Source: Penicillus capitatus (Eukaryota; Plantae; Chlorophyta). From it: a DNA stretch of 64,000 bases. How positions within the stretch are numbered: position 1 is the first letter of the stretch; each line of letters starts with the position of its first letter. The position numbers and the translations under genes were made by a program. Under the pieces are notes generated by a model. It was not told the origin of the DNA. It saw only the letters and a list, made by a program, of their open reading frames with translations, and made no database searches. The stretch lies in assembly GCA_965649825.1 (NCBI GenBank), contig OZ287696.1, forward strand, positions 2,263,724 through 2,327,723. The letters run 5' to 3'. Shown here in pieces: positions 1 to 64,000 of this stretch.

Positions 1-3000
1 TGATACCCCTCGATGTGGCCGTCGTCTTGCGAATTGTCTCACTCCATGAGCACAATGGATCGATCTCTTACGAAGAGATCCTGCAACACAGTTCTATGCT
101 ATCGGTCATGCAGGGCATGAGTGCGCTCGAAACGCAAAGTACTGAGAAACCTGCCGCTGTCCGTATGTGCTGATGAATGGCGATGCAGGTGGTGGTGCTT
201 TTTTCTTACTTGTGCCGATTCTGAGAATTGCCTTGCGCTCGGTGCACTCTCCTTTCTTCGATGGCGCATTAAAATGTCTGACGGATCACTGTGCGCCTGG
301 AGAGCGTCTTCCACGATCAGCGATCTTTGATCTCCTCTACCTCGTTCTCTCGCACAGCCCTGCCCTAAAGTCTGTCTTCTCCCATTGTCCATTCACAGGA
401 GCTCAATGCGATGTCTTCTCAGAAGTACCGTCGTGGGTGCTCTGAAACAGCTGTGTCTGGATCTGCTGGATAATGAGCTGTCCGCTTTGCTCGAGGGTCT
501 GCTCTTCGCCAGCCCTGCTGTCCGTGCGGCTGCCTTGGAGGCATTGTCTCTAGTGCCGGCCTTAACAACCGGGATGTCGCTGGAAGATGACAAGATTGCT
601 TCTCTGTTGCTCTTGGCATGTCATGACGTCGATCCACAGAACGCCACACGTGCTCAGGAGTTGCATGCAATCTCCAGAGCATCTATTACAGAAGAACAGA
701 TGGATATCTTGTATCCACTCATGGGACACGAGACAGACGACATCCGCCATGCAACGGTCGGAGCATTGGGCGAATTTCTGGAAACGCACCCACGCAAAAC
801 GCAACGGCTCATCGTCATGGTCATCGACACACTCAAAGGTCGAGGCCCTCTGCCATCCACCTACACTTCTATGTCTGGTTCAGGTGATTGCAGTCGAGAG
901 TGGTTTCTGGGCGGTGCTCTGTTCTTTGAGTTATGTGGGAAGCTCTTTGCGCCGGCTCAGACCAAAATGGCCGTCGATTTTCTCTTGACTCATGGACTGA
1001 CCCATCCTGACGATGTGATCCGTGAGAAAATGGTCGTTGCGGGACTGGCTCTTGTCGATGCCTACGATCCCCGCGATCTCGATGTTCTCTTTGAACTGGT
1101 GGATCAGAAACTGGAAGAAGCAAAGGATCACGAACGCAACACCACAACCGATGATCACATGCGAGAAGGCGCCATTGTTCTGCTGGGCTCATTGGCCAAG
1201 CATCTCAGCCCAGATGACACACGTGTCAAAGACATCATTGCCAATTTGCTGGACGTTCTCTCCACCCCTGCCGAATCCGTCCAGCGTTCCGCATCCATCT
1301 GTCTATCTCCGCTAATGGCCAAATGCCAGTCCGATGCAGCATACGCGACTGAGATCGTCACGAGGCTGAAGAAACAAGTGGCAGAGGGGACAGACTACGG
1401 ACAGCGACGCGGAGCTGCCTATGGCGTTGCCGGAGTGGTCAAAGGATGCGGCATCAGTGCTCTCAAGAACTACCAGATCATGGATACACTGATGGCCTAT
1501 GTTGAAGACAAGGCCAATGCAGCAGCACGGGAAGGGGGCATCTCGGCATTCGATTGCTTGAGTCAGCGACTGGGGAAGCTCTTTGAGCCATACGTCATTC
1601 ATATTCTTCCCATTCTCCTGACCTGCTTCGGAGATGCAGCTCTGTCCGTGCGCCAGACCACAGCCGAAGCATCCAAGACCATCATGCACAATCTCTCTGC
1701 TCCCGGAGTCAAACTCGTTCTGCCTTTGCTGATGAAAGGACTGGAGGAAAAGGCGTGGAGAACGAAGCAGGGGAGTATTCAGTTGTTGGGTGCCATGGCT
1801 TGGTGTGCACCTAAGCAGCTCTCGACCTGTTTGCCAGCAATCGTCCCAAAGCTCATTACTGTCTTGGCCGATCCGCATCCCAAAGTGCACTCCGCTGCCG
1901 AATGTGCTTTGGAAGAGGTCGGTTCGACGATACGCAATCCGGAAGTGCAACAGCTGGTGCCAGATATCCTCAGTGCCATTGCCTATCCCTCAAAGAACAC
2001 CGTGAGCTGTTTGGAGAAGCTTTTGGAATCGCGATTCCAGAACACCATCGACGCTCCCAGTCTGGCATTGATCGTTCCAGTGGTGCATCATGGACTGAAA
2101 GACAGGACGGGAGAGAACAAGAAACGCGCGGCCAGAATTGTCCAGAATCTTTGCAAACTGGTGAACGATCCCAAAGACATGGACCCCTACATTCACCTTC
2201 TGCTGCCCGAGCTCAAGAAAGGCATCGTGGATACGTTGCCGGACGTCCGTGCCCAGGCCTCCAAGGCATTGAGTGGACTGATGTATGACATGGGTAAAGA
2301 GGCGCTTGATGAAGTGATGCCCTGGCTTCTGGAAACGCTGGAATCGAAATCTTCTGCCGTCGAGCGATCCGGTGCCGCTCAGGCCGTCGCCGAAGTGCTG
2401 GCCGTTTTTGGCGATGCCTATTTTGAGAGTCTCTTGCCAAAGATCTTGCAGAACTGCTCTTCAGCGAACGCCATTCTCCGCGAAGGTGGCATCGCCGTCC
2501 TGCGTTTCCTCCCCTTCAGCATGCCAGATCTCTTCCAGAGCAAACTGGACGTCGCCCTCCCTTGCATTCTGGATGGACTGGCAGATGAGAACGAATCGGT
2601 ACGGGATATCAGTCTGGGAGCTGGACGGACATTGGTCGATGTCTATGCTCAGACATCGCTTCCTGTCATCTTGCCAGCTGTCGAGAAAAGCCTCTTCCAT
2701 GCCAACTGGAGAATTCGACAGAGCTCCGTCGAGTTGCTCGGCAATTTGATCTTCAAAGTCGCCGGGACGTCGGGGAAGATCAAACTCGATGGAGGATCGG
2801 ATGATGAGGGTCCAGCCACACAGAGCTGTGGACGAAATCTGATCAAGGCTTTGGGACTTGAACGCCGCAATGCCGTTCTGGCAAAGCTCTATATCGCACG
2901 GTCGGATGTCCAACACCCTGTTCGCACAGCAGCCTTGCACATTTGGAAGACCGTGGTGGTGAACACGCCCAAAACGCTGATGGAGATGTTAACTGCCTTG

Positions 3001-5568
3001 ATGGATTTGATTATCGAGATGCTGGCGTTTGGTGAAGAAGACAGTCGACAGACCTCGGCGCGTTGCCTGGGAGAGCTCGTTCGCAAAATGGGCGACCGAT
3101 TTCTGCCCAAGATCATTCCGATCATGGAATCGTGTTTTTCGTCTGAGAGCATCGAGACGAGGGAAGGGGTGTGTTATGGACTGAGAGAATTGCTGGACAG
3201 TCTGAGCAATGCACAGATGGCAGAGTATCTCCCTGTTCTGCTGCCGACGATCCAATCCACCTTGTGTGACGAGAACTCCGCTGTGCGCATCTCCTTTCCT
3301 CTCTGTCATCATCATCTTGTTTTCAGGTTCGTGAGGCGGCGGCTGTGGCATTCGATGCTCTGTTTAAGGCAGGCGCCAGTTCCGTCGTGGAGTCCGTGAT
3401 TCCAGACCTTATGCACAAACTCGAGCAGGAGAAGATGAGTGATCAGGCGCTGGAAGGATTGAGAGTGATCTTGTCCATTCGACCTCACACTTTTGAAAAC
3501 ATGATTCCGAAGCTCCTGAGAGATCCCACGACGTCACGAAGACTGACGGCATTCGGTGCATTGGCAGAGGTCGCGCCTGGAGCATTGAGAGCACATCTGG
3601 CGTTTCTCCTCAGACATCTGATGAAGATCGGCAGCGAAACGAGCGACGCCACGGAACGCATCACAGCCGCCAGAGAAGCTGGGAAGAAGGTACGGCTTCG
3701 TTCTCTCCTGACCACCCGATCAGGGTCTGGATGCAGGTGATGCGCGTGTACCCTGAAGACCACCTTCAGTCTCTCGTGGCCGAATTGAAGAAGGGTCTGG
3801 AAGACAGTTCCCTTCGCCTCTGTGCCTCGATCTTGATAGCAGCATTGGCCGATGCTCGGCCCATTACGGATTACGTCGAGTCGCTCTTGCAGTCTTTGGT
3901 TTCTCTTATGAGTGAGGAAGATCCTGTCGTCTTGACGGAATGCTGGAAGGCAATGCGGTCCGTTGCGGGAACCGTGGCCAAAGAGATGCGCCCAACCTTC
4001 GTTCGGTTTGTCACTCTTTTTCTCACTCTTTATTTTGACGGCCATTGCATTTCAGCGTGCTCAGCGATGCCGTCGATACGGCTAAAGAGAGAGAACGGAG
4101 AAAAGACCCATCAAAGACTGCCATTATCGTTCCAGGCTTCTGCCTTCCCCAAGGCATCGCCCCTATTCTGCCTTTCTATATCGAAGGCGTCCAGGCATCC
4201 CCGTCTTGTCATGTGTGCAAAACCCGTTGACGATATGTCATATAGGGAGCATCGGGTGATCTGAGAGAATCGTCTGCTACAGGATTGGGCGATTTGGTGT
4301 TTGTCATGGATGCTGCATCACTGAAGCCCTTTGTCGGGTTGATCATGGGTCCACTGATCCGCATCATCAACGATCGTTTTCCATGGCAAGTCAAACTGGC
4401 CATTCTGAAGACGATGGGACAGCTGATCTCGAAGGCTGGGGATGAGATGCGCAAATTTGTGGCCGCCTTGCAGCCCATTTTCCTCAAATGTTTGCCAGAT
4501 CCGACAGAATCGATCCGAGACAGCGCCGCCAAAAATCTCGGCCACTTGACTCGATTGAGTCCACGTATTGACCCTCTGATCAACAACCTCGGCACTTTTG
4601 CTGTCAAAACGGAACCTCCCATGCGCAATGCCTATCTCACCGCTATGGCTGAAGCCCTGACAATCAGCGGCGAAAAAATCTCGCCGCCTGTCCTGCAGAA
4701 AACAGGGACCGTTCTTCTGGACCTTCTCTCCTCTACAGGTCATCTACCTGATGATGTGACAGGTGGATAACATGTGTATGCATGGTAGATGAAAACGAAG
4801 ACAACACGATTGCCTTGGCGGTCTGCTTTGGCAGCTTCTGCAAACACTGTGCGGCAGAGACCATGATCGATGTGTTACAGAAGCGGCTCTCAGAGAACGC
4901 AGCGATCTGGACAGAACGTCTCTTGACAGCGGTTCTGATGGCAACGATTGCGAAACACAGCACGCAACGACTTCAAGAAACGGAGCTCCTTCCACTCTTC
5001 ATCGAGGCCTTGACCAAGGTCTCCATCTCGCATACATGCCTCGTCCTTCACCTCTGTTTCTCAGTTTGCCAGAGATGACAGTATTCCTGTCAAGAAAGCA
5101 GCTTGTCGCGTGGCTGCTCGATTGTTCATGTCAGACAAGAGCGAAGCAGCATCCCAAGCTGCCGTCTTTGTCCTGGTCACCTGTCTCAGTCCCGATCAGA
5201 ACACGGACATCCATGAAGAAGGTCTGCACCTCTCTTCTGCATCCACGCGTCCATACCGACGGTGCTGTTCTTTAGCCCTGAAGTCCATTCAGTGGATCTG
5301 TGCCGATGATGCTGAGCGAATGAAAACGCATCTGAAAGAGATCGTCCCGTTGCTCTGTGCCATGGCTCGCGATGCGGCAGGTTCTAAGAAAGCTGCGTGC
5401 GAGACAGCCATTGCATTGATTCTGGATCTGGGCGACGGATTCGACACCGTGCATACCTTTCTGGCAGACAACCCTGGAGCGACAGCCAAATCTCTCCTGA
5501 CCGAGCCTTATCTTCGCAGAATCCAGCGGTTGACCAAACCCACCGAACACGAGAGCGAGACCTACTGA
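1..5568 (+). CDS. GCN1: GCN1 (HEAT-repeat eIF2-alpha kinase activator), 5' end outside window, multi-exon
   Basis: Recognisable GCN1 motifs (RRGAAYGVAGVVKG, LEEKAWRTKQGSIQLLGAMAWCAPKQLSTCLP, WRIRQSSVELLG); frames join across short introns (e.g. 370-422, 3283-3326, 3690-3736, 4006-4055, 4195-4245); stop TGA 5566-5568. Confidence 0.95.
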
Positions 5569-5790
5569 CAGATGTGTAAACACGCATCACATTGCATAGA
5601 AACGCACGAACAGCATCATCACGTCGATCTCGCTCCCCGCCATCACCAACCACTGCCCTTCGCCGTCTCTTTCATCGTCGTGGCATAGTTGTATGGGGTC
5701 TTCTGTCCTGGACAGAAATCAAGGCCAGCAGTCTATTGGTGCATGACAGCATCGCATGTTGACGAGAGTCCCTGTCGTTTGTTTAGAGAG

Positions 5791-7243
5791 ATGTTCATCG
5801 CTGCGTTGCGATGCGGCACTCGGGCTTTACGTGATCAACGCGCATTCGACGGAATCTGCCACGCATACCATGCCGTTGTCTATCGGCAAAACGGCAATCC
5901 CCAAGACGTGCTGTCGTATGAAGAGCTGCCACGGAAGGAAGAGATCGGCAAAGACGAGATCCGACTGAAAATCTTGGCCGTCATACAACAACACCGATCT
6001 TCGCTTCCCTGACGAAGGTCTCCGCGACAGGCGCCCCTAAACCCAGCCGATATCAATACGATCTTCGGATCGTATCCCTTGGCGCCTCCAGAAGACTCGG
6101 AGACGTTTCCACACATTCCCGGACACGAAGGCGTCGGATGCCTCATAGAAAAGGGCTCCGAGGTCTCTCCTTTTAGCCAAGTCACGATTACTGCAGGATT
6201 TGGATTCTGTGGTGAGGTTGAGGGACTGGCCTGTGGTGATTTGCTCATACCTCTGGCCTCACACCAAGGCACGTGGACGGAAGAGGGTGTGTACAAAGCT
6301 CGGTATTGGCACAAGATTTCAAACAGCTTTCCGATAGACATGGCTGCGACACTGGCCATCAAGTCTGAATCCTCTCGTGCCCACTCTCTATGTAAAGGCC
6401 TTCTGACACAGTCCGCCTACCGCGTGGTGTCTTATACATGATTTTGTGTCTTTGAATGCCGGAGATGTGATCGTGCAAAACGGAGCGACGAGTGCGGTGG
6501 GTCAGTATGTTATCCAGATGGCACGGGTGCTCGGTATCCAGACGGCCAACATCATCCGCAACAGGAACGTCCTCCACGTTTTCTCTCACTCTTTTAGTGG
6601 CGGCAAAATGTGTTAGACCACATCGCAAAGAAACGATGGAGTATCTTCAGTCCCTTGGGGCAACGATCGTTGCATCAGAAGACAACATCCGACCTGCCAT
6701 GTGTATGTCAGATGCATCGATGTCGTCATAGTGTGATATGAAAGAGTGAGATGGTATGTAGATGCAACTGATCTTCCTCTGGGGAGCTTAGGACTGAACG
6801 GCATCGGTGGCAAACACATCGGCCTTCTTACCAAACACCTCAAGTCAGAGATGGGTATCGTCGTTTTGCTCATGTCTGTGTCTTGTAGGCAGTCCTCGAC
6901 GGTTGTGACCTATGGTGGCATGTCCAAGCTGCCGCTATCGATTCCCAATGGCTCCTTCATTTTCAAAGATCTCACATTCAAAGGGTTCTGGTGGTCGGGT
7001 CACACATCGCAGAAGCTCGGCTTTCAACAGAAGGCGCAGCTCATCGATCGCATCGCCGATTTCATTCAGCAGCATAAACTGACCATCCGGTGAGCAGCTC
7101 TCTATCCACCAGAAGACACACGACTAGCCATGTTGATCAGGTGTAAGAGGTATGCACTCTCAGATTACAACGCAGCCCTTGCCGTACACACAGAGCCATT
7201 CAGAGAGAGCAAAATCCTCTTTATACCAGACACATCTAAATGA
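5791..7243 (+). CDS. MECR: Mitochondrial trans-2-enoyl-CoA/ACP reductase (MDR family), 7 introns
   Basis: Spliced motifs APLNPADINTIFGSYP, GHEGVG, NPPTAW, QNGATSAVGQ, VTYGGMSK, FIFKDLTFKGFW; N-terminal targeting-like peptide. Confidence 0.92.
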
Positions 7244-8113
7244 CACTGTCTTCTCGCGTCAAGAAATCTGGATCTCTTTTGAATTTCTCCTCGAAACGCT
7301 TATACCATCTACACACGGGGCAAGTGCGAGTGGAGCGAATGGGGAAGAGGTAGGAGAGGGCACCGTTCGAAGACATTGGCAGGGACGATGAGCTTATCAC
7401 CGTTCTGTGTCGTGCCAAACGATCCCATGAAGGTGTAGAGGTTCATTGCCACACGTTTGGCAAAGTTGGCCTTGGAACCGACGATCGTTGCCTCTCTGCC
7501 CATCACTTCCGACATCGGTTCAACAGACAGACCAATCTGGGCGTCCCTTGTGCGCAGAGCTGTCTCTGTCCACTGCAACAGCACGGATCACAAAACAGCA
7601 GATCCCGGGAGCCTTGAGGCAGGACGAGACAACGCAGGTGATGTCGTTTTGGATACAAGAACAGAAAGATGGGCAGGATGTCTTTCATTTCGCCGTCCAA
7701 AACGTCTCCTTTTGCAAAATGACTGTCCCGGAATTCTCAGAAATCCAGAGATAATTAATTTTGCGTGGATATGGGAAGGCGCTGTGTGATCCTACCTGCA
7801 AAGGAAAGACCTCCGAGACACGATTGGCCGAAATGAAGCCACGATAGGACCAGTCATTGCCGCTCTTGATATAGAGACAGAGCGCTTGGTCGGGAGCCAA
7901 CTGAGTGGGATTGTTGAGAAACAGGCAGATATCGCGTACAGCTGTGAGGTCCTGAAACTTGTCTCCTACTCCCAAAACCTCCACGACAGTGTCAGGCATC
8001 TTGCCTGGGGAAGGCGTTGTCCATACCCAGTGGGTGGGGTCGATAGGTGTACACACTTCGTTCGTCAATGCACCGGTGTGGCCGATGAAGCACAGGCCGA
8101 ACAGAAACGACAT
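7236..8113 (-). CDS. Hikeshi/OPI10-like protein (DUF775), 2 introns
   Basis: MSFLFGLCF...WSYRGFISANRVSEVFPLQ|W...IGLSVEP...FAKRVAMNLYTFMGSF...VFERWYKRFEEKFKRDPDFL matches the family pattern; introns 7573-7795 and a short one near 7314-7370. Confidence 0.88.
7639..7764 (-). ncRNA. Intronic box H/ACA snoRNA, 5' hairpin predicted to guide LSU rRNA pseudouridylation
   Basis: Hairpin (GCAAAAU/AUUUUGC) - H box AAAGGA - hairpin (UUUUGGA/UCCAAAA) - ACA plus 3 nt. Pocket strands UAAUUA and CAGUC pair with the conserved LSU segment GACUG-UU-UAAUUA. It sits in a 223-nt intron in a genome whose introns are mostly ~50 nt. Confidence 0.85.
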
Positions 8114-8256
8114 GGCATCGGTTGAAGCGTTTGATGATATTTCAATTAAGTGCCGTAGCGTCGAGGGCCGCGGCTGCGCAGGGATGCGGGGGGCAGGGAT
8201 GGTTAGAGAGACAACGGCGTGTAAGGATGAGGGGATTTGTGGGAGACGGTTCCAAA

Positions 8257-9298
8257 ATGGCCGCCGAGTTTCATACCACAGATTTTGAGTGAGACATATC
8301 ATACCTCTTGTGACAGACGCACTGAGGACCACCTCATTACCTAGATGGGCAGAATTGTATCGAACCGTGGGCGGCACACTCGAACAGAGAGTAACCGTAA
8401 GGCCCCTGGGAAAGCAGAGGACTGTCTGATGTGACAGATGGTATTGCCAGTTGCCGGATCGAGATGTGCGGGAGCGATCGGGAACTGAGGCATGGGAAGC
8501 ATTCTATGTTACGCATGGCGAGCCGCGTTTCTTCAAAGAACGACGTTATCTTGCGCTTGCCTTTCCATGCCTGGAACAGGAAGATCCGCCGATCACTGTC
8601 CTGGACATGGGCAGCGGATATGGATCGTCAATGCTTCCGCTACTCAAGGCATGGCACGCTGCGTTCGACAGGACGCGTGAGCATTGCTGTTTGATGTGAC
8701 AGGCAAATAGGACCTGTCGCTGTCATGCCATCGATGCCAGTCCAACAGCACTCGCTCTACTACATCGAGCAGCTGAACGCGCAAACATCCCGTCCCATCG
8801 CTTCACGACGTCCTGCATGGACATCTCATGTCCTTCCCTCACGACACACTCTTTCCCGGCCAGAAATACAATGGACTATGCATTGATGGTATGATCGAGA
8901 TGTCCTATCTCTCTGTCTCCATATGCTGATGGACATGGGTCATGTCATAGGTCTTTGTTCTGTCTGCTCTGCCTCCCGATGCGATGCCCACGGCGCTGAG
9001 CAATGCCTATGCGCATCTAGCCATTGGTGGGAAGCTGCTGTTTCGTGACTACGGTTTCTGCGACATGTCACAGTTGCGTTACACTTCCGAGCAGATCCTC
9101 AGTCCACAGCACTACATAAGGAAGGACGGCACATTGGCCAGCTACTTCAAAAAATCAGATATCATAGAAATGGCAGAGGCTTGTGGTTTTGTCACAGAGG
9201 TCTGCGAATACCATTGCCTTTTACTTCGAAATCGAAGACAGGGACACGACATGAAACGTGTGTTCGTTCATGGCATCTTCCGCAAAAGCGAAGAATAG
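8257..9298 (+). CDS. SAM-dependent methyltransferase, METTL2/6-like (tRNA m3C family), 4 introns
   Basis: Spliced MAAEFHTTDFEW...WEAFY...RFFKERRYL...VLDMGSGYG...AIDAS...VFVLSAL...GGKLLFRDYGFCDMSQLRY...YIRKDGTLASYF. Confidence 0.88.
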
Positions 9299-9505
9299 TA
9301 TCATTTGACTTTCTCCCGTCTTTAAGACGCCTCGCTGCTTTGCGGCCTATCCAGACAAAACACCCTTTCCGTGGCGGTTGATATTTCACCGTGCAGAATC
9401 CGAGGTTGCTCGTTGGCATTCTATCCACCTATGTGACCCATGTCTATCCCTTTGCTTAGATTCACTTTTTTCTAACAAGCGCCTATCGTTGTTCGCCTTG
9501 TTCAA

Positions 9506-12168
9506 ATGGCGTCACCGCCCAGTGAAGGAAAGTCCACAGCAGAGACGGCAATGCCAAAACCGCCCCTCCCTAGTCCCTTTGTATCTCGCAAATCAGAATC
9601 GTTTCGTGGAGTTTCGTACTCGCCCCCGGGCGAGGTAGACCCAGTCGCAACGCAGCAGCCAGAGACGACGACGGGAATAAGATCCTTTATTCAGAGTTTT
9701 TGGTCAGGCAGCGGTTCGCTCCCTGCACATGCACGTTCCGATTCGGTGGTGGACGAATTGGCTCGACGGAATTCTAGCGGAGGAGGGAAACGAAACGATG
9801 CAGAGCTGCCACCCAAAGCGACGCGCACCAGTTCGACGCCGCCGGCAGCAGTTGGATTGCCGAGTGTGACACTCGTGGCAACGGAAGCGCCGCCTTCGAA
9901 AGAAACGGAGACATCGGAAATGAATGCGGATACAACATCCGAACGGACAGCAGTACACCAACAGAGCTCGATTCAAAAGGAAAGTGTGTTAGAAAACAAG
10001 AAAGAGGAAAAACAGACCCTTACCACAGAGAAAGGTCCCTCATCTAACTAACCACAGCGAACGGTGCCGTTAGGGTGGCGTGATGATATGTAGGGGAAGA
10101 AAAGGTAGATACGGTACACGTAGAGAAGGCGATAGACCGTACTGGAACCGAGACGATGAATCCGCCTGAGGGGCTGTCTGTTGTGATGGGGGGTTCATCG
10201 GCGACGGAGGCCGCGGCTGGAAAGGAGAAGACATTTGTGGAAGAAGGCGAAAAGCCTGTGGCAATGGAACCTTCTGCTGTGGCTGAAACCCCGAAGCCGC
10301 CGATGCATGATGTCCAATCGCCTCCCACTGCTCCTGCTCCTGCTCCGACGGAACCGATCGAGAAATCCTCAACTGCGGAGAAAGGAACGGGCGTGACGGA
10401 GGGATCAGATCTGAACGAGAGTGCCCCAGTAAAGAAATCCGATTTGCGTAAGGCAGAAACGATGCCTAAATCTTCTCAACAACCAGGTCTCTTCCAAAAA
10501 ATCTTTTCGTTCGGCGGCCGATCAAGGGCAGAACCTAAACAACTCGTTAACAAGGAAGAAGTGGAGCCCGTGAAACCGACGGAGGCTGTCGTTGAGGAGG
10601 CGAAGATTCCGGGCGACGACTCAGCAAAACTATCCGAATCTTCCACTCCCGCCGACGATCCCTCTGGCAGTCGGATGCCTCCCGCCGTGCCTGATCAAAC
10701 GACGGCAAAGATCGCCAGCGACAGAACGGACAAGAAGACAGAAACGACACACGATCGTACATCTTCTGAACTGACGGCAACGGAATTGGACGCTCTTAAG
10801 TCGTCGTTTATGTCTGAGATGCGAAACAAAGGAATCGACGTTGAAGGAAAGTACACGAAGTGCGTGGACATCATCTCTGTTGTCGATTTCTGGATGCCAA
10901 CAGCGTGTGGTGTTGATTCAGGTCAAGTGTAGATTTTGATAGTCCATTGATGTTTCTTCTGGACCTGCACACATTCGCTGTCACACAACACGCATCCGTT
11001 CGTATGGAAGATGTATTAGAAGAGAAATTCGGAGCTGCTCACAAAGTACTTACAGCGTTTAGTGCAGCAACAGCTCGTCAGCGGGAATCACAGAGTCCAC
11101 AACAGATTAGTGGACAAGAGGAAACAGCGCCGTCTTCAGAACAAAAACCACAGGAAGAAGCCGAAGCTACGACGCCTTCTGCTTCAAACCCTACTAGAGA
11201 AGCGGCTAAGTCAAATAAGTTTGCTGAAGAAGTCGGCGATGAACATGCAACATCTGAAAAGCTCATTGAGCAGACGATTGTTTCTCAACCTCCTGTACAG
11301 ACAGGAGAGCACACTGTCTCTTCAAAGCCTGAAGAAATTCCACAATCGAGTGACAAAGCACCGACTAAGGAAACGTATGGACCAGGTTTGTTATGCTAGA
11401 CTCTCCAGTCGATGGAGTAATTGACAGCATACCTGTAGATTTAGTAGATACGGCTCAAGATGTGGTGTCGGAAGAACCCAAGAAAGAGGAGACCCAAGAT
11501 GGCAATGGCGGCGGTGGCGGCGGTGGCGGCGGATCTTCGTCTGAGCCTCGCGTGGAGAACAAGAAACCTCAAATCGTGGTTGACGGACAGGGGGAGCCGA
11601 AACCAAAGCCATCTCCCGTAGCATCCGCTCATGCTGTGGCGGCTGACTCTCCACCAGTAAGCGCGCCCTCTCATGACAAGAGAGCATCTTCCCCCCACCG
11701 ATCGACCTGCTTCATATGTTGTTTCTATCCTCGCGCCGACTAACCATTCCAGTCACCACACAATAAAGATATCTGTGCATATTCAGTCCTGGCCATCTTG
11801 AATAACACTCTGCCAACTGCTGCTCGGTTGCCATATCGTTTATCTTTCATCGTTAGGCCTTTTAGTCGTATTATTTTTTGGAGTATGATGACCTCATTGA
11901 CATGCTCAATTGCACGTGGAGAGAAGCCAAACTCACATTCGATTATCACGCGACCGAATTTCAAATGAAGAACTGCGATTGCATAAGTGGTATCATCTTC
12001 ATCTTCTGGACGTTGACCGTGTGTTGTATTTGTGTTGGGAAGCTGTCTATGAAATCTGTCATCGCTGAAGAAGCGTACCATACCATTTCATCCAAAGTGT
12101 CACATCTCTGTGGGGCAGAATCGGATTGTCTGTCAGTTGTTCGAATCTATATGAGACTTGTTCGTTAG
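9506..12168 (+). CDS. Large low-complexity (Ser/Thr/Glu/Pro/Lys-rich) hypothetical protein; 3' exons uncertain
   Basis: Consecutive + strand ORFs 9506-10051, 10156-10932, 10947-11399, 11393-11743 can be joined by short introns; ORF 11878-12168 is a plausible last exon. No family recognised. Confidence 0.5.
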
Positions 12169-12350
12169 ATGGGTGGTGGTCCGTGTTTGGCGAGTCGTCG
12201 TCTTTCGTTCGTTCGCACTTTGGCTTTTACCATATCAACCAGAACGCTCTCTTCGTTGATCAATGAGCGAGATATACGATATCTCTATCGCAGTTATAAC
12301 GTGCACTCTCAAGGATGCGTGTAAACCATTGCACCATGAACTTCGTATTG

Positions 12351-13247
12351 TTAAAACGCAAGAGATCTCTGCTGATACCATTCATGTGACAAACAAAGAC
12401 AACGCTCAATGCTCTCGACGTCGAACACACCCGTCTGTACATAGTCTAAGCGCACGTCGCTGTCATCATAGGATGTGTGAGAGCAACGGTAAGTACTTAA
12501 GACGTCGCCATTGGCATCGACGACAACGGAGAGTATGGCGTCTGCAAACGACGCTTCGCGTTCGGTCGGGTCAATGATGAGGACGTCTTCGAAGCGCCCG
12601 ACCGTTAGTGCAAGAGGAATGGCGTTTAAGGCGATCGGCTTGCCATCGCCGAAGCCGACAACCATTTCGGCACGTTGATCAGCATCGATCTCGACGACGG
12701 GCAATTCCATTCGCTTCAATACGGCGATGCACGATAGCAGACAGGCATCGAATACGGCACCGTCTGCTTGAAGTACGGATGTCGCTAAGAGCAAACGAAA
12801 ACGCGATGTCGCGTTGGGAATGATGAAGTTCTCGTCGACAATGACGTCGGCGGCGCCGAGAACCGTCTGCAGTCGATGTGCGCATTGCTTCTCGAAAAGC
12901 ATTGCTTTCTGACGGGTCTCGTTGCACAAGGACGTCCACTCAACGGTCACTCCAACGCTATTGCCTTGTGTACTTTCTTCGACCAACAGCACCTGTCATT
13001 TCACGACCATCGCCGTTTGGGCTGCTCTCCTGTCGATGGGTCTTGCCGTGCCCGTCGTCGAAACGACCGTCGAGCCCAGGCGCGTCAGAACCTGTGCCTG
13101 TCCATCGTCGCTCTTAGACGTCGTTTCAACCGAAACCGCCCGCGCCTCGAGTAATGCGCGTTGTCCATCGAGTCGCTGACCTTTGCGAAACAGCTCGGCA
13201 CAGGACCATCGCGGAAACAAAACACGATTCAGCGAGACATGCGTCAT
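12351..13247 (-). CDS. RRP43: Exosome complex RNase PH-like subunit, RRP43-like
   Basis: R-x-DG-x-R N-terminal motif (RLDGQRALLEARAVSV), RLGSTVV, VLQADGAVFDACLLSCIAVL, LIIDPTEREAS; GC-AG intron 12993-13046. Confidence 0.8.
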
Positions 13248-13281
13248 ATCTATCGAACAACAACGGCAATCCCATCCACGC

Positions 13282-14079
13282 TCACGCCAACACGAATTCA
13301 GCCGGACCGTATCGCAAACAGACGAGCGTATCTTTCCGTATATCTCGGGCCACACGGATCTCATCATCAAGATAGAGATTCTCAAACCTAAAAGCAGAAG
13401 CATGGACACGATCCATACATAGAGGGCGTAAGATCTGACCATCCCTTGCCGAAGGGCGGTATGCGAAACGGCTGTTGACTGCCTTCTTGATAGAAAGCCT
13501 TCTCGAAAACGAAATCCAGTCTCTGTGACGAGGCCACCTGAATCGAAGCATCGACGACGAAACGGGACTCCGGCTCAAATTCGATAATATTCTGTAGACG
13601 GCCGTTATCGACATCGACCACCTAACCAACCCCCTCGACACATCACTCTTTCACGCCGGAGCAGCTAGATCACACTTGGAAAACATCTCCAGGCGATTTC
13701 TTCACAAATCTGCAATTGTCCAGGATGAACAGCACTTCCTACAAGGGTGGCTGTTTGGGGTTTGAAGGATGGATGGTCATCCATCATGTGTGACTACCTT
13801 TTCGGTTGTCCATAACATCTGCCATGTGGCCGTGCTGTCAAGACCCGTCGTCTTTTTCCCTTCTCCATACGTCTGCAGCTTGTCCACGCACTTGAGAATT
13901 GCGTTTTTCTGCACTGGCGTCGTGTTTCTGCCGCGATTTGTGTCCTGGACGAGGCGGCGGAGTTCTTCGACGACAGGACGTGCCGGCGAACGTACAAACA
14001 TCTGTCCGAACGGTGTTGATTCCGCCCGAATCACAGTGAGCGGTCTCGCCATCGGTCGAGCCATCTGCGCACGTCGCAT
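13282..14079 (-). CDS. Plastid lipid-associated protein / PAP-fibrillin family, 3 introns
   Basis: TWQMLWTTEK|EVLFI...PPFGKGW|FENLYLDDEIRVARDIRKDTLV is typical of the small fibrillin subfamily; transit-peptide-like N-terminus. Confidence 0.88.
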
Positions 14080-14187
14080 CGTTCCTTACGACAGAACGTC
14101 ACATCCTTTGGTTTTCTACCCTCCGTGCTAGACCACCCCGTGACTCAGCGTTTCGTTTAGTGCCGTATCGTTCGCGTTGTGTCCCTG

Positions 14188-17186
14188 ATGACGATGGAGC
14201 GTGAAAACGAGGAGAGTTTGCTGGAAAGCCTCTCCGAGACACATCCACGAGGCCTTCACAACGAAGACGCTGCGTCTCGTCCACTCACTCAAGTAAACGA
14301 ATGAAACGACGACAAGGACGCGACGCGACGCGGCGAATGTTCGTTTGTACAGAAGCCCCTACTCAGTCCAGCTGAGCAGATTTTGGTCGGCACGCACCAA
14401 CAACCCACCACATATTCGTATCCAACGGCAGAAGCCGATAACTTCTTTGCCGCGACAAATCCCTATCTGTTGAATTCTTCAGACGTCGGCACTCTCAGTC
14501 GCAGTATGACAGCGCTCGGATTGTCCAATACGATCCCCGAAGAGCCGTCCGGTAATACCATGCCCTAAGCATGTGAACGTGATGTGACGGCTATAACGCG
14601 CCTGTAGATGTTGACTTGGACAGTAGTCCTCTGATGAACGCACGTCGCATCGCTTCGAAGTCTGCCATTGACCTGGTCGGTCTTAATGAGGCGGAAATCT
14701 TCGATGCGAATGCCTCGTTGGGTGGCGAACTCGGTGGCAGCGGTTTATCCTTGAACACAGGCAGGATGGAACATACGGTATCGAAGCCGCTGGATCATGC
14801 ATTCTCTTTTCAAGTCACATCGCTTCCGTCTCGTAGCATTATTGTCAGTAACCTCAGTGCGCTGCTGAACGACGAAAGCATTCAAATGCTCTTTCAAGTG
14901 GGTCACTCTTTCTCACACTTCTGGAAGAAATGCATGACGTTGGCAGATGTCTGGGGACGTCCAAACTGTTCGAATGGAGTACCGTTTGCAAGGCATTGTA
15001 CAAGTGACATACTACGACATCCGATGCGCCATGGCAGCGAAGGAGCAGTTGAATGGTATGGCAGTGGCAGACCAGTACTTGAATGTGCAATTTGTGACAA
15101 CCCCTGGCTCTGTCGGCTCTTTCACAGAGGTCTGTCACATCACTCTTCTCCTCCACATCAGGAAAACGTGCCTCTGTGTGTACAGGGCACACTGCTGGTT
15201 TTTCATATTGATCCAAAACTGGATGCTCAACAAGTGACGGCCCTTTTTTCGAAGTATGGAGAAGTGAAACGTGCCATCCGCATTCCGGACAAAGAAAATC
15301 ATCGTCTGATCGAGTTTTATGATCTGCGCCATGCCAATGCTGCTATGGACGCGCTCAATAGCGGAGAATCGACGCAGCTGTCGGCCAAAGTTCCAGGATT
15401 CTCACCGACAAGACTGAAACAAACCATGAGTCTGCAGCAAATTGCTGGGGAGACTGTGGAAAGCGAAAAGGTATACCAGGCAGACAGGCATCATGAAATC
15501 CGACATGCCGAGTGCACTTGTTCGTTTCAGGACGAAGACCAGGAGTCCAGGAGTTGGGATGGATCGGCTCAGGCGGTTCAGCAGATGGAGACACTCATGG
15601 GATTGAGTGACGGGCACAAACAAACGAACTTCATTCCGCTAAGCAACACAGGTTCGTCTTCTGCTTTGGAGGACCATTAAGAGAGTCGAATGGTGATGGA
15701 AGGTTTGACCAAATCCGTCAGCATCGGAAGCGGACTGTGCGATTCGAGACTGACCCTGGATTCGGGTCAGGAAACGCCAACGTCACGCGTAAACCGTGCC
15801 GTGCAGCTGACGCCTGAACTGGCAGAGGGATTGAAGATCTCGGACAGTGCGTCCAGTCTGGGCAGCGCCGTGTTTCCGGGACGCGGTGCAACGACGCCTC
15901 CGGGTTTCAATGCATCGCCCAAAGTTCAGGCGAACAGTGTGGGAGGAGGGTATGGGATGTCTGGTCTACTGGGAGGCTTTCATCAGCGCGGCATGTCCAA
16001 CAGCACAAGTGTGGAGACAGGACTCGATTCCTATGGACATACTGCACTTAACAAGCCTGTGCTCGAGTCTGGAGTGCCTTCCTTCTCTGCACAGCCGCAT
16101 TCTATGCCGTTTCAGTCAGGTCTTGGCTTGGGTATGGGCACTGGCGGCTTAGGCACAGGACAAGGAGGATATCTCCATCATCGACAGCAGCAGATGGATG
16201 CTGCATCGCTGTTGAATTCGCAAGGAGGGGATAGTTTGGTGCAGGCGATAGCTGCAGCTCAGGCGGCTGGATTGAACGTTTACGATATTCTCGGCCGGAT
16301 CCCAAATGCAAATTTGGCAACGATTTCTCAGCTGCTGGCAGCAAATCGAGGTGTTTTGGGACAGCCAGGTGCTGCAACGGCAAATCCATCGCTTCTGGGC
16401 AACATGAGTTCAGTCAATGCCGCGCGGATGTTGGCAATGCAGAATCTGCAACCGTCTGGATTTTCTGCTGGAGGTCTTTCCAGTCCGAGCTATGGACTCG
16501 GTGGCGTATCGACAGGCTCGGGCTTGGATCTGGGTAACATGTCTAAGAGTGCCAGTTCTCCTGCACTTCATGTTGGAAGTGAAGACCGTGATTCCTCTTC
16601 GCATCGTTTTGGCGGTCGGTTGAGTCGGAGAAATGTGGATCCCTTGATCGAGGCAGAGCGCCGTGCACAGCAGCAGCGACTTTATGCTCTAGACTTAGAT
16701 AAGATCCGTCGAAAAGAAGATAAACGGACAACTCTTATGATCAAGAATATCCCTAACAAGTACACGCAAAAGATGTTGTTGGCATCTATCGATGAGACAT
16801 TGAAGGGAACATATGACTTCTTCTATCTTCCAATCGATTTCAAGAACAAGTGCAATGTCGGCTATGGCTTCATCAATATGAGAGATCCTGAAGATATTAT
16901 TCCACTTGTGGAGAGGTTTCATAACAAGAAATGGGAACGGTTTAACAGTGAGAAGATCTGCTGCGTGGCATATGGTAGGATTCAAGGGAAACAAGCATTG
17001 ATCAATCATTTTCAGAATTCGAGCCTGATGCACGAAGATAAGAAGCATCGTCCGGTGTTGTTTGTAACGGAGGGCCCGAACAAAGGCGAACCTGAGCCCT
17101 TCCCGATCGGCTCGAATATTCGACCCAAGATTACGCTCAAAGAACGAGATTTCAGATCCCGTGAACGCAGCGGCCACTGGACTTAA
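14188..17186 (+). CDS. Mei2-like RNA-binding protein (three RRMs)
   Basis: RRM1 (SIIVSNL...VTYYDIRCAMAA), RRM2 (GTLLVFHI...FYDLRHA), Mei2 RRM3 (DKRTTLMIKNIPNKYTQKMLL...YDFFYLPIDFKNKCNVGYGFINM...YGRIQGK). Confidence 0.93.
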
Positions 17187-17672
17187 GCTAGTTTGATGGT
17201 GGATCTCTTTGTTCGTTCGTTCGTTCGTTCGTCACTAGTGGCCGTTGGGGATTTATGACATCTCTTCGTGGGTATTTTTTCCCCTGTTGTGTATCTCTGT
17301 TGTAGATTTTTGCATTTATTTGTCCTTTGATACGCCCTGATGAAGTGTGTCTGCTTGCATTCTTGGTTTCTTGCATCATGCGATGGAGGCGGCCTTACAA
17401 AGATAAAACAAAACAACGTGTTGCATGACTGGCATCTGGATCTGCATTTGAAGCCGTTCCTTACCATCTCGCTCTATTTTGGACATGATACCCTTATTCA
17501 AAGATTATTTGAGATCTGACAAGGCCTCGCTTCCCACCCAGATGCACCTTTTAGAAGAAAACAATTAAAAGGACTGCTTTTCATCGACAGACATCAGACG
17601 AATACACATGTAAGGTGTGTTATGACAGACAGACAGATAAACAGACTCCACAGAAACACATCCAGCCACGCA

Positions 17673-18309
17673 TCAAGATCGAAAACTGTTCCCTCGTCGC
17701 GCACGATTGAGGTAATCGTTGAGCATCCACGAACAGAATTCGAAATCGAGTGAGGCACTCATCCGTTCCATTTCGTCCTCGATGATCTCCCATTGCTCGG
17801 CCGTGAGGTAACAGAGAGCAGAAGATGTGAAGGAGATGCCGTTCTCCATGAGTGTTCCTTCAGGATCAGATCCGGAACGGATGAGTGTTTGGAGTGCCCT
17901 CCATAAGAGAGGATCGACATTGGAGCATCGAAATGGATCGATGAATGGGATGTCGGCATCGCCAAGCGGCTGATCGAAAGCATCTCTCGTACGCCATCCC
18001 TCATCTCCATCTCACACAACTGACCCATCTCTTCAGACGACGCAGCGTTTTACCTGGATCATCCTCCATCCTTTCCATACACAGTGCTTCGTAGGCCAGG
18101 TTGACAAGCGAGGCCAATTCCGTTGTGTCGCTCGACGAGACATCTGGATGCACGTTCTTCATTTTCTGCACGTATGCGGACCGAATCTCTCTTCGCGTTG
18201 CGCCTCGATGCACATCGAGCAGTTGATAGGGACAGGTGTCATCCGGCAGAGCAGGCGTTCTGGTGCAGTTCCACCTTTTCAACGATCGCGTTGTGTGCCC
18301 CGCGAGCAT
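17673..18309 (-). CDS. DnaJ-domain protein, probably organelle-targeted, 1 intron
   Basis: J domain PYQLLDV...REIRSAY...HPD...VNLAYEAL; intron 18011-18053 restores the frame to stop 17673. Confidence 0.8.
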
Positions 18310-18364
18310 CAGAATGCCGGTGCGCGCACCGTGCTATCCCATTGCACAGACTTTGCGTTTCTGC

Positions 18365-19237
18365 ATGCAGGGTTCCATGCGGTATGTTCGCACGCTAGCC
18401 GCGGCGCCACCGGATCCGCCACGATCTCTAGAAGTCACCCGTCCAAAACGCTCAGCTTCGCGACGGCTTCTTCGCAAGAGTGACCTCGAAAACAAACTCC
18501 TTATCACGCGCACGACTGGCCGGCAATTCGGCACTGTTGGTGAAGCCTGGGTCGAGCCACGACGTCTCTACGTCCAATCCTTCGACGTCATCCAGAAGAA
18601 GACGCTGTCATTGTCCAGCGAGAAACGCGGCAGCGTTGCCCTTAAGTACATTCGCGAAGTGGGTGATGTGGTGCTGATCCATGACGATCGCGATTTCACG
18701 ACCAGCTTCCTTGAAGCCGATCGCCGTCAAATCATCATTCCTGGATTGAAGCTTGTCCAAGACAATGGCACCTCCATCGGCCGCTGCGTCGATTTCGTCT
18801 TCGATCCCCAAACCGGTCGCATTGTCAAGCTCATCTTCCATACCGTCAATCTCGCCTTCGCCAAGAGTGGATGGTTTGATCAGTACGCAGTTAATGTACA
18901 GGAGATCTCACGTATCGTCCTGCCGGAAAAAATGATCTATCTACGCAACGAAGCCTCGTGGAAGAAAGTCGGAGTGGGCGAGTATCAGTTCTTGGCAAAT
19001 CTCGTCCCATCTTTCGCCGAAGAAGCCGATGACGACATCCGTTTTCTCGAGCGATCCGATTTGCAATCTCAGTATCAGACATTGCTGGAAGAGAGCCGCC
19101 GTCAACAGGCTGCCTATTATGCGCGTTATGGTCAGTCGAGGCGTCCATCAGCTGCGCGGCGACCTCGCGAGGACGTGCGGATCGATGATTGGATAAAAAG
19201 AGAGGAACGTGAAGAGCAGCTCTTCATGCAAGAGTGA
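18365..19237 (+). CDS. Tandem PRC-barrel domain protein (cyanobacterial-like), intronless
   Basis: Two PRC-barrel-like repeats (LITRTTGRQFGTVGEAWVEP...IREVGDVVLI; LVQDNGTSIGRCVDFVFDPQTGRIVKL). Start codon uncertain (18314/18365/18377). Confidence 0.7.
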   Translation: MQGSMRYVRTLAAAPPDPPRSLEVTRPKRSASRRLLRKSDLENKLLITRTTGRQFGTVGEAWVEPRRLYVQSFDVIQKKTLSLSSEKRGSVALKYIREVGDVVLIHDDRDFTTSFLEADRRQIIIPGLKLVQDNGTSIGRCVDFVFDPQTGRIVKLIFHTVNLAFAKSGWFDQYAVNVQEISRIVLPEKMIYLRNEASWKKVGVGEYQFLANLVPSFAEEADDDIRFLERSDLQSQYQTLLEESRRQQAAYYARYGQSRRPSAARRPREDVRIDDWIKREEREEQLFMQE

Positions 19238-19304
19238 GATCATCATCGTCAGGGACACAGATGCGGAACCTTCTTGTTCAACATCACACATGGATAGAAG
19301 ATCT

Positions 19305-19553
19305 TCATTGCTGGTCGAGAATATCTCTCGGCGGTCCTTTGGCCAATTCTCCGCGCGTCGCTTCGATCTCTGCCACACGTGCTCTGGCGCGTGCGACGGC
19401 GCCGGACATGAAATAACCACCCCACGCACCGCCGGCTGTCCAAATGAGGTACTCCCACGGATAACGCGTTAGTGGAAGCTGACGTAGGGCATTGGTATAC
19501 ATCTGTGTCGTAAAGCCGAAAGCGGCACCAGTGAACACCCATCCCATCACCAT
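19305..19553 (-). CDS. NDUFC2: Complex I subunit NDUFC2/B14.5b (green-lineage type)
   Basis: TQMYTNALRQLPLTRYPWEY matches the plant motif TQMYSNALRKLPYMRHPWEH; 82 aa. Confidence 0.8.
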   Translation of the reverse strand: MVMGWVFTGAAFGFTTQMYTNALRQLPLTRYPWEYLIWTAGGAWGGYFMSGAVARARARVAEIEATRGELAKGPPRDILDQQ

Positions 19554-19751
19554 GTCGAACGCACGACTCGGAAGGGGACGGACGGAAATCGCTAGAGATG
19601 TGACGTCGGGTAACGACAGCGGCAGAATGAACACGGGTCTGATATGACTTAATAAACAGCAATCAGTGCCTAAGACGATACACATTTAACAGAATAGATG
19701 ACTGAAGAGGCTCGGTCGGTCTCTTTATTAAATCTCCACAGTATCTGTGGT

Positions 19752-21136
19752 TCAATTCTGAAGCTCGGTGACCAAGGCGCCCCATTCCTTGGCGCTCTGA
19801 CTGGCGAGTTGGGCTTGAGACAATGCAAAATCTCTTAACACGGCTGACATCTCAACGGAGCGTTCTTGCTGAAAACGGGCAATCTCTCGTGACATTTTTT
19901 CGACGATGGCCTCGTAGGCCGTCTGCATGTTCTTCATCCGTGTCTCTGCTGTCTCCACTTCGCGTTCTGCCTCCAGTACTTTATCGTGTTTGGTCCCCGG
20001 TGCGCTACGGAATTTGCTGAGCTTTGCTTTCTGACTCTCGTGACTCGCCTTTGCGGCATTATAAGCGGCCAGAGCTGCTGTACGATCGGCAATGACCGCC
20101 TTAACGCTCTTCATGGTGCGCGTAAACTCCTTCATCGGTGCTTCAAAGCCTTCCGTCAACATCTTGCAACTCTCACGCGTATGCGATGACAATTCACCTG
20201 ATTCACACACTCTTTGCTCAGACCGTTTCAAGGGGGAGACAGACATTACCTGTGTGCTTGCCCAATTCTGTAAACGCTTCCTGCACGCGACCGTCTTCGT
20301 ACTTTCCAAGTTTGTCTGCCGCTTGGCCGAATTCTCCCACCGCCAAACCCAATTCGTTCTGCTTCTTAATGAGTCGCGCCGATTGACGATGCGCCTCGCT
20401 CAGATGCGATTCCAGATGTCCCAAGTACTCCTTCATTTTCAAATACTCCGGATCTTCACGATCGTCTTCGGCACCACGATGCAAGAAACTCTGTGCCGTC
20501 GTCAGTGTCCCTTTGAAGAACTTGTTCAGCTTCGTGCCAGCTCCGCCCTCTTCTTGGTTCATCCGTGCCACCGACATCGCCCAAACATCTTCCGTTGCCT
20601 CCAGGAAGAGTTTGAGCTCTTCGGCCTCGGAAAGGGCATCGTGGGCACAGACACGATTGATAAAGACTTGGAGGGCCTTTCGTCTCGATTCGATGAACTC
20701 TGTTGACATCTGGTATTTCTGTACGGCGTTCTTCTCGGGCAGCGGAGGGATGATGACTCCCTTGTACTTCTCTCGAAGCTTATCGGCGAGCCATGAGAAA
20801 TCGCGGAAGCGGCGTACGACTTCGAATTCGCCATTCGAAAACGAAGGGAGTGTTGTTTTGGTGCGAACGCGATAGGAGACGTAAGCCCCAACACCTTCGC
20901 CCTGTTTCACCGGGTCCGATACGACCACTTCAAAGGACGACCCCTTGGATGACTACACAGCACGGCCGAACCGCAATAGCAAACGAACGCACACACATGT
21001 TAAGCGTTACCCCTTCCCCGACGACAGACTCGTAAGCGGGCGGTGGACCGGGTGGAACAACACTTGGGCCCTGAGCAAAAGAAAAGACGACGTTGAGAGC
21101 ACGTCGTGGATGGCGGCGCACTTTGGATTCGGTCAT
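19752..21136 (-). CDS. SNX1: Sorting nexin 1 (PX-BAR)
   Basis: PX motif VVRRFRDFSWL...IIPPLPEK...FIESRRKALQVFINRV followed by a BAR coiled coil ending MSREIARFQQER. Confidence 0.92.
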
Positions 21137-21303
21137 GGTATTCGATGCGTCAAAGAGCGGCGCGCGTCGCGTGTTTGGTGAAAAATGCAGGAAGTACTAA
21201 ATGCAAAAATGAATGGATGCATCGTCACTTGGTATCGTTAACGCCATTTCTAGCTCGCGGCTTTTGGCGCCGACCCTGGTTACCAAACGTCATCGTCCGA
21301 GCC

Positions 21304-22625
21304 ATGGGAACAGTACCGCCTACTGAAACAGTGTCGCATCAGAGTGGCGACGCCCCCGAGAGCACAGACTTTGCCAACTACTTCTGCACCTATGCCTTCC
21401 TCTATCACCAAGTATGACTTGAATCACACATTGGCAAAGTGTGAGGAGTGAGTTTCTGTAGAAAGATATGCTGGAAGATCGCAAGAGAACGGGAAGCTAC
21501 TATGAAGCTGTCATGAAGAATGCGCATCTCTTTGAGGGACGCGTGGTGCTGGATGTTGGCACAGGCAGTGGCATTCTGGCCTTGTTTGCAGCTAAGGCGG
21601 GTGCCAGCAAAGTCTACGCCATCGAAGCGACAGATGTCGCTGTCCATGCTCGGACATTGATGCAAGCCAATAAGGCAGGATGGATGGTCAGATATCCATG
21701 CCGTTTCTCACCAGCTTCTTGTCTCAGGTCGCCGATCGCGTTGTCGTGATTCAGGGGACAATGGAATCGGTGGAATTGCCAGAGAAAGTCGATGTGATTA
21801 TTTCGGAATGGATGGGATACTTTCTTTTGAGGGAATCCATGATCGATTCGGTCATCGTGGCTCGGGACAAATTCCTTAAACCTGGCGGATCACTCTTTCC
21901 CAGTCATGCCAGCATGTATCTTGCGCCCATTCGCTCACAAGCAACCTACCTCCGCCTTCAGGAGTTCCAGGTGGTGCTAGTATCCGTCCGTCTTTGTGAT
22001 GAGGGAGATGGTGAGCATAGGGAGCAATGGCGGGATGGCATGCATTTGTGAGAGACATGCAGGAGTTCTATGGAGTGAATATGCACTGTCTGACCAAACA
22101 GTATGACAGAGAACAGCACGATTACTATCGATGTACGGCTCAGTGGAGTGAAGTGCATCCACATCAACTCATGGCGCCTCCTGTTCGATTCAAGAGCTAC
22201 GACATGCTGACAGTGACACTCGATGAAGCTAAAGTATCACACTTTCTCACACATGTGAGATCTGGAGATATGGATGTGTGCAGGCGCCATTGACGGCCGA
22301 GATGGAGTTTGAGATGCAATACGATGGCAAAGTGGATGCACTGTGTGGATTCTTTGATGTGACGTTTGCCGGTTCCCCTCAGAACCCGGCACAGCGTACA
22401 GTGCTGCTATCGACAGCTCCAGAGATGGATTCTTGCACACATTGGGGACAGCTGTCTTTTCATCTCTTCCCGCAGCTGCTGTGTCGAAGAGGTCATCTTC
22501 TGCCTCTGTCCGTGAAGATGACACGCAGAAGTGACAATCATCGATTGATGAATCTGCACGTTTCCATTCAGGATCCTCAGCAAAACAATGGGAAGGCATT
22601 GGAGTACGATTTCTTCATTGAATAA
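21304..22625 (+). CDS. PRMT10: Protein arginine N-methyltransferase 10, 4 introns
   Basis: DFANYFCTYAFLYHQ|KDMLED, VVLDVGTGSGIL, SEWMGYFLLRESM, THWGQ; GC-AG intron 21675-21727. Confidence 0.93.
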
Positions 22626-22747
22626 GACAGCCGCCTATTGAGTGGACCTCGCATGTGAATCGTATCGTGCGAAAATCGGATCAGCAAAAAGCAAACGCAG
22701 AAGTGTAATTGGAAACGGTCGGATGAAGCATCTTTGCAAATAGCACG

Positions 22748-24077
22748 TTATTTCTCTTCTCTCGTTCGATGGCGAAGCCCAGCTCTTGCTAAAGACACAT
22801 CAGACAGTGAGAAGATCCGTTTGCCGTGATAAAACGCTGTGCCATCACATTTTGCGGAAGCGGATGGTGATCCAGCCATCGGATGAGATCCTCTTCCAGA
22901 AACGGATTCTGCTCGAGGCGGTGTTTTGCTTGACGCCGCCCTCTTCGTTTCTTCCCCTGCCAGCCAACCAGCAGACTTGTACAAAATCAATGCAACGACC
23001 ACAGAAGCAAAAACAAGCATCATCCCACTCATCATCCACAGAAACGATATCGAATCCGAGGGACGCAGGAGATAGAGCCATTGATCCAGCAGACCTTCCA
23101 ACACACAGCGATACATCACAGGGAGGAGGGGTCTGTACGGAATACCTAGGTGTTTCGTCAAAGAGATGGCGGCGGCATAGATCTTTGGAAGATGTCCAGT
23201 GTATCTGGGAGTCAGCGTCATCTCAATGCTTTCCAGTGGCGCCGTCTCGTCTTCTCTGTAATGCTCAATGAGGACAATCTCAACCATCACGCGATTCTGG
23301 AAACGCATCAGCAGTCGTGCTGGAAACTTCCACAGCCTGATATCACAAACTGCCCTCATTGCTCAAGATCATGCATGACATTCCATTTTTATCACTTAGA
23401 CAAAAAATGCGAGTAATCGTGTACAGGTTGTCCGGTGACAGCGACGAAAGATTCGTGAAGTTTGGCTCCCCCTTCCGATCGTAGCACCGTTTGCGCATGA
23501 AAGACTTCAGGATCTTTATCTTCCTTTTCGAGCGTCAGTTGCAGAATGATGTCTACCTGTAGACACAGGAAATTGATTTGGTGTCGTGCAAAAGGAGAGG
23601 TACGTCATCTCCTGAATGGAAATAGCGCCGAGGACGATCTTCCTGTTGGATGCTTGGCAAAGATGTGATGTCTGACAGTCTGAGATGCATGGTCGCATGC
23701 TCTGTTCGAGTATCGAATGTGACGGGAGTTTTCACAGACGTCCATGACGGACTCCATCTCCTGTTTCAGCATTTGACGTCACGTCAGGGCGAGGATTGGA
23801 TATACCGAACACCCGTAACGGATGTCAGAATAAGAACACCCCAAGTGGCAGAAAAGAGACAAGGAATCAATGCAGTATAGGCACAGCAGACGGCACAGTT
23901 CTGCAAAAGACGACGGAACATTGGCTCGTTTTTAGTTGCGTGAATAAGCGGGATAAACCAGAGATCTTTTTGCTGATCAGGTTCATTCAAGTCGTGTACC
24001 GATAGCTTGACGTCGATGACGAAACGGTTTTTTGATGGAACGACGTCATGTCTTATCATTACGGCATAGACGACCAT
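22748..24077 (-). CDS. Hypothetical membrane protein, multi-exon; 5' structure uncertain
   Basis: ORFs 23784-24110, 23553-23735 and 22748-23359 join through short GT-AG introns; hydrophobic segments near both ends. No family recognised. Confidence 0.55.
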
Positions 24078-24437
24078 TCGTGGCCAAGGAGTTTGGACTG
24101 AATGGCACATTTATCTCTCTTGTGCAAGGATTTCCCAAGCAGTCAGCCCTGCATCCGACGCCCAGTCGCGTTCGTTGGAACGTGGTGCATTTCTGCCGTA
24201 GGTGTCACATCAGATGCGTCGCAGTGATCCAGACAGCCCTGCGAAATCGAGGCGGAAGTCCGCCGCGGCGCCACAAATGTACCACCGTGGAGCGTGTTTC
24301 GCTGCAATGTCGGCGACGCAGGATCGAAGACCGGTATCGCTCATCCTTGGTCCATGACTGTCCCTCGTAGCCCTCGAGCAGAGACGTAGGTCGCCAGCAG
24401 GGTGCCGAGACAGAGGGTCGTCAGTCGGGGACCAACG

Positions 24438-24621
24438 TGTCACTCGTGTCAATGGACAGCTGTCCACTTTCGTGCAGCTGACCGCGGAGACGCGTCGATG
24501 TGACGCGTGTGTACGTTCTACGCGTATAAATCCGAACATTAAACGACACAACAGTCTTTGTAACCTGTAAACCTTCGTCGTTACTTTGTCGTTAACCGCG
24601 TGGTTCATCGACAGCGTGACA
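24438..24621. mobile_element. Possible solo-LTR/MITE-like piece inside the copy-A-specific insertion
   Basis: 184 bp bounded by TGTCAC...GTGACA with internal TATAAAT and ATTAAA; absent from copy B; no target-site duplication found. Confidence 0.3.
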
Positions 24622-26772
24622 ACTCGTCGCTTCCGTCGTTGACGCGCCGCCCACCTCACTACACGGACACGGCCTCGCTGGCGACGGGACCGCATTCGCA
24701 ATTTTTGAAGGCGTTTTACGCCACCCCCGAACTCGGCTGAAAGCACGCGGAAGTTTCGGAGTTGGGCCCTCCGATCTGTCTCATGTCGCGTAATCCCAGC
24801 GCTTGGGCCAGCGTCGCAAACGATGAGGCTGCACCGAGCGAGACGCGACCGCTGCCTGTCGGCCAAGTTGCTCTCACGGCGACTCCCCGACGTCTCCCTC
24901 GTCTTCCTGCCATTCGTCCGTGACGACTTTCTTGACGACTCTTTGCGAGTCTGACGGACCGAGGCATGCTGTTCTTTGACGTTTCTTGACAAGACGACGT
25001 TTTCTTGCCCATTCATTGCAGGTTTTGTGGCAAGTGCACGTGGTAGACTGGTGTTATTCAACCGTTTTCCCTTAATTGCCTCACTCACTCTCAGCGTGTC
25101 GTGGTACTGTGTAAATACTTAACTATCACACAGCACATGTCTCTGACGAACTTCGACACCCTTCATTCTTAGTTGACACAGTCTTTCTTCCTGATGGGAC
25201 GTGGTGCAGATTCTTTCCGACCGCATTTTTTGGCCGACTTCAGCTTACTCCGTTACCTTCTGGTTCGCGGGCAGTCCGTAGCGGAAAGCGGTTCTCTGAC
25301 GTCGAAGAAGGCGGCCGACGGTCAGAGTGAAGGCTTGCAGGAATGTTTGTGCGTGCGGGTGGAGATGGCTGACGACGAAACTGTATCGAGGCGAGAAAGG
25401 CAACATTTAACTAAAGTCGTCAAACGAAATCGGTTAAGAGAGATTCCCGCGGGGCTAGGAGAGGTCCTTACTCCTGGCGTCGGAGAAAAAATACAGCAAT
25501 CGTCTACGCACGGAGGCAGTCGGAAGTTATTCTCGTCCAGACCCGTCCTTATGTCGGTCTGGTTAGAAGAGTGTTTTCCGGCGGTTTTTACAAAATCGGC
25601 TGCCCGAACTTCTTGGATGTTTTTTTTTCCATTTCCCCTGACGGGGCGTGGCACATGTTCATTCAAACGCCATGTAAATGAGGAATTATATATATTCTCA
25701 GTTGACACAGACGTGGTCGTCGCTTGTAAGATCTTTCATCTTTGAATTCCTAAATCCTTTACCCACAAGTATCCCTGCTTCTATATTCATGGATCCCTAT
25801 CTGTCCACTGGTCGGTGTGAAACTTGGAGGCCGCTATAGTACTTAGAACATCGCTCTGTTTGTATCGACAAACCCCGTCTTTTTTATAACTCTTTCATTT
25901 CAAGAACATAGTCTCTCGCGCCGGCCGATGCAAAAGTGAGTTATGTCTCGAAACTTAAAGTCAGTCTGTAACACAACATACTTCTCTTCCCATTTTGAAG
26001 GTTCGGAGACGAAAATCGAATCTCTATTCCGATTTATATCTAGACCATCATCATTTTGGCCCATGTGGCACATTTAGATACTCCTCGCCTGTGATACTCA
26101 GCGACCTTTCCGATGCTCTTGTTCGACCTCCGACAGTTTCGCTCTTCTATGAAGCAATGGCAGTTGAACCGCTGCTGCTTGCGAGGCTGCAATCCAAGAT
26201 TGCTTCCCCGATGGCATCTGACGTGCAACGAATCCTTCGTTGAGCACCGATCGCATTCTGCTTGCTCGTTTCGTACAATGGACAAGGTACATACTGCAAA
26301 GCATTTCAGGCTGCCGTTGGACAACACGAAGGGTCCAAATGGCAGTCCAAGGCTCCAGCATGTTCTCATAGTTGTCCGACGAAACGATCAATCCTTGAGT
26401 CGACGGTAAGTATCAGACGGATTCAATTTAAACATATCCGCGGCACCAATTTTAGAACCATCCGTTTTCTTTATTCATCTCGATATACAGAGAGCATTTA
26501 GCATGCGTCGACGACACCAGATATTTGTTCAGGTACTGATGATGAATACGGGTGTGTCCAGCTAATAAACTGCCACTCCGCTTCACTCGGAGCCTCTACG
26601 CGGAAACTACATACAGATAAACAGACACGTCTCATTTAACCAATGCATGGACATTTAAATCGTGCATCCGCCGGGCGAACGCACGTAACGCATTTTCTCC
26701 TCCGTTTATTCGCTGCCTGTCTGTGCTTCTGACGTGTCGTAGTTCTCGACCATCCACATTTTTCTCCACACA

Positions 26773-27109
26773 ATGCCTCGTTGCGAAACACGTTGCAGAT
26801 GCGCCATCGGTCTTTGCGGTCTGGACTGCCCATGCCAATTACATTGTCTGTGCAAAACTGGTTCTCCTACGGAAATCTACAACGGCCCGTGCGGCTGTGG
26901 CCACTGCGACAAATCGTGCGCTGCTTGTAACAGAACGTCCGAGGAATTTCGTCGCAAAACCATGCTTGGACGTGTCAGAGGAGGAATTGTCCTTGCCTCA
27001 ATATTCGCAGGCACCACCTTCGTGGTCATCCGCAGAAGAATGAACCGCGCACAAGTAACCACGACGAGCATTTTTTCAAACACAAATTCTTATTCCATAG
27101 GCTGCCTGA
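26773..27109 (+). CDS. Cys-rich (metallothionein/CXC-like) tail-anchored mini-protein, 96 aa, copy A
   Basis: 13 Cys in CxC clusters, one C-terminal hydrophobic helix flanked by Arg/Lys; 46-nt GT-AG intron 27055-27100 then GCT GCC TGA, mirrored in copy B. Confidence 0.75.
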
Positions 27110-27833
27110 GTCGCTCGTCGAAAGAAATTTTCCGCAGCCGTAGATATCGCAGAGTACAAAGGAATCGATGGTGTGGTTTACTACGACCTCGATGTTTTTG
27201 TCGGTCGGCGTGGAGGGCTGAGCGAAAGCACTGCCGGCCATCGCATCTTCCGTACACGCATTTTCACCTAGGCCTTGTATGATAGAAGAGAGTTAGAAGT
27301 TTAGGCCGCTGCGGGCGCTACAGTTGTTGCTACATTATGAAATGAATTGCGTACAAACAACGTTTACCAACACCACGGCCTCGCTCGCTTAGGGAGAAAA
27401 GTTGCGGCCGGCTCGCGTCTTACCTCAACGTGGCACGAGAGGACACCGAGGCAGAGGCAGTCGCTGATGCACTCTGAGCACAGTCGAATATTCCAGATGC
27501 GCAGGCACGTCGGCTGATACAGGGAAAAAAGAACATGTGGCATGCAGACAGGGTGAATGCGTTGTTGGGCTTGGTAGAGTGGTTCTTCCTCGCTCGCCCG
27601 AAGATTTTTGTCTCGTGGCTACAGCGCGACGCGAACGACTCGTGAACTGCTGCTGCATGAGAAATGCGCCGAGTGGACCGTCGATGTCCGCGGAAGCTGC
27701 TGAGAACCCAACATCGCATGACCCATCAGGTTGCGACGTGGAGATGCCGATTAAGTCACCTCTTTCCCGAGGTGGGCAAAATCCACCGCGCGCTGGGCGA
27801 GAAGCATAGTAGGGAATACTTACCCAGATTCTG

Positions 27834-28576
27834 ATGGCCTGTCATCACGTCGAGTAGAATCTAAAAGTGTCGCCGCCGGATGGCTCGGCACCCTACATGC
27901 CCCTCAGCGAGATTCGGTCGAATGACAGACAGCAGGAAGCATACTGCCGGGTCCTGTCTCAGTAGAACGAGCTCTACGCAGAATGTCGCCGCATGAGAAC
28001 GCAGGTCACACAGGCTCTTGTCCTACACGAGCAGTGCTCCGTGGAGTGGGACGACCCCTCTGTGTCCTCGAAACAGGAGCTGTTTCGCCGCAGGGAGAAA
28101 GCTGCCAAGGAGCGCACCGGCAAGGCAGGTTCAGGAGGGAAGCACAGACTCCAGGATCCGCCTCCGAAGGAGGTGGAGTTTGTGAATCCGGACTTGGAGG
28201 AGTACCTCCTGGCATCGCTCGAGTCGATGCACAAGAGACTCATCCCAGACTGCAGAGTCTGATCTCCGCTGCGATGCACGTCCACGTTAAGAGCTTGTCG
28301 GATCCAGACTCCCGGCAGCGCCACGCCGTGAAGCGCCTTGCCATCGACCAGAGAAACGACATCACGAGACTGGGCATCGCTCCCAAGCGACTGGCGCGAG
28401 ACGGCAGTGGAGCGAAGAGGTACAGAGCCGTCGAAGCGACGACCGGGGTCTCGTCCTCCACGAAGGATGCTGGATGCCGTTCGTCGAGCGTCCCTTCGAA
28501 GATGAGGAGGCGTCAGGATGGGAGACGACTGCCGACCACGTCCTGCGTCGTCTGCCGAAAACGACTTTCGATCTGA
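27834..28576 (+). pseudogene. Orphan ORF disrupted by in-frame TAG stops (copy A)
   Basis: Homologous to 62723-63488; each copy has stops where the other has sense codons; possible 35-nt intron near 28256-28290. Confidence 0.5.
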
Positions 28577-28675
28577 GCGAAGCAGAGGCGAAGCAGACGA
28601 TGCTCTCGGACAGATGACGACGGCCAAAATGACTTACTCACTCGATTGTTCTACGACGTCGACGGCGCCATTCTC

Positions 28676-29633
28676 ATGAAACGTGTGGCCCTTCGGCTTT
28701 CATCCGACGTGCGACGCCTGACCTCTGCGCGATCCCGAGACCTCGCCAAGCGGCGTCGACGGCCGCTCTCGTGTCCCCCGGTCTTCCCGAAGGACGGATC
28801 CCCCGAAGAGACGACTCTGCTCTCGGTGCGGCTCCGTGCCCGAGCTGGAGTTCGCCAGAGGGACTGCGGCGCGTGACGACTACGACGCCATCTGCGTTCT
28901 CGGAGGCGGCCACTCGGCCGACGGAACGCATCCGCCCTGGGTCTCGCGGCGACTCGAACTCGCCCGACGTCTCCTCGAGCGCCAGGCCGGTCCCGCCGTC
29001 CTCCTGTGCGTCGGTAAGCGATTCCCTTCGGACGTCTCCTTCGGAGGTATTTGTGCAGGGGGAGGAACACCGCACAGGCCGCCGCTGTGCGACGAGCACG
29101 GCTACGCGGTCCATGAGGCGACGCTGCTCGCGGCGGACCTGATCTCGCAGGGCGTCGATGCCCGACGACTCCTAAAGGAGTATGCCTCCTACGACACCAT
29201 CGGCAACGCCTACTTCACAATGACGTCCCACGCCATCCCTGCGAAGTGGTCTCGCGTGGCCGTCGTCACCAGCGAGTCCCACATGCCGAGGTCGAGAGCT
29301 CTCTACACCGACATCTTCAGCCTGGGGAGCGCTCACCTGCCAGATTCGTACCGTCCTGCGATCACCCGATCTCCTGCCGATCTCCTGCAACCTAGGTTCC
29401 TGCTGGAGTTCTTCGCGGCCTCGGACGAAGGCGCCCTGTCTCCTGAGGTGCTGGAAGCGCGGCGCGCGCGGGAGGCGGCGAGTCTCGCCGAGTGGAAGCA
29501 GAACTTCGCGAAGATCGAATGCCTGGCAGACTTCCACCTCTGGCTCTACGCCACCCACAGGTGCTACGCCGTGGCTCGGCAGCACGAGTTCGCATTCTCT
29601 GACATCGGCGACCTCGATCGACTGACCTATTAA
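28676..29633 (+). CDS. DUF218 (YdcF/ElyC-like) domain protein; 5' end unresolved
   Basis: DAICVLGGG, GGGTPHRPP, EYASYDTIGNAYF, VVTSESHMPRS motifs; 45-nt GT-AG intron after LLCVG. Confidence 0.82.
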
Positions 29634-29643
29634 ACAAGTTGTG

Positions 29644-31012
29644 TTAAAGGCGAAACTCTTTCGACTGGACAGGTTCGTTTCCCGATCCCCGTCGCCACGT
29701 TCCCGGCATTTGGTCCTCGTCCGTCGCGTCCATCCTCCACTGCTCGTTGAACAGGACGGTCGACAGATACCGTTCGCCGAAGCTCGGAAGAACGACGACG
29801 ATCAGCTTGTCCCGGTTCTCCGAGCGCAGCCCGACGCGCAGGGCGGCCTCGACGGCGGCGCCGGACGAGATGCCTGCCAGGATCCCCTCCTCCGTCGCCA
29901 GTCTCCGCGCCATGGCGATCGCTTCCTTGCTCGACACCTTGATCACCTCGTCGATCAGGTCCCTCCTGAGGACCTTCGGAACGAATCCCGCGCCGATGCC
30001 CTGGATCTGGTGGTAGCCTGGCCGGCCGCCGGACAGGACGGCGCTCTCGGTCGGTTCGACGGCGATGAGCTGTATCCCCGGGTTCTGTTCGCGCAGGAAC
30101 TGTCCGGCTCCGGTGATCGTCCCTCCGGTCCCGACGCCCGCCACCAGAATGTCGATGGCACCGTTCGTGTCGTGCCAGATCTCCGGCCCCGTCGTCTCGT
30201 AGTGCGCCTGAGGATTAGCCGGGTTCTCGAACTGCTGCAGCATGTAGGCTGAGGGCAGCTGCCTTCGGATCTCCTCTGCCTTCTGGATGGCCCCTCTCAT
30301 TCCCTAAGGCACCACACCCTGTCCGACCCGCCGAGCGCGGCCGGTTCACCTGCGATCCGTCCGTCAAGACAAGTCTGGCGCCGAACCCCTTCAGCAGAAC
30401 GCGCCGTTCCGTGCTCATCGTGTCCGGCATCGTCAGGACCAGATCGTACCCCAGAGTGGAGGCAACGAAGGCCAAACCCACTCCGGTGTTGCCGCTCGTC
30501 GGTTCCACCTACTCCACAGATTCTCCACCCAAAAAACGGCTGCGAGGTGGCTCGCACGAGTGTCGTGACTCCCGGCTTGATCCATCCTCTCCTCTCCGCG
30601 TCACGGACCATGCTCAGCGCGATCCGATCCTTCACACTGGCCACCGCAGCCACGACATCACTTTGCAGAATCGCGTTAGGGCTCGTGCCTCTTGCAGGGT
30701 TCCATGGTCTCGAGCTTGGCGGCGATCTGCGCGAAGCTGGTCCTTACCACGCGGTTCAAGAACACCTAGCAATCGTCGGCTGCCGGTCCGTGCGAACGGA
30801 AGTCATACCGTCGGCGTGTCCCCTATGGTGGCGCACACGTCGGCGGAAAGCTTTGCGCTGCCGTTGCGTTTGATGTCGGCCGCGAGCCCACCGTCTGCTT
30901 CGCTCTGGCCTCCGATCTCCATCCTCGGCCGCAGACGCGCGCGTCGAGTACTGTGTCCAGCTTTGTGACTCGAAACTTTCGGTGAACCTTTCCACGGAAG
31001 GACAGTCCGCAT
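29644..31012 (-). CDS. cysK: Cysteine synthase / O-acetylserine(thiol)lyase, transit-peptide-like N-terminus, 4 introns
   Basis: IGDTPTV|[13 protein letters not shown]|SVKDRIA (PLP lysine), [47 protein letters not shown]. Confidence 0.95.
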
Positions 31013-31095
31013 GATGCAAAAAAACGACAACCCGTACAGGAGAACGAACGCACGCGTTTTGGCAAAGATGATGACGACTTCCATCACTGAGGCGT

Positions 31096-32750
31096 CTAAT
31101 TCACCTCTTTGATCAGCGTCAGAGTCTTGCCCTGGTCCCAAAACGGAAAGTCCTTCTTCTCCTGTTGCAGCTTGAACGTCTTTACCTCACTAATCGTGGC
31201 TCCTTCACGGGCTAACTCCATCTGCCTAGCCGCATTCTCCCTATAGCGCTGGCTATAGGGATGGCACTCGACGGAGAGGGCCCCCTTGCGCTCGTCGGAG
31301 TTGAGGTTTCTCACCAGATTCGACAGCTTCTTCCAAGCACGCTCCGTCCTGATCTTTGCGATAGGGTAGTACACCAGGCGATAATAACGACCCACGTCGA
31401 CGTTCTTAATGGAGAGTGGCTTGAACATTCGACAGTATCTGGAAGAGACTCGGCAGGAGTATGAAGATGGGCAAAGACTGACCTGTTCACCCGAATATGC
31501 AGTTTGCGCTCCCTGACAGTCCACCTCAGCCAGTCTCCGTCCTCTTCAATGTCTCCGCCCCCGAAGATTGCCTTCATGTGTTCCAGGAGAGATCTGTCGT
31601 CTGACAGCAGCCAGAACTTAAGCTGGATGCGGAAGTACGGGAAGGTGCCGGACTCGACTAATCGTCCAGCGAAGAGTCCATAGCTGCTGTCGATCCAACC
31701 CATGAGCCACTTGTTATTGAGTTGGGGCCTCCACTGGCACGTCTCCTTGAAAACAAATCCCTCGTCCTGCCAGACGCCCAGGTCCTTGTAGCGCTGCACC
31801 CATTCCCTGAAGGTGTCCCTGGACCGTTGGAGGAAGAGATTGCCATTGAGCAGATGGATGATACACGGTAGGTGCTTGTCGTCTTTCACGTAGAAGATCT
31901 CTTTGGTGTCGTCGGCGTGGCCGAAGTGTAGAAGGGAGCGGATCTTTCTGAAGAACTGTTTGTCTGAATGGTGCAGCGCGAAGTAGGGACGCCCGTTAGG
32001 GCCGACCTTGAATGGGAGCTGTGCCTCCGTGATGCCAATGAACCACTCAGCGAAGTGCGTATCCAGATGGTCTTTGTTGTCGGGTTGGACTTGGTGAAAG
32101 GCCTCAAGGCTGGGACGGGACAACGGCAGACTTAGCGGATCGTTGCTCCGATCTGGACGAGGTGGTCTAGGCGACCCGTGTCTCAGTTCCAAGTCCTCCA
32201 GGGACCCTACACTCTCTTTCTCGCTCTCTTCGAGCTTCACTAGCTGAGAGTCCGTGATTTCCATCTTCTCGGTTTCTTTGTCGACTCCGTCAGCTTTCCT
32301 GAGCTGGTGTACAATCGAGCGGACCATCCGATCGGACGATGGATCGCAGTGGGAGAACGGCAGAACTTTGAAATTCGCGAGCCGTTTTGTTCTCTCCGGT
32401 GTCTCCCTGTGCATCCTTCGCAGCCGCTTGGCATCTCTTTTCGTTGCCTTGTGCTTACGGACGAGGTCGACCGCGAGGACGCTCTCTTCCGGCGAGTGCG
32501 TTCTCCGATAGACTCGCTGCCGGATTTCTTCTTCATCTGCCTCGACGTCCTTTGCCTGATTCTTCACCTCCAACTTCTTCGCGTAGCCGTAAAAACGCTC
32601 GTCTGCGTCTTTGGGTCCATCGTCTGCTTGACGCGCGCGACCTCGCGCGAAGGAACGTGAAGTCGTTGCCGTCTTCGTTGCTAGTCGATCCCGCAGACCG
32701 CTGCCGACATTCCATCCCGTGAAGTCGAGGAGACGGCAACTCCTGTGCAT
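31096..32750 (-). CDS. Nuclear-encoded double-motif LAGLIDADG protein with N-terminal extension and one spliceosomal intron
   Basis: Motif 1 FAEWFIGITEAQLPF...IRSLLHFG...IHLLNGNLFL; motif 2 KWLMGWIDSSYGLF; a 44-nt GT-AG intron near 31439-31482 joins ORF 31311-32750 to 31096-31438. Confidence 0.8.
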
Positions 32751-32949
32751 CAGTTCGGACTCTCCTTCAATGCGGCGTCACGTCGAGAGACTCGTGCACT
32801 CAACTATCCGACGCTGTAACATCAACGGGTCATCGCAGTCACGCGCGGATGCCGTTTTCGAATGCAGAGTCACTTCTCCCTGCGTTTGTGTTGATGTTCC
32901 GAAAAAACATGTCTGAGCTTCTTTAAAAGCGAATCTGCGCAAAATCCTC

Positions 32950-34872
32950 GACTAGTAATAGGTTAAAAACGTCTTCTTATCGAGAAACATCAAACAACAA
33001 TTTGTCTCGGTCGTCGGATTCGCGAAGAGTCGTCAAGAACACGTCACAGTCGCACATCGCTTGCTTCCAAACTTCCCAAAGGAGCAAAATCTTCAGTTCG
33101 TCGGGATCTGCTTCTACCGCCCTCCTGACATCAATTAGTGTTCGCCCCTCCGTTAAGAAGTATCCATTCAGCTCTCTGAAGTCCTGCACAACCCGGATCT
33201 TTTTCTTCCTAAGATTCAGGAATGGCATCAAAGGACTCAGAAACATCCGCATACCTGGAGAAACCCTTTCGATGTACCCGAGTTCTCCATAGCGGCGGAG
33301 TTGTTTTCTGAGATCTTTACTCTTTTACTCTTTTCCATGTGTCTATTTGTAGGTACACTCTTGTTAACCACCCATCAGGGGATACTGTGTTCTTGGCGGC
33401 TCGTTAGTTTTGACTATACATGTCTCCATCAAATGTAAAAACTTGTGCACGGTTAGGTCGAATCCCCTGGAAAAAGTTCAAGTGAATATTGCTTCAGCGC
33501 TGCTTCACTTCCACCAACAACTATCTTTTTTCACCTTGCAGAACCTCGCCGCAACATTTGATTGCCTCGTTTGGCATCTTCTTGACAATTACATTCTTCA
33601 ATCCAAAGATTCTGATGAGAATCTGATTAAGGGGGGTTGTCTTACTGGCATTATAAACTTAGGACTTCAACTCCCCATTCTATACCATAAGTGAGGTCGA
33701 CAACAAATTCTTCATGCGAGGTGTTAAGACTATTGTGCATCCACCTTTCAGATCGATCTTTCACGGAATTGAGTGTTTTCCATTCTTAAGGTTTTCGAGA
33801 AAGCTTCTTACTAAAAAGTAAGCCTACAGTGTTTCCTGATTTTTTAATAAAAACGAACGATCATTGGGACCCTCCATTTCTGAGATATGATGATTTCCCT
33901 CTTGTTAACTCGCCGGTGAATTTGGGTGTTGCTAGCTAACTCAGTTTCTCGAAGACATTTCAAAACCTCTCCCTCGTTTTTTCCATGTCCTTCCCAATGT
34001 CCCAAGACTGTGTTCATTTATCTGAGTGTCCCATTACCCAGAATTGTCTCAGTAGTCTGACTTACAACATGGAACGGGGCTAGACATTTTGTCCCGTGCT
34101 TCAATCTCAAAAAGTCAACGTCTTCGTTGTCTGCGTCCTGATTAAATCTTCTGAGCGTCGCCTTGTTGATCATGTCGATTCCTCGTTCGAATCCCTCTTT
34201 ATTGAATGTGGCATGAGTTCTCACACTACAAACTTATCACATTCCTACGCTCCTCTATCAAACAAGCGTTTAGGTTTTCCCAACTTCCCAATTGAAAGTT
34301 TCGCGGAGGTCTGATTGACGGGGAACATAGCCATCATTGGGTGTCTCGTCACTTTAAAATCTGCCTCTGTGACTGGATCTTTTTCTCTCATGTTTTCTGG
34401 ATTTTAAGGTTCAAGGCTATTCGCTGTCGCAAAGACTTATAGGATTGTGTCCTCGTACAAGAGAGCTTTGTGAAAATCTGCTGTCTTTTCGCTCGAACAC
34501 AGGGTTCTGTTCCAACCGACGACCGTTTCCAAGCCTGGTTCTGCATCCCGCGGGGAGATGTCCCTTCTGTCTGCATCGATTGGACTCAACGTGCGGCAAC
34601 ATTCGCAATCTTTTAGCGAGGCGATTTCCCGTTGCAACGTGAGGACCGAGACAGACAAACTCAGAAAGTTCGTTACAATGGCAGATGTTCTAATGTTTTC
34701 ATGTTCTTGTCGCGTTGTCGGTTGACGACGAAGGCTTATAGCTTACAGAAGACTGTCAGACAAGTAAAGGTCGAGGTTAAATACCCGAGGAACTAACTAA
34801 CAGGTCACATCAAGTGTTCCTGGGCCACTCGTTGGTCCACTGCTCTGAGCTGGGCATTACGTAACTGTGACA
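32950..34872 (-). mobile_element. Degenerate retrotransposon remnant (Ty3/gypsy- or DIRS-type reverse transcriptase N-terminus)
   Basis: KDLRKQLRRYGELGYIERVSP...SPLMPF...KKKIRVVQDFRELNGYF at ~33318-33155; possible protease motif LFDRGA near 34265; AT-rich with many stops; no YxDD motif seen; 34754-34872 bounded by TGTCA...TGACA. Confidence 0.7.
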
Positions 34873-36340
34873 GTTCTTAAGGACCACAGGCGCTTCATCT
34901 ATCACAATAACACAACACCGGTCAGGCTTGAGCTATGCGCGAACTTTTAAGTTGTGTTGACTGCAGAGAGTCACGGTTTTTGTAAGTAGAGGAAATGTGC
35001 AGATAGGTGTTCAGTCGGTGCAAATAGTGTGGACCGAGAAGACTATTATCGATCTGGAAATCACACAAATGGTCGACAGACGGCCACTTCCCGAAGAGAA
35101 TGTGCAGGGAACCAACCTAACCTGTATCGTCACTCAATCGTGTGTGCGTAAAACAAACCAATCGTCAAACGCGCGTAAAGCATGAGTTTATGTGAAACAT
35201 AAAGAATACCATTACATACCATCCGTTCGGTTCGATTTATGCGCATCGGACTCATCTTGACCGAATAACAAGCCAGAAAAAATTAATCCGACTGAAAACG
35301 GCCAGTTCGATTTATGCGGATCGAACACATCTTGACATTGACAGAATAACAGCTCAGAGAAGCCTGGAATCTTGGATGATGAGGTGCACACAAAATCCAT
35401 TCCTTGCCCGAATACCTACCGAACGATAGCTTTAACCAATTCATGCCCGTCACGAACCCATGCAACCAGTCGCCTCATGAACACAACTTCTCTTCCGTTG
35501 CCGCTGGCAAACAAAACAATCGAAACCTTGTCTCGAATGGGCGCTTTTCAGTCTCGTCGGCATCCCAAACCAAACGGCACAAACCTGTTCTTTGGCGATC
35601 TAACCGTCCGACCACACTTCCGTTCCCGCATCTCCCAGACCAATTCCCAGCGCCTCGGCACTCGACCTACCGCCGCATGCAAACCCCGTGGAGCGTAATA
35701 CCATACACACCGTCTAGACTACCACTCTCCCGTGTGCAAACTAACGTCCTCCTCAAGCTGACTACGAAGCAAAGCTTCGTGGCGAAGCCGACGCAAGAAA
35801 TCCACGGACAATAGCTCTTTAGGAAAAAATCTACGCGAAACAGCCGAAGTATGCTTGCAATGGAAACGAAAAAAAACAAGGAAAAAACAACAAGCCTACG
35901 ATACCGAGAACGGAAAGACAGCGCTGGCGCGGGAAAGAAGAAACCACGTTGCCTACGCAGACACTCAAGAAAAGAAAAAAATCGCGTCGAGCAATGGCGA
36001 TCGCAGAACCCTAGGTCAGCACGGCGCAGTCAACGAAGGAACGTGGCCCCAGAGCCATCCTCGTTCCTTTGCCAAGATCATCCCACGCTCTCCGCTCCGC
36101 GCATTCATTTAGTCGTCGTGCTTTGGCCTCACCGCGTATTCGCCATTCGTGTTCGCTCTCTCGTCACACATCACCAAGTAACGCATTAGAGCGCCAATCT
36201 CGTATCCTGTTGTGCCGACCCTTGACATTGGCTTCTCTCCTCACCCGCCCATCTTGACAAAGTTGCGCCTTCCGCACGAACAGGCCCGATACAACCTCCG
36301 ACAAAACCTAATCCGCACGCCAGACCGCTTCAGCGGTCAT

Positions 36341-37354
36341 TTATCTTCTGGATCTCTTCCGAGAGCTTCTAGGTGAACTCCCCGCTCCAATGTCGACTTT
36401 CCGTTTTGGATCTTCCGTTCCTCTTAACCTCGCCAGCCGTTCTTCCTGAGACCCCGTGTTGCGAAGATTATCAGAACGCCTCGCATCTCTTTCTCTTGAC
36501 ACTTCTTCTTCGTACGTCAAGGCCCGCGTACGACGTTTAGAACCGTTGCCATCGGACGCCATATCTTGTGTTTCCATAACGACGTCTCCATCTTCGTCGA
36601 CAGCAAAAACTTCCGCGGGCGGCTCGGCGTCGTCCGCTTCTTCCGCGGGCGGCTCGGCGTCGTCCGCTTCTTCCGCGGGCGGCTCGGCGTCGTCCGCTTC
36701 TTCCGCGGGCGGCTCGGCGTCGTCCGCTTCTTCCGCGGGCGGCTCGGCGTCGTCCGCTTCTTCCGCGGGCGGCTCGGCGTCGTCCGCTTCTTCCGCGGGC
36801 GGCTCGGCGTCGTCCGCTTCTTCCGCGGGCGGCTCGGCGTCGTCCGCTTCTTCCGCGGGCGGCTCGGCGTCGTCCGCTTCTTCCGCGGGCGGTTGCGCCT
36901 CGGCGGCCTCGTTTAGGATGAAGTTGACGAAGGCAATGGCGAGTGCGCGTCGTCGTCGACGGACCACTCCCACACGGGCGTTAAGCTCTAACCTCATGTT
37001 TCTTACGAACATCGCAATTCTGAAAACCGTAAAATCGTCGTTGTGGGCGTTCATGTTGGTCACCAAAGCATTCCTCAACCTTGTCGCAAAGTCAGCCCAC
37101 GTGTACGGCAACGCGTCTTCACCTCCACCAAAACCCCCGGTCACATGACGCGGACACATCTCTGCACTAACGGATATGAGTGCGAATATGTTATCCGGCC
37201 CGTTTCCGTTATAGTACGATTTTAATAGACGACAAGAGTAGGCTACATGGGCGTCGAAGAAAATACCGTATCTTTCCTCATCGACGGCTTCTTGGCGCAA
37301 CCCGCTCATGGTGTGGTCTGTCAATATCTGAGCAACGAAGGCAAACGAACTCAT
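36341..37354 (-). CDS. Intronless orphan protein, left-arm paralog, with 9x PPAEEADDAE and basic C-terminus
   Basis: 337-aa open frame, alignable over its full length with 38189-38857 (ILTDHT, FATxLRNAL, FRIAMF, LTYEEExSRER). Confidence 0.75.
   Translation of the reverse strand: MSSFAFVAQILTDHTMSGLRQEAVDEERYGIFFDAHVAYSCRLLKSYYNGNGPDNIFALISVSAEMCPRHVTGGFGGGEDALPYTWADFATRLRNALVTNMNAHNDDFTVFRIAMFVRNMRLELNARVGVVRRRRRALAIAFVNFILNEAAEAQPPAEEADDAEPPAEEADDAEPPAEEADDAEPPAEEADDAEPPAEEADDAEPPAEEADDAEPPAEEADDAEPPAEEADDAEPPAEEADDAEPPAEVFAVDEDGDVVMETQDMASDGNGSKRRTRALTYEEEVSRERDARRSDNLRNTGSQEERLARLRGTEDPKRKVDIGAGSSPRSSRKRSRR
36611..36892. repeat. Perfect 30-bp tandem repeat, 9 full copies plus a partial
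   Basis: Unit TTCCGCGGGCGGCTCGGCGTCGTCCGCTTC at 36611, 36641 ... 36851 with no mismatches. Confidence 0.98.
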
Positions 37355-37432
37355 CGTGGTCGTGTTTCCTAGAAAGTTTGAAAACTTGACGCCAAAAGCT
37401 ATCGTGCAAGGGAAGTTTAATGAGAAGTGGCG

Positions 37433-38094
37433 AAAACCCTAATACGCGACAAAACCCTAACGCACGACGTCTTTTATACTCGCAAAATGGACTAATAGAA
37501 GATTTAATGGAAATCTGCGGTTAACTTAAAAAACTCTTATGGCGATTGGCTGATTCGACGACACTGTGATGGGACGTCTGCCTATTAATGTCAGCACATG
37601 CGGCAAAATCGACTGAGCCAGAAGCTTAGGTAGCTAACGCCTCAACCAAGAGGTCAGCTGGTGTTGTGTTTAGCCGTAACGCCCATGATAATGCGCTCAT
37701 CTACCTACACTTGTGTCGATCTCCAGGTGACAGGTCGTAGGTTCTCTATACCTTCCCATCCACAAATAGACCCGCGGCTCTACGTCACAGATTCCAAGCA
37801 GATTCCGGAATCTTCGAAGAATATTCCTCTTTGTTACTTAAAATAAAGTACCCTATAAAAGCGTTGTAGCTGTACAGATCTTGTCTTTCGTTTGCAAGAC
37901 TTTACGTTTTAAAAGGTCTACGTGCGCCCACCGTTCAAATTGTTTCATCTAAAACCCTACGCGACAACGGCCGACATCTAACCGTAGGACAGGAACGTCC
38001 AATCGCACTGTCGTCGAATCAGCCAATCCCACGAGAGTACAAAACCTAATTTTAGACATCAATAGTATATTAGGCACTTACGCAATAGGGTTTT
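37433..38094. promoter_or_regulatory. Divergent promoter region with mirrored CCAAT-containing motif and telo-box-like AAAACCCTA motifs
   Basis: GATTGGCTGATTCGACGACA-x-TG-x-GAT-x-GGACGT at 37544-37577 and its inverted copy at 37995-38028; AAAACCCTA at 37433, 37451, 37951 and inverted near 38086. Confidence 0.5.
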
Positions 38095-38188
38095 GTTACG
38101 TGTTTGGGTTTTGTGAATCCTCCGTAGAGTTCTCCTTAGGCAATACCTGTTGGCGTCGAGTTTCCATATCTTTCGAAACATTATCACG

Positions 38189-38857
38189 ATGAGTTTGTTT
38201 GCTTTGGTAATTCGGATTTTGACAGACCACACCCTGACAACGTTGGGCCAAGAAGTCATTGAACGGGAAAAGTACTGTGTTTTCTTCTACGACTTTGCAG
38301 TCTATTCTTCTGATATTTTGCGGACGCACGACAACCTAAACGTGCCAAGTAATATGAGCGCGCCCCTGTTCGTAAGTACAGAGATGCATCCGAGTAATGT
38401 GGCTTGGGGTTACGGAAGATGTGGAGAAGCGTTGACTCGTACGTGGGATCACTTTGCAACAGTCTTAAGGAATGCTTTGGCGACTATCATACACGCACAC
38501 ATTGACGAATTTGCAAATTTCAGAATTGCGATGTTCGCAAGATACATGTGGTCAGAGCTCAGCGCTCCTATCGAAGTGGTCCGCCGACGAGAGCGTATTA
38601 TCTCAACTGCCTTGGCAAACTTCATTATAAACGAAGCAATCGAGGCGCAGCCAACCGAGCCGGAGGAAGTGCATGTCCCTAAACGTCGTACGTGGTCCTT
38701 GACGTACGAAGAAGAATTGTCAAGAGAAAGAGAGGCGCGGCGTCACCATAATCTTCGGAACACGCGGGCTCGGGAAGAACGGCTGGCGAGGTTAAAAAAA
38801 GTGGGAGATTCAAAACAAAAGGTTAATAGTGGGGCAGGGAGTCAACCTAAGAGGTAA
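38189..38857 (+). CDS. Intronless orphan protein, right-arm paralog (~222 aa)
   Basis: Open frame starting MSLFALV, aligned with MSSFAFV of 36341-37354; lacks the acidic repeat. Confidence 0.72.
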   Translation: MSLFALVIRILTDHTLTTLGQEVIEREKYCVFFYDFAVYSSDILRTHDNLNVPSNMSAPLFVSTEMHPSNVAWGYGRCGEALTRTWDHFATVLRNALATIIHAHIDEFANFRIAMFARYMWSELSAPIEVVRRRERIISTALANFIINEAIEAQPTEPEEVHVPKRRTWSLTYEEELSREREARRHHNLRNTRAREERLARLKKVGDSKQKVNSGAGSQPKR

Positions 38858-39924
38858 CGTCGAAGTTGTCTGGTGCGTGGATTAGGATTTGCTGAAGGTT
38901 GGATCGGGCGCATTTGAGTGGAAGGCGAAGCTTTATTGCGACGGGCCGAAGCACGACGACCAAGGAATGCGAGCAGTGAAGAGCATGGGGTGATGATGGC
39001 AAAAAAGAACGATGATCAATGTGGGGCCACGTTCATTGCTTAAAGGCGGCGTGCTGACATAGAGTTCTACTATCTCCGTGGATCGACGCGAGTTTTTTGT
39101 GCGTCTTCGTAGGCAAAGTTTTTTTTTTTGTGTTTCCGTCGTTAAGCGCTCGTTTTTTTTTGCGGGTGTCATAAGCTCGTTGATTTTTCTCTCGTTTTTT
39201 GTTGCCTATGCAAACACACTTCGGGTGTTTTGCATGATTCTCTTTCTTCTAAAGAGCCGTAGTCCGTGGATGTTTTGTGTCGGTTGCGCCACGAAGCATT
39301 GCTTAGTAGTCAGCTTGAAGGAGACGTTGTGTTCTTGAGTCGAATGGCTGCTTGGGTTCGCGACGGGCATGCGTTGGATACGGGTATCATCAGGGATCCA
39401 TTCAAGGGCTTTGCATGTTCTCTATCCAAAAATTCACTGCTCGATGCCGTGGCTATTTCTCTGTCAAGACGAGTTCGTTCCGTATAAATCGAACTGGCTG
39501 GTTTTATTCGGATTTGTTGTTTTGGCCTGTTCTCTGTCAAGACGAGTTCGATCCGTATAAATCGAACCAAACCTGCGTATGTAATGGCATTTTCTATATT
39601 TCGCATAAGTTGTTATTCCACGCGCGTTGAAACGATTGGTTCTCTTTTGGGCAACACTCCTTAGATCATCTCCGATTCTGGTACGTGTATCATGTATAGC
39701 TTAGTTGACCACCCCGTGCGCCGCCCATGCAGTAAAAGAAGTCCGCTGTGTCAATAACAGAGTTTTACGTCCATCTCAGGAAACCGACCGTATGCGCTAT
39801 TCTGCCGGACACGACAGTATCTTTAAAGATGCAGTATCACAACTGCAGCCTCGTCTTGTCAAAAGAGGACATACATATCTCATGCTTGGCGAAGAATCGG
39901 CTGATGGCAGACTTGCGAATGCCA

Positions 39925-41983
39925 CTACAGTTCATCTTTCACCGCAGAAACATGGAGATGCGTTTCACTATTGTTTTTCGAGCGAAAGAGGTAAGGGAAG
40001 GGTCTCAGAGGAATGAATCTCCCTGTTTCTGGTTTGACATTTAGCTTTTCATTCTCCCACACGATGCGGCCTCGGCTAATAGTCACCACAACCTATGTAG
40101 GTAATGAAGGGTGGTTATGAGTCGATCCTTTGCATGACACTAGCAAACCTCGCCCCTTATCTTCTTCCCTTCGTAGATGTTGGTGTCCATAGTGGACTGT
40201 TGATGGGCAGCTCGAATAACGTGTTCTTTTCGTGGGTCGAATAAAATCACATCGGCATCCGATCCCTCTTCGATCACTCCCTTTCGCGGATAGAGATTGA
40301 AAATCTTTGCCGCTTGAGTGCTGGTCACACGAACAAACTCCATGGGATGCATCATCCCTGCAGCATGACACCCTTGTCCTTGAGTTGCCTGAGGGCAATG
40401 ACGACCTGAATTGACCATCTCTTCCCATACGACGTGCATGCGCTCCTCGATGCCATTCACTCCATTGGGAATGTCGCGGAAATCGTGGCGCCCCACTGCT
40501 TTCTGGGTCGTGTTGAAGACGGCATGGTCTGTTCCAACGAGATCAAGAACACTTCCTACTAAGGCCTTCCTTAATGCCTCTTTGTCAGCATCTTCCCTAG
40601 AAACAGAAAATCGACACGGCGCCCGTATATTGCGGAAGAACAGGCTACCGTATAGGAGGACTCATCACGTACTGTGCAGCAGTCTTGAAATCTGGATCAC
40701 GGATTTTGTGTCCATTCATCGAGAGCCCAACGCAAAGAGCTTCCCCGATGAGGGGCTGACCTTTGAGTTTGGCACGGTGAATCTGCGAAGACACGAGCAG
40801 TACATAGGAATGGCATTTTTCGAAAGACTGTTACCTCAATCATGGCGTCTTCGCACGTCACATGGACAACGTAGAGGGGGACATCAATGTATGACGCTAG
40901 ACGGATGGCTCTGTGCGTTGCTTCTGCTTCCAAGACTGCAGGACGCGAGAGAGCATGGCCAACAGGAGCTGTGATTCCTGCCTTGTATATACGATCCTGT
41001 CCTAGAGCGACAGCATCTCCATTCTCTGCGTGCACCTGAAACCATTCGCCCTTGTTAATGAATCAAAATGCCAATGCAGTGCATGACCATCGGCAAAGCG
41101 CCCAGTTCTTTGCAGCGATCGAATCCGAACAGCAACTCTTCATCTGTCACCATCAATGACCCCTGCAAAGCGATGAAGGCAAGAAAGGAAACGGGGATTC
41201 TGGCAGCGACTTTGTAGGCCATGAAGAATTTGAATGAATTGATGCCGGCGTTGACTAATGTCTCCATATCTTGCGAAACCTGTCGCTTATGCTGTCCCCA
41301 TTTGTGCCTTTTCTTAGAGGGATAGATAACCTTGTCATTCCATTTTGTAACAGCCATGTGGAATCCATAGTCCATACAGCTTTTCTTCGATTTCTCCTGC
41401 AGAACGACCATCACGATTGCTGGATGGGTCAGGAATGGAGATACCGTACTTTATAGTTTTGGAATCCCTGTAGCAGATCGCCATCGTTTGGCATAGCGAA
41501 GTCGATGTGCATCGTCGTCCCTCCTGCCAATGCCGCAGCCTAAGAGCCAATAGAGATGCATGTCTTCTTTTGTTTCTCCTCTCTTTTGACTTGGCCAAAA
41601 AAGAAATCGTCACAGGCAATCTGACCCATAAAGAACATTTCCAGATGCGTATGTGGATCAATGCCTCCGGGCATGACAAACAAACCCTCTGCATCAAGAA
41701 CCCGAACGTCCTCTTCCACAACCTGTACGACACTTCGACGATAAACGATGGTTTCCCTTCCATCCTATCGACGGCCGACCTCTAACGACGGGGCCACTTT
41801 CGTAATCAACCCCTCTTCGATAAACACATCCGCACGAAACTGGCGATCCGCATTGACGACGATTCCATTCTAACAGATCACTGTGCAGTGTCGCACATGG
41901 AATGACGATTCTACTTTGATAAGAATCGCCCCGTGTGCAACAGAGAAGAGGAGTAAGATGAAGCTGCACACCGACAGACACAT
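39925..41983 (-). CDS. PYD2: Dihydropyrimidinase, 11 introns, signal peptide and C-terminal KDEL
   Basis: PGGIDPHTHL, AAALAGGTTMHIDF, GINSFKFFMAYK, VHAENG, GTDHAVF, IPNGVNGIEERM, IFNLYPRKG...GSDAD; ends VKDEL-TAG. Confidence 0.95.
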
Positions 41984-42034
41984 CGTTAAGGACTGAATGA
42001 TGATCATCTGACCAAATCTGATCAGAAAGGAAAG

Positions 42035-43043
42035 ATGCAGCACTCCTCCGTCGCTTGTCGCAAGACGCCGAGCGATGTGCCGATCAGCGGCATTACACCA
42101 CTCGTTCGTTTCAGAACCTCCTCTCACCTCTGTGCAGCGCACAAGGTCACGCGCATCATGAAATCGACCTCCTGTCGAACTGTCCCGAACAGAGTACGGG
42201 CGAGAGTGGCCTACAGCGACCGAGTCAAGTTCTCGCCGGAACGGCAGCGGCGCTCTCCTTGACACTGGGCACTTTTTCGGGGACAGCACTGGCTGGAGAA
42301 TTTGACATTCTCACCGAAGCGACACCCACGGAGAAGTTTGTCCTGGACGACGCTTCCGTTTTGAGCAGAAACACGCGAGGCACTCTCAATTCTAAACTGC
42401 AATCCCTCGAAGTTCGTCGATCTCTGTTCGCTTCTCTCAAACTTAAGGGACGTGTAGGAAACCACAGGCTACCGACTGGAGGTGGCGACAGTGCGACGAC
42501 TGGAGTTTGAGCCAGATCCTTTTGCATTTGGAGACAAAGTGTGACATCGAATGCCTTGTGTGTGAAAGCGTCATCTTCAAGAATGTAGGTCATTGAGAAA
42601 TGGTATCCCAAGGTGGAAGATGGAACGAACAAAGGCATCTTGTTAGTTGTGACTGCCAGCAAAGACGGAGCATTGACTGGGGGTCCGAACTTTATGAAGG
42701 CAGTCGGAGATCCTCTCATCGACAGTATCATCTCGAACGATATCCCCATTCTCACGGAGCAAGAAAAATTCAACGAAGCGGTGCTAGAATGTGTCAACCG
42801 TGTGGATGCCGTTCTCAGAGGGCAAGCGGATCCAGGTCATCTCACAACGGAGGGATCGCGAATGGGTCATGTGTGAGCATAGGCGGGCCTGTTCGCGAAG
42901 AGAAGGCACGAAAACGAACGTATAAGACGAAGAAGGAGACGGCGAAGTCGAAGAATATCACTTCGACGCTGGTGGTCACTCTGCTTTTCATTTCTGTCGT
43001 TGTTCCAATGTTGCAGTACTATGGTTACACATCAAAAGAATGA
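42035..43043 (+). CDS. TLP18.3: Thylakoid lumen TPM-domain protein TLP18.3/Psb32, 4 introns
   Basis: Bipartite transit peptide ending ALA-GEFDIL, LDDASVLS, KWYPKVEDGTNKGILLVVT..DGALTGG, C-terminal helix VVPMLQYYGY. Confidence 0.9.
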
Positions 43044-43132
43044 GAAGATCTTTCCTTTTTGTCGACATCCGTATTTTGCCTTTACGAAATTTTGATTTGA
43101 CAGATGTCGTTCTTTTCACGACCCACTCTCTT

Positions 43133-43484
43133 CTACTGTCCTCGGCGATAGCATCGTCTCCTGCGCCGTCCAAGATTCAGAGAGCGACCAAAAGAAGTGA
43201 GATGACAGACAATGTACGTTGGTTCTTCGATGAATCTTGACCAAAGATAGCAACAGCAAGGAATGCAAAACACAGGACTCACAATCGCCAACGCCAACAG
43301 CATCTTCCTTCGTGCCTATCAGAGAAATTAAGCGTGGCATCGCGACGTTCCTCCTTTTTCATATGTGGCAGACTTTATCATCGCGGTGTTCGTCATGGAT
43401 GTCGTCGATCTCTTGCGCAGAGATGACGTGCCACGCACATGCGCTGATCCACGTCCAGATCAACAGAGGAATCTCTCTGCTCAT
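43133..43484 (-). CDS. Small type-I membrane protein (signal peptide, acidic ectodomain, Cys-rich TM end, basic tail), 1 intron
   Basis: Spliced MSREIPLLIWTWISACAWHVISAQEIDDIHDEHRDDK|ARRKMLLALAIVSPVFCIPCCCYLWSR...RRRRRCYRRGQ; no family recognised. Confidence 0.45.
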
Positions 43485-43575
43485 GGTCGAGGCGATCCCG
43501 ATCGCGTGTGCGACGTTTCGTTCGCGATAGACGTCATGTCGCCAAGATGAGACGCATTTACCAAGGGGCGTTTGA

Positions 43576-44052
43576 TTAACCTGGCGGCCATTTCATTTGG
43601 CGTCCTCCCAAAACATGCAAATGCAAATGATAGACAGCCTGACATCCAGCCGGGCCATCATTGATGACCACACGATATCCATCTTCAGATATCCCTTTTA
43701 GTTTTGCTACGCGCTGAGCGGTGAACATCAAATGTCCAAGGATCGCTTCGTGACGCTCTTCGGCTTTACAGAGCTGCGTTAGACCATCGCGTTTCTTCGG
43801 AATGACGAGGACGTGAACAGGCGCCTGAGGATTGATATCGTCAAAAGCGAGACACGCATCATCTTCGTAGACAACGGACGCCGGGATCTCCTTCGCGATG
43901 ATTTTGTCGAAGATCGTTGGGGCCGAACGATCCGTCACTTCATGCGCTGCCTTCTCTTCCGACGACATCGTGGTCAATCGCCTTCGTGGCGGACGTCGTG
44001 GATGGAGGTGATGCAAAGTGGAGAATCGAAGCGCTGTCAGCTGACGGAACAT
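43576..44052 (-). CDS. HINT: HIT-family nucleotide hydrolase (HINT), N-terminal targeting peptide
   Basis: [45 protein letters not shown]. Confidence 0.95.
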
Positions 44053-44117
44053 GGCACCATCGACAGAGGGATGTTCGTACGTTCGCGGTCATCTCTTCTG
44101 TCTGAAGGTCCATAATA

Positions 44118-45797
44118 ATGTCAGAGCCCGTGGCAAAAAGAATGGAGCACGCGAAAAACGATAAAGCCGAAGCAATTGTTCGAATGCTCGAAGAAAGGGC
44201 AACGCGCGAGAAGGAAAAGAAAGAAGACGAACGTCAACGCCGGGCCAAGGTGGAGAGAGAGGCAAAGGAAAGACGGCGTTCGCATTCACGGTCACCACGG
44301 AGACGCCGTCGTTCGCGTTCGCCGCGTCGTGCGCGTCATCGACCGCGTTCGCGTGACCGACGACGTCGTTCTCGCAGCCGTCGTCGTCACCGGTAAACCG
44401 GAACAAAGGGTAGACTCTTTGGTCGTATCTGTTTTCTGTCGGTCGCAGTTCCACCAGTAGGCGCCGCCGTCGTCGCCGTACCAACTCTCCCGGCAGTCGC
44501 AGCAGTAGTCGCAGTATCGAATACGGAGGCTACATTCCACGCCGTCGAACAATGCCGTCAGGTAAGCAGCAAAGATATCCATAGGGAACAAATAAACACG
44601 TCATGGAGAGGGAGCCTGTGCAGTGGTGGATGGATGGTGTGTGTGATGTAGGGTTTGATGATGCATCGAAGGATATGACTTCCCAAGCCTATTCTTTGCA
44701 AGATCTGAGTCGGTTGCAGCAGGTAACTGAATTGCGTAAGGGATTGGGTGTCGTGAATTGGTGGTTAAAAATCGATTTGCTATTCAGGCAGGAATTGCCG
44801 TGCGATTGATGTTCCGGATTTGAATTCGATCTTCGTGTTTTGATATGATGCGTGTTTTTGCGTACGTGGCATTCTCACTTCTCATTCTTCTTCTGCTGAA
44901 ATGTGTGTCCGGACAGGGATTTTCCCCACTACCTTGCCCAACACGACAGGTTCTTTATGTCATGATCTTTGGGGCCGAGGATGCGAGTAAGAGTCATTGT
45001 GTGCAGGTCTATGTTGGCAATTTGGTTCCTGGATTGGTCTCGGACATGACACTGAGACAGTTATTCAATTCTGCACTGGCAGCTGCTTATCCCAATTGCT
45101 CTCGGCCTGGATCGGAGCCTGTCGTCAGCGTCTCTATGCACTCTGATGGACGTTATGCATTTGTCGAGTTGAGATCTCCCGATATGGCAACAGCTGCTCT
45201 TCAGTTGAGCGGGCAAGTTCAGCTGTTTGGTCAATCGATCTCGGTTGGCCGTCCAAGTGGATATGTGGATCCAGGCAAAGCTGCTGCAGCAGCACAGGCA
45301 GCCGCAGTTGCATTGGCCGCTTTCAACAAGGGAGAGGTATCTGCTCAACAGACCTTTGGAGGTGTCAGCGTACAGCAACCACAGTCCATAGGACAAATGA
45401 TTGCAACGTCATCTATGGGCAGTCCTGCCTCTGCTTTTATCTCTATCGAAGGACTCATCGATCTCAAAATGCTGAGCAGCAATCAAGCTTACGCCGAGGT
45501 CTGTTGGTGCGTTCGAGTATCTGAGAGATAAGCAAGCTGTTGCTGCAGATTGTTCGGAATTTGAGAAATGAATGTGTCAAATACGGTCAGATGATCCAGT
45601 TGAAGATTCCGCGTCCAGCGGATCCAGGGATGGCCAAGGTACTATTTAATACAGGATTCTATGGGAAGGCATTTGTTCAGTTTGCTGACGCTTCCATTGC
45701 TATGAGAGCAAAAGAAGGCCTCATGAGTATGGCCACTGGCGATAAAAATCTTGTCATCAATTATGTCTCTCAAGAAGTCTTCAGTGCAATTCTTTGA
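44118..45797 (+). CDS. U2AF large-subunit-like splicing factor (RS domain, one RRM, C-terminal UHM-like domain)
   Basis: RS repeats; TRQ|VYVGNL...YAFVELR...GRPSGY; LRNECVKYG...IPRP...GKAFVQF; introns include a 194-nt one (44723-44916). Confidence 0.8.
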
Positions 45798-45815
45798 AAA
45801 AAAGCTATTCAACAT

Positions 45816-48800
45816 CTAATCCCGTATGGCCTCCGCTATCTGAGGACGATCAATATTTCCAAAACAGATGGGGTCGATTCTTATGCGCCTGCCTTTGTGT
45901 TAGTCGTTTCTCGAGATTTGAAATGAGATGGTCCTTAATGGCAGAAATCTGCAACACATCTTTCATCTTTTCTTCCAAATTGGATACCTGCTTCCAGGCA
46001 GCAGTCAGCTCAGAACGCATCTACGGATGACTCTTTTGTGCCACGGATAGGTTTCAGAGATCTTTACTTGTCCTCTGGTTTTCGAGAACAGAGGAGTGCG
46101 ATGTGTGTCGTAGCTCTCGGGTTGTTGTTCATTGGACAGACATCGCTGAGGACCGGAGCAATGCCATCCGATGTCCTCTGGCTGAGTGCTCCTGCCATCT
46201 TCTCCCAAGCGCATCGTCATTGGACGCACAGGAGCTGCATCGCTGTGTAAGGATGCCACTCTTTCCTTTAGCACAACCATAGCAATCTCTGGCCAAGCCA
46301 GTAGATATCACACATACATAAAGAGTATCCATCTCATCAAGAGCATTTTTCAGAGTGCACTGCAATTCAGAGAGATCGAAGGAACTGCTGCTCTCATTTC
46401 TCTTTTCTGCCTCTGTCCTTTCCTGTGACGCAAAACAGGATCTGGATGAGAACGTGTGGTGGCTCTACTGGTCGAAAGGCTGGATTCGAGTCTCTTTGCC
46501 GACCAGCGTTCAGATCTTCACTGAGCGCCTCGATCGTTCGTGTCTGCTCTCTGCTAACCTCTTGCTGTCTTTTTAGTTCCTTTTCCAGGCATCGAATAAG
46601 AAGATCACCACTGCGAGATGCACTTGCAAACTCGACATCTCTTGAACGGGTCAGAGACGTGTCTGCAGAGTTTTGCATTTCGACTGTCATTGTCCCTGTT
46701 GAACAGGTCTTTCGACAACGTGCATCGATCCGATCCCGTCTGATCTCATCTTTTCTCTTTGCTCTATGGGAGAGGGTCTGCATCGTTGTCTTATCTGGAC
46801 ATAGGCCTGCTCTAGACATAGCCTTATTTTCGTGCTGTTGGATCTCTGTTTTGTAACGGAGCTGTTGAATCGCATCGTGCCTCCGACGTCGTATGTGATC
46901 CATCGTTGCACGCTCCTTCTGAAGCGCAGCTAATGTGTGTTCGAGGTCATGTTGTTGCTTCTCGAGAGCCCTGATCTCTTTCTTCTGTTCCTTGCCTTGT
47001 GCAACCACTGTCTTTAACATGTCCTTTTTGGTCTCCAATTCCCCAGTGAATGTTTCTTTCTGCTTCTGTAGCTCCTGGAGTTCTGAAAGATGGCCATTCA
47101 ATTTCTCCTGCAGCGTTTCTAATTGTCCATCTGCGTCCCGTTGCTCCTTCTTCAGACAGCGATACGTCTCGTCATGCTCAAGAATCTCTCGTCTTTGAAT
47201 GGCGATCTGTTCTTCTCGTGTTCGAATCCAGTCGTTGGTTTCGCGTTGTTGTGACCGCAGTCGTTGCACCTTCTCTGAGAGCTTCCTGCCCTCGGCCTCC
47301 AAATCTACTTTGCTGCTGTTCAGCGCAGGTATGTCTTGCAAGAGAGACTGAATCTCCATCTCCAATTTGCATTTCTTCTCGGCAAGAGTCTCAATCCTTC
47401 GACGAACGATCGCCGATTCCTTGCTTCTGTCTTCGACTCGAGCAGAGAGCTCTGAGACCTGACTTGACAAAGAGGCCTGTCGATTGAGCAGTTCCCCAAT
47501 ATCTTGTTCGTTATTGAAAAGCAGCTTCTGCTGCCGAGAAACCACGAACGGCTGAAACGCCATTGTTTCTTTCAACGGTCGATGCCGAGAGATCCTCCAC
47601 TGCAGAGAATGAGCGTATTCTGTGATCTCTCGCTCGGATCCATGCGAAAGAGATCGAGTCAGCCATCTTCCATTTCTAAGGGCAAGATCGTCTCGAAAGC
47701 AATCGGCCCATGACGTCTTCGTTTTCGGCACGTGCTGCGTTTCCAAGTTGAGATCTGCAATCACTTGTCTTTGTCGTTCGACAGGGCACACATGGCAAGA
47801 TGCAAAGTGCTCAAAAAACCTTCCGTTCATGCAGATCACCCGTCTTCTCAACACCTCGAGCTCCACCTCCAGACAAACCCCATCTCTCTCGGATTTCGTC
47901 CTCTCTTCCTCAACAGACGGACTGGATGGAACGCTCAAAGATTTCTGAAGGATAGGTGCCATACGCAGGCAAGTATCTTATGCATTAGACAAAGGAAGCA
48001 ACGACAGACGTACTTTCGCTGTCTGAACAGCAGCGTCAATGGTTTGATGATCTTCCATTGCCTCAGAGAGGTGTCTCGGCAACTCAGCTGCATCGATCTG
48101 CGGATCACGGTCGACGTGTTGCGTCTCCGTCACAGGCTTCGGCATTTCATCGTGGATTTCATCTGTTTGTTTGGGGACTGATGGTGGATGTCGAGCTTCT
48201 GAATGCTCGTTTGGATGATCTGCTGAAGTCTGAGGAGATGTCGAGGAGAATCCTTCACCCAGTTGCGACTGCAATGCATCCATGCTCACGATCACCTCGC
48301 TCAGTTCTGGATTCGTCTCTAATTCCGCCGACGACGGATCAGAGGGATCCATCTCTTGTTCACTCTTTTCATCGGAATCCGTCAAATACTGACAGAGATG
48401 TTCGTATTCTTGCAGCAGAGCATTGTAGTTTGCTCCCAGTTCAGATTCGCGTCGTCGCAAATTCTCAATCTGCACTTCGTGTTGTTGGACCTGATGCTTC
48501 AGAGACCGATTCTCAATGTTGCATTGCTCAAGCTGACGAAGGACATCTGTATCCAGAGCAGAAGACGATTGAGCCATCTCCACTGCATCGCACTCTCAAC
48601 TTAACGACCATACATGAGCACGGACATACCCGTTTGTCGCAGATGATGCACCAAGCCCTGAATGACCTGATCCATCCACAGAAGACACTCTTTCGTGGAG
48701 TTACGGTGCAGCGATCCATCCTCCAATCCCGCAATCAAATGTGCCACCTCAGGAGACAGCACTTGGACATTCTGTCCAGATGATCACTCTCGAGAGAATG

Positions 48801-49103
48801 ATCGAAGGTTGAACGCATGCTGGCCTCGATGGCATTGATGAGGTGCGTCTGGGCTGTGTGGAGTCGCACGTGCACGTCGTCATTAGACTGCTGCAGTTTC
48901 GCACAGAGTGACTGGAGTTGCTGGACTGCTCCCCTTTGCTTCTCCTCTTTCTCTGACATCCACTTCACAGCCTTTCTCAATTCACTCTCCCTGCATGCAT
49001 GACAGACATCTCATTGGCGACGGCGATGAGCAACAGGCCGCAACGAAGCCAATGCATTCGAAAGGCGTTCTTGGAGGTCATTGACGAGTGTCTCTTGCTC
49101 CAT
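45816..49103 (-). CDS. Long coiled-coil hypothetical protein, multi-exon
   Basis: ORFs 48735-48980, 47978-48583, 46394-47962, 46129-46365 and 46005-46280 join via short introns (two GC-AG: 48991-49038, 48772-48824); heptad-rich sequence. Confidence 0.7.
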
Positions 49104-49278
49104 AATGCGTCAAACATGGATCATGGATGAAAATGGCAACAATTTTGAATGCATTACATGAACATTTTCCCAAAGGAGCAAGCCTGTCATTGTCCTTTGC
49201 TTAGCAGAAGTAGATTGTCTTGACTGCAACGCGAGTGACTCCATTTCTGGATGCTTTCCACTTGAGAGATGACAGCAC

Positions 49279-51281
49279 CTAAAAAACGCGCATCAATATC
49301 CCTTTGCACAATTCCTTGTGCCGAAGAGTGTTGCCTGGGGGAAGAAGACCACAAAACACCCCGTGTGCGGATTTCAGTTCCGAAAGAATCTTGCTTTCCA
49401 GACAGACCAAGGTATTGGCCCCATCTTCCTGATTCTGAACCTATCGCATCCGACGTCCGTTGGACAGAAAGAAAACAAGATCGATATCTCTACTGGATAA
49501 CTGCCGATCTGTATTTCAGGTCCCGTCTGTTGTGTGACAGTATTCAAAGCCGAAGCAATTTGCGTCTCGTCTTTCAGCTTTAGTCTGAGGACAATGTTAT
49601 GAAAAGGAGGGAGAGACTCTTCTTCTGTGAGCTTCTGTTTTAACGCTTTCCATCGAAGTCGGAGATATTCAGGAACACCTAACTCCAAGCCAGAGGCGTT
49701 GAGTTGGACAGAAGGTATCGGCGACACACCTGGAAGCATATACACATTCCTGCACTTTACCAGAGGAAAGGGACTCGGCTGTCCATCATTCGTCATTGTA
49801 TCCACAAACTCGACTTCCCTAAAGGAAGCGAAATCGGACGGAGATTCCTTCGGCAGCAGGATCGAGAGACTCTTGAGGGACTTCTGTCATTTTTAAATGG
49901 GCTTCTGTGACATTGTCCTCGAAGAAATCTCTCATGAGCTTTACCAAATAGGGATGCCTGTGCTCGTGGATGCGTTCGTTGTCAGTGTGAATGGCAGGCA
50001 ACCTGGAAAGAGATGTCTGCATGGCGGTGGCGACGCCTTGCATTGTCACATCATCAATGGTTGGCCCCACGCCGCCTGCCGTGAGGACCATTTCGTGGGT
50101 GGATGACAGCGCATGAACCTCTTCGGCAATGCTCGTCACATCATCACCCACGAACACAATCTTGTTCACTCTCCAACCCAATGAGCGCAGTTCCCGGCAA
50201 AGAAAGACGACATTGACGTCCTCCACCTTACCAGAAAGCAATTCATCCCCAACAATCAGCAGCGCTGTTTTCTTCGTCAGCGCCGAACACTCCATTGGGC
50301 CACGCTTGCCACTCTACACAAGACAGACATGCACATATGGGTTCCCGTGCAGATCAGCGACGGACAATGCGACGTCCAATTCTCTCCAGTCTGCTGTCGG
50401 CAAGGAGATAGGCAGGGGCATAGGTTCCGTTCTCTTTTCTGAGGGAGCTGTTGGGTCGTGTGTTGTGCGTGCCACCGATGGAAGTGTAGCCAGAGTCATA
50501 GAGCTTGCAGTAAGGCACACCGATGCGGCGAAGAAAAGCCCAGACGTTCTGATAACTCCAATCCAGAATTGGATTGATCCGCATAAGAGGTGGCCAATCG
50601 CCCGTCGTCGGAGAGAAGTGACTCTGACCAGATGCATTGGGGTCGCCCCTGTAAACGCATCTCGTATCGCACAATGAAACACCCACAGCCGAGAGACCTT
50701 CTGGTGCCCAGAATCACCGCCTTGATCTCGTAACTCTCGACAAAGCTTTGCAGATTCGGTACCATCGGGCAGTCCAGGTACACCATGTTCAGCCCATACC
50801 TGACAGAGGAGATGCGAAAATCCACACGCTACAGTGGCGCACTTCAGGTTCATTTCGTTGCCAAAATCGCAGATCTCTTCAAACTCATCTTGCTGGACGA
50901 ACATAAAGCACTTGATCCCACAGAGGCTTCCTCCTTTTGAAGACGATGTTGCTGCGATAGAGTCGACGGAATCGCATTCCTAGGACAACGACCTGCCTAC
51001 CTGTATCGACATGAGAGTATCCGTTTCTGCCGTGGATGCCTGCATCTGCCAATGCAGCTCTGAGGACATGGAGGAGCACACAGGAGTCTTTTCCAGCATT
51101 GAAGCTCAGTGCCAATTCCTCCATCCTGTATGAACACACGATCTCGGCCAAAGACAGCCGCCGCTTCGAGGGAAATGCACCGATAGAGCATGAAGCTCCG
51201 TTTCAGCAACTTCACTGCGGTCTCGAACTGCTCGCGAATCTCATCGTCTTCCCCAGAGCGCATGCACTGGACGACGTCCAT
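49279..51281 (-). CDS. FLAD1: FAD synthase (PAPS-reductase domain plus C-terminal molybdopterin-binding/CinA domain)
   Basis: LSFNAGKDS, GTRR|GDP...RINPILDWSY...LYDSGYTSIG, then IVGDELLSGKVEDVN...GGVGPTIDDVT...NVYMLPG|VP. Confidence 0.93.
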
Positions 51282-51373
51282 TTTTGAGACGTGAATGCAC
51301 GATCGCACGTCACTGTCAAGAGCGACCGACATACCGACGCGAGTAAAAGACAGGGAACGCATCTTCTTCGACG

Positions 51374-54300
51374 ATGGATGACGCGTTCCTGGATCCCAAA
51401 GCGACCGAGACACAAAGCCCAGTATCGGATAACAGGAATCGAGATTGTCTCCTGTCTGCGCCCTTGTCATTCTACGACGCTTTCCACGCCGTCAATGGTG
51501 TTCCTGCTTTTCTTCTCACTCCCGAACGGCCGCCGTCGCAGCTCATCGACGAGAATGACGTCAGGGGATCGGCGGATTCGGAAAACGGCTTGGAAAATGA
51601 AGAGGTTGTCACGTGCTGTGCCTTTTCGCACAATGGTTATCGACTTGCCAGCGGTCACTCTTCTGGACGCGTTTGCCTCTGGGATGTCTATCATGGAAAG
51701 CTGCTCTTCTGTAGAGATGACCTCCATGACGTCCCCATCTGCGATATCTGTTTCAGAGACAAGACTGATGATATCGTCATGACGTCCGATCGCGAAGGGC
51801 GTTGTGTCGAGTGGATCGCACGTGGTTTGGAGCATGCAGTGCATCGCATGGATGTTTCCAATCAATGGAAGACAGGAACAGAGGATCTCGCTTTCGAGGT
51901 CGTTATCCGTCGGATATCGCGTTTTTTCAAACGCGGATCCATCGTGGTCTTTGCTGTCACCATCGAGACGTGTCGACTGGGCAGCGGGGCTTTTATGTTA
52001 AGCGAGTCGGATCTCGTGGTCGTCTTTTCTGTGATGGACACGACAATTATGGCAGAAGAGAGGTGCTTGGCGCAGCTCAGATTCACTGCCAAGAAATCAG
52101 ACGATGTGGTGACCAGTATGGAGATGTCTCAGGATGGAACTGGCCTTCTGGTTGGATTTACGGATGGCAGCGTGAAGGAGGGCTACGTCGTTCTATGGCC
52201 AAATTTTCGCGAACATCCAAACTTCTATGATACACTAAGATCGGGAACGCTTGGGACTTGGGCGCCAGATGGTGTCCATATTGTGACATGGACGGTCCCA
52301 GAAGTGCCGTTTCCTGAAGATAATGATGCTTGCTGTGCTTTCCTCTGGGACGTGGGTCATTTCAGAAAGCAGATACAAGAGAGCGCAGGGGAATCGGATT
52401 TCGAATACATAACACCCACGGAGCTGCGCAATCCATTTGGCAAGAACGTCTTGTGGTGTCGTTTTACACGGGATCCCGAGGAGAAGACCCGCCTTGTTAT
52501 GGGGGTGGTCCGCTCAACAGTCCACTTGTTACTGTGGGATATCGATTCACGAATTCTCACACATGACATTCCTACGGGTCACACATTTTCGGTGTCCTGC
52601 CCTTGTACCCTTTGCCATTTTCAGGGATCCCCACCGATGACGTCATTTTCGGAAGCCGAAAGCGTTGGAAAGAGTGTTGGGTGGACGACAAATTCGTAAA
52701 GGGACTGAAGCCTTTGGAAGTGACGGCAGATGCCAAGTGGCTAGGGGCTGTTGCAGGACACAAAAATCGGGCAGTTGTGTGGGATGCAGCACAAGGAGTT
52801 GAACTTCTGAACATCGCACTGCCTCAAGATCTTTCGGAAACCATCGGAAACGGTGCAGATCTCGTTATGGGTTCCAGTCCAGGTGCCTTTGCCATGATCG
52901 GGTCATTCCTTTCCATATCGCTCTCGAAGCCATGTTCGTTTGGCTGACTGTTAGGCGCACGAGCATCCTTGTTTTTTGTCCGCCTGTTGCAAGAGAGGAC
53001 GAGAAGCGACAACAACCGAAGCAGATGGTTGAGATTACGTATCACGATGTACACAACACTCCCGAAGGAAGCATGAAGACAGTGTTCTCCTCGAACGGGG
53101 AAGTTTTGGCGGCGCTCCATGGTGGGTCGCCTTCCTTGCATCTATGGAGTTTGCATGCACCAGTCAACTTGACGATCAGAGAATCGACGACGAGCGAATA
53201 TCAAGTGACCTACGGAAGATTCAAGGACTTTGCCCTCGGCGTTGATTTCGCCATCAGCGAAAACGAACCTTCTTTTCTCGTTACCTTTTCAACAAAGTAC
53301 CATATGTTGATCTGGGAGTGCACGTCTAAAGCAGCAAGGATAGAGGGCGTCATTGCATCGAAAGAGACCAGCTTCTGCAGGGAGATCTGTCTGATGCAGG
53401 ACAATGCGGCCATCGTTGTCTGTGAAAACTCAGGCGATCTGGCGTGGTATTTGCTGCAAGATGATCAGAAAAGCAGTTCAATGTCTTTCATCTCACTCGA
53501 CGACGAACATCGGCCGCTTCTGAATCGACGCTCTCAAGATGACCTGAGAGAAAGGCCGGCAGTCTGTCAGAGTAGAGGTTTTCTCAGTACCAAAATTCTG
53601 CCGAGGCATCGATCCGAGTACTATGACACGGCGAGTCGCAATCAGCACTCTCTCCGCCGCTTTTCGTTGGCGAGATGCGTTCGAAAGAAAGCGCAAGGGA
53701 GTCACTCCTGTCGCTTTTCGGCAGACTGCAAGACAGCGGTGCTGATGCCAGATTGTGAAAGCGTCTTCATCTGGGATCTGGAGGAACGCATTGTGATGAG
53801 GAAGTTGACACAGCAAATAGATGGCGGCGAATTCTTTCCGGAGTCCTCTACATCCTCCGCTCATTCGATCGCGCATTTTACGATTCTTCAACAAAAACTT
53901 GCGTCTAACAGGGAGATTCTCTCTTACATTGACAAGTCTTTCGTCGACAACCGCCTCAAGACCCAGGCAATACCAGAATCTCTCGATCGAAAGGATAAGA
54001 CTTCTGCCTGTACAGTTGTCGATGCCTGAGAAAACCGTTGTCGTTTCGGAGCATGTCGATGTCTATCTCGTGGCGAACGTTGCTGGATCCGATCAAAATG
54101 ATGATCAACAAGATCCGAGCATCGATCACCTTTTCAAAGAGAACAAAAGGGAAGAGTGCAGCAGTCTTTATGTCATAAACACAAGGCATCCTGAAGCCAC
54201 GCGCAAGCTTTCCGGAATAAAACTTCGCCCACTGAAAGGCAAGACGCCTTCCGATGCATCATCTCTTTTCATTTGCCAAACAGGAATGGCCATCTCTGCC

Positions 54301-56600
54301 GACGGTAGATATGTTGCCTGTCCTGCCGCCGCCAGAGGCTGTTCCAAGATACTTGTGTGGAGCTGTTACAGCAATGATCTCCTCTTACCTGCCTTCTGCT
54401 CTCTGGAACTCATGGAATGTGTTCAGAGCAAACAGCGCGTCACGCATCATTTCAAATTGCTTTTGGACAGATTCGGGGCAAATCTCATAAACTACGTGCA
54501 GCCCCATGGAGCAACTCTTCTCTTTGACGCCATCACCAACATCAACGATGAAGTGTTGGATGTTGCCCTGCAGCACGCCGTCACGCACAGAATCAAAGTT
54601 GACTGGCCATTTCGAAGAATAGCGCTTTTACGTGTGTTGTGCCGTTGAGGTATCGCTAGAGACAGAAGATGAGCGACGGAAGAATGGTGTCCAATTGACC
54701 AATGGTGTTGAGCTGGCCATAAAAAATCGATCTCCAGAGATTGCAAGCAAAATCATGGAGTATCTCATGAAACGTGTGACGCATGAAGATCAGATGTCAA
54801 GAATTCTCAAAAAATCACTGGTGTCCATGATCCAGCGCTATCCCAAAATATTCGCCGATACCTTACATCATCCCGAACTCTTTTCCACCGTCGCAGACAT
54901 CAGGGTTTGCTTCGAACAGCGTGTGATCCGTTTGATGCCACGAGTTTTGTGACATCAGATTCCTGAAGCGCTGTTTGGTACGAGTGATTTTGCGGAGAAT
55001 CTCTCCAACTACCTTTACGCTGTCGAAGAACACACGACGGAGATCTGGGATAAGAGATGCAAAGAAGAGGGCTTGATCGGTGGCGATCCTGTGACGGTGG
55101 CTGCACTGTCCAAGGTCTTGCCATATCCAGATGCCTGCCAAGTCGGAAATCGTGGCCTACTGAGGCCGATGCTGGTCAACGGAGCATCGGATACGTGTTT
55201 CGCCGCATTCGCCATAAAAGCCATCGTGACACACAAATGGAGGTAAGAGTGTCGGCGCATCCATCCTTCTGCTTGACCTTCTCTACGCTCTAGGCAATAT
55301 GCAGAAAACCTTCTGCGTCGGGAGTTCTGTCACTATGGTGTGTTGCTCATCTGTTTTACGCTGTACTGTTTCTTCCTCGTCTTCCAAGACACGTACAATT
55401 CCATCTCGTTGACAGGAAATGAAGAAAACAACTGGAAGACGGGCATCACATTCGCCGTCTGCTGGATCATTGCCGTTCCCAAACTCTACAAGGAGTTTGT
55501 GCAGGCGAGCTTCTACTGGAGAGATTACAAATTGAAGGGGCTCTATTACTGGCTCGCATCTGCCTGGAATTGGATGGAGATCTTGTGCTACATCAGCATC
55601 ATCGTGCTGATTCCAATCGGTCAGTACTGGTTGTTAAAGGAAGGCAAGAGGGCGACCTATCTCTCTGGTCTCGTCGCGCTGGAGTCTCTCTTGCTCTGGT
55701 GTAAAGTGCTTTACTATCTTCAGCCATTCCGCAGCACAGGTCCACTTGTGATCATTGTCTCTGCCATTGCCTTGGACATTCTGCCTTTTCTCTTACTGGC
55801 AACCTGTGTCATGTTGGGCTTCACCGTTGCCTTCTTCGTGCTGTATCGGCACTACAGATATCCAGAGGATCCATTGAATCTACACGATGTGCAGCAGAAC
55901 CCGGTTCCGCATCATGGGCAGCAACAGGAGGATCAACTGGATGATCCTTCGGATGTGCTTTTCTCTTTCAAAGATTTCGGACACACACTGTTCAGCGTGA
56001 TGCGTTTCCTCTTTGGCGATTTCGATTCCCAAGTCCTGTTCGACGCGCCTCTCAAAGGAATGGCCATCTTTCTCTTTGTGCTGTACATGATCATCATGAC
56101 CATTATCTTGCTGAACATGATGATCGCCATCATGAGTGACAGCTTCAGTCGGATCAAGTCCAACGAAGAAACGCAGTTTGTCAAGGCTAGGGCTATCGCT
56201 ATTGACGACGTCGAGTCCATGCTGTCCATCCGACACGAACAACAACTCCGGTGCCCTTCACTGTTCCTCTGCCACATGTTTTATTGTCATGGCTTTTAGG
56301 AAGGACCACAAAACGTTCCTTCATGTGGCGGTGCCCAAGTACAGCCACGACAGAGTGATGAATGCTCTACGAAGACGGGATCGAAGAGAGACACCTCATA
56401 CGAATATGCAAGAGATCGTAGATCTACTCAACACTCTGGTGCAGCGCGAGCACTTCGGAAGGGAAGAGGGACTTGCAGAAGCGCGACAGAGTCAAGTCAG
56501 CGAGAATGTAGATAGAGGGACTGTGCGTTCAGATGCCTCCAATGCGAGTGGGGTCATCGATCCGATGCAAACGGAGGCGGCTTCGGTCCAACGGCCGTGA
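51374..56600 (+). CDS. TRP-type cation channel with long N-terminal WD40 region
   Basis: WD40 motifs (VTCCAFSHNGYRLASGHSSGRVCLWDV); pre-S1 IKAIVTHKW; six TM segments; pore/S6 LFGDFD...ILLNMMIAIMSDSF; all frames joinable by 47-54 nt introns. Confidence 0.85.
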
Positions 56601-56691
56601 ACGGATCCGATCGTTCTTCTTCTATTGCGTGTGACGCGTAAAAAACGTGTTTCCATGGACAATGCGTTAAAGAAAGGAACGTTAGCTGCAT

Positions 56692-56979
56692 TCATCTGCG
56701 TCTCTTATGACCTTCGCTATCTCCCTCTGTCGCAGGATTCGAGGAATGGCCTCCGTCTGTCTCGACGCGCGGGACCGTGCACCATTGGACTGGGTGTCTG
56801 TTATAGAAAGGCCAGTCGGGCACCACCAGTGCCAGAGTGAAAGCCACGCAACTTGCGTAGAGTTTAAACATGGCTTCGAAATCTTTCAGGTAGAATCCCA
56901 GCAGAAAAGACAGAATGCCGCCTGTCCATAGGAGTAAGGTCGATAAGTTCTCGGCCAGCTTCTGTCCCATGAAATCCAT
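56692..56979 (-). CDS. SPCS1: Signal peptidase complex subunit 1 (SPC12)
   Basis: MDFMGQKLAE...VVPDWPFYNRHPVQW. Confidence 0.92.
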   Translation of the reverse strand: MDFMGQKLAENLSTLLLWTGGILSFLLGFYLKDFEAMFKLYASCVAFTLALVVPDWPFYNRHPVQWCTVPRVETDGGHSSNPATEGDSEGHKRRR

Positions 56980-59900
56980 AACGCGATGTATCGCCGAGCA
57001 GAGATTTGAACGCAGGAGAGTGTCGTACAACCACTGCTTTGGCTGTAGAGACATGATGGTCGTCTTCCTATTGGCGTCAACGATCATGCTGTCGGACGAG
57101 AATAGAATATAGACACTGGGTTGCTTGCTTACAATAGATTGGACCTGCAAACGAATCAGCAGTCGTAGCGCTCAAGTGGTTGAAATCCTCTTAGTCGTCG
57201 AATCTATTGACGTCGGTTTTCTGTAGCAAGTTTTTTTTCCATGATAAGAACGTTTTAGTTCTTGACTGTCTCTGCAAATTCCGAGGAGGGCTCGGAGAAC
57301 GCTTATCCCGTCATCAGTTTGCATCCTGTCCGCGTTGCCTTTACAAGCGTGCAGGTTGTAGTCGTCCTCTTAGCGACAATGATTGTGCAACAAGGTTGAA
57401 TATCCAGGGGTTGACCCCGGTAGGGGATATATTGATCTCACACGGTTGAACTTCGTGCAATTCCATAGACTGTTTTTAGCGACTCCGGAGCAGACGGCGG
57501 CATCCGACTCCTCGAATCGAAAAGGAGAACACAGAAGCAAACAAATGATCCTGTTTTCCGACATACAGACTGTCGCCAAGATTCTCGTGAAGATGTGACT
57601 TTCTTAAAGGAGAGGCGTCATGTGTATGAAGGGACGCTGGTTGTCTTGTCAGAAGGGACCCTTGGGCTTCAAGAGATGCTTTTCTTTGGTCGTGGAAGTA
57701 GGATGACTCATCTGCCTAGACTGTCACATCGCCTAGACTGAATAAAAGGCTTAGGATTCGCCGTGTGTTTGTCCTTTCGTTTTTCGTTGTAAGACTTTTT
57801 GTCTCGACCCCCTTCACTCTGGCTAACGACGACGCTGAGCTAGACGTTTCGCACGCTTTCATCTAGTACGCACCCGCTCTACCCTACCTTCAAGGATCGA
57901 CTCGACCAGTTCCGCCGAGGAGAACAAGCGGAGCTTCTTCATCGGGGAGCGGAGCAAGTTGTTGTCCATAACATTAGACTTTACGACACCTGGCGAAGTT
58001 CTGAGGACAGAAGCGTTGACCTCGCAACCCTCCAACCTGAAGACATAGTGACCCCAGGGCCTTCAGAGATATTCATACAGGAAGAAGAGCAATCAAACCA
58101 GCCAAACGGCGACACAGATAAAGTCGCAGACGCCCCGCCGTGTTCGTCGGAACGTGGCGTATTTCTGCCGTAGGTGTCACATCAGATGCGTCGTACTGAT
58201 CGAGACAGCCCTGCGAAATCGAAGCGGTAGTCCGCCGCGACGCCATAAATGTCCCAACACGACAGTCACATCGCCTTGGAAATCTCGGTGACAACCGTAT
58301 TCGCAGTTTTTGAAGGCGTTTTACGCCACCCCCGAACCCGGCTGAACGCGCGCGGAAGTTTCGGAGTTAGGTCCTCCGATTTGTCTCATGTCGCGTAATC
58401 CCAGCGCTTGGGCCAGCGTCGCAAACGATGAGGCTGCACCGAGGCGCGACCGCTGCCTGTCTGCCAAGTTGCTCTCACGGCGACTCCCCGACGTCTCTCG
58501 AGACAACTTTCTCGTCTTCCTGCCATTCGTCGCGACGACTTTCTTGACGACTCTTTGCGAGTCTGACGGACCGAGGCATGCTGTTCTTTGACGTTTCTTG
58601 ACAAGACGCCGTTTTCTTGTCCATTCATTGTAGGTTTTGTGGCCGGCACACCCTGGTAGACTGTTGTTAATCAACCGTTTTCCCTTGTTGCCTCACTTAC
58701 TCTCCGCGTGTCGTGGCACCTTGTGATTATTTCACTATCACATAACACCTGCCCCCGACGAGTTTCGATACCGGTCATTCTTAGTTGACACAGTCTTTCT
58801 TCCTGATGGGACGTGGTGCAGATTCTTTTTGACCGCGTTTTTTGGCCGACTTCAGCTCATTCCGTCACCTTCTGGTTCGCGGGCAGTCCGTAGCGGAAAG
58901 CGGTTCTCCGGCGTCGAAGAAGTCGGCCGACGGTCAGAGCGAAGGCGTGCAGGGATGTTTGTGTGTGCGGGTGGAGATGGCTGACGACGAAACTGTATCG
59001 AGGCGAGAAAGGCAACATTTAACTAAAGTCGTCAAACGAAATCGGTTAAGAGAGATTCCCGCGGGGCTAGGAGAGGTCCTTACTCCTGGCGTCGGAGAAA
59101 AAATATAGCAATCGTCTACGCACGGAGGCAGTCGGAAGTTATTCTCGTCCAGACCCGTCCTTATGTCGGTCTGGTTAGAAGAGTGTTTTCCGGCGGTTTT
59201 TACAAAATCGGCTGCCCGAACTTCTTGGATGTTTTTTTCCATTTCCCCTGACGGGGCGTGGCACATGTTCATTCAAACGCCATGTAAATGAGGAATTATA
59301 TATATTCTCAGTTGACACAGACGTCGTCGTCGCTCGTAAGATCTTTCATCTTTGAAGTTGGACATCCTCTACCCACAAGTTTCCCTGCTTCTATATTCAT
59401 GGATCCCTATCTGTCCACTGGTCGATGTGAAACCTAAAGGCCGCTATAGTACTTAACATCTATCTGTTTGTATCGACAAAACTCGTCTTTTCAAGGCTCT
59501 TTCATTTCAAAAACATAGTCTCTCGCGCCGGCCGATGCAAAAGTGAGTTATGTCTCGAAACTTAAAGTCAGTCTGTAACACAACATACTTCTCTTCCCAT
59601 TTTGAAGGTTCGGAGACGAAAATCGAATCTCTATTCCGATTTATATCTAGACCATCATCATTTTGGCCCATGTGGCACACTTAGATACTCCTCGCCTGTG
59701 ATACTCAGCGACCTTTCCGATGCTCTTGTTCGACCTCCGACAGTTTCGCTCTTCTATGAAGCAATGGCAGTTGAACCGCTGCTGCTCGCGGGGCTGCAAT
59801 TCAAGATTGCTTCCTCGATGGCATTTGACGTGCAACGAATCCTTCGTTGAGAACTGATCGCATTCTGCTTGCCAGTGCTCACAAAGTGGACAAGGTACAT

Positions 59901-61684
59901 GCTGCAAAGCGTTCAAGGCTGCCGTTGGACAACCCAAAGGGTCCAATGACAGTCTCAGACTCTCGCGTGTTTTCATAGTTGTCCGACGAAACGATCAATC
60001 CTTAAGTCGACGGTAAGTATCAGACGGATCCAGTTTAAACATATCCGCGGTACCAATTTTAGAGCCATCCGTTTTCTTTATTCATCTCGATATCAGAGCG
60101 CATTTGGCATGCATCGACGACACCAGATCTTTTTTCAGGAAATGGCGTTAATCTTTCCTGTCTTATCCGTTCAAATCATTCAGCGAGTGCCAAGGTAAAA
60201 CCCAAGCTGTCATCTGTCTCTTTTTCGAAGTTCAGCTCCAAGCTAAACAAAAGTGTTTCAGCTATAACGGTGTGGGTGTGGCATTCGAATGAAACAAGTC
60301 ACTAGAGCAAAAAAACCAGTCCACTACCCACGTGCTTGTGGGCATCGCTACGGCAACAGATTCGACGAAAGACACACAAAGCTGTAACTGTGATCCTGAG
60401 ACTGACTCAGTTGTTCTCAACTCAGGTTATCTACTAGAGAGCCCTTGGGCGGATTAACTTGATGGCTTACATGTCTGTGTCGACTGCCTCTGCCTTGACA
60501 TAGAAGTGCGAAACACACGGCAAAAGTTTTGCTCTACAGCTTAGAACCCGAAAATATTCATTAGAGAGTCGCATGGTTCGCTTTCAAGAAGAGCAACTCG
60601 GTACCATCATCCAGAAAGGCGGCTCGAAGATCAGAGACTCGTAGATAGATCTGCTTTCTTTAGACAGCGCAACCTCCGCAATTCCTTCATCATGAAAGAA
60701 TAGCTACGAGACTACAATCGGAATGACTCGCGGGAATATGCGAAGCCGGAGAAAACAACACAGACCAGTCTTGTCAAAACGAGCATCATGCAGCAAACCG
60801 CGGTTTGGTGTCGAAGGAGCGTCCCTTTGTCTTCCAGGTTTCGCTTTCTTTATCTCCGCCCTCGACGGCGGTTTCTACGAGTCGAGAACGCCGTCAAGGC
60901 GCGGTGGTCCTTAGATGCCAAGTTCGCAGTTACCATCTCTTGCACATCTGACACTGCGAAGCAGATTTGGCCGTAGACAAGAGGCGACTGCTGAACGAAT
61001 GGGTTCAGGAAGTGTCGCGTCATACAGCTGTTTTCGCCCACGCATCACCGCAGTTTTCGCATGGAGCCATTGGAGCCCCAGAATCATGGACTGAAGTCCA
61101 TCCCGCACTGTCCATCCAACAGTGAAGTGTTGCTGTCTTAGGTGGAGTTGGAATTCGATGGTCTTTCCGGCATCGGGGTACTGTGGGGTTCCATTCCACA
61201 AGACTTTCATCGAATATGGATGACCAAGATGCAAAAACAGATTGTGGACAGCTCACCACAGTGGACGGTTTTCCGCATAACCATAGGATCAGCGGCCTCT
61301 GGGACGGTTTCCCTGACCGGTTAAGAAGAAACAACCGTAGGAGAACTTCATAAGATGCAGCAGAAGGTACTCTCATGGATGGGCAGCTTTTTTATGCCTT
61401 CTTAGGCTGTGCTGTTAGCAAAAATAGACGGCACAGATCCTCCGCTCTACGACTGGGAGGGTGATACCATGCAAGTGCACCCCGGAGACAAACTTCAGTT
61501 TCGATTCAGCCGCCTGCGTCGAACTACGGATGGACACGTCAGACGGTTGAGTTGACACGATAAATTCTGAGAACTTCGGCACAAACGAACACAATACACG
61601 TTTGCGCTTTTCGTTTTATCTTTTCGCGCCGTCTGTTTTTGGACATACTTCAGACTTCCAATCTTTCCGAATACCTTTTGAAGA

Positions 61685-62003
61685 ATGCGTTGTGCCTGTA
61701 ACGTCGGCCAATGCGACGCGAGTTGCTCGTGCCCAGACGCTTGCAGATGCAAATCGGGAAACCCGATGGTCAATTACTCAGAACCCTGCGGCTGCCGCCA
61801 TTGTGTCGCGTCATGTGGCGTTTGCAGAACGATTAATCGTCCTGGCGCGAAGAAAAAAGTGCTCGAACGCGTCGGTGGAGGAATGGTCGTTGCCACTATC
61901 ATTGCCGGCACTGTGGTAATGGTTCGCAAAAGAATGGGCCGCAGAGAAGTAGCCTCCGTCATTATCCCTTTCTGCGCTTACCTATTTCGTTTAGGTGGCC
62001 TGA
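61685..62003 (+). CDS. Cys-rich tail-anchored mini-protein, 90 aa, copy B
   Basis: 12 Cys with the same spacing as copy A, TM helix, 46-nt GT-AG intron 61949-61994 then GTG GCC TGA. Confidence 0.75.
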
Positions 62004-62722
62004 CACATCTGTCAAAGGAAGCGCTGCAGCTGTAGATTTATCTTCCACACTATTACTTCATTAGTGGTTGTTCGCCCACGGTGCCCATTTTTGTCGGTCG
62101 GCATGGCAATGTAAGCCCAACGGCCATGACAAATTTGGAGCCTATTCCTTACTTTGCGACTGTGAGACGCTAGAGAGAGTTAGAACATTCAGAGAGCTGC
62201 TCACGCACATCAGTTTGTCATCATCATTATGAATGTCGAATCTTTAGTCTCAAAATTCATGTGCCCCGCAACTTCGTTCGCGCTTAGGGAGGAGGAGAGT
62301 TGCGGCCGCCTCGCACCTTCAAAACGGCAAGGGAGGACACTGAGGCAGAGGCAGTCGCCGACGCACTCTTAACACAGGTGTAGATTCCAGGTGCGCAGGC
62401 ACGTCGGCCGATACAGGGAAAAAAGAACATGTGGCATGCAGACAGGGTGAATGCGTTGTTGGGCTTGGTAGAGTGGTTCTTCCTCGCTCGCCCGAAGATT
62501 TTTTGTTCGTGGCTACAGCACGATACGAACGACTCGTGAACTGCTGCTGCATGAGAGATGCGCCGAGTGGACCGTCCGCCAAACCGTAGAGAACCTGGAA
62601 CTTCGCATGACTTACGCGCTTGCGGCGTGGAGATGCCGATTAAGTCACCTCTTTCCCGAGGTGGGCAAACATCCACCGCGCGCTGGGCGAGAAGCTTAGT
62701 AGGGATACTTGCCCAGATTCTG

Positions 62723-63488
62723 ATGACCTGTCATCACGTCGGGCAGAATCTAAAACTGTCGCTGCCGGACGGCTCGGCCGCCTACGTGTCCCTCAACGAG
62801 ATTCAATCGAGGGACAGACAGCTGGAAGTATATCACCGGGCCCTGTCTTGGCAGAACGAGCTCTTCACAGAATGTCGCCGCATAAGAACGCAGGCCACAC
62901 AGGCTCTTGACCTACACCAGCAGTGCTCCGTGGAGTGGGACGACCTGTCTGTGTTCTTGTAGCATGAGCTGTTTCGCCTCAGGGAGAAAGCTGCCAAGGA
63001 GGGCACCGGCAAGGCAGGTTCAGGAGGGAAGCACAGACTCCATATCCGCCTCCGGCGGTGGTGGAATGTATGGATCCGGCCGTGGAGGAGTACCTCCTGG
63101 CATCGCTCGAGTCGATGCACAAGAGACTCATCCCAGACTGCAGAGTCTGATCTCCGCTGCGATGCACGTCCACGTTAAGAGCTTGTCGGATCCAGACTCC
63201 CGGCAGCGTCACGCCGTGAAGCGCCTTGCCATCGACCAGAGAAACGACATCACGAGACTGGGCATCGCTCCCAAGCGCCTGGCGCGAGACGGCAGTGGAG
63301 CGAAGAGGTACAGAGCCGTCGAAGCGACGACCGGGGTCTCGTCTTCCACGAAGGATGCTGGATGCCGTTCGTCGAGTGTCCCCTCTGAGAAGAAAAGGCG
63401 TCAGGACAGGAAGACGACTGCCGACTGCGTCCTGCGTCGTCTGCCGACTGCGTCCTGCGTCGTCTGCCGAAAACGACTCCCGATCTGA
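62723..63488 (+). pseudogene. Orphan ORF remnant (copy B)
   Basis: Homolog of 27834-28576 with its own TAG stop (62960-62962), indels and a ~23-bp tandem duplication near 63418-63468. Confidence 0.5.
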
Positions 63489-63588
63489 GCGAGGCAGAGG
63501 CGAAGCAGACGATGCGCTCGGACAGATGACGACGGCCAAAATGACTTACTCACTCGATTGTTCCACGACGTCGATCGACGCTGTTTTC

Positions 63589-64000
63589 ATGAAACGTGTG
63601 GCCCTTCGGCTTTCATCCGACGTGCAACGCCTAACCTCTGCGCGATCCCGAGACCTCGCCAAGCGGCGTCGACGGCCGCTCTCATGCCCCCGGTCTTCCC
63701 GAAGGACAGATCCCCCGAAGAGACGACTCTGCTCTCGGTGCGGCTCCGTGCCCGAGCTGGAGTTCGCCAGAGGGACTGCAGCGCGTGACGACTACGACGC
63801 CATCTGCGTTCTCGGAGGCGGCCACTCGGCCGACGGAACGCATCCGCCCTGGGTCTCGCGGCGACTCGAACTCGCCCGACGTCTCCTCGAGCGCCAGGCC
63901 GGTCCCGCCGTCCTCCTGTGCGTCGGTAAGCGAATCCCTTCGGACGTCTCCTTCGGAGGTATTTGTGCAGGGGGAGGAACACCACACAGGCCGCCGCTGT
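63589..64000 (+). CDS. DUF218 protein, 5' part of second copy (truncated by window end)
   Basis: About 4 substitutions in ~300 nt relative to 28790-29090; same intron. Confidence 0.75.
   Translation, partial: MKRVALRLSSDVQRLTSARSRDLAKRRRRPLSCPRSSRRTDPPKRRLCSRCGSVPELEFARGTAARDDYDAICVLGGGHSADGTHPPWVSRRLELARRLLERQAGPAVLLCVGKRIPSDVSFGGICAGGGTPHRPPL

Follow-up and report, generated by a model that had tools for sequence, protein, structure and literature searches.

Does the 15.5-kb stretch from 24155 to 39632 represent a large cargo-mobilising element, as a first-pass annotation proposed, or the segmental duplication that it listed as an alternative? We addressed this in the 64,000-nucleotide window (the whole stretch of DNA analysed here) and in a related species with ~85% DNA identity. 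The best explanation, with a probability of roughly 80%, is a non-transposing, two-copy segmental duplication of ~9-10 kb (copy A, 24157-33039) that is homogenised by gene conversion and located at inversion breakpoints, with an unrelated spacer (33040-39759) beside it. The position of the block between conserved genes was borne out, as homology to the related species ends at 24077 and restarts at 39759, but the 15.5 kb are not one block: they divide into this repeat unit and the spacer.

The repeat unit and the adjoining spacer

Three segments of copy A (24157-24284, 24689-26533 and 27386-29088) match copy B (58129-58256, 58294-60139 and 62281-64000) at 89-92% identity with order and orientation kept, which is well above chance (BLAST E = 0). 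The copies are in direct orientation, 34.9 kb apart. The recurrence noted earlier ~34 kb downstream is therefore real, although the unit is not ~5 kb long: copy A spans ~8.9 kb and copy B ~10.6 kb, of which the in-window part ends with the window. Contig ctg340362 is 99.8% identical to the window (35 differing positions in 20.4 kb) and carries both copies in the same arrangement; past the window, cysK and the LAGLIDADG gene indeed follow DUF218 in copy B. The left end is sharp and common to both copies (24157 / 58129). The right ends are ragged: homology falls off through the LAGLIDADG gene at 75%, and copy B has 600 extra bp before element e'. The count of two recorded copies comes from one assembly and a look-up of exact products: in a 153-billion-gene index, the 218-aa cysK product occurs identically in only 2 places, both on ctg340362.

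Table 1. Coordinates of features in the window
Feature	Position	Strand	Remarks
Gene g, conserved left-flank gene	22748-24110	-	ORFs 22748-23359 and 23784-24110 kept in L001
Left module of copy A	24157-26533		89-92% identical to 58129-60139
Element e, short repeat	24898-25023	+	Matches 58509-58630; inverted matches at 32966-33039 and L006 15741-15871
Small Cys-rich protein gene	26773-27282	+	Ortholog L001 7832-8155; diverged paralog in copy B, 61685-62035
Right module with conserved orphan reading frame upstream of DUF218	27386-28650	+	Long + ORF kept in L001 8827-9672
DUF218 (YdcF-like) gene	28680-29633	+	PF02698, E = 1.4e-15
cysK, plant-type O-acetylserine (thiol) lyase (PALP domain), split by intron(s)	29644-30900	-	PF00291, E = 4.9e-40
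LAGLIDADG-like gene, at least 2 exons	31096-32750	-	Ortholog of L001 12526-13857
Element e', inverted copy of e	32966-33039	-	Right end of the copy A repeat unit
AT-rich species-specific spacer	33040-35139		GC 0.45
Inverted duplication with two head-to-head orphan paralogs	35140-39657		Arms 35140-37577 and 39657-37995, 71-82% identical
Orphan gene, 337 aa	36341-37354	-	Also a gene call (337 aa) on ctg340362
Orphan paralog, 235 aa	38150-38857	+	AlphaFold2 model pLDDT 52, not usable
Single-copy segment S (amidohydrolase-family gene, TPM, HIT ... ion channel, SPC12)	39759-57516		82-85% to L002, L003 and L007, reversed
Copy B	58129-64000	+	Beyond the window on ctg340362: DUF218, cysK, 444-aa LAGLIDADG paralog, e'

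The interval 33040-39759 is species-specific and unrelated to the repeat unit. Its AT-rich part matches neither Pfam nor the related species. The inverted duplication that follows encodes two orphan paralogs that are 51-67% identical as proteins; in the 337-aa member, PAEEADDAEP repeats are encoded by a perfect tandem array of 30 bp x 9.4 (36610-36892).

Gene content of the duplicated block

The genes in the block are ordinary nuclear ones: one for a small Cys-rich protein, one orphan, DUF218, a plant-type cysK and one for a LAGLIDADG-family protein. The left module, previously described as orphan modules, looks non-coding, since A/B substitutions across 24157-26533 are without codon-position bias and include 27 indel columns; it has no Pfam match in six frames. 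No counterpart of 24078-26248 was found in the related species' loci, and gene g, the 5' exon of which ends ~47 bp before copy A begins, retains 88% identity to the related species as far as 24077. The small Cys-rich protein had no match in Pfam or PDB searches, and a hydrophobic C-terminal stretch, judged by eye, may be a candidate membrane anchor. The right module is 86-99% identical between A and B, versus 70-84% to the related species. Elements e and e' (79-83% identical) form a short inverted pair near both ends of each copy, with e 740 bp inside the left boundary of copy A. A 25-bp core of e matches units of a 44-bp minisatellite in the related species, the arrays of which follow LAGLIDADG, where e' sits in the window; the pair is a minisatellite-derived unit.

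The presence of GC-rich genes was confirmed, and among the named ORFs only DUF218 and the cysK-type PALP domain matched Pfam. GC reaches 0.63 at 28-31 kb (0.60-0.68 in the core), compared with ~0.51 for the whole window, and GC3 is 0.78 in DUF218 and 0.84 in cysK, compared with 0.49-0.67 in the 13 other measured window genes or ORFs.

The LAGLIDADG gene assignment stood by search against relatives and not by Pfam, where the window protein had no match even at E ≤ 10 and the related species' copies fell under the cut-off (E = 0.15 and 0.0012). With phmmer, the protein has 269 relatives, 14 of them at E ≤ 1e-10; LAGLIDADG_1 accounts for 19 of the 25 aligned members, and a profile of this alignment retrieves I-PanMI at 1.5e-41 and I-OnuI-derived enzymes at ~1e-33. 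ORF 31096-31524, which is the second exon, matches P0211 at its C-terminus. The window copy and its L001 ortholog share 87% amino-acid identity with dN/dS of 0.12; across the LAGLIDADG genes identity is 64-87%, with sliding-window values of 0.58-0.87 for the region. The sequence of motif 1 is EWFIGITEAQL and that of motif 2 WLMGWIDSSYG, compared with EGDG and DAEG in canonical relatives, such that Q and S occupy the catalytic acidic positions instead of the canonical D and E. The same acidic residues are lost in A, B, both related-species copies and P0210-P0212, and the protein is predicted from these motifs to be catalytically dead. Location as a homing endonuclease, either within an intron or intein or free-standing by its own target, was rejected: this is a spliced nuclear gene between cysK and the minisatellite, with a long N-terminal extension.

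Probable gene conversion and inversion in two species

In the related species, loci L001 and L004 carry PRMT, g, the module, DUF218, cysK and LAGLIDADG in window order at 84-88% identity. Because the same gene order with PRMT exists there, the GC-rich genes were not inserted at this position. Two blocks are present in that species too, and these are mutually inverted. The second lies in L002 and L003, where HIT, TPM, amidohydrolase, LAGLIDADG-2, cysK and a truncated DUF218 are inverted; L002 shares a contig with L004, and L003 with L001. In L007 and L008, LAGLIDADG-1, a minisatellite region (R) and SPC12 are joined, and two further related-species contigs are mutually consistent. Segment S (17.8 kb) is collinear with the related species, in which it is inverted relative to PRMT.

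Sliding-window identity across 28.35-30.4 kb is 0.98-1.00 between A and B and 0.96-1.00 between the related species' two copies, versus 0.81-0.92 between species, where the DUF218-cysK core diverges by 8-18%. In agreement, cysK dS is 0.006 (A-B) and 0.025 (related species) within species, versus 0.26-0.31 between species; DUF218 is 98-100% identical between A and B, and 29104-30448 contains only 6 A/B differences. Along a single repeat unit, A/B divergence runs from 0% (29.6-30.4 kb) to ~30% (parts of LAGLIDADG), and because of this span a single copying event without later conversion is insufficient. Paralogs are thus closer within species than orthologs between species, in mosaic tracts, as in interlocus gene conversion. 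Since the core is near-identical within species while LAGLIDADG amino-acid sites favour a duplication before the species split, these data point to copying of the core between the two blocks by interlocus gene conversion. In both species, GC and GC3 peak over the paralog-homogenised tract, and DUF218 and cysK are as high in GC3 in the related species as here. Gene conversion may lie behind the high core GC, and part of it could come from codon bias if cysK is highly expressed.

Evidence on the age of the duplication is divided and comes from two species only. With X1 and X2 denoting the first and second block copies of the related species, 26 informative LAGLIDADG amino-acid sites pair A with X1 and B with X2, 9 group by species (clustered beside cysK) and 4 give the third split. 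The dN distances meet the four-point condition for the A+X1 / B+X2 tree, so that amino-acid sites (26 : 9 : 4) and dN favour a pre-split duplication, whereas dS (A-B 0.54, X1-X2 0.51, A-X1 0.60) and third positions (24 sites by species, 20 by orthology) alone do not; we read the latter as partial conversion. Also against an old duplication, a 2.1-kb left segment is present in A and B and absent from the related species, which a copy made after the split would explain more simply.

We infer a duplication older than the species split, with the blocks originally inverted and flanking S. Interlocus gene conversion between the copies would then keep the core homogeneous, and GC-biased repair during conversion may have lifted its GC to 0.60-0.68. 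Because the orientation is direct here and inverted in the related species, two inversions are needed: one per lineage, probably with breakpoints at the block and minisatellite ends, flipping S in the related species and block B here. The block would have been moved or copied by recombination and repair only.

Alternative explanations and known systems

The most serious alternative, which we consider unlikely, is that A gave rise to B, and X1 to X2, in independent recent duplications after the split, with second LAGLIDADG copies diverging fast under relaxed selection and no need for long-term conversion. LAGLIDADG paralog dS is slightly lower than ortholog dS, the junction and orientation of the second copy differ between species, the left segment is species-specific in A and B alike, and second copies appear 5-7 times faster at non-synonymous sites (branch arithmetic on distances). 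Yet this would leave the range of divergence within one unit and the amino-acid sites uniting B with X2 to be explained; moreover, the private branches of B and X2 add up to ~0.35 (by arithmetic), far more than the B-X2 dN of 0.228, and it would be a coincidence for both species to arrive at precisely two blocks that flank the same S. Horizontal transfer of DUF218-cysK from a GC-rich donor is highly improbable. It is suggested by a GC of 0.63-0.68 versus 0.51, but the closest named DUF218 homologs are from green algae (41-49% identity), and several top cysK PDB matches (4aec, 1z7w and 1z7y) are enzymes that we take to be from Arabidopsis; 4aec, the second-best chain, is named 'cysteine synthase, mitochondrial'. 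The genes also have introns or split reading frames, the related species has them in syntenic positions with equally high GC, and the GC-rich tract is the homogenised one. An assembly artefact, with the second copy a misplaced haplotig or chimeric join, might be suspected in metagenome assemblies; we regard it as scarcely credible, given the arrangement on the separately recorded ctg340362, the 0-30% difference between copies with unique flanks, and the agreement of two further related-species contigs.

It is very unlikely that A and B are two insertions of a large mobile element with cargo, of the Starship, Helitron or Pack-MULE type, perhaps a non-autonomous one moved in trans. The sharp common left end, the inverted e and e', the LAGLIDADG-family gene and the different block context in the two species would fit such an element. 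However, six-frame scans of both copies and flanks, together with precomputed Pfam assignments of called genes, revealed no gene for mobility, whether a transposase, a recombinase (tyrosine or serine), an HUH/helicase or a reverse transcriptase. The TE debris described in the first-pass annotation was not recovered, as Pfam at E ≤ 0.1 found no family in six frames of 24100-28850, 32700-36400 and 37300-39760, nor any recombinase, Rep or helicase in six frames of L006 15100-20582. On the first-pass annotation's own terms the mobile-element reading fails: only two copies are on record, their right ends are ragged, and synteny of the GC-rich genes with PRMT extends to the related species, which carries the A-site genes and so offers no empty site. 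Element e is internal and e' is a unit of a minisatellite that the related species has at this position. Both catalytic residues are missing from the LAGLIDADG protein; in another organism, neither cysK nor DUF218 is among the genes called up to 8 kb downstream of its 46%-identical homolog, on a contig with only 1.2 kb upstream. Inversions with breakpoints at the block and S ends account for all between-species differences. Like Starships, Helitrons and Pack-MULEs, the block is a multi-gene segment in more than one copy, but each class was rejected. For Starships, the scanned ranges contain no captain tyrosine recombinase (DUF3435), and no repeat is common to the 24157/58129 flanks. For Helitrons, there is no Rep/helicase, the shared left end is GACGCC and not TC, and no common 3' end is defined. 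For Pack-MULE or other TIR elements, the sole inverted pair, e/e', is not at the very ends and no target-site duplication is definable.

The segmental duplication can be compared with several known systems. In the staggered-break model from Drosophila, inversions are flanked by inverted duplications of breakpoint sequence; similarly, the inverted S of the related species is flanked by inverted copies of a block from one breakpoint. Unlike in that model, amino-acid sites suggest a duplication older than the S inversion, and inverted minisatellite arrays offer a simpler recombination route. GC-biased conversion has been reported for other families and, as there, the GC/GC3 peak lies on the homogenised tract, but with two copies only and not a multigene family.

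Some LAGLIDADG proteins are no longer nucleases and work on RNA instead, among them intron maturases and the nuclear-encoded OTP51 of plants, which has two LAGLIDADG motifs and is needed to splice ycf3 intron 2 (PMC9275481). The window protein likewise appears, from sequence alone, to be a nuclear two-motif LAGLIDADG_1-type protein with replaced acidic residues and a long Arg/Ser/Thr-rich N-terminal extension. Unlike OTP51, it has no PPR repeats and exists as two asymmetrically evolving paralogs.

Segmental duplications (low-copy repeats) with interlocus gene conversion and inversions are best described in human (PMC3790853, PMC4467073), and interlocus conversion of duplicated genes has been reviewed (PMC3924837). 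As in human, there are two kb-scale copies tens of kb apart with mosaic identity along the unit, paralogs are closer within species than orthologs between species, and the copies lie at rearrangement breakpoints. Unlike in human, the block is direct in one species and inverted in its sister, and the block-end minisatellite has grown to 8-41 kb in one species. To our knowledge, such repeats have rarely been described in compact algal-type genomes, the setting of this block.

Extent and copy number of the repeated block

A direct-repeat search and self-BLAST confirmed the duplication in the window, with copies A and B matching in three parts in the same order and orientation (table). The centres of the two copies, which lie between the second and third parts, are too diverged for DNA alignment, and each carries a gene for a small Cys-rich protein. 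This protein has a CxC-/CGC-rich N-terminus and, near its C-terminus, a hydrophobic segment that could anchor it in a membrane; it matched no known family and its PDB sequence search was empty. It is conserved between copy A and the related species introduced below, and the B paralog is far more diverged.

Nine of the ten candidate copy B ORFs were not in the gene collection. The tenth (window 62907-63488) was recorded on ctg340362, a 488-kb contig of the same species (ENA ERZ25074695), and led to sequence past the window end (locus L006, where the coordinate equals the window coordinate minus 52906). Past 64000, copy B continues with the remainder of DUF218, a 218-aa PALP ORF and a 444-aa ORF with homology to the LAGLIDADG-like gene, which bears out that cysK and the LAGLIDADG-like gene follow DUF218 in copy B as in copy A. 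Because the L006 matches and the trailing short element extend both copies, the unit is ~8.9 kb in A (24157-33039) and ~10.6 kb in B. The whole index contained the exact 218-aa cysK product in only two places, which lie on one strand of ctg340362; exact-product look-ups for window 15690-17186, window 62558-62962 and P0211 (a close relative of the LAGLIDADG-like protein) gave no match.

Contig ctg340362 was 99.83% identical to window 33574-53969. Of 35 differences, 31 were SNPs within a 4.2-kb patch (48853-53030, 0.7%), which could reflect local haplotype variation or an introgressed tract; the other 16 kb held one SNP and three single-base indels. Two contigs of ENA ERZ26696514, ctg303763 (X, 929 kb) and ctg303707 (Y, 646 kb), were ~82-88% identical to the window in conserved parts. 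Within the block, X and Y agree with each other at 97-100% identity, and their arrangement is shared; they therefore represent two haplotypes or strains of one related species, whose first and second block copies are termed X1 and X2.

Coordinates of the block, its copies and neighbouring features (window positions unless a locus is named; L001 and L003 lie on X, L002 and L004 on Y; L007 and L008 are junction loci of the related species)
Feature	First position	Second position	Identity or remark
Copies A and B, matching parts	24157-24284 / 24689-26533 / 27386-29088	58129-58256 / 58294-60139 / 62281-64000	89-92%; same order and orientation
Extra sequence between matching parts	24285-24688		370 bp extra in copy A
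Diverged centres	26534-27385	60140-62280
Cys-rich protein genes	26773-27282	61685-62035	L001 7832-8155 in related species
Tandem 23-bp unit	28559	63418-63470	2.3 units in B, one fewer in A
DUF218 (Pfam)	28836-29633		no A-B indel in this ORF
PALP/cysK domain (Pfam)	29644-30300		minus strand
Copy B past the window, first match	27386-31156	L006 9375-13158	94%
Copy B past the window, second match	31132-32943	L006 13298-15141	75%
LAGLIDADG-like paralogs	31311-32750	L006 13605-14939
Short element after LAGLIDADG-like gene	32966-33039	L006 15741-15871
Gene g and its partial inverted copy directly right of B	22748-23359	L006 15854-16137 and 17801-17881 (~window-equivalent 68760-70790)	72-85% amino-acid identity
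Inverted duplication in spacer	35140-37577	39657-37995	71-82%
Telo-box-like motifs	37433-37468	~38088-38115	both divergent orphan promoters
DUF218 deletion, related species	L001 9972-10525	L002/L003 ~19950-19981	555 bp absent from second copy
Minisatellite region R	L001 14367-20738	L007 1794-9463; L008 1-9300	first LAGLIDADG gene to SPC12

Gene content of the block and spacer

Identity between the left modules of the two copies (24157-26533 and 58129-60139) was patchy, at 0 to 28 substitutions per 200-bp bin. Because these differences were spread evenly across codon positions in every long ORF, the modules, which the first-pass annotation had called orphan, look non-coding. The module region from gene g (the left-flank gene of copy A) to DUF218 aligned to the related species at 70-76%, and L001 6074-7626 matched 59937-61508, a stretch retained in P. 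capitatus by copy B only. Only 24078-26248 was without a counterpart there, and the left 2.1-kb segment matched none of the related loci in blastn or tblastx.

The named best matches of the window genes, at 41-77% identity, come from green algae and land plants. The DUF218 search returned one close match (84%) and otherwise green-algal proteins at 41-49%, and the search with the HIT gene returned a 93% match followed by green algae and land plants. The best PDB matches of cysK are chains named cysteine synthase; 4aec, 1z7w and 1z7y among them are Arabidopsis enzymes.

The 479-aa LAGLIDADG-like ORF had no Pfam match even at E ≤ 10, and the two copies in the related species gave E = 0.15 and 0.0012. 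A phmmer search of 1.84 billion representatives returned 269 matches, 14 of them at E ≤ 1e-10. Among the 25 members aligned, 19 were LAGLIDADG_1 and some carried fused nad5 or cox1 exons, a feature expected of organellar intron ORFs; the profile of this alignment matched structures of I-PanMI, I-OnuI and I-AniI, down to 1.5e-41. Members of the close clade (A, B, X1, X2 and P0210-P0212) have the motifs EWFIGITEAQ and GWIDSSYG or similar, compared with EGDG and DAEG in canonical members, and thus both catalytic acidic residues have been lost. The gene also has a long N-terminal extension and a second exon (ORF 31096-31524), the latter matching the P0211 C-terminus. Its product is most likely a domesticated nucleic-acid-binding protein; known parallels are LAGLIDADG maturases that have lost nuclease activity and the nuclear-encoded splicing factor OTP51 (PMC9275481). 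In the organism of P0210 (46% identity), linkage to cysK or DUF218 was not seen, since neither is among the called genes up to 8 kb downstream; the contig extends only 1.2 kb upstream.

The spacer right of copy A (33040-39759) consists of an AT-rich 2.1 kb and the inverted duplication, which lies inside the interval of the first-pass annotation and holds two orphan paralogs (337 and 235 aa, 51-67% identical) arranged head to head. The 337-aa orphan contains a perfect 30-bp x 9.4 array encoding PAEEADDAEP repeats. No family was found for either orphan, the PDB sequence search was empty for the 235-aa protein, and its AlphaFold2 model (pLDDT 52) was not usable. At 37.4 and 38.1 kb, the AAACCCTAA motifs are single promoter-like boxes and were rejected as telomeric arrays; a telomere-repeat search found nothing, and tRNA and Rfam scans of the window were empty. 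A 91-aa ORF (32977-33252, 'VQDFRELN'), suspected by eye to be a reverse-transcriptase fragment, had no Pfam support.

Probable concerted evolution and age of the duplication

The six-sequence block alignment was scanned in 250-column windows. Across 28.35-30.4 kb (DUF218 and cysK), identity was 0.98-1.00 for A-B (0.89 in the single alignment window starting at 28454) and 0.96-1.00 for X1-X2, compared with 0.77-0.92 for every between-species pair. Over the cysK exon, dS was 0.006 for A-B and 0.025 for X1-X2, versus 0.26-0.31 between species, and 29104-30448 held six A/B differences. Independent recent duplications in each species are an improbable alternative that keeps some weight. In the LAGLIDADG-like gene, A-X1 identity was 0.79-0.89 (0.72 in the last alignment window, which extends past the 5′ end of the gene), and A-B, X1-X2, B-X1 and B-X2 all fell at 0.58-0.87. 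The dN distances agree with the tree ((A,X1),(B,X2)), and informative amino-acid sites favoured this split (26 sites) over grouping by species (9) or the third split (4), with the by-species sites concentrated at the C-terminal end, beside cysK. Synonymous distances and third positions were ambiguous on the split. In our reading of these alignments, the duplication would predate the species split, and conversion would be intense in the core, weakening into the 3′ part of the LAGLIDADG-like gene and patchy in the left module.

In the large exon of the LAGLIDADG-like gene, dN/dS was 0.12 for A-X1 and 0.29-0.39 for the paralog pairs. By our own branch arithmetic on distances, most non-synonymous change falls on B and X2, and these copies show 5-7x the change of A/X1 in dN; their ORFs are intact, with dN/dS ~0.4.

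The window has ~51% GC, reaching 0.63 at 28-31 kb. GC3 was 0.78 for DUF218 and 0.84 for cysK (0.74 and 0.80 in the related species), versus 0.49-0.67 for the 13 other window genes and ORFs measured. The GC-rich tract (0.60-0.68, one alignment window 0.57) coincides with the homogenised tract, and the LAGLIDADG-like gene has 0.53-0.57. GC-biased gene conversion would best fit the high core GC, and codon bias of an expressed cysK could also lie behind it.

Arrangement in the related species and a proposed explanation

In L001 (X) and L004 (Y) the gene order is PX/Vps5 gene, PRMT, gene g, module, DUF218, cysK and LAGLIDADG-like gene, matching the window at 88% (18310-24077) and 86% (28395-32860); thus, the three GC-rich genes sit at the copy A position in the related species. 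On both X (L003) and Y (L002), a second block adjoins the amidohydrolase-TPM-HIT genes in inverted orientation. Its DUF218 is probably a pseudogene, because the 555 bp missing cover most of the domain; the adjacent cysK is intact. The segment S between the copies (39759-57516) is collinear with the related contigs at 82-85% identity and inverted relative to PRMT. The spacer is missing there, the LAGLIDADG-to-amidohydrolase gap being ~2.3-2.7 kb; it is present in ctg340362.

With m for module, d for DUF218, c for cysK, l for LAGLIDADG-like, e for the short element, a prime for reverse, and R and rep for minisatellite arrays, P. capitatus reads PRMT, g, [m d c l e], spacer, S, [m d c l e], fragment of g, and the related species reads PRMT, g, [m d c l], R, S inverted, rep, [l' c' d' m']. 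The region R is built of 44-bp minisatellite arrays that read as ORFs. It spans 7.7 kb in Y and ~41 kb in X, and the X version also contains a LINE ORF2 (endonuclease and reverse transcriptase). The rep array is a 0.8-kb inverted array of the 44-bp unit between the second LAGLIDADG gene and the amidohydrolase gene. P. capitatus has a single degenerate unit (e') after both LAGLIDADG genes and an inverted copy (e) in each left module.

Every between-species junction difference falls at the block ends and the ends of S. A palindromic ancestor, g(-) [m d c l e] S [e' l' c' d' m'] g'(+), followed by one inversion per lineage, would give both arrangements: in the related species S would have flipped between inverted minisatellite arrays, and in P. 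capitatus block B would have flipped together with its own e unit. This model would account for the inverted gene g fragment directly abutting e' right of B, and predicts that another inverted gene g fragment lies past the related species' second block.

Alternatively, the differing positions and orientations could reflect excision and reinsertion, the block being non-autonomous cargo mobilised in trans by an enzyme from elsewhere in the genome, perhaps one that recognises the e/e' inverted elements; we give this very little credence. Transposition in general is unlikely. A six-frame Pfam scan at E ≤ 0.1, covering ORFs no shorter than 40-45 aa, gave no family in 24100-28850, 32700-36400 and 37300-39760, and only weak RsmB/F and BSD2-type zinc-finger fragments in the right flank of B (L006 15100-20582); precomputed Pfam for the called genes around both copies gave only PALP, SPC12, ion-channel, PRMT and similar families. 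The first-pass annotation had put forward 24155-39632 as a candidate large cargo-mobilising element, with segmental duplication as the alternative. By the criteria which that annotation set out, two copies, ragged ends and syntenic genes refute the former, and the segmental duplication stands. Misassembly is likewise unlikely. Foreign origin is unlikely given that cysK is plant-type, the DUF218 relatives are algal, the reading frames are split and synteny is kept in the related species.

A candidate 'Starship-like' element can thus be struck from the list. The block also illustrates what may be mistaken for one in a compact genome: a probably old low-copy repeat of housekeeping genes, with a near-identical, GC-rich core beside fast-changing spacers. 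It would offer a small, clean case linking a two-copy block that evolves in concert in each of two sister species, asymmetric divergence of a LAGLIDADG-like gene at the edge of a conversion tract, and repeat-bounded inversion of an 18-kb segment. Although unsurprising in kind, it is relevant to small-algal genome architecture.

Follow-up and report, generated by a model that had tools for sequence, protein, structure and literature searches.

What do two small cysteine-rich open reading frames inside a duplicated block encode, and why are they far more diverged than the DNA around them? The window (that is, the whole stretch of 64,000 nt of DNA that was analysed) holds exactly two such copies, here termed mini genes A and B, with the next-best match at E 0.17 (tblastn). 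The reading that we hold with moderate confidence is that they belong to a lineage-restricted family of spliced genes whose products would be tail-anchored and carry a metal-binding head, and that the two are ancient paralogues spared by gene conversion; metal binding, splicing, insertion into a membrane, topology and destination organelle are the inferred parts of this reading. Both genes were modelled as follows, in window coordinates.

26773..27054, + strand: mini gene A, exon 1 (ATG at 26773; 282 nt, 94 codons), made up of a Cys-rich head (nt 26782–26928), a basic linker, a hydrophobic helix (nt 26980–27030) and a basic tail
27055..27100, + strand: mini gene A, predicted intron (46 nt, phase 0, GTAACC...CCATAG)
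27101..27109, + strand: mini gene A, last exon (GCT GCC TGA, that is, two codons plus stop)
61685..61948, + strand: mini gene B, exon 1 (ATG at 61685; 264 nt, 88 codons), made up of a Cys-rich head (nt 61691–61825), a linker, a helix (nt 61871–61921) and a tail
61949..61994, + strand: mini gene B, predicted intron (46 nt, phase 0, GTAGCC...GTTTAG), with CTTAC 13 nt before the acceptor AG
61995..62003, + strand: mini gene B, last exon (GTG GCC TGA, two codons plus stop)

Once spliced, A and B would encode proteins of 96 aa with 13 Cys and of 90 aa with 12 Cys, respectively, which are 44–46% identical across 90 aa (tblastn E ~5e-25). An earlier reading, made from the sequence only, had described proteins of ~90–96 aa with 12–13 Cys, a shared Cys pattern, a C-terminal helix and a basic tail, all of which were confirmed on both copies; the 46-nt intron that it placed at the same position in each, followed by two codons and TGA, was likewise reproduced in A and B.

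The search for family members that this reading had proposed recovered five additional copies with the same Cys framework: one lies on a further contig of the metagenome assembly that matches the window, and the other four come from the assembly of a related species. In the ENA metagenome assembly ERZ25074695, a contig of 488 kb matches the window at 99.7–99.9% identity, with no differences in or near the mini genes; 32 SNPs between the two are clustered at 51.8–56.9 kb (51799–56896), and none is found at 56.9–64.0 kb. Copy C, on a 687-kb contig of ERZ25074695, was found via a 68-aa fragment from a HMMER search and has the same layout, with a 46-nt intron followed by ATA GCC TAA; its contig has a coverage of 43x and that carrying A and B of 28x. 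The second assembly (ERZ26696514), reached through an exon of the neighbouring cysteine synthase, contains two contigs, each with one A-type and one B-type copy: A2 (94 aa; 71–72% identical to A; 48-nt intron; GCG TCC TAA) and B2 (90 aa; 68% identical to B and 74% to C; 46-nt intron; GTG CCC TGA). The seven copies represent five distinct loci (A, B, C, A2 and B2), and when six-frame translations of the collected loci were searched with a family HMM, only these copies came up (E ≤1e-43; next match at E 0.006). Gene calling in the metagenomes had given one copy from an internal Met only, one as a 68-aa C-terminal piece and one with the intron read through, while four were apparently uncalled; conserved spliced mini-genes of uncultured eukaryotes are thus missed or truncated by prokaryote-style metagenome gene calling.

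Beyond these copies, a HMMER profile search of 1.84 billion representative proteins and word-index searches of 5.8 billion proteins (with spliced A, which matched nothing, and with a three-sequence profile) returned only ORFs of the same organism and no outside homologue, and in clusters at 90% identity the mini-gene ORFs are singletons from ENA. Two matches from a DNA scan of JGI metagenomes were rejected as off-frame translations of a bacterial DNA-methylase-like gene, and a DNA scan of IMG/VR gave no match. Searched with the seven members at E up to 10, Pfam yielded only sub-threshold hits to Metallothio_5 (E 0.03) and DUF4501; NCBIfam had no match to the mini proteins, and sequence matches in PDB, none of them significant, were rejected as chance transmembrane-helix similarity to the APP helix. 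The protein had been called undescribed, which agrees with the lack of a known-family match in Pfam, NCBIfam, PDB sequences and the large protein sets. Judged by these searches, the family is lineage-restricted and so far limited to two closely related organisms.

Two further elements downstream of the stop codon are shared by the five loci.

27132..27144, + strand: conserved 3′ block CCGCAGCCGTAGA, 23 nt past the stop of A (62021–62036 in B; from the five-locus alignment)
27195..27204, + strand: conserved 3′ block TTTTTGTCGG (62088–62097 in B), nearly invariant at the five distinct loci

These blocks (GCNGCNGCYGTAGA and TTTTGTYGG), 20–95 nt past the stop, are retained at A, B, C, A2 and B2, and the DNA between is saturated; they may act as 3′-end or regulatory signals.

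Start codon, Cys framework and the intron-plus-two-codon end are kept in 7 of 7 copies, and the only stop-free frame common to the seven is the sense frame. Between B and C, 22 of 41, 19 of 37 and 15 of 27 substitutions fall at third codon positions in three overlapping windows, and no codon periodicity was found elsewhere in the 3.8 kb common to the two. As one antisense frame shares its third positions with the sense frame of the mini gene, the weight falls on the stop-free sense frame, the retained start codon and the splice signals. The ratio dN/dS among copies, a check that the sequence-only reading had suggested, was determined by NG86 as 0.09 (A–A2), 0.18 (B–B2), 0.19 (B–C) and 0.26 (A–B). 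A sense-only open frame in all seven copies, together with ratios of ~0.1–0.25, indicates that the mini gene is a real protein-coding gene under purifying selection. Selection is uneven along the protein, with dN/dS falling in the helix and rising at those head positions that vary (0.34–0.54 within the B type and about 0.8–1.07 between types), and the mini protein changes ~10 times faster than CysK or the PX protein of the same neighbourhood (dN of 0.16–0.23 versus 0.015–0.02). The term 'hypervariable', given to the gene earlier, is apt for the fast-changing residues between the cysteines, but not for the framework, which is invariant, nor for a gene whose dN/dS lies well under 1.

A and B share the pattern C-x-C-x4-C-x3-C-x-C-x3-C-x-C-K-x-G-x-P-x6-P-C-G-C-x-H-C-x3-C-x2-C, with the last three head Cys forming CxxxCxxC. 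Across the seven copies, 30 columns of the alignment do not vary, among them 12 Cys, one His and positions of K, G and P. The 12–13 Cys lie within the first 52 residues, in a head that is 23% Cys, has few aromatics and contains CxC, CxxC and CxxxC motifs. Between head and helix runs a charged linker of 13–15 residues. The best 17-residue hydrophobic stretch has a Kyte–Doolittle value of 2.0–2.1 in A and B (1.7–2.3 over all copies), and the helix is free of Cys in 7 of 7 copies. From its end to the C-terminus there are 10–11 residues, which begin with RRR, RKR or RNR, carry Glu later in the tail in three lineages and have a net charge of +4 in A and B (+3 to +4 across copies); the 12 residues preceding the helix have a net charge of +2 to +5, and the flank on the C-terminal side of the helix is no less basic than that on the N-terminal side. 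No N-terminal hydrophobic stretch or signal peptide was found in the seven copies (maximum 15-mer Kyte–Doolittle value in the head, 0.4–1.2). A single near-C-terminal helix and no N-terminal signal sequence are what place a protein in the tail-anchored class, and the predicted architecture is that of a tail-anchored membrane protein, which would be inserted into a membrane; the C-terminal tail-anchor layout proposed earlier is supported by hydrophobicity, helix position and tail charge in all copies. AlphaFold2 models had pLDDT of 41 and 39 (with 3 and 7 input sequences, respectively) and no usable fold.

By definition, a tail-anchored protein enters the membrane post-translationally and keeps its N-terminus in the cytosol (PMC4154396). 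In the mechanism that we propose, the N-terminal ~52 residues would form a head facing the cytosol, held on a membrane by the C-terminal helix of ~17 residues and moderate-to-high hydrophobicity. For a head exposed to the reducing cytosol, the simplest role of 12 invariant Cys and a His within 50 residues would be that of metal ligands, and the head would most likely fold around metal. The metal could be Zn, Cu or Cd in thiolate clusters of the kind known from metallothioneins and CXC domains, or it could form an Fe–S centre, which the CxxxCxxC at the end of the head makes as possible as the thiolate clusters.

The head could instead lie outside the cytosol, the protein being of type III (N-out) and lacking a signal peptide; its 12 Cys would then be joined by disulfides into a small knotted domain, at the surface or in a lumen, that serves adhesion or recognition. 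Heads as short as ~55 residues can be translocated without a signal peptide, and the present head has only ~55 residues. The relative basicity of the C-terminal flank also fits this orientation, and the 12 invariant Cys, an even number, would allow six disulfides. However, the net charge of +2 to +5 ahead of the helix disfavours translocation of that side, and Cys spaced as CxC, CxxC and CxxxC, together with an invariant His, are what one usually finds among metal ligands; moreover, a helix 10–11 residues from the end exits the ribosome only after termination, which means tail-anchored insertion (PMC4154396). An N-out head is thus unlikely, although the basic residues on both sides of the helix leave topology not fixed by charge alone.

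For the cytosol-facing, tail-anchored protein of the preferred reading, a destination can be suggested with low confidence. Hydrophobicity of the transmembrane domain and tail charge set the destination, with high tail charge steering proteins away from the ER (PMC5450235, PMC4154396), and in plants a dibasic tail motif, defined with a tail of 3–8 aa, directs proteins to the outer mitochondrial membrane (PMC4154396). The RRR, RKR or RNR after the helix and the tail charge of +3 to +4 point to an organelle outer membrane rather than the ER as the target, with the basic residues on both sides of the helix perhaps directing the protein to the outer membrane of mitochondria, peroxisomes or plastids. 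The tail of 10–11 aa is, however, longer than the plant motif allows, and targeting rules worked out in plants and mammals may not hold in this host.

The setting of the two genes is a duplicated block with the following parts (the flanks and islands are unstranded).

24689..26533: left homogenised flank of A (58294–60139 in B; 92.3%)
26534..27385: diverged island of copy A, none of which blastn aligns to copy B
27386..31156: right homogenised flank of A (62281–66064 in B, window-equivalent; 94.1%)
60140..62280: diverged island of copy B, including about 1.3–1.4 kb upstream that is absent from A
28836..29633, + strand: DUF218-domain ORF (Pfam PF02698, E 1.4e-15), within the homogenised tract
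29644..30653, − strand: cysteine synthase (PALP, CysK), three 3′ exons (Pfam PF00291, E 4.9e-40)
31311..32750, − strand: 479-aa ORF, the last element of the block on its far side, with a weak LAGLIDADG-like signal

In copy A the order is mini gene (+), ~1.7 kb without coding signal, DUF218 (+), CysK (−) and 479-aa ORF (−). The island boundaries are sharp (A 26533/B 60139 and A 27386/B 62281). Identity between A and B is 52–59% in the coding region and 49–72% around the mini gene, versus 85–100% in the flanks, with 87–96% at 27547–28718 and 98–100% at 28719–30518 (DUF218 plus CysK); the segment of the 479-aa ORF is at about 75%. The coding sequences are therefore, as had been noted before, far more diverged than the flanks, but 'near-identical' overstates the latter, which average 90–94% and reach 98–100% only at 28719–30518. 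An island of 60–70% GC coincides exactly with that tract (63632–64000 onward in B; 11867–13665 of collected locus L003), a coincidence that indicates concerted evolution and possibly GC-biased gene conversion.

The mini-gene tree splits by type (100/100), whereas the CysK tree splits by species (100/100), and the DUF218 and cysteine synthase genes group by species. This contrast places the duplication before the species split, so that types A and B are ancient paralogues predating the split of the two species, each with a counterpart in the second. In the last exon of CysK, dS is 0.01 for A–B and 0.01 for A2–B2 but 0.27 between species, which indicates gene conversion of the flanks within each species that spared the mini gene. 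The same island is present in the second species, where flanks of 81–99% identity reach to about 160–300 bp from the mini gene, and blastn aligns nothing over the ~0.8 kb that surrounds it. Gene conversion thus keeps parts of the block near-identical within a species but ends a few hundred bases short of the mini gene, the one part of the block that is not overwritten. The A locus is syntenic between species, with PRMT, PX/Vps5 and PRC genes on the same side.

Against this stands the proposal of the sequence-only reading that the gene is a swappable cassette, that is, a recognition protein whose versions are moved between repeat copies under diversifying selection. Several observations speak for such a cassette: the diverged island is sharply bounded within flanks of 90–100% identity, the trees of mini gene and flanks conflict, the residues between the Cys change fast (with the ratios given above for non-invariant head positions) and all three differences between the two contig versions of the second species are non-synonymous, although three against zero synonymous is not significant. 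Furthermore, silent divergence between species is greater in the mini gene than in its neighbours: codons for the same amino acid differ in 57% (A–A2) and 41% (B–B2) of cases, as compared with 18–30% in CysK, PX and the 479-aa ORF (Fisher p 1.5e-7 and 3.6e-3), and the DNA immediately around the mini gene is 68–72% identical between species versus 77–96% nearby. Such an excess could each be accounted for by locally raised mutation, by allelic lineages of greater age, by exchange with family members not yet seen or by constraint acting on the neighbouring genes. Nevertheless, the A type lies beside PRMT and PX in both species, hence there was no exchange since the split; each type groups across species (100/100) and has its counterpart in the second species; the tree conflict is fully explained by the homogenised flanks (CysK dS of 0.01 against 0.27); and overall dN/dS is 0.09–0.26. 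The contrast between mini gene and flanks thus results from flanks homogenised by gene conversion, not from exchange of the gene, and the cassette proposal, contradicted by the constant neighbourhood of the A type, is rather improbable.

Other differences among the blocks were recorded. The ~1.3 kb upstream of B is also found at C, A2 and B2 and was therefore lost by A; an upstream gene in it was considered, since one stretch has a coding look in the comparison of B with C, and rejected (no codon periodicity, no tblastx frame standing out and an in-frame stop in A2), and the segment is treated as probably non-coding or decayed. The left flank of A at 24176–26519 has no counterpart at the orthologous A2 locus (compared with L006 13841–15563), so that side of the block was rearranged in one lineage. 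DUF218 is being lost from B-type blocks: copy C lacks 1.95 kb holding most of DUF218 and the CysK 3′ exons (L002 12172–12176), and B2 lacks 554 bp of DUF218 (L007 10882 versus L006 10883–11436). Inverted copies of the left edge of the block (22921–25020) lie past its right edge in B (L003 16885–17278 and 18941–19023; window-equivalent 68650–70788), and likewise in copy C, where L002 12413–12445, beyond the right edge, is an inverted copy of window 24204–24236. Only short inverted matches, and no terminal inverted repeats, were found between the block ends; a transposon was rejected for want of such repeats and on account of the synteny. In the second species, long arrays of a ~44-nt tandem repeat flank the block (L006 and L007, about 6500–6950; L009 500–6900).

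The predicted intron measures 46 nt in five of the copies and 48 nt in the other two. The GT–AG interval is always in phase 0 at the same codon, with donor GTA(A/G)N(C/A) and acceptor (T/A)AG in all copies and the stop exactly two codons past the acceptor. A-type and B-type introns are unalignable, yet these splice features are retained, and at 13 nt ahead of the acceptor the introns of the B type carry CTTAC or CTAAC (CTRAC). For comparison with the rest of the genome, introns of CysK and PRMT were checked by hand: CysK is in frame only after removal of 49 nt (30509–30557) and 46 nt (30304–30349), both GT–AG, and PRMT needs frame-restoring introns of about 41–50 nt; short introns are the rule in this genome. 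Given the kept splice features and neighbour introns of like size, splicing of the mini genes, as predicted, is well supported.

Retention of the intron would make the proteins longer unspliced ORFs of 169 aa (A) and 116 aa (B). Prokaryote-style gene calling did give such ORFs (169 aa), and the read-through tails of the B type are alike, but only to the degree that the nucleotide identity of the introns implies. The tails that translation of the intron would add (75, 28, 28, 15 and 37 aa) show no conservation between types, being unrelated in both sequence and length, whereas GT, AG, phase, the 46–48 nt interval and the stop 6 nt past the acceptor are kept even amid saturated DNA, as is CTRAC in the B-type introns. 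We consider retention quite improbable and the spliced form the probable one.

A dense Cys run in a membrane protein also recalls the cysteine-string proteins, whose Cys strings are palmitoylated, and the cluster might press the head onto the membrane by lipidation instead of binding metal; fixed spacing, invariant G, P, K and H and the charged linker of 13–15 residues suggest a folded ligand-binding unit, and a lipidated string is very improbable. That the mini gene is non-functional (a chance ORF, a pseudogene or a mobile-element fragment), for which the lack of homologues elsewhere and the repeated DNA setting might speak, is close to refuted by a frame, start and 12 Cys kept in seven copies and two species at dN/dS of 0.09–0.26, by the absence of any transposase or element domain in the mini protein and flanking ORFs and of terminal repeats, by the synteny of the A locus, and by protein divergence of 28–54%, which excludes an assembly-duplicate origin of the copies. 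In particular, neither the missing transposase domain nor an A locus syntenic in two species fits the CXC tail of a transposase, the known-family fragment that the sequence-only reading had weighed against its own proposal.

The surrounding genes are ordinary eukaryotic ones (GCN1, Mei2-type RRM, PRMT, PX/Vps5 and an ion channel). Among named organisms, chlorophyte green algae have the closest relatives of CysK, at about 70% identity, a lead that the host may be a green alga or a lineage carrying green-algal genes; no annotated genome has any protein of the window at 90% identity, and no tRNA or Rfam matches were found within the window. The 479-aa ORF and a paralogous 444-aa ORF (L003 14746–16080, −) are 66% identical with dN/dS of about 0.4. 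By eye, their conserved C-terminal half looks like a double LAGLIDADG motif, for which the only support comes from weak hits to LAGLIDADG_1 in Pfam (E 0.08) and to a profile from PDB (E 0.09). Inside the DUF218 ORF (29365), the window has two copies of an 11-nt unit, CCGATCTCCTG, and the ENA contig has three. A 30-nt tandem array (36550–36969) lies in a Pro-rich, extensin-like ORF (36341–37354, −), which is mirrored by an ORF at 38150–38857 (+) in a ~4-kb inverted repeat (35277–39522) with arms 71–82% complementary.

Cysteine synthase is linked to the mini gene at four of the five loci, and contigs carrying a CysK at 72% identity (GC 73%) have no mini gene nearby; the linkage is suggestive and may be a coincidence. 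A tentative extension of the preferred reading, which we put forward as a possibility with little confidence, would see in the protein a membrane-tethered metallothionein-like head on an organelle surface, co-inherited with cysteine synthase as a sulfur and metal stress module, with A and B kept apart by selection against conversion. The two types would perhaps differ in metal or partner specificity.

Among known systems, metallothioneins resemble the mini protein in the small Cys-rich head, the CxC, CxxC and CxxxC motifs, the few aromatics and the conserved framework with variable residues between, which is the usual metallothionein pattern; plant Ec/type 4 metallothioneins also use His as well as Cys. 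The mini protein differs in its transmembrane tail anchor, a feature not known from any described metallothionein, and in scoring above no family threshold: of the metallothionein family models, Metallothio_5 came closest (E 0.03–0.06; 14 bits against a 25-bit cut-off) and with three A-type members only. No mention of a membrane-anchored metallothionein was found in the literature searched; if the head binds metal, the mini protein would be the first tail-anchored metallothionein-like protein found, and would place metal buffering on a membrane surface, not free in the cytosol.

CXC and pre-SET Zn3Cys9 domains are nuclear, bind DNA or chromatin and are found within large proteins, as opposed to a small tail-anchored one. 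The first half of the head (CxC-x4-C-x3-CxC) presumably resembles the start of the CXC (tesmin/TSO1) pattern, which we take as a lead only; no match to Tesmin/TSO1 CXC (PF03638), TCR or Pre-SET (PF05033) was found among the seven members at E up to 10.

CYSTM proteins, for which metal chelation or redox buffering at the membrane has been proposed, are likewise small, tail-anchored and Cys-rich eukaryotic proteins (90–96 aa in the case of the mini protein), but have conserved Cys inside the C-terminal helix and a disordered, Pro/Gln-rich head (PMC2804304), whereas the Cys of the mini protein are in an ordered-looking head and none is in the helix; the seven members gave no Pfam match to CYSTM (PF12734). 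With the dibasic-tail proteins of the plant outer mitochondrial membrane (PMC4154396), the mini protein shares a short helix followed by RRR, RKR or RNR and the lack of a presequence, yet its tail is of 10–11 residues as compared with 3–8. Finally, as in other cases of concerted evolution with islands that escape conversion, paralogues that are near-identical within a species lie beside an old, diverged segment. Nothing here is unusual in kind; what is notable is that both species show conversion ending at this one small gene, a natural case of a short gene resisting conversion while its neighbours are homogenised, which permits a test of selection against homogenisation versus simple heterology.

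Follow-up and report, generated by a model that had tools for sequence, protein, structure and literature searches.

A head-to-head pair of cassettes from a lineage-specific gene family probably forms an imperfect palindrome in Penicillus capitatus

The window, a 64,000 nt stretch of contig OZ287696.1 of Penicillus capitatus, contains an imperfect inverted repeat (35140-39657) that we interpret, with a probability of roughly 0.6, as a single gene cassette duplicated in inverted, divergent (head-to-head) orientation, the cassette being a member of a lineage-specific multigene family that evolves by birth and death in a green-alga-like eukaryote. Self-comparison of the window resolved eight collinear blocks, giving a left arm of 2438 bp (35140-37577) and a right arm of 1663 bp (37995-39657), separated by a spacer of 417 bp (37578-37994, forward strand). 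A preliminary description had placed a 4.5-kb palindrome at 35165-39632, and both of its edges lie within 25 bp of those found here. The complementarity of the arms is 71-91% by gapless seeds and 71-87% in blocks found by blastn (e.g. 35140-35492 against 39657-39321), whilst the identity of alignable blocks over MAFFT segments is 65-82%. The same palindrome is present, at 99.92% identity, in an independent ENA contig (L001); hence it is not an assembly artefact.

Each arm carries an outward-reading open reading frame (ORF), as previously described. The left gene (36341-37354, reverse strand; 337 aa) has the full family architecture in the family alignment, with an N-terminal domain, acidic repeats, the motif VDEDGDVVMET and a basic C-terminal region ending in SRKRSRR. 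Its acidic repeats are encoded by a 30-bp tandem repeat of 9.4 copies (36610-36892, reverse strand; PPAEEADDAE units, TRF 100% matches, score 566), which is absent from the right gene. The latter (38189-38857, forward strand) encodes 222 aa from its ATG, in a frame that opens at a TTG at 38150, and retains the N-domain and the C-terminal helices without the acidic repeats, DEDGDVVMET or the SRKRSRR tail. The earlier estimate that the proteins are about half identical agrees with the 51% identity that we find over 155 aa and the 67% over 57 aa. The left protein scores 143 bits, and the right 113 bits, against an HMM of the other family members. Both frames are indeed open in the window, but in the ENA contig the right one is broken by a 1-bp deletion at window position 38502, which truncates the protein to 146 aa (P0001). 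We infer that the left copy is a still complete family member, and that the right is a cut-down cassette, which has also lost the cassette end and is either a short variant or becoming a pseudogene.

When modelled by AF2 with an alignment of 30 sequences, residues 1-150 of the left protein reach a pLDDT of 92-98, save for one block of ten at 74, against a mean of only 53 for the whole model with three sequences; hence the N-domain is a genuine co-evolving domain. The model is an all-helical soluble bundle, with residues 2-19 as the first helix, accompanied by a disordered linker.

Both genes had been taken for orphans, a view that does not survive a profile search, which recovered 31 protein clusters at E <= 1e-3, 24 of them at <= 1e-10, sharing a common architecture; the family thus comprises at least 31 related clusters. 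Its members have a helical N-domain of around 150 aa, private acidic tandem repeats forming a linker that differs in every paralogue, DEDGDVVMET and a conserved basic tail. All those looked up come from two related metagenome-assembled genomes, which are probably those of green algae. The N-domain is hypervariable (15-48% aa identity), whilst the C-terminal region is conserved (39-68%) and under purifying selection, with an omega of 0.15-0.6 in nearly all pairs at a dS of 0.35-2.5. Roughly one cluster in five is a fragment, and each of the ten 90%-identity clusters checked holds one or two members, without near-identical copies. The searches run matched the family protein to no known fold or domain, and found no transposase, reverse transcriptase (RT), integrase or Rep domain. 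The family proteins are probably nuclear; the earlier reading of basic C-termini as a hint of nuclear localisation is a fair one for the family and for the left copy, but the right copy has lost the tail on which it depends. The variable N-domain may be the module for specificity or binding, to which the acidic linker and the basic tail are joined, and such rapid divergence may point to a degree of genetic conflict.

These genes lie within a discrete cassette of approximately 2.2-2.9 kb, composed of a promoter module (a CCAAT box with telo-boxes and/or a TATA element), a single intronless ORF, a conserved non-coding 3' flank of about 1.1 kb and an array of 73-91-bp repeats containing GTTCGAT-N8-ATCGAAC. 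This structure recurs in L002, L003 (two copies), L005, L009, L010, L011 and L012, in unrelated genomic contexts, with loci resembling one another only in the cassette and in a few short repeats. Cassettes are solo at eight of the ten related loci read (loci read: L002-L006, L009-L012), and head-to-head pairs are found at two, the pair in L003 consisting of 1321-2151 on the reverse strand and 6001-6954 on the forward strand.

The promoter motif previously noticed in each arm is a CCAAT-box element of 34 nt (I9), 91% complementary between the arms and, within the window, unique to them. It lies at 37544-37577 on the reverse strand, at the inner edge of the left arm (reverse complement ...GTCGTCGAATCAGCCAATC), and at 37995-38028 on the forward strand, with CAGCCAATC around 150-220 bp upstream of each ATG; the motif is conserved in L002 and L011. 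In P0008, P0010 and P0015, it is translated as an N-terminal extension. Two telo-box-like AAAACCCTA motifs are found in the left 5' leader (37433-37459, reverse strand) and one telo-box-like motif in the right (38086-38094, forward strand); all four occurrences of AAAACCCTA in the window fall within the palindrome, against 0.16 expected. The core of the telo-box is AAACCCT (PMC3212954). The spacer contains a TATA-box promoter element (GTACCCTATAAAAGC; 37661-37971, forward strand) pointing to the right gene, which matches L010 6598-6909 at 92% and also lies directly upstream of family genes in L005 (86%), L011 (93%), L012 (80%) and L004. Two promoter modules thus precede the right gene in tandem, the TATA element followed by the CCAAT motif. 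The start codons of the two genes are 835 bp apart, head to head.

Downstream of the left gene, a conserved non-coding 3' flank of approximately 1.0 kb (35346-36340, reverse strand) aligns across eight cassette copies from two genomes at 57-84% nucleotide identity. A decayed, inward-reading Lys/Arg-rich ORF had been proposed in this region; although inward ORFs of 112 and 79 aa exist, with the Lys/Arg ORF of the left arm at 35851-36189, the eight aligned copies have no codon periodicity and indels that are not multiples of three, and the Lys/Arg richness arises because the strand is A-rich (AT skew +0.26). An Rfam search with the left flank gave no match. The arm and eight-copy alignments place the right flank at 38858-39449 (forward strand), shortened by deletions of 250 bp and 118 bp (368 bp in all) corresponding to left positions 35493-35742 and 36129-36246; both missing segments are carried by the other cassettes. 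In nearly all comparisons it is the right flank that stands furthest from the remaining copies (65-73%).

Beyond each flank are two repeats, spaced by 75 bp on the left (35225-35345, reverse strand; D3) and 73 bp on the right (39450-39572, forward strand; D2), much as first described, each containing the 7-bp inverted repeat GTTCGAT-N8-ATCGAAC. Their 32-nt core occurs four times in the window and never in shuffled sequences, and the hairpins that they would form as DNA are weak (-2.4 to -5.5 kcal/mol). Other cassettes have between one and four matches to this repeat, with a spacing of around 91 bp in L002. Outermost in the arms are 'end' blocks (...ACGCGCGTT/AACCAATCG; I7, 52 nt, 75%) at 35140-35224 (reverse strand) and 39577-39657 (forward strand), which are also found in L002, L003, L010, L011 and L012. 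A shared end motif had been recognised in both arms and is present there, but it is not a terminus, as other copies and the left arm itself remain similar beyond it. A multiple alignment of the ends has the left arm, the second L003 copy (L003b), L010 and L002 staying similar past the point where the right arm stops, the similarity of the right arm to all other copies ending at around 39650. The 3' flank of the left cassette continues beyond the palindrome edge (34927-35139, reverse strand), with window positions 34927-35281 aligning to L003 8694-8346 at 73%. The outer edge of the palindrome is therefore a truncation of the right copy, and not a transposon terminus.

The proposal that the gene is under selection is supported for the coding parts. 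Between the two window genes dN/dS is 0.61, below 1 at a one-sided p of 0.004, and no indels separate them over 636 coding nt, where 13.1 are expected (P = 2e-6) from the 20 events in 972 nt of the non-coding arms. In simulations, both ORFs remained open by chance with P of approximately 0.006-0.01. The family-conserved columns kept by one copy alone number 14 in the N-domain and 6 in the C-domain for the left, and 9 and 6 for the right; substitution rates are therefore symmetric. Hence both coding regions seem to have stayed under weak purifying selection for most of the time since the duplication. A selection-free reading, in which an old inverted duplication is decaying and chance alone has left both of its ORFs open, is improbable on these grounds, and given that the N-domains of both copies score so well against the HMM and keep family-conserved residues about equally. 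It would nevertheless account for the nearly flat N-domain identity over codon positions (72/74/68%), the marginal excess of amino acid identity over neutral simulation (55% against 52 +/- 2, p = 0.08), the 6-10% of simulations in which a single lineage stays open, and the frameshift of the right copy in the other assembly.

Of the N-domains sampled, those of the two window genes are closest to each other, at 48% aa identity, the others reaching 41% at most, and the gene pair has the lowest dS of all pairs. Together with the coding constraint, this is consistent with a local inverted duplication whose copies were kept under weak purifying selection; the old inverted duplication first suggested is plausible. 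One cassette would have been duplicated locally in inverted orientation (dS around 0.35-0.54), and the right copy has been trimmed, losing the end of the cassette and 368 bp of flank along with the linker, DEDGDVVMET and the basic tail. However, a simple duplication in situ does not explain everything. The left 3' flank is closer to that of an L003 cassette (84%) than to the right flank (73%), whereas the N-domains of the left gene and that cassette are only 28% identical; hence the histories of flank and coding sequence are decoupled, with faster decay of the right flank accounting for part of this. Searches returned no close orthologue of either window gene from the sister genome, although over 19 kb that genome shows 86.5% identity and the palindrome arms are more diverged; this fits either loss there or separate arrival of the two copies.

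The cassette itself could be an undescribed kind of mobile or selfish element, with a single ORF, no recognisable transposase or RT, and its 3' flank and repeats required in cis, such that the palindrome represents two adjacent insertions or a composite. We regard this as a possible, though rather unlikely, explanation. It would suit the discrete units in unrelated contexts with similarity stopping at their edges, the sharp 5' and 3' boundaries of the L002/L011 pair, where the 5' edge is around 20-25 nt upstream of the CCAAT box, and the inner edges of both window arms, read from the printed sequence at around 17 nt beyond that box. The intronless ORF among neighbouring genes that appear split into exons, the decoupled histories, the frequency of fragments and the empty result from the sister genome also point this way, as does a non-coding flank diverged by 16-43%, far less than synonymous sites in the adjacent C-terminal coding sequence (dS mostly 0.6-2), as expected if the flank is needed in cis. 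However, the one boundary pair read (L002/L011) has no terminal inverted repeats (TIRs), target site duplication (TSD), LTR or Helitron-type ends, the 3' extents vary from pair to pair, and no transposition-related domain or fold match was found. Near-identical copies are lacking among the clusters checked, ORFs are intact in most old copies, fitting selection at each locus, and the window N-domains are sisters. The preliminary description had named a known transposable element family inserted twice as its alternative: the module does belong to a dispersed family, but not to a known one.

A selfish pair such as toxin and antidote had also been suggested. The locus would then be wtf- or Spok-like, a toxin-antidote or meiotic-driver system whose poison and antidote are the two paralogues, or two transcripts from a single one. 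The fast evolution, multiple copies, variable in-frame repeats and conserved flanks of the family accord with this, and the tandem TATA and CCAAT modules of the right gene could give two transcript starts; however, both products are paralogues of the same architecture, members are mostly solo rather than paired, and the AF2 model has no transmembrane or other toxin-like feature, making such a role very improbable. Scarcely credible is a source of hairpin RNA (siRNA) silencing the family: although family genes do lie here in inverted repeat, arms of 65-82% identity with large indels would give a poor duplex from a read-through transcript, normal transcription outward from the shared promoter region does not run across both arms, and indel-free ORFs are needless for a pure RNA source.

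Foldback (FB) transposons, to which the palindrome was originally likened, also have long inverted arms with short tandem sub-repeats near their outer ends. Here, however, there are just two non-terminal sub-repeats per arm, the outer edge marks where one copy is truncated, solo cassettes predominate and neither TSD nor TIR was seen; hence a foldback-type element is not supported. Inverted segmental duplications of paralogues sharing a bidirectional promoter are alike in having head-to-head paralogues, collinear arms, a short unique spacer and sister N-domains. They differ in that each arm here is a cassette belonging to a dispersed family, not a unique segment, the arm flanks are not closest relatives and the promoter element in the spacer belongs to one arm only.

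In fission yeast, the wtf genes adjoin LTRs and use alternative starts to produce multi-pass membrane proteins. Such driver families resemble this one in their rapid divergence, multiple copies, variable in-frame repeats, signs of exchange between copies and association with other repeats, whereas the protein here is modelled as a soluble helical bundle with an acidic linker. Variant or contingency families, such as the trypanosome VSGs with their 70-bp repeats, Plasmodium var and Giardia VSP, combine a hypervariable N-terminal domain with a conserved C-terminus, 3' sequence and flanking repeats. The family described here shares these features and their decoupled histories; however, it has no signal peptide, transmembrane segment or surface feature that we could see, nor any sign of switching or telomeric position, its basic tail looks like a nuclear localisation signal, its repeats are downstream rather than upstream, and its host is a green alga, not a parasite. 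The AAAACCCTA and CAGCCAATC motifs in the arms, recognised here as sequence elements, are like the telo-boxes and CCAAT boxes (NF-Y-type) of plants; whilst plant telo-boxes mark translation-related genes, the telo-box-like motifs here mark a lineage-specific family.

Seed-and-extend repeat finding detected eight collinear inverted-repeat blocks running from 35168 to 39628 of the window, and a blastn comparison of the left half with the reverse-complemented right half gave arms at 35140-37577 and 39657-37995, separated by a spacer of 417 bp. The palindrome of the preliminary description is therefore real, and beyond chance. The 32-nt core of its short repeats, which are spaced 75 bp apart in the left arm and 73 bp apart in the right, occurs four times in the window and not once in shuffled sequences; a 34-nt promoter motif is found in the window only in the two arms. 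Global alignment of the arms gave identities of 73% across the end motif and short repeats, 75% and 71% in the two blocks of the downstream region, 82% and 71% in the C-terminal and N-terminal parts of the coding sequence, respectively, and 65% in the 5' leader. The left arm is the longer because it alone has segments of 250 bp (35493-35742) and 118 bp (36129-36246), a perfect tandem repeat of a 30-bp unit in 9.4 copies (36610-36892) and 26 bp more at the end of its open reading frame (ORF). This ORF encodes 337 aa on the reverse strand (36341-37354), and that of the right arm, on the forward strand (38189-38857), encodes 222 aa counted from the ATG. The two proteins align without gaps over 155 residues at 51% identity, and a stretch of 57 residues shows 67% identity.

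The same palindrome is present in a contig of the ENA assembly ERZ25074695 (L001) that is 99.92% identical to window positions 28200-48631. As this second assembly shares the structure and the arms are 27% diverged, an assembly artefact is ruled out. Only six sites differ between the two sequences in 20.4 kb, comprising three substitutions, one 11-bp repeat unit and two single-base indels, both of which fall in the right arm. One is the lack in L001 of a T at window position 38502, a frameshift that cuts the right protein to 146 aa (P0001), and the other lies in a T run of the right flank; these may be either alleles or assembly errors.

A contig of a further assembly, ERZ26696514, is collinear with window positions 4957-24077 (19 kb, 86.5% of nucleotides identical), hence the organisms represented by ERZ25074695 and ERZ26696514 are closely related species or strains. 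This collinearity with the sister-genome contig (L007) ends at 24077 and is followed, as far as 27801, by patches of 70-83% identity, so that conservation between the two genomes drops in the direction of the palindrome. A protein encoded by window exons was matched only on the same sister-genome contig. The nearest named relatives of the MEI2-like protein in the window are in the trebouxiophytes Prototheca, Auxenochlorella, Micractinium and Botryococcus, with land plants next; identity is 65-72% in the conserved C-terminal third. The organism is thus probably a green alga. Elsewhere, a GC-rich (63%) segment forms a direct repeat of 94% identity at 28200-29100 and 63088-64000, some 35 kb apart. 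The first copy lies in a GC-rich island (28000-31000), the rest of the window being around 50% GC, and adjoins a DUF218 ORF (28836-29633) and a PALP/cysteine-synthase-like ORF (29644-30300, reverse strand). Just left of the palindrome is an intronless ORF of 479 aa (31311-32750, reverse strand) with no Pfam match.

The two genes had been taken for orphans, and a word-seeded search indeed matched only the window's own pair. However, a full HMMER search of 1.84 billion representatives, with a profile built from the two paralogues, found 31 related clusters at E <= 1e-3, 24 at E <= 1e-10 and nine at E <= 1e-30. The orphan label consequently falls, and such a verdict can be wrong wherever the search is merely word-seeded. 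The family alignment (A3) reveals an N-terminal domain of around 150 aa, in which TW is nearly invariant and the motif TWAD[FY]A..LR is common, followed by a linker of acidic tandem repeats with a different unit in each member, a DEDGDVVMET motif and a conserved basic C-terminal region, KRR..LSYEEE..RE.EAKRRYNLR.TRAREERM..LK...D.KRK...GSSSK.SRKRSRR. When the A3 profile was run against a 90%-clustered database, acidic low-complexity candidates dominated and five members were recovered. All 12 members that could be located are in ERZ25074695 or ERZ26696514, and the family contigs of the former mostly have 26-34x coverage, with three at 6x, 15x and 19x.

Two family proteins, P0008 (363 aa) and P0009 (507 aa), are identical but for one residue and the copy number of a 12-aa acidic repeat (ADEQVAVVEDGV), hence the number of acidic repeats varies between alleles or strains. 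In the family gene of contig L010, a 91-bp unit within the acidic-repeat part is duplicated at 99.5% identity (7987-8268). This gene is split between two overlapping ORFs (7175-8050 and 8001-8516) and is probably a frameshifted family member.

Neither the two window proteins nor any of the 30 family members gave more than low-complexity noise against Pfam, and a profile search of the PDB with the family returned no match at E <= 1. AlphaFold predictions had a mean pLDDT of 53 when made with three sequences; with an alignment of 30, the N-terminal domain was modelled as a seven-helix bundle with pLDDT of 92-98 except in one ten-residue block, the C-terminal helices reached around 80 and the linker was disordered. 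This gain indicates that the N-terminal region is a real, co-evolving protein domain. A Foldseek search with the high-confidence model found no fold match, the best E values being 0.5 (PDB) and 0.9 (BFVD), although the query was the entire 336-residue model including the disordered linker, which lowers TM-scores. A bZIP-like identity for the C-terminal basic helix was rejected, its signature residues failing to fit by eye and Pfam being silent. The predicted combination of a helical bundle, an acidic linker and a basic tail ending in SRKRSRR suggests a nuclear protein with a fast-changing binding surface.

When the left arm was divided into pieces and each searched against the fetched loci, a common order of C-terminus, three flank pieces, short repeats and end block emerged in L002, both genes of L003, L005 and L009-L012, although some copies lack some of the pieces. 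The repeating unit is therefore a cassette, of which the palindrome contains two. The central spacer, too, is more than junk: positions 37661-37971, which include a TATA box, match the DNA directly upstream of the family genes at 80-93% identity in L005, L010, L011 and L012, and over a shorter length at 77% in L004. A motif containing CCAAT, seen in L002 and L011, is also kept across the family, and in P0008, P0010 and P0015 has been spuriously translated to extend the N-terminus. Besides a CAGCCAATC box, the promoter contains telo-box-like AAAACCCTA motifs, of which all four in the window lie within the palindrome, against an expectation of 0.16. The telo-box core is AAACCCT (PMC3212954). These motifs appear compatible with promoter elements of plant type.

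Outside the cassette, the loci resemble one another only in a dispersed ~220-bp repeat. The edges are sharp on both sides in L002 and L011. Eight of the ten related loci that were read contain a solo cassette; a second head-to-head pair, 3.65 kb apart, is found in L003. A larger segmental duplication, for instance one involving the BTB genes near the cassettes of L010 and L012, was rejected, as only the cassette and short repeats are common. These BTB_2-domain genes lie within a few kilobases of the cassettes (L010, 2453-3784 and 11169-12492; L012, 635-1530); the L010 pair, duplicates of 72% identity, flank the cassette on both sides, and L010 and L012 resemble one another in the cassette only. 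In L002, an ORF at 4267-5941 encodes a coiled coil and a CCHC zinc knuckle; it resembles Gag by eye, has no Pfam match, is bracketed by 155-bp direct repeats of its own and lies inside the promoter region of a cassette, at the position of the TATA element in L011. The ~220-bp dispersed repeat recurs in L005, L010, L011 and L012. The ORF, a separate insertion, and the repeat copies probably represent a small element of LTR type together with its solo LTRs.

A multiple alignment of cassette ends shows that the left cassette and those of L003b (one of the two in L003), L010 and L002 remain similar for 90-600 bp past the edge of the palindrome, the left cassette extending to at least 34927, whereas the right arm loses similarity to all other copies at around 39650. 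The shared end motif is thus not a terminus, and the palindrome edge is the truncation point of the right copy. Since the extra segments of the left arm occur in other cassettes, they represent deletions in the right. Three family-conserved parts are missing from the right gene: the acidic repeats, the motif DEDGDVVMET and the tail SRKRSRR, which was removed by the 26-bp deletion.

Between the two window genes, dS is 0.55 and dN 0.32 in the N-terminal domain (dN/dS 0.58), and 0.29 and 0.20 in the C-terminus (dN/dS 0.69); the pooled dN/dS of 0.61 is below one at a one-sided p of 0.004. Identity is almost flat across codon positions, and amino-acid identity, at 55%, barely exceeds the 52 +/- 2 of a neutral simulation, hence substitutional constraint is weak. 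Not a single indel was found in 636 aligned coding nucleotides, against 20 events in 972 non-coding nucleotides of the same arms; 13.1 would have been expected in the coding part (P = 2e-6). The reading frame has clearly been protected, and the chance of both ORFs staying free of stops was around 0.6-1%. The proposal of an inverted duplication with a selected gene survives in a weak form. At family-conserved columns, the consensus is retained by the left copy alone at 14 and by the right alone at nine in the N-terminal domain, and by each alone at six in the C-terminal domain. As loss is about equal, the deficit of the right copy stems from deletions and not from faster substitution; against an HMM of the other members, its N-terminal domain scores 113 bits and that of the left copy 143. 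In the C-terminal region, comparisons between family members give dS of 0.35-2.5 and, in nearly all pairs, dN/dS of 0.15-0.6, a pattern that indicates purifying selection.

With around 12 of the at least 31 family members sampled as DNA, the window genes have the lowest dS of all pairs, and their N-terminal domains are 48% identical, every other sampled comparison giving at most 41%. The 3' flanks tell another story: the left flank is 73% identical to the right, but 84% identical to that of L003b, with which the N-terminal domain shares only 28%. Flank and coding similarity are decoupled. Flank divergence between cassettes is 16-43%, whereas dS in the adjoining C-terminal coding region of the same pairs is mostly 0.6-2, so the flank has been preserved by functional constraint, as a long UTR or cis element, by exchange among the copies, or by a combination of the two. 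The right-arm flank is 65-73% identical to the other copies, more diverged than that of the left arm in nearly every comparison, which fits a loss of flank constraint.

The inward ORFs within this flank, described as a decayed neighbouring gene, span 112 and 79 aa in the arms; longer ORFs, of 166-240 aa, occupy the equivalent position in L003, L005 and L002. An alignment of eight copies contains many indels of a length not divisible by three, and codon periodicity was detected in none of nine ungapped blocks (permutation p 0.07-1.0), so the ORF was rejected as a protein-coding gene; the strand is A-rich and T-poor, which accounts for its few stops and many Lys/Arg codons. We read the region as conserved non-coding DNA. 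The short repeats contain a nearly constant 7-bp inverted repeat with a variable loop, GTTCGAT-N8-ATCGAAC. Its hairpins are weak (-2.4 to -5.5 kcal/mol), and the stems vary little, with no compensatory change found; these features lend no support to a structural element, and a binding site for a dimeric protein seems as likely a role for the motif as structure. Rfam models matched nowhere in the window at gathering thresholds, nor in the palindrome at E <= 1, and a tRNA search found none.

We favour, at a probability of roughly 0.6, an origin of the pair by local inverted duplication of a single cassette in a multigene family evolving by birth and death. Both coding regions would have retained their frame for most of the time since duplication, the left copy being a complete family member and the right a trimmed variant, perhaps now decaying. 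That nothing is selected at the pair is improbable in view of the protected frame. A toxin-antidote or meiotic-driver pair is scarcely credible either, given that both products are paralogues with one architecture. There is similarly little to recommend the palindrome as a source of hairpin RNA.

The most serious competitor, though an unlikely one, treats the cassette as a mobile or selfish unit of a kind not yet described, the two arms having arrived separately. Discrete, sharp-edged cassettes with an intronless ORF and a conserved cis flank, found in unrelated contexts, would suit such a unit, as would the decoupled histories of flank and coding sequence and the failure to find a close orthologue in the sister genome, though the arms predate the species split. 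However, no terminal signatures or known enzyme were found, old ORFs are mostly intact, and young copies are lacking, the ten 90%-identity clusters checked having one or two members each. A fuller version of this idea, which we likewise hold unlikely, has a new selfish or mobile unit of 2.2-2.9 kb with its own promoter, a 1.1-kb cis flank bearing the GTTCGAT-N8-ATCGAAC repeats and a protein engaged in genetic conflict. If true, such a unit would spread its one intronless ORF, whose fold is unknown, without a recognisable transposase, and the protein, with a hypervariable N-terminal domain, acidic repeats private to each member and a basic tail that is conserved, would act as a driver or in defence.

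Under the local inverted duplication that we prefer, the event behind the palindrome is of an ordinary kind, an inverted gene duplication, that befell an unusual and undescribed gene cassette. The main interest lies in the family and its conserved flank: an uncharacterised family of at least 31 clusters, diversifying rapidly and with a helical fold that is predicted confidently but has no match, is carried in discrete cassettes. The better conservation of the flank than of neighbouring synonymous sites suggests a functional cis element, or exchange among the copies, and marks the family out as a candidate case of genetic conflict or of mobile cassettes in green algae.

The foldback element of the preliminary description is not supported, given the non-terminal palindrome edge, 3' extents that differ between cassettes and the preponderance of solo loci; no target-site duplication was seen by eye at 35140/39657, nor any such duplication or terminal inverted repeat at the L002 and L011 boundaries, although 27% divergence may have erased a short duplication. 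Helitrons are expected to begin with TC and end in CTRR with a hairpin, whereas the boundaries here read CACAT at the 5' end and CACGCGAT at the 3' end, and Pfam found no Rep or helicase domain. Unlike the direct repeats of an LTR retrotransposon, flank pieces lie downstream of the gene and never upstream. Collinear, reverse-complementary arms about a short spacer are the geometry of a local inverted duplication, and the genes, lacking Pfam or PDB matches and confined to a narrow lineage in which they share one architecture, belong to a lineage-specific multigene family.
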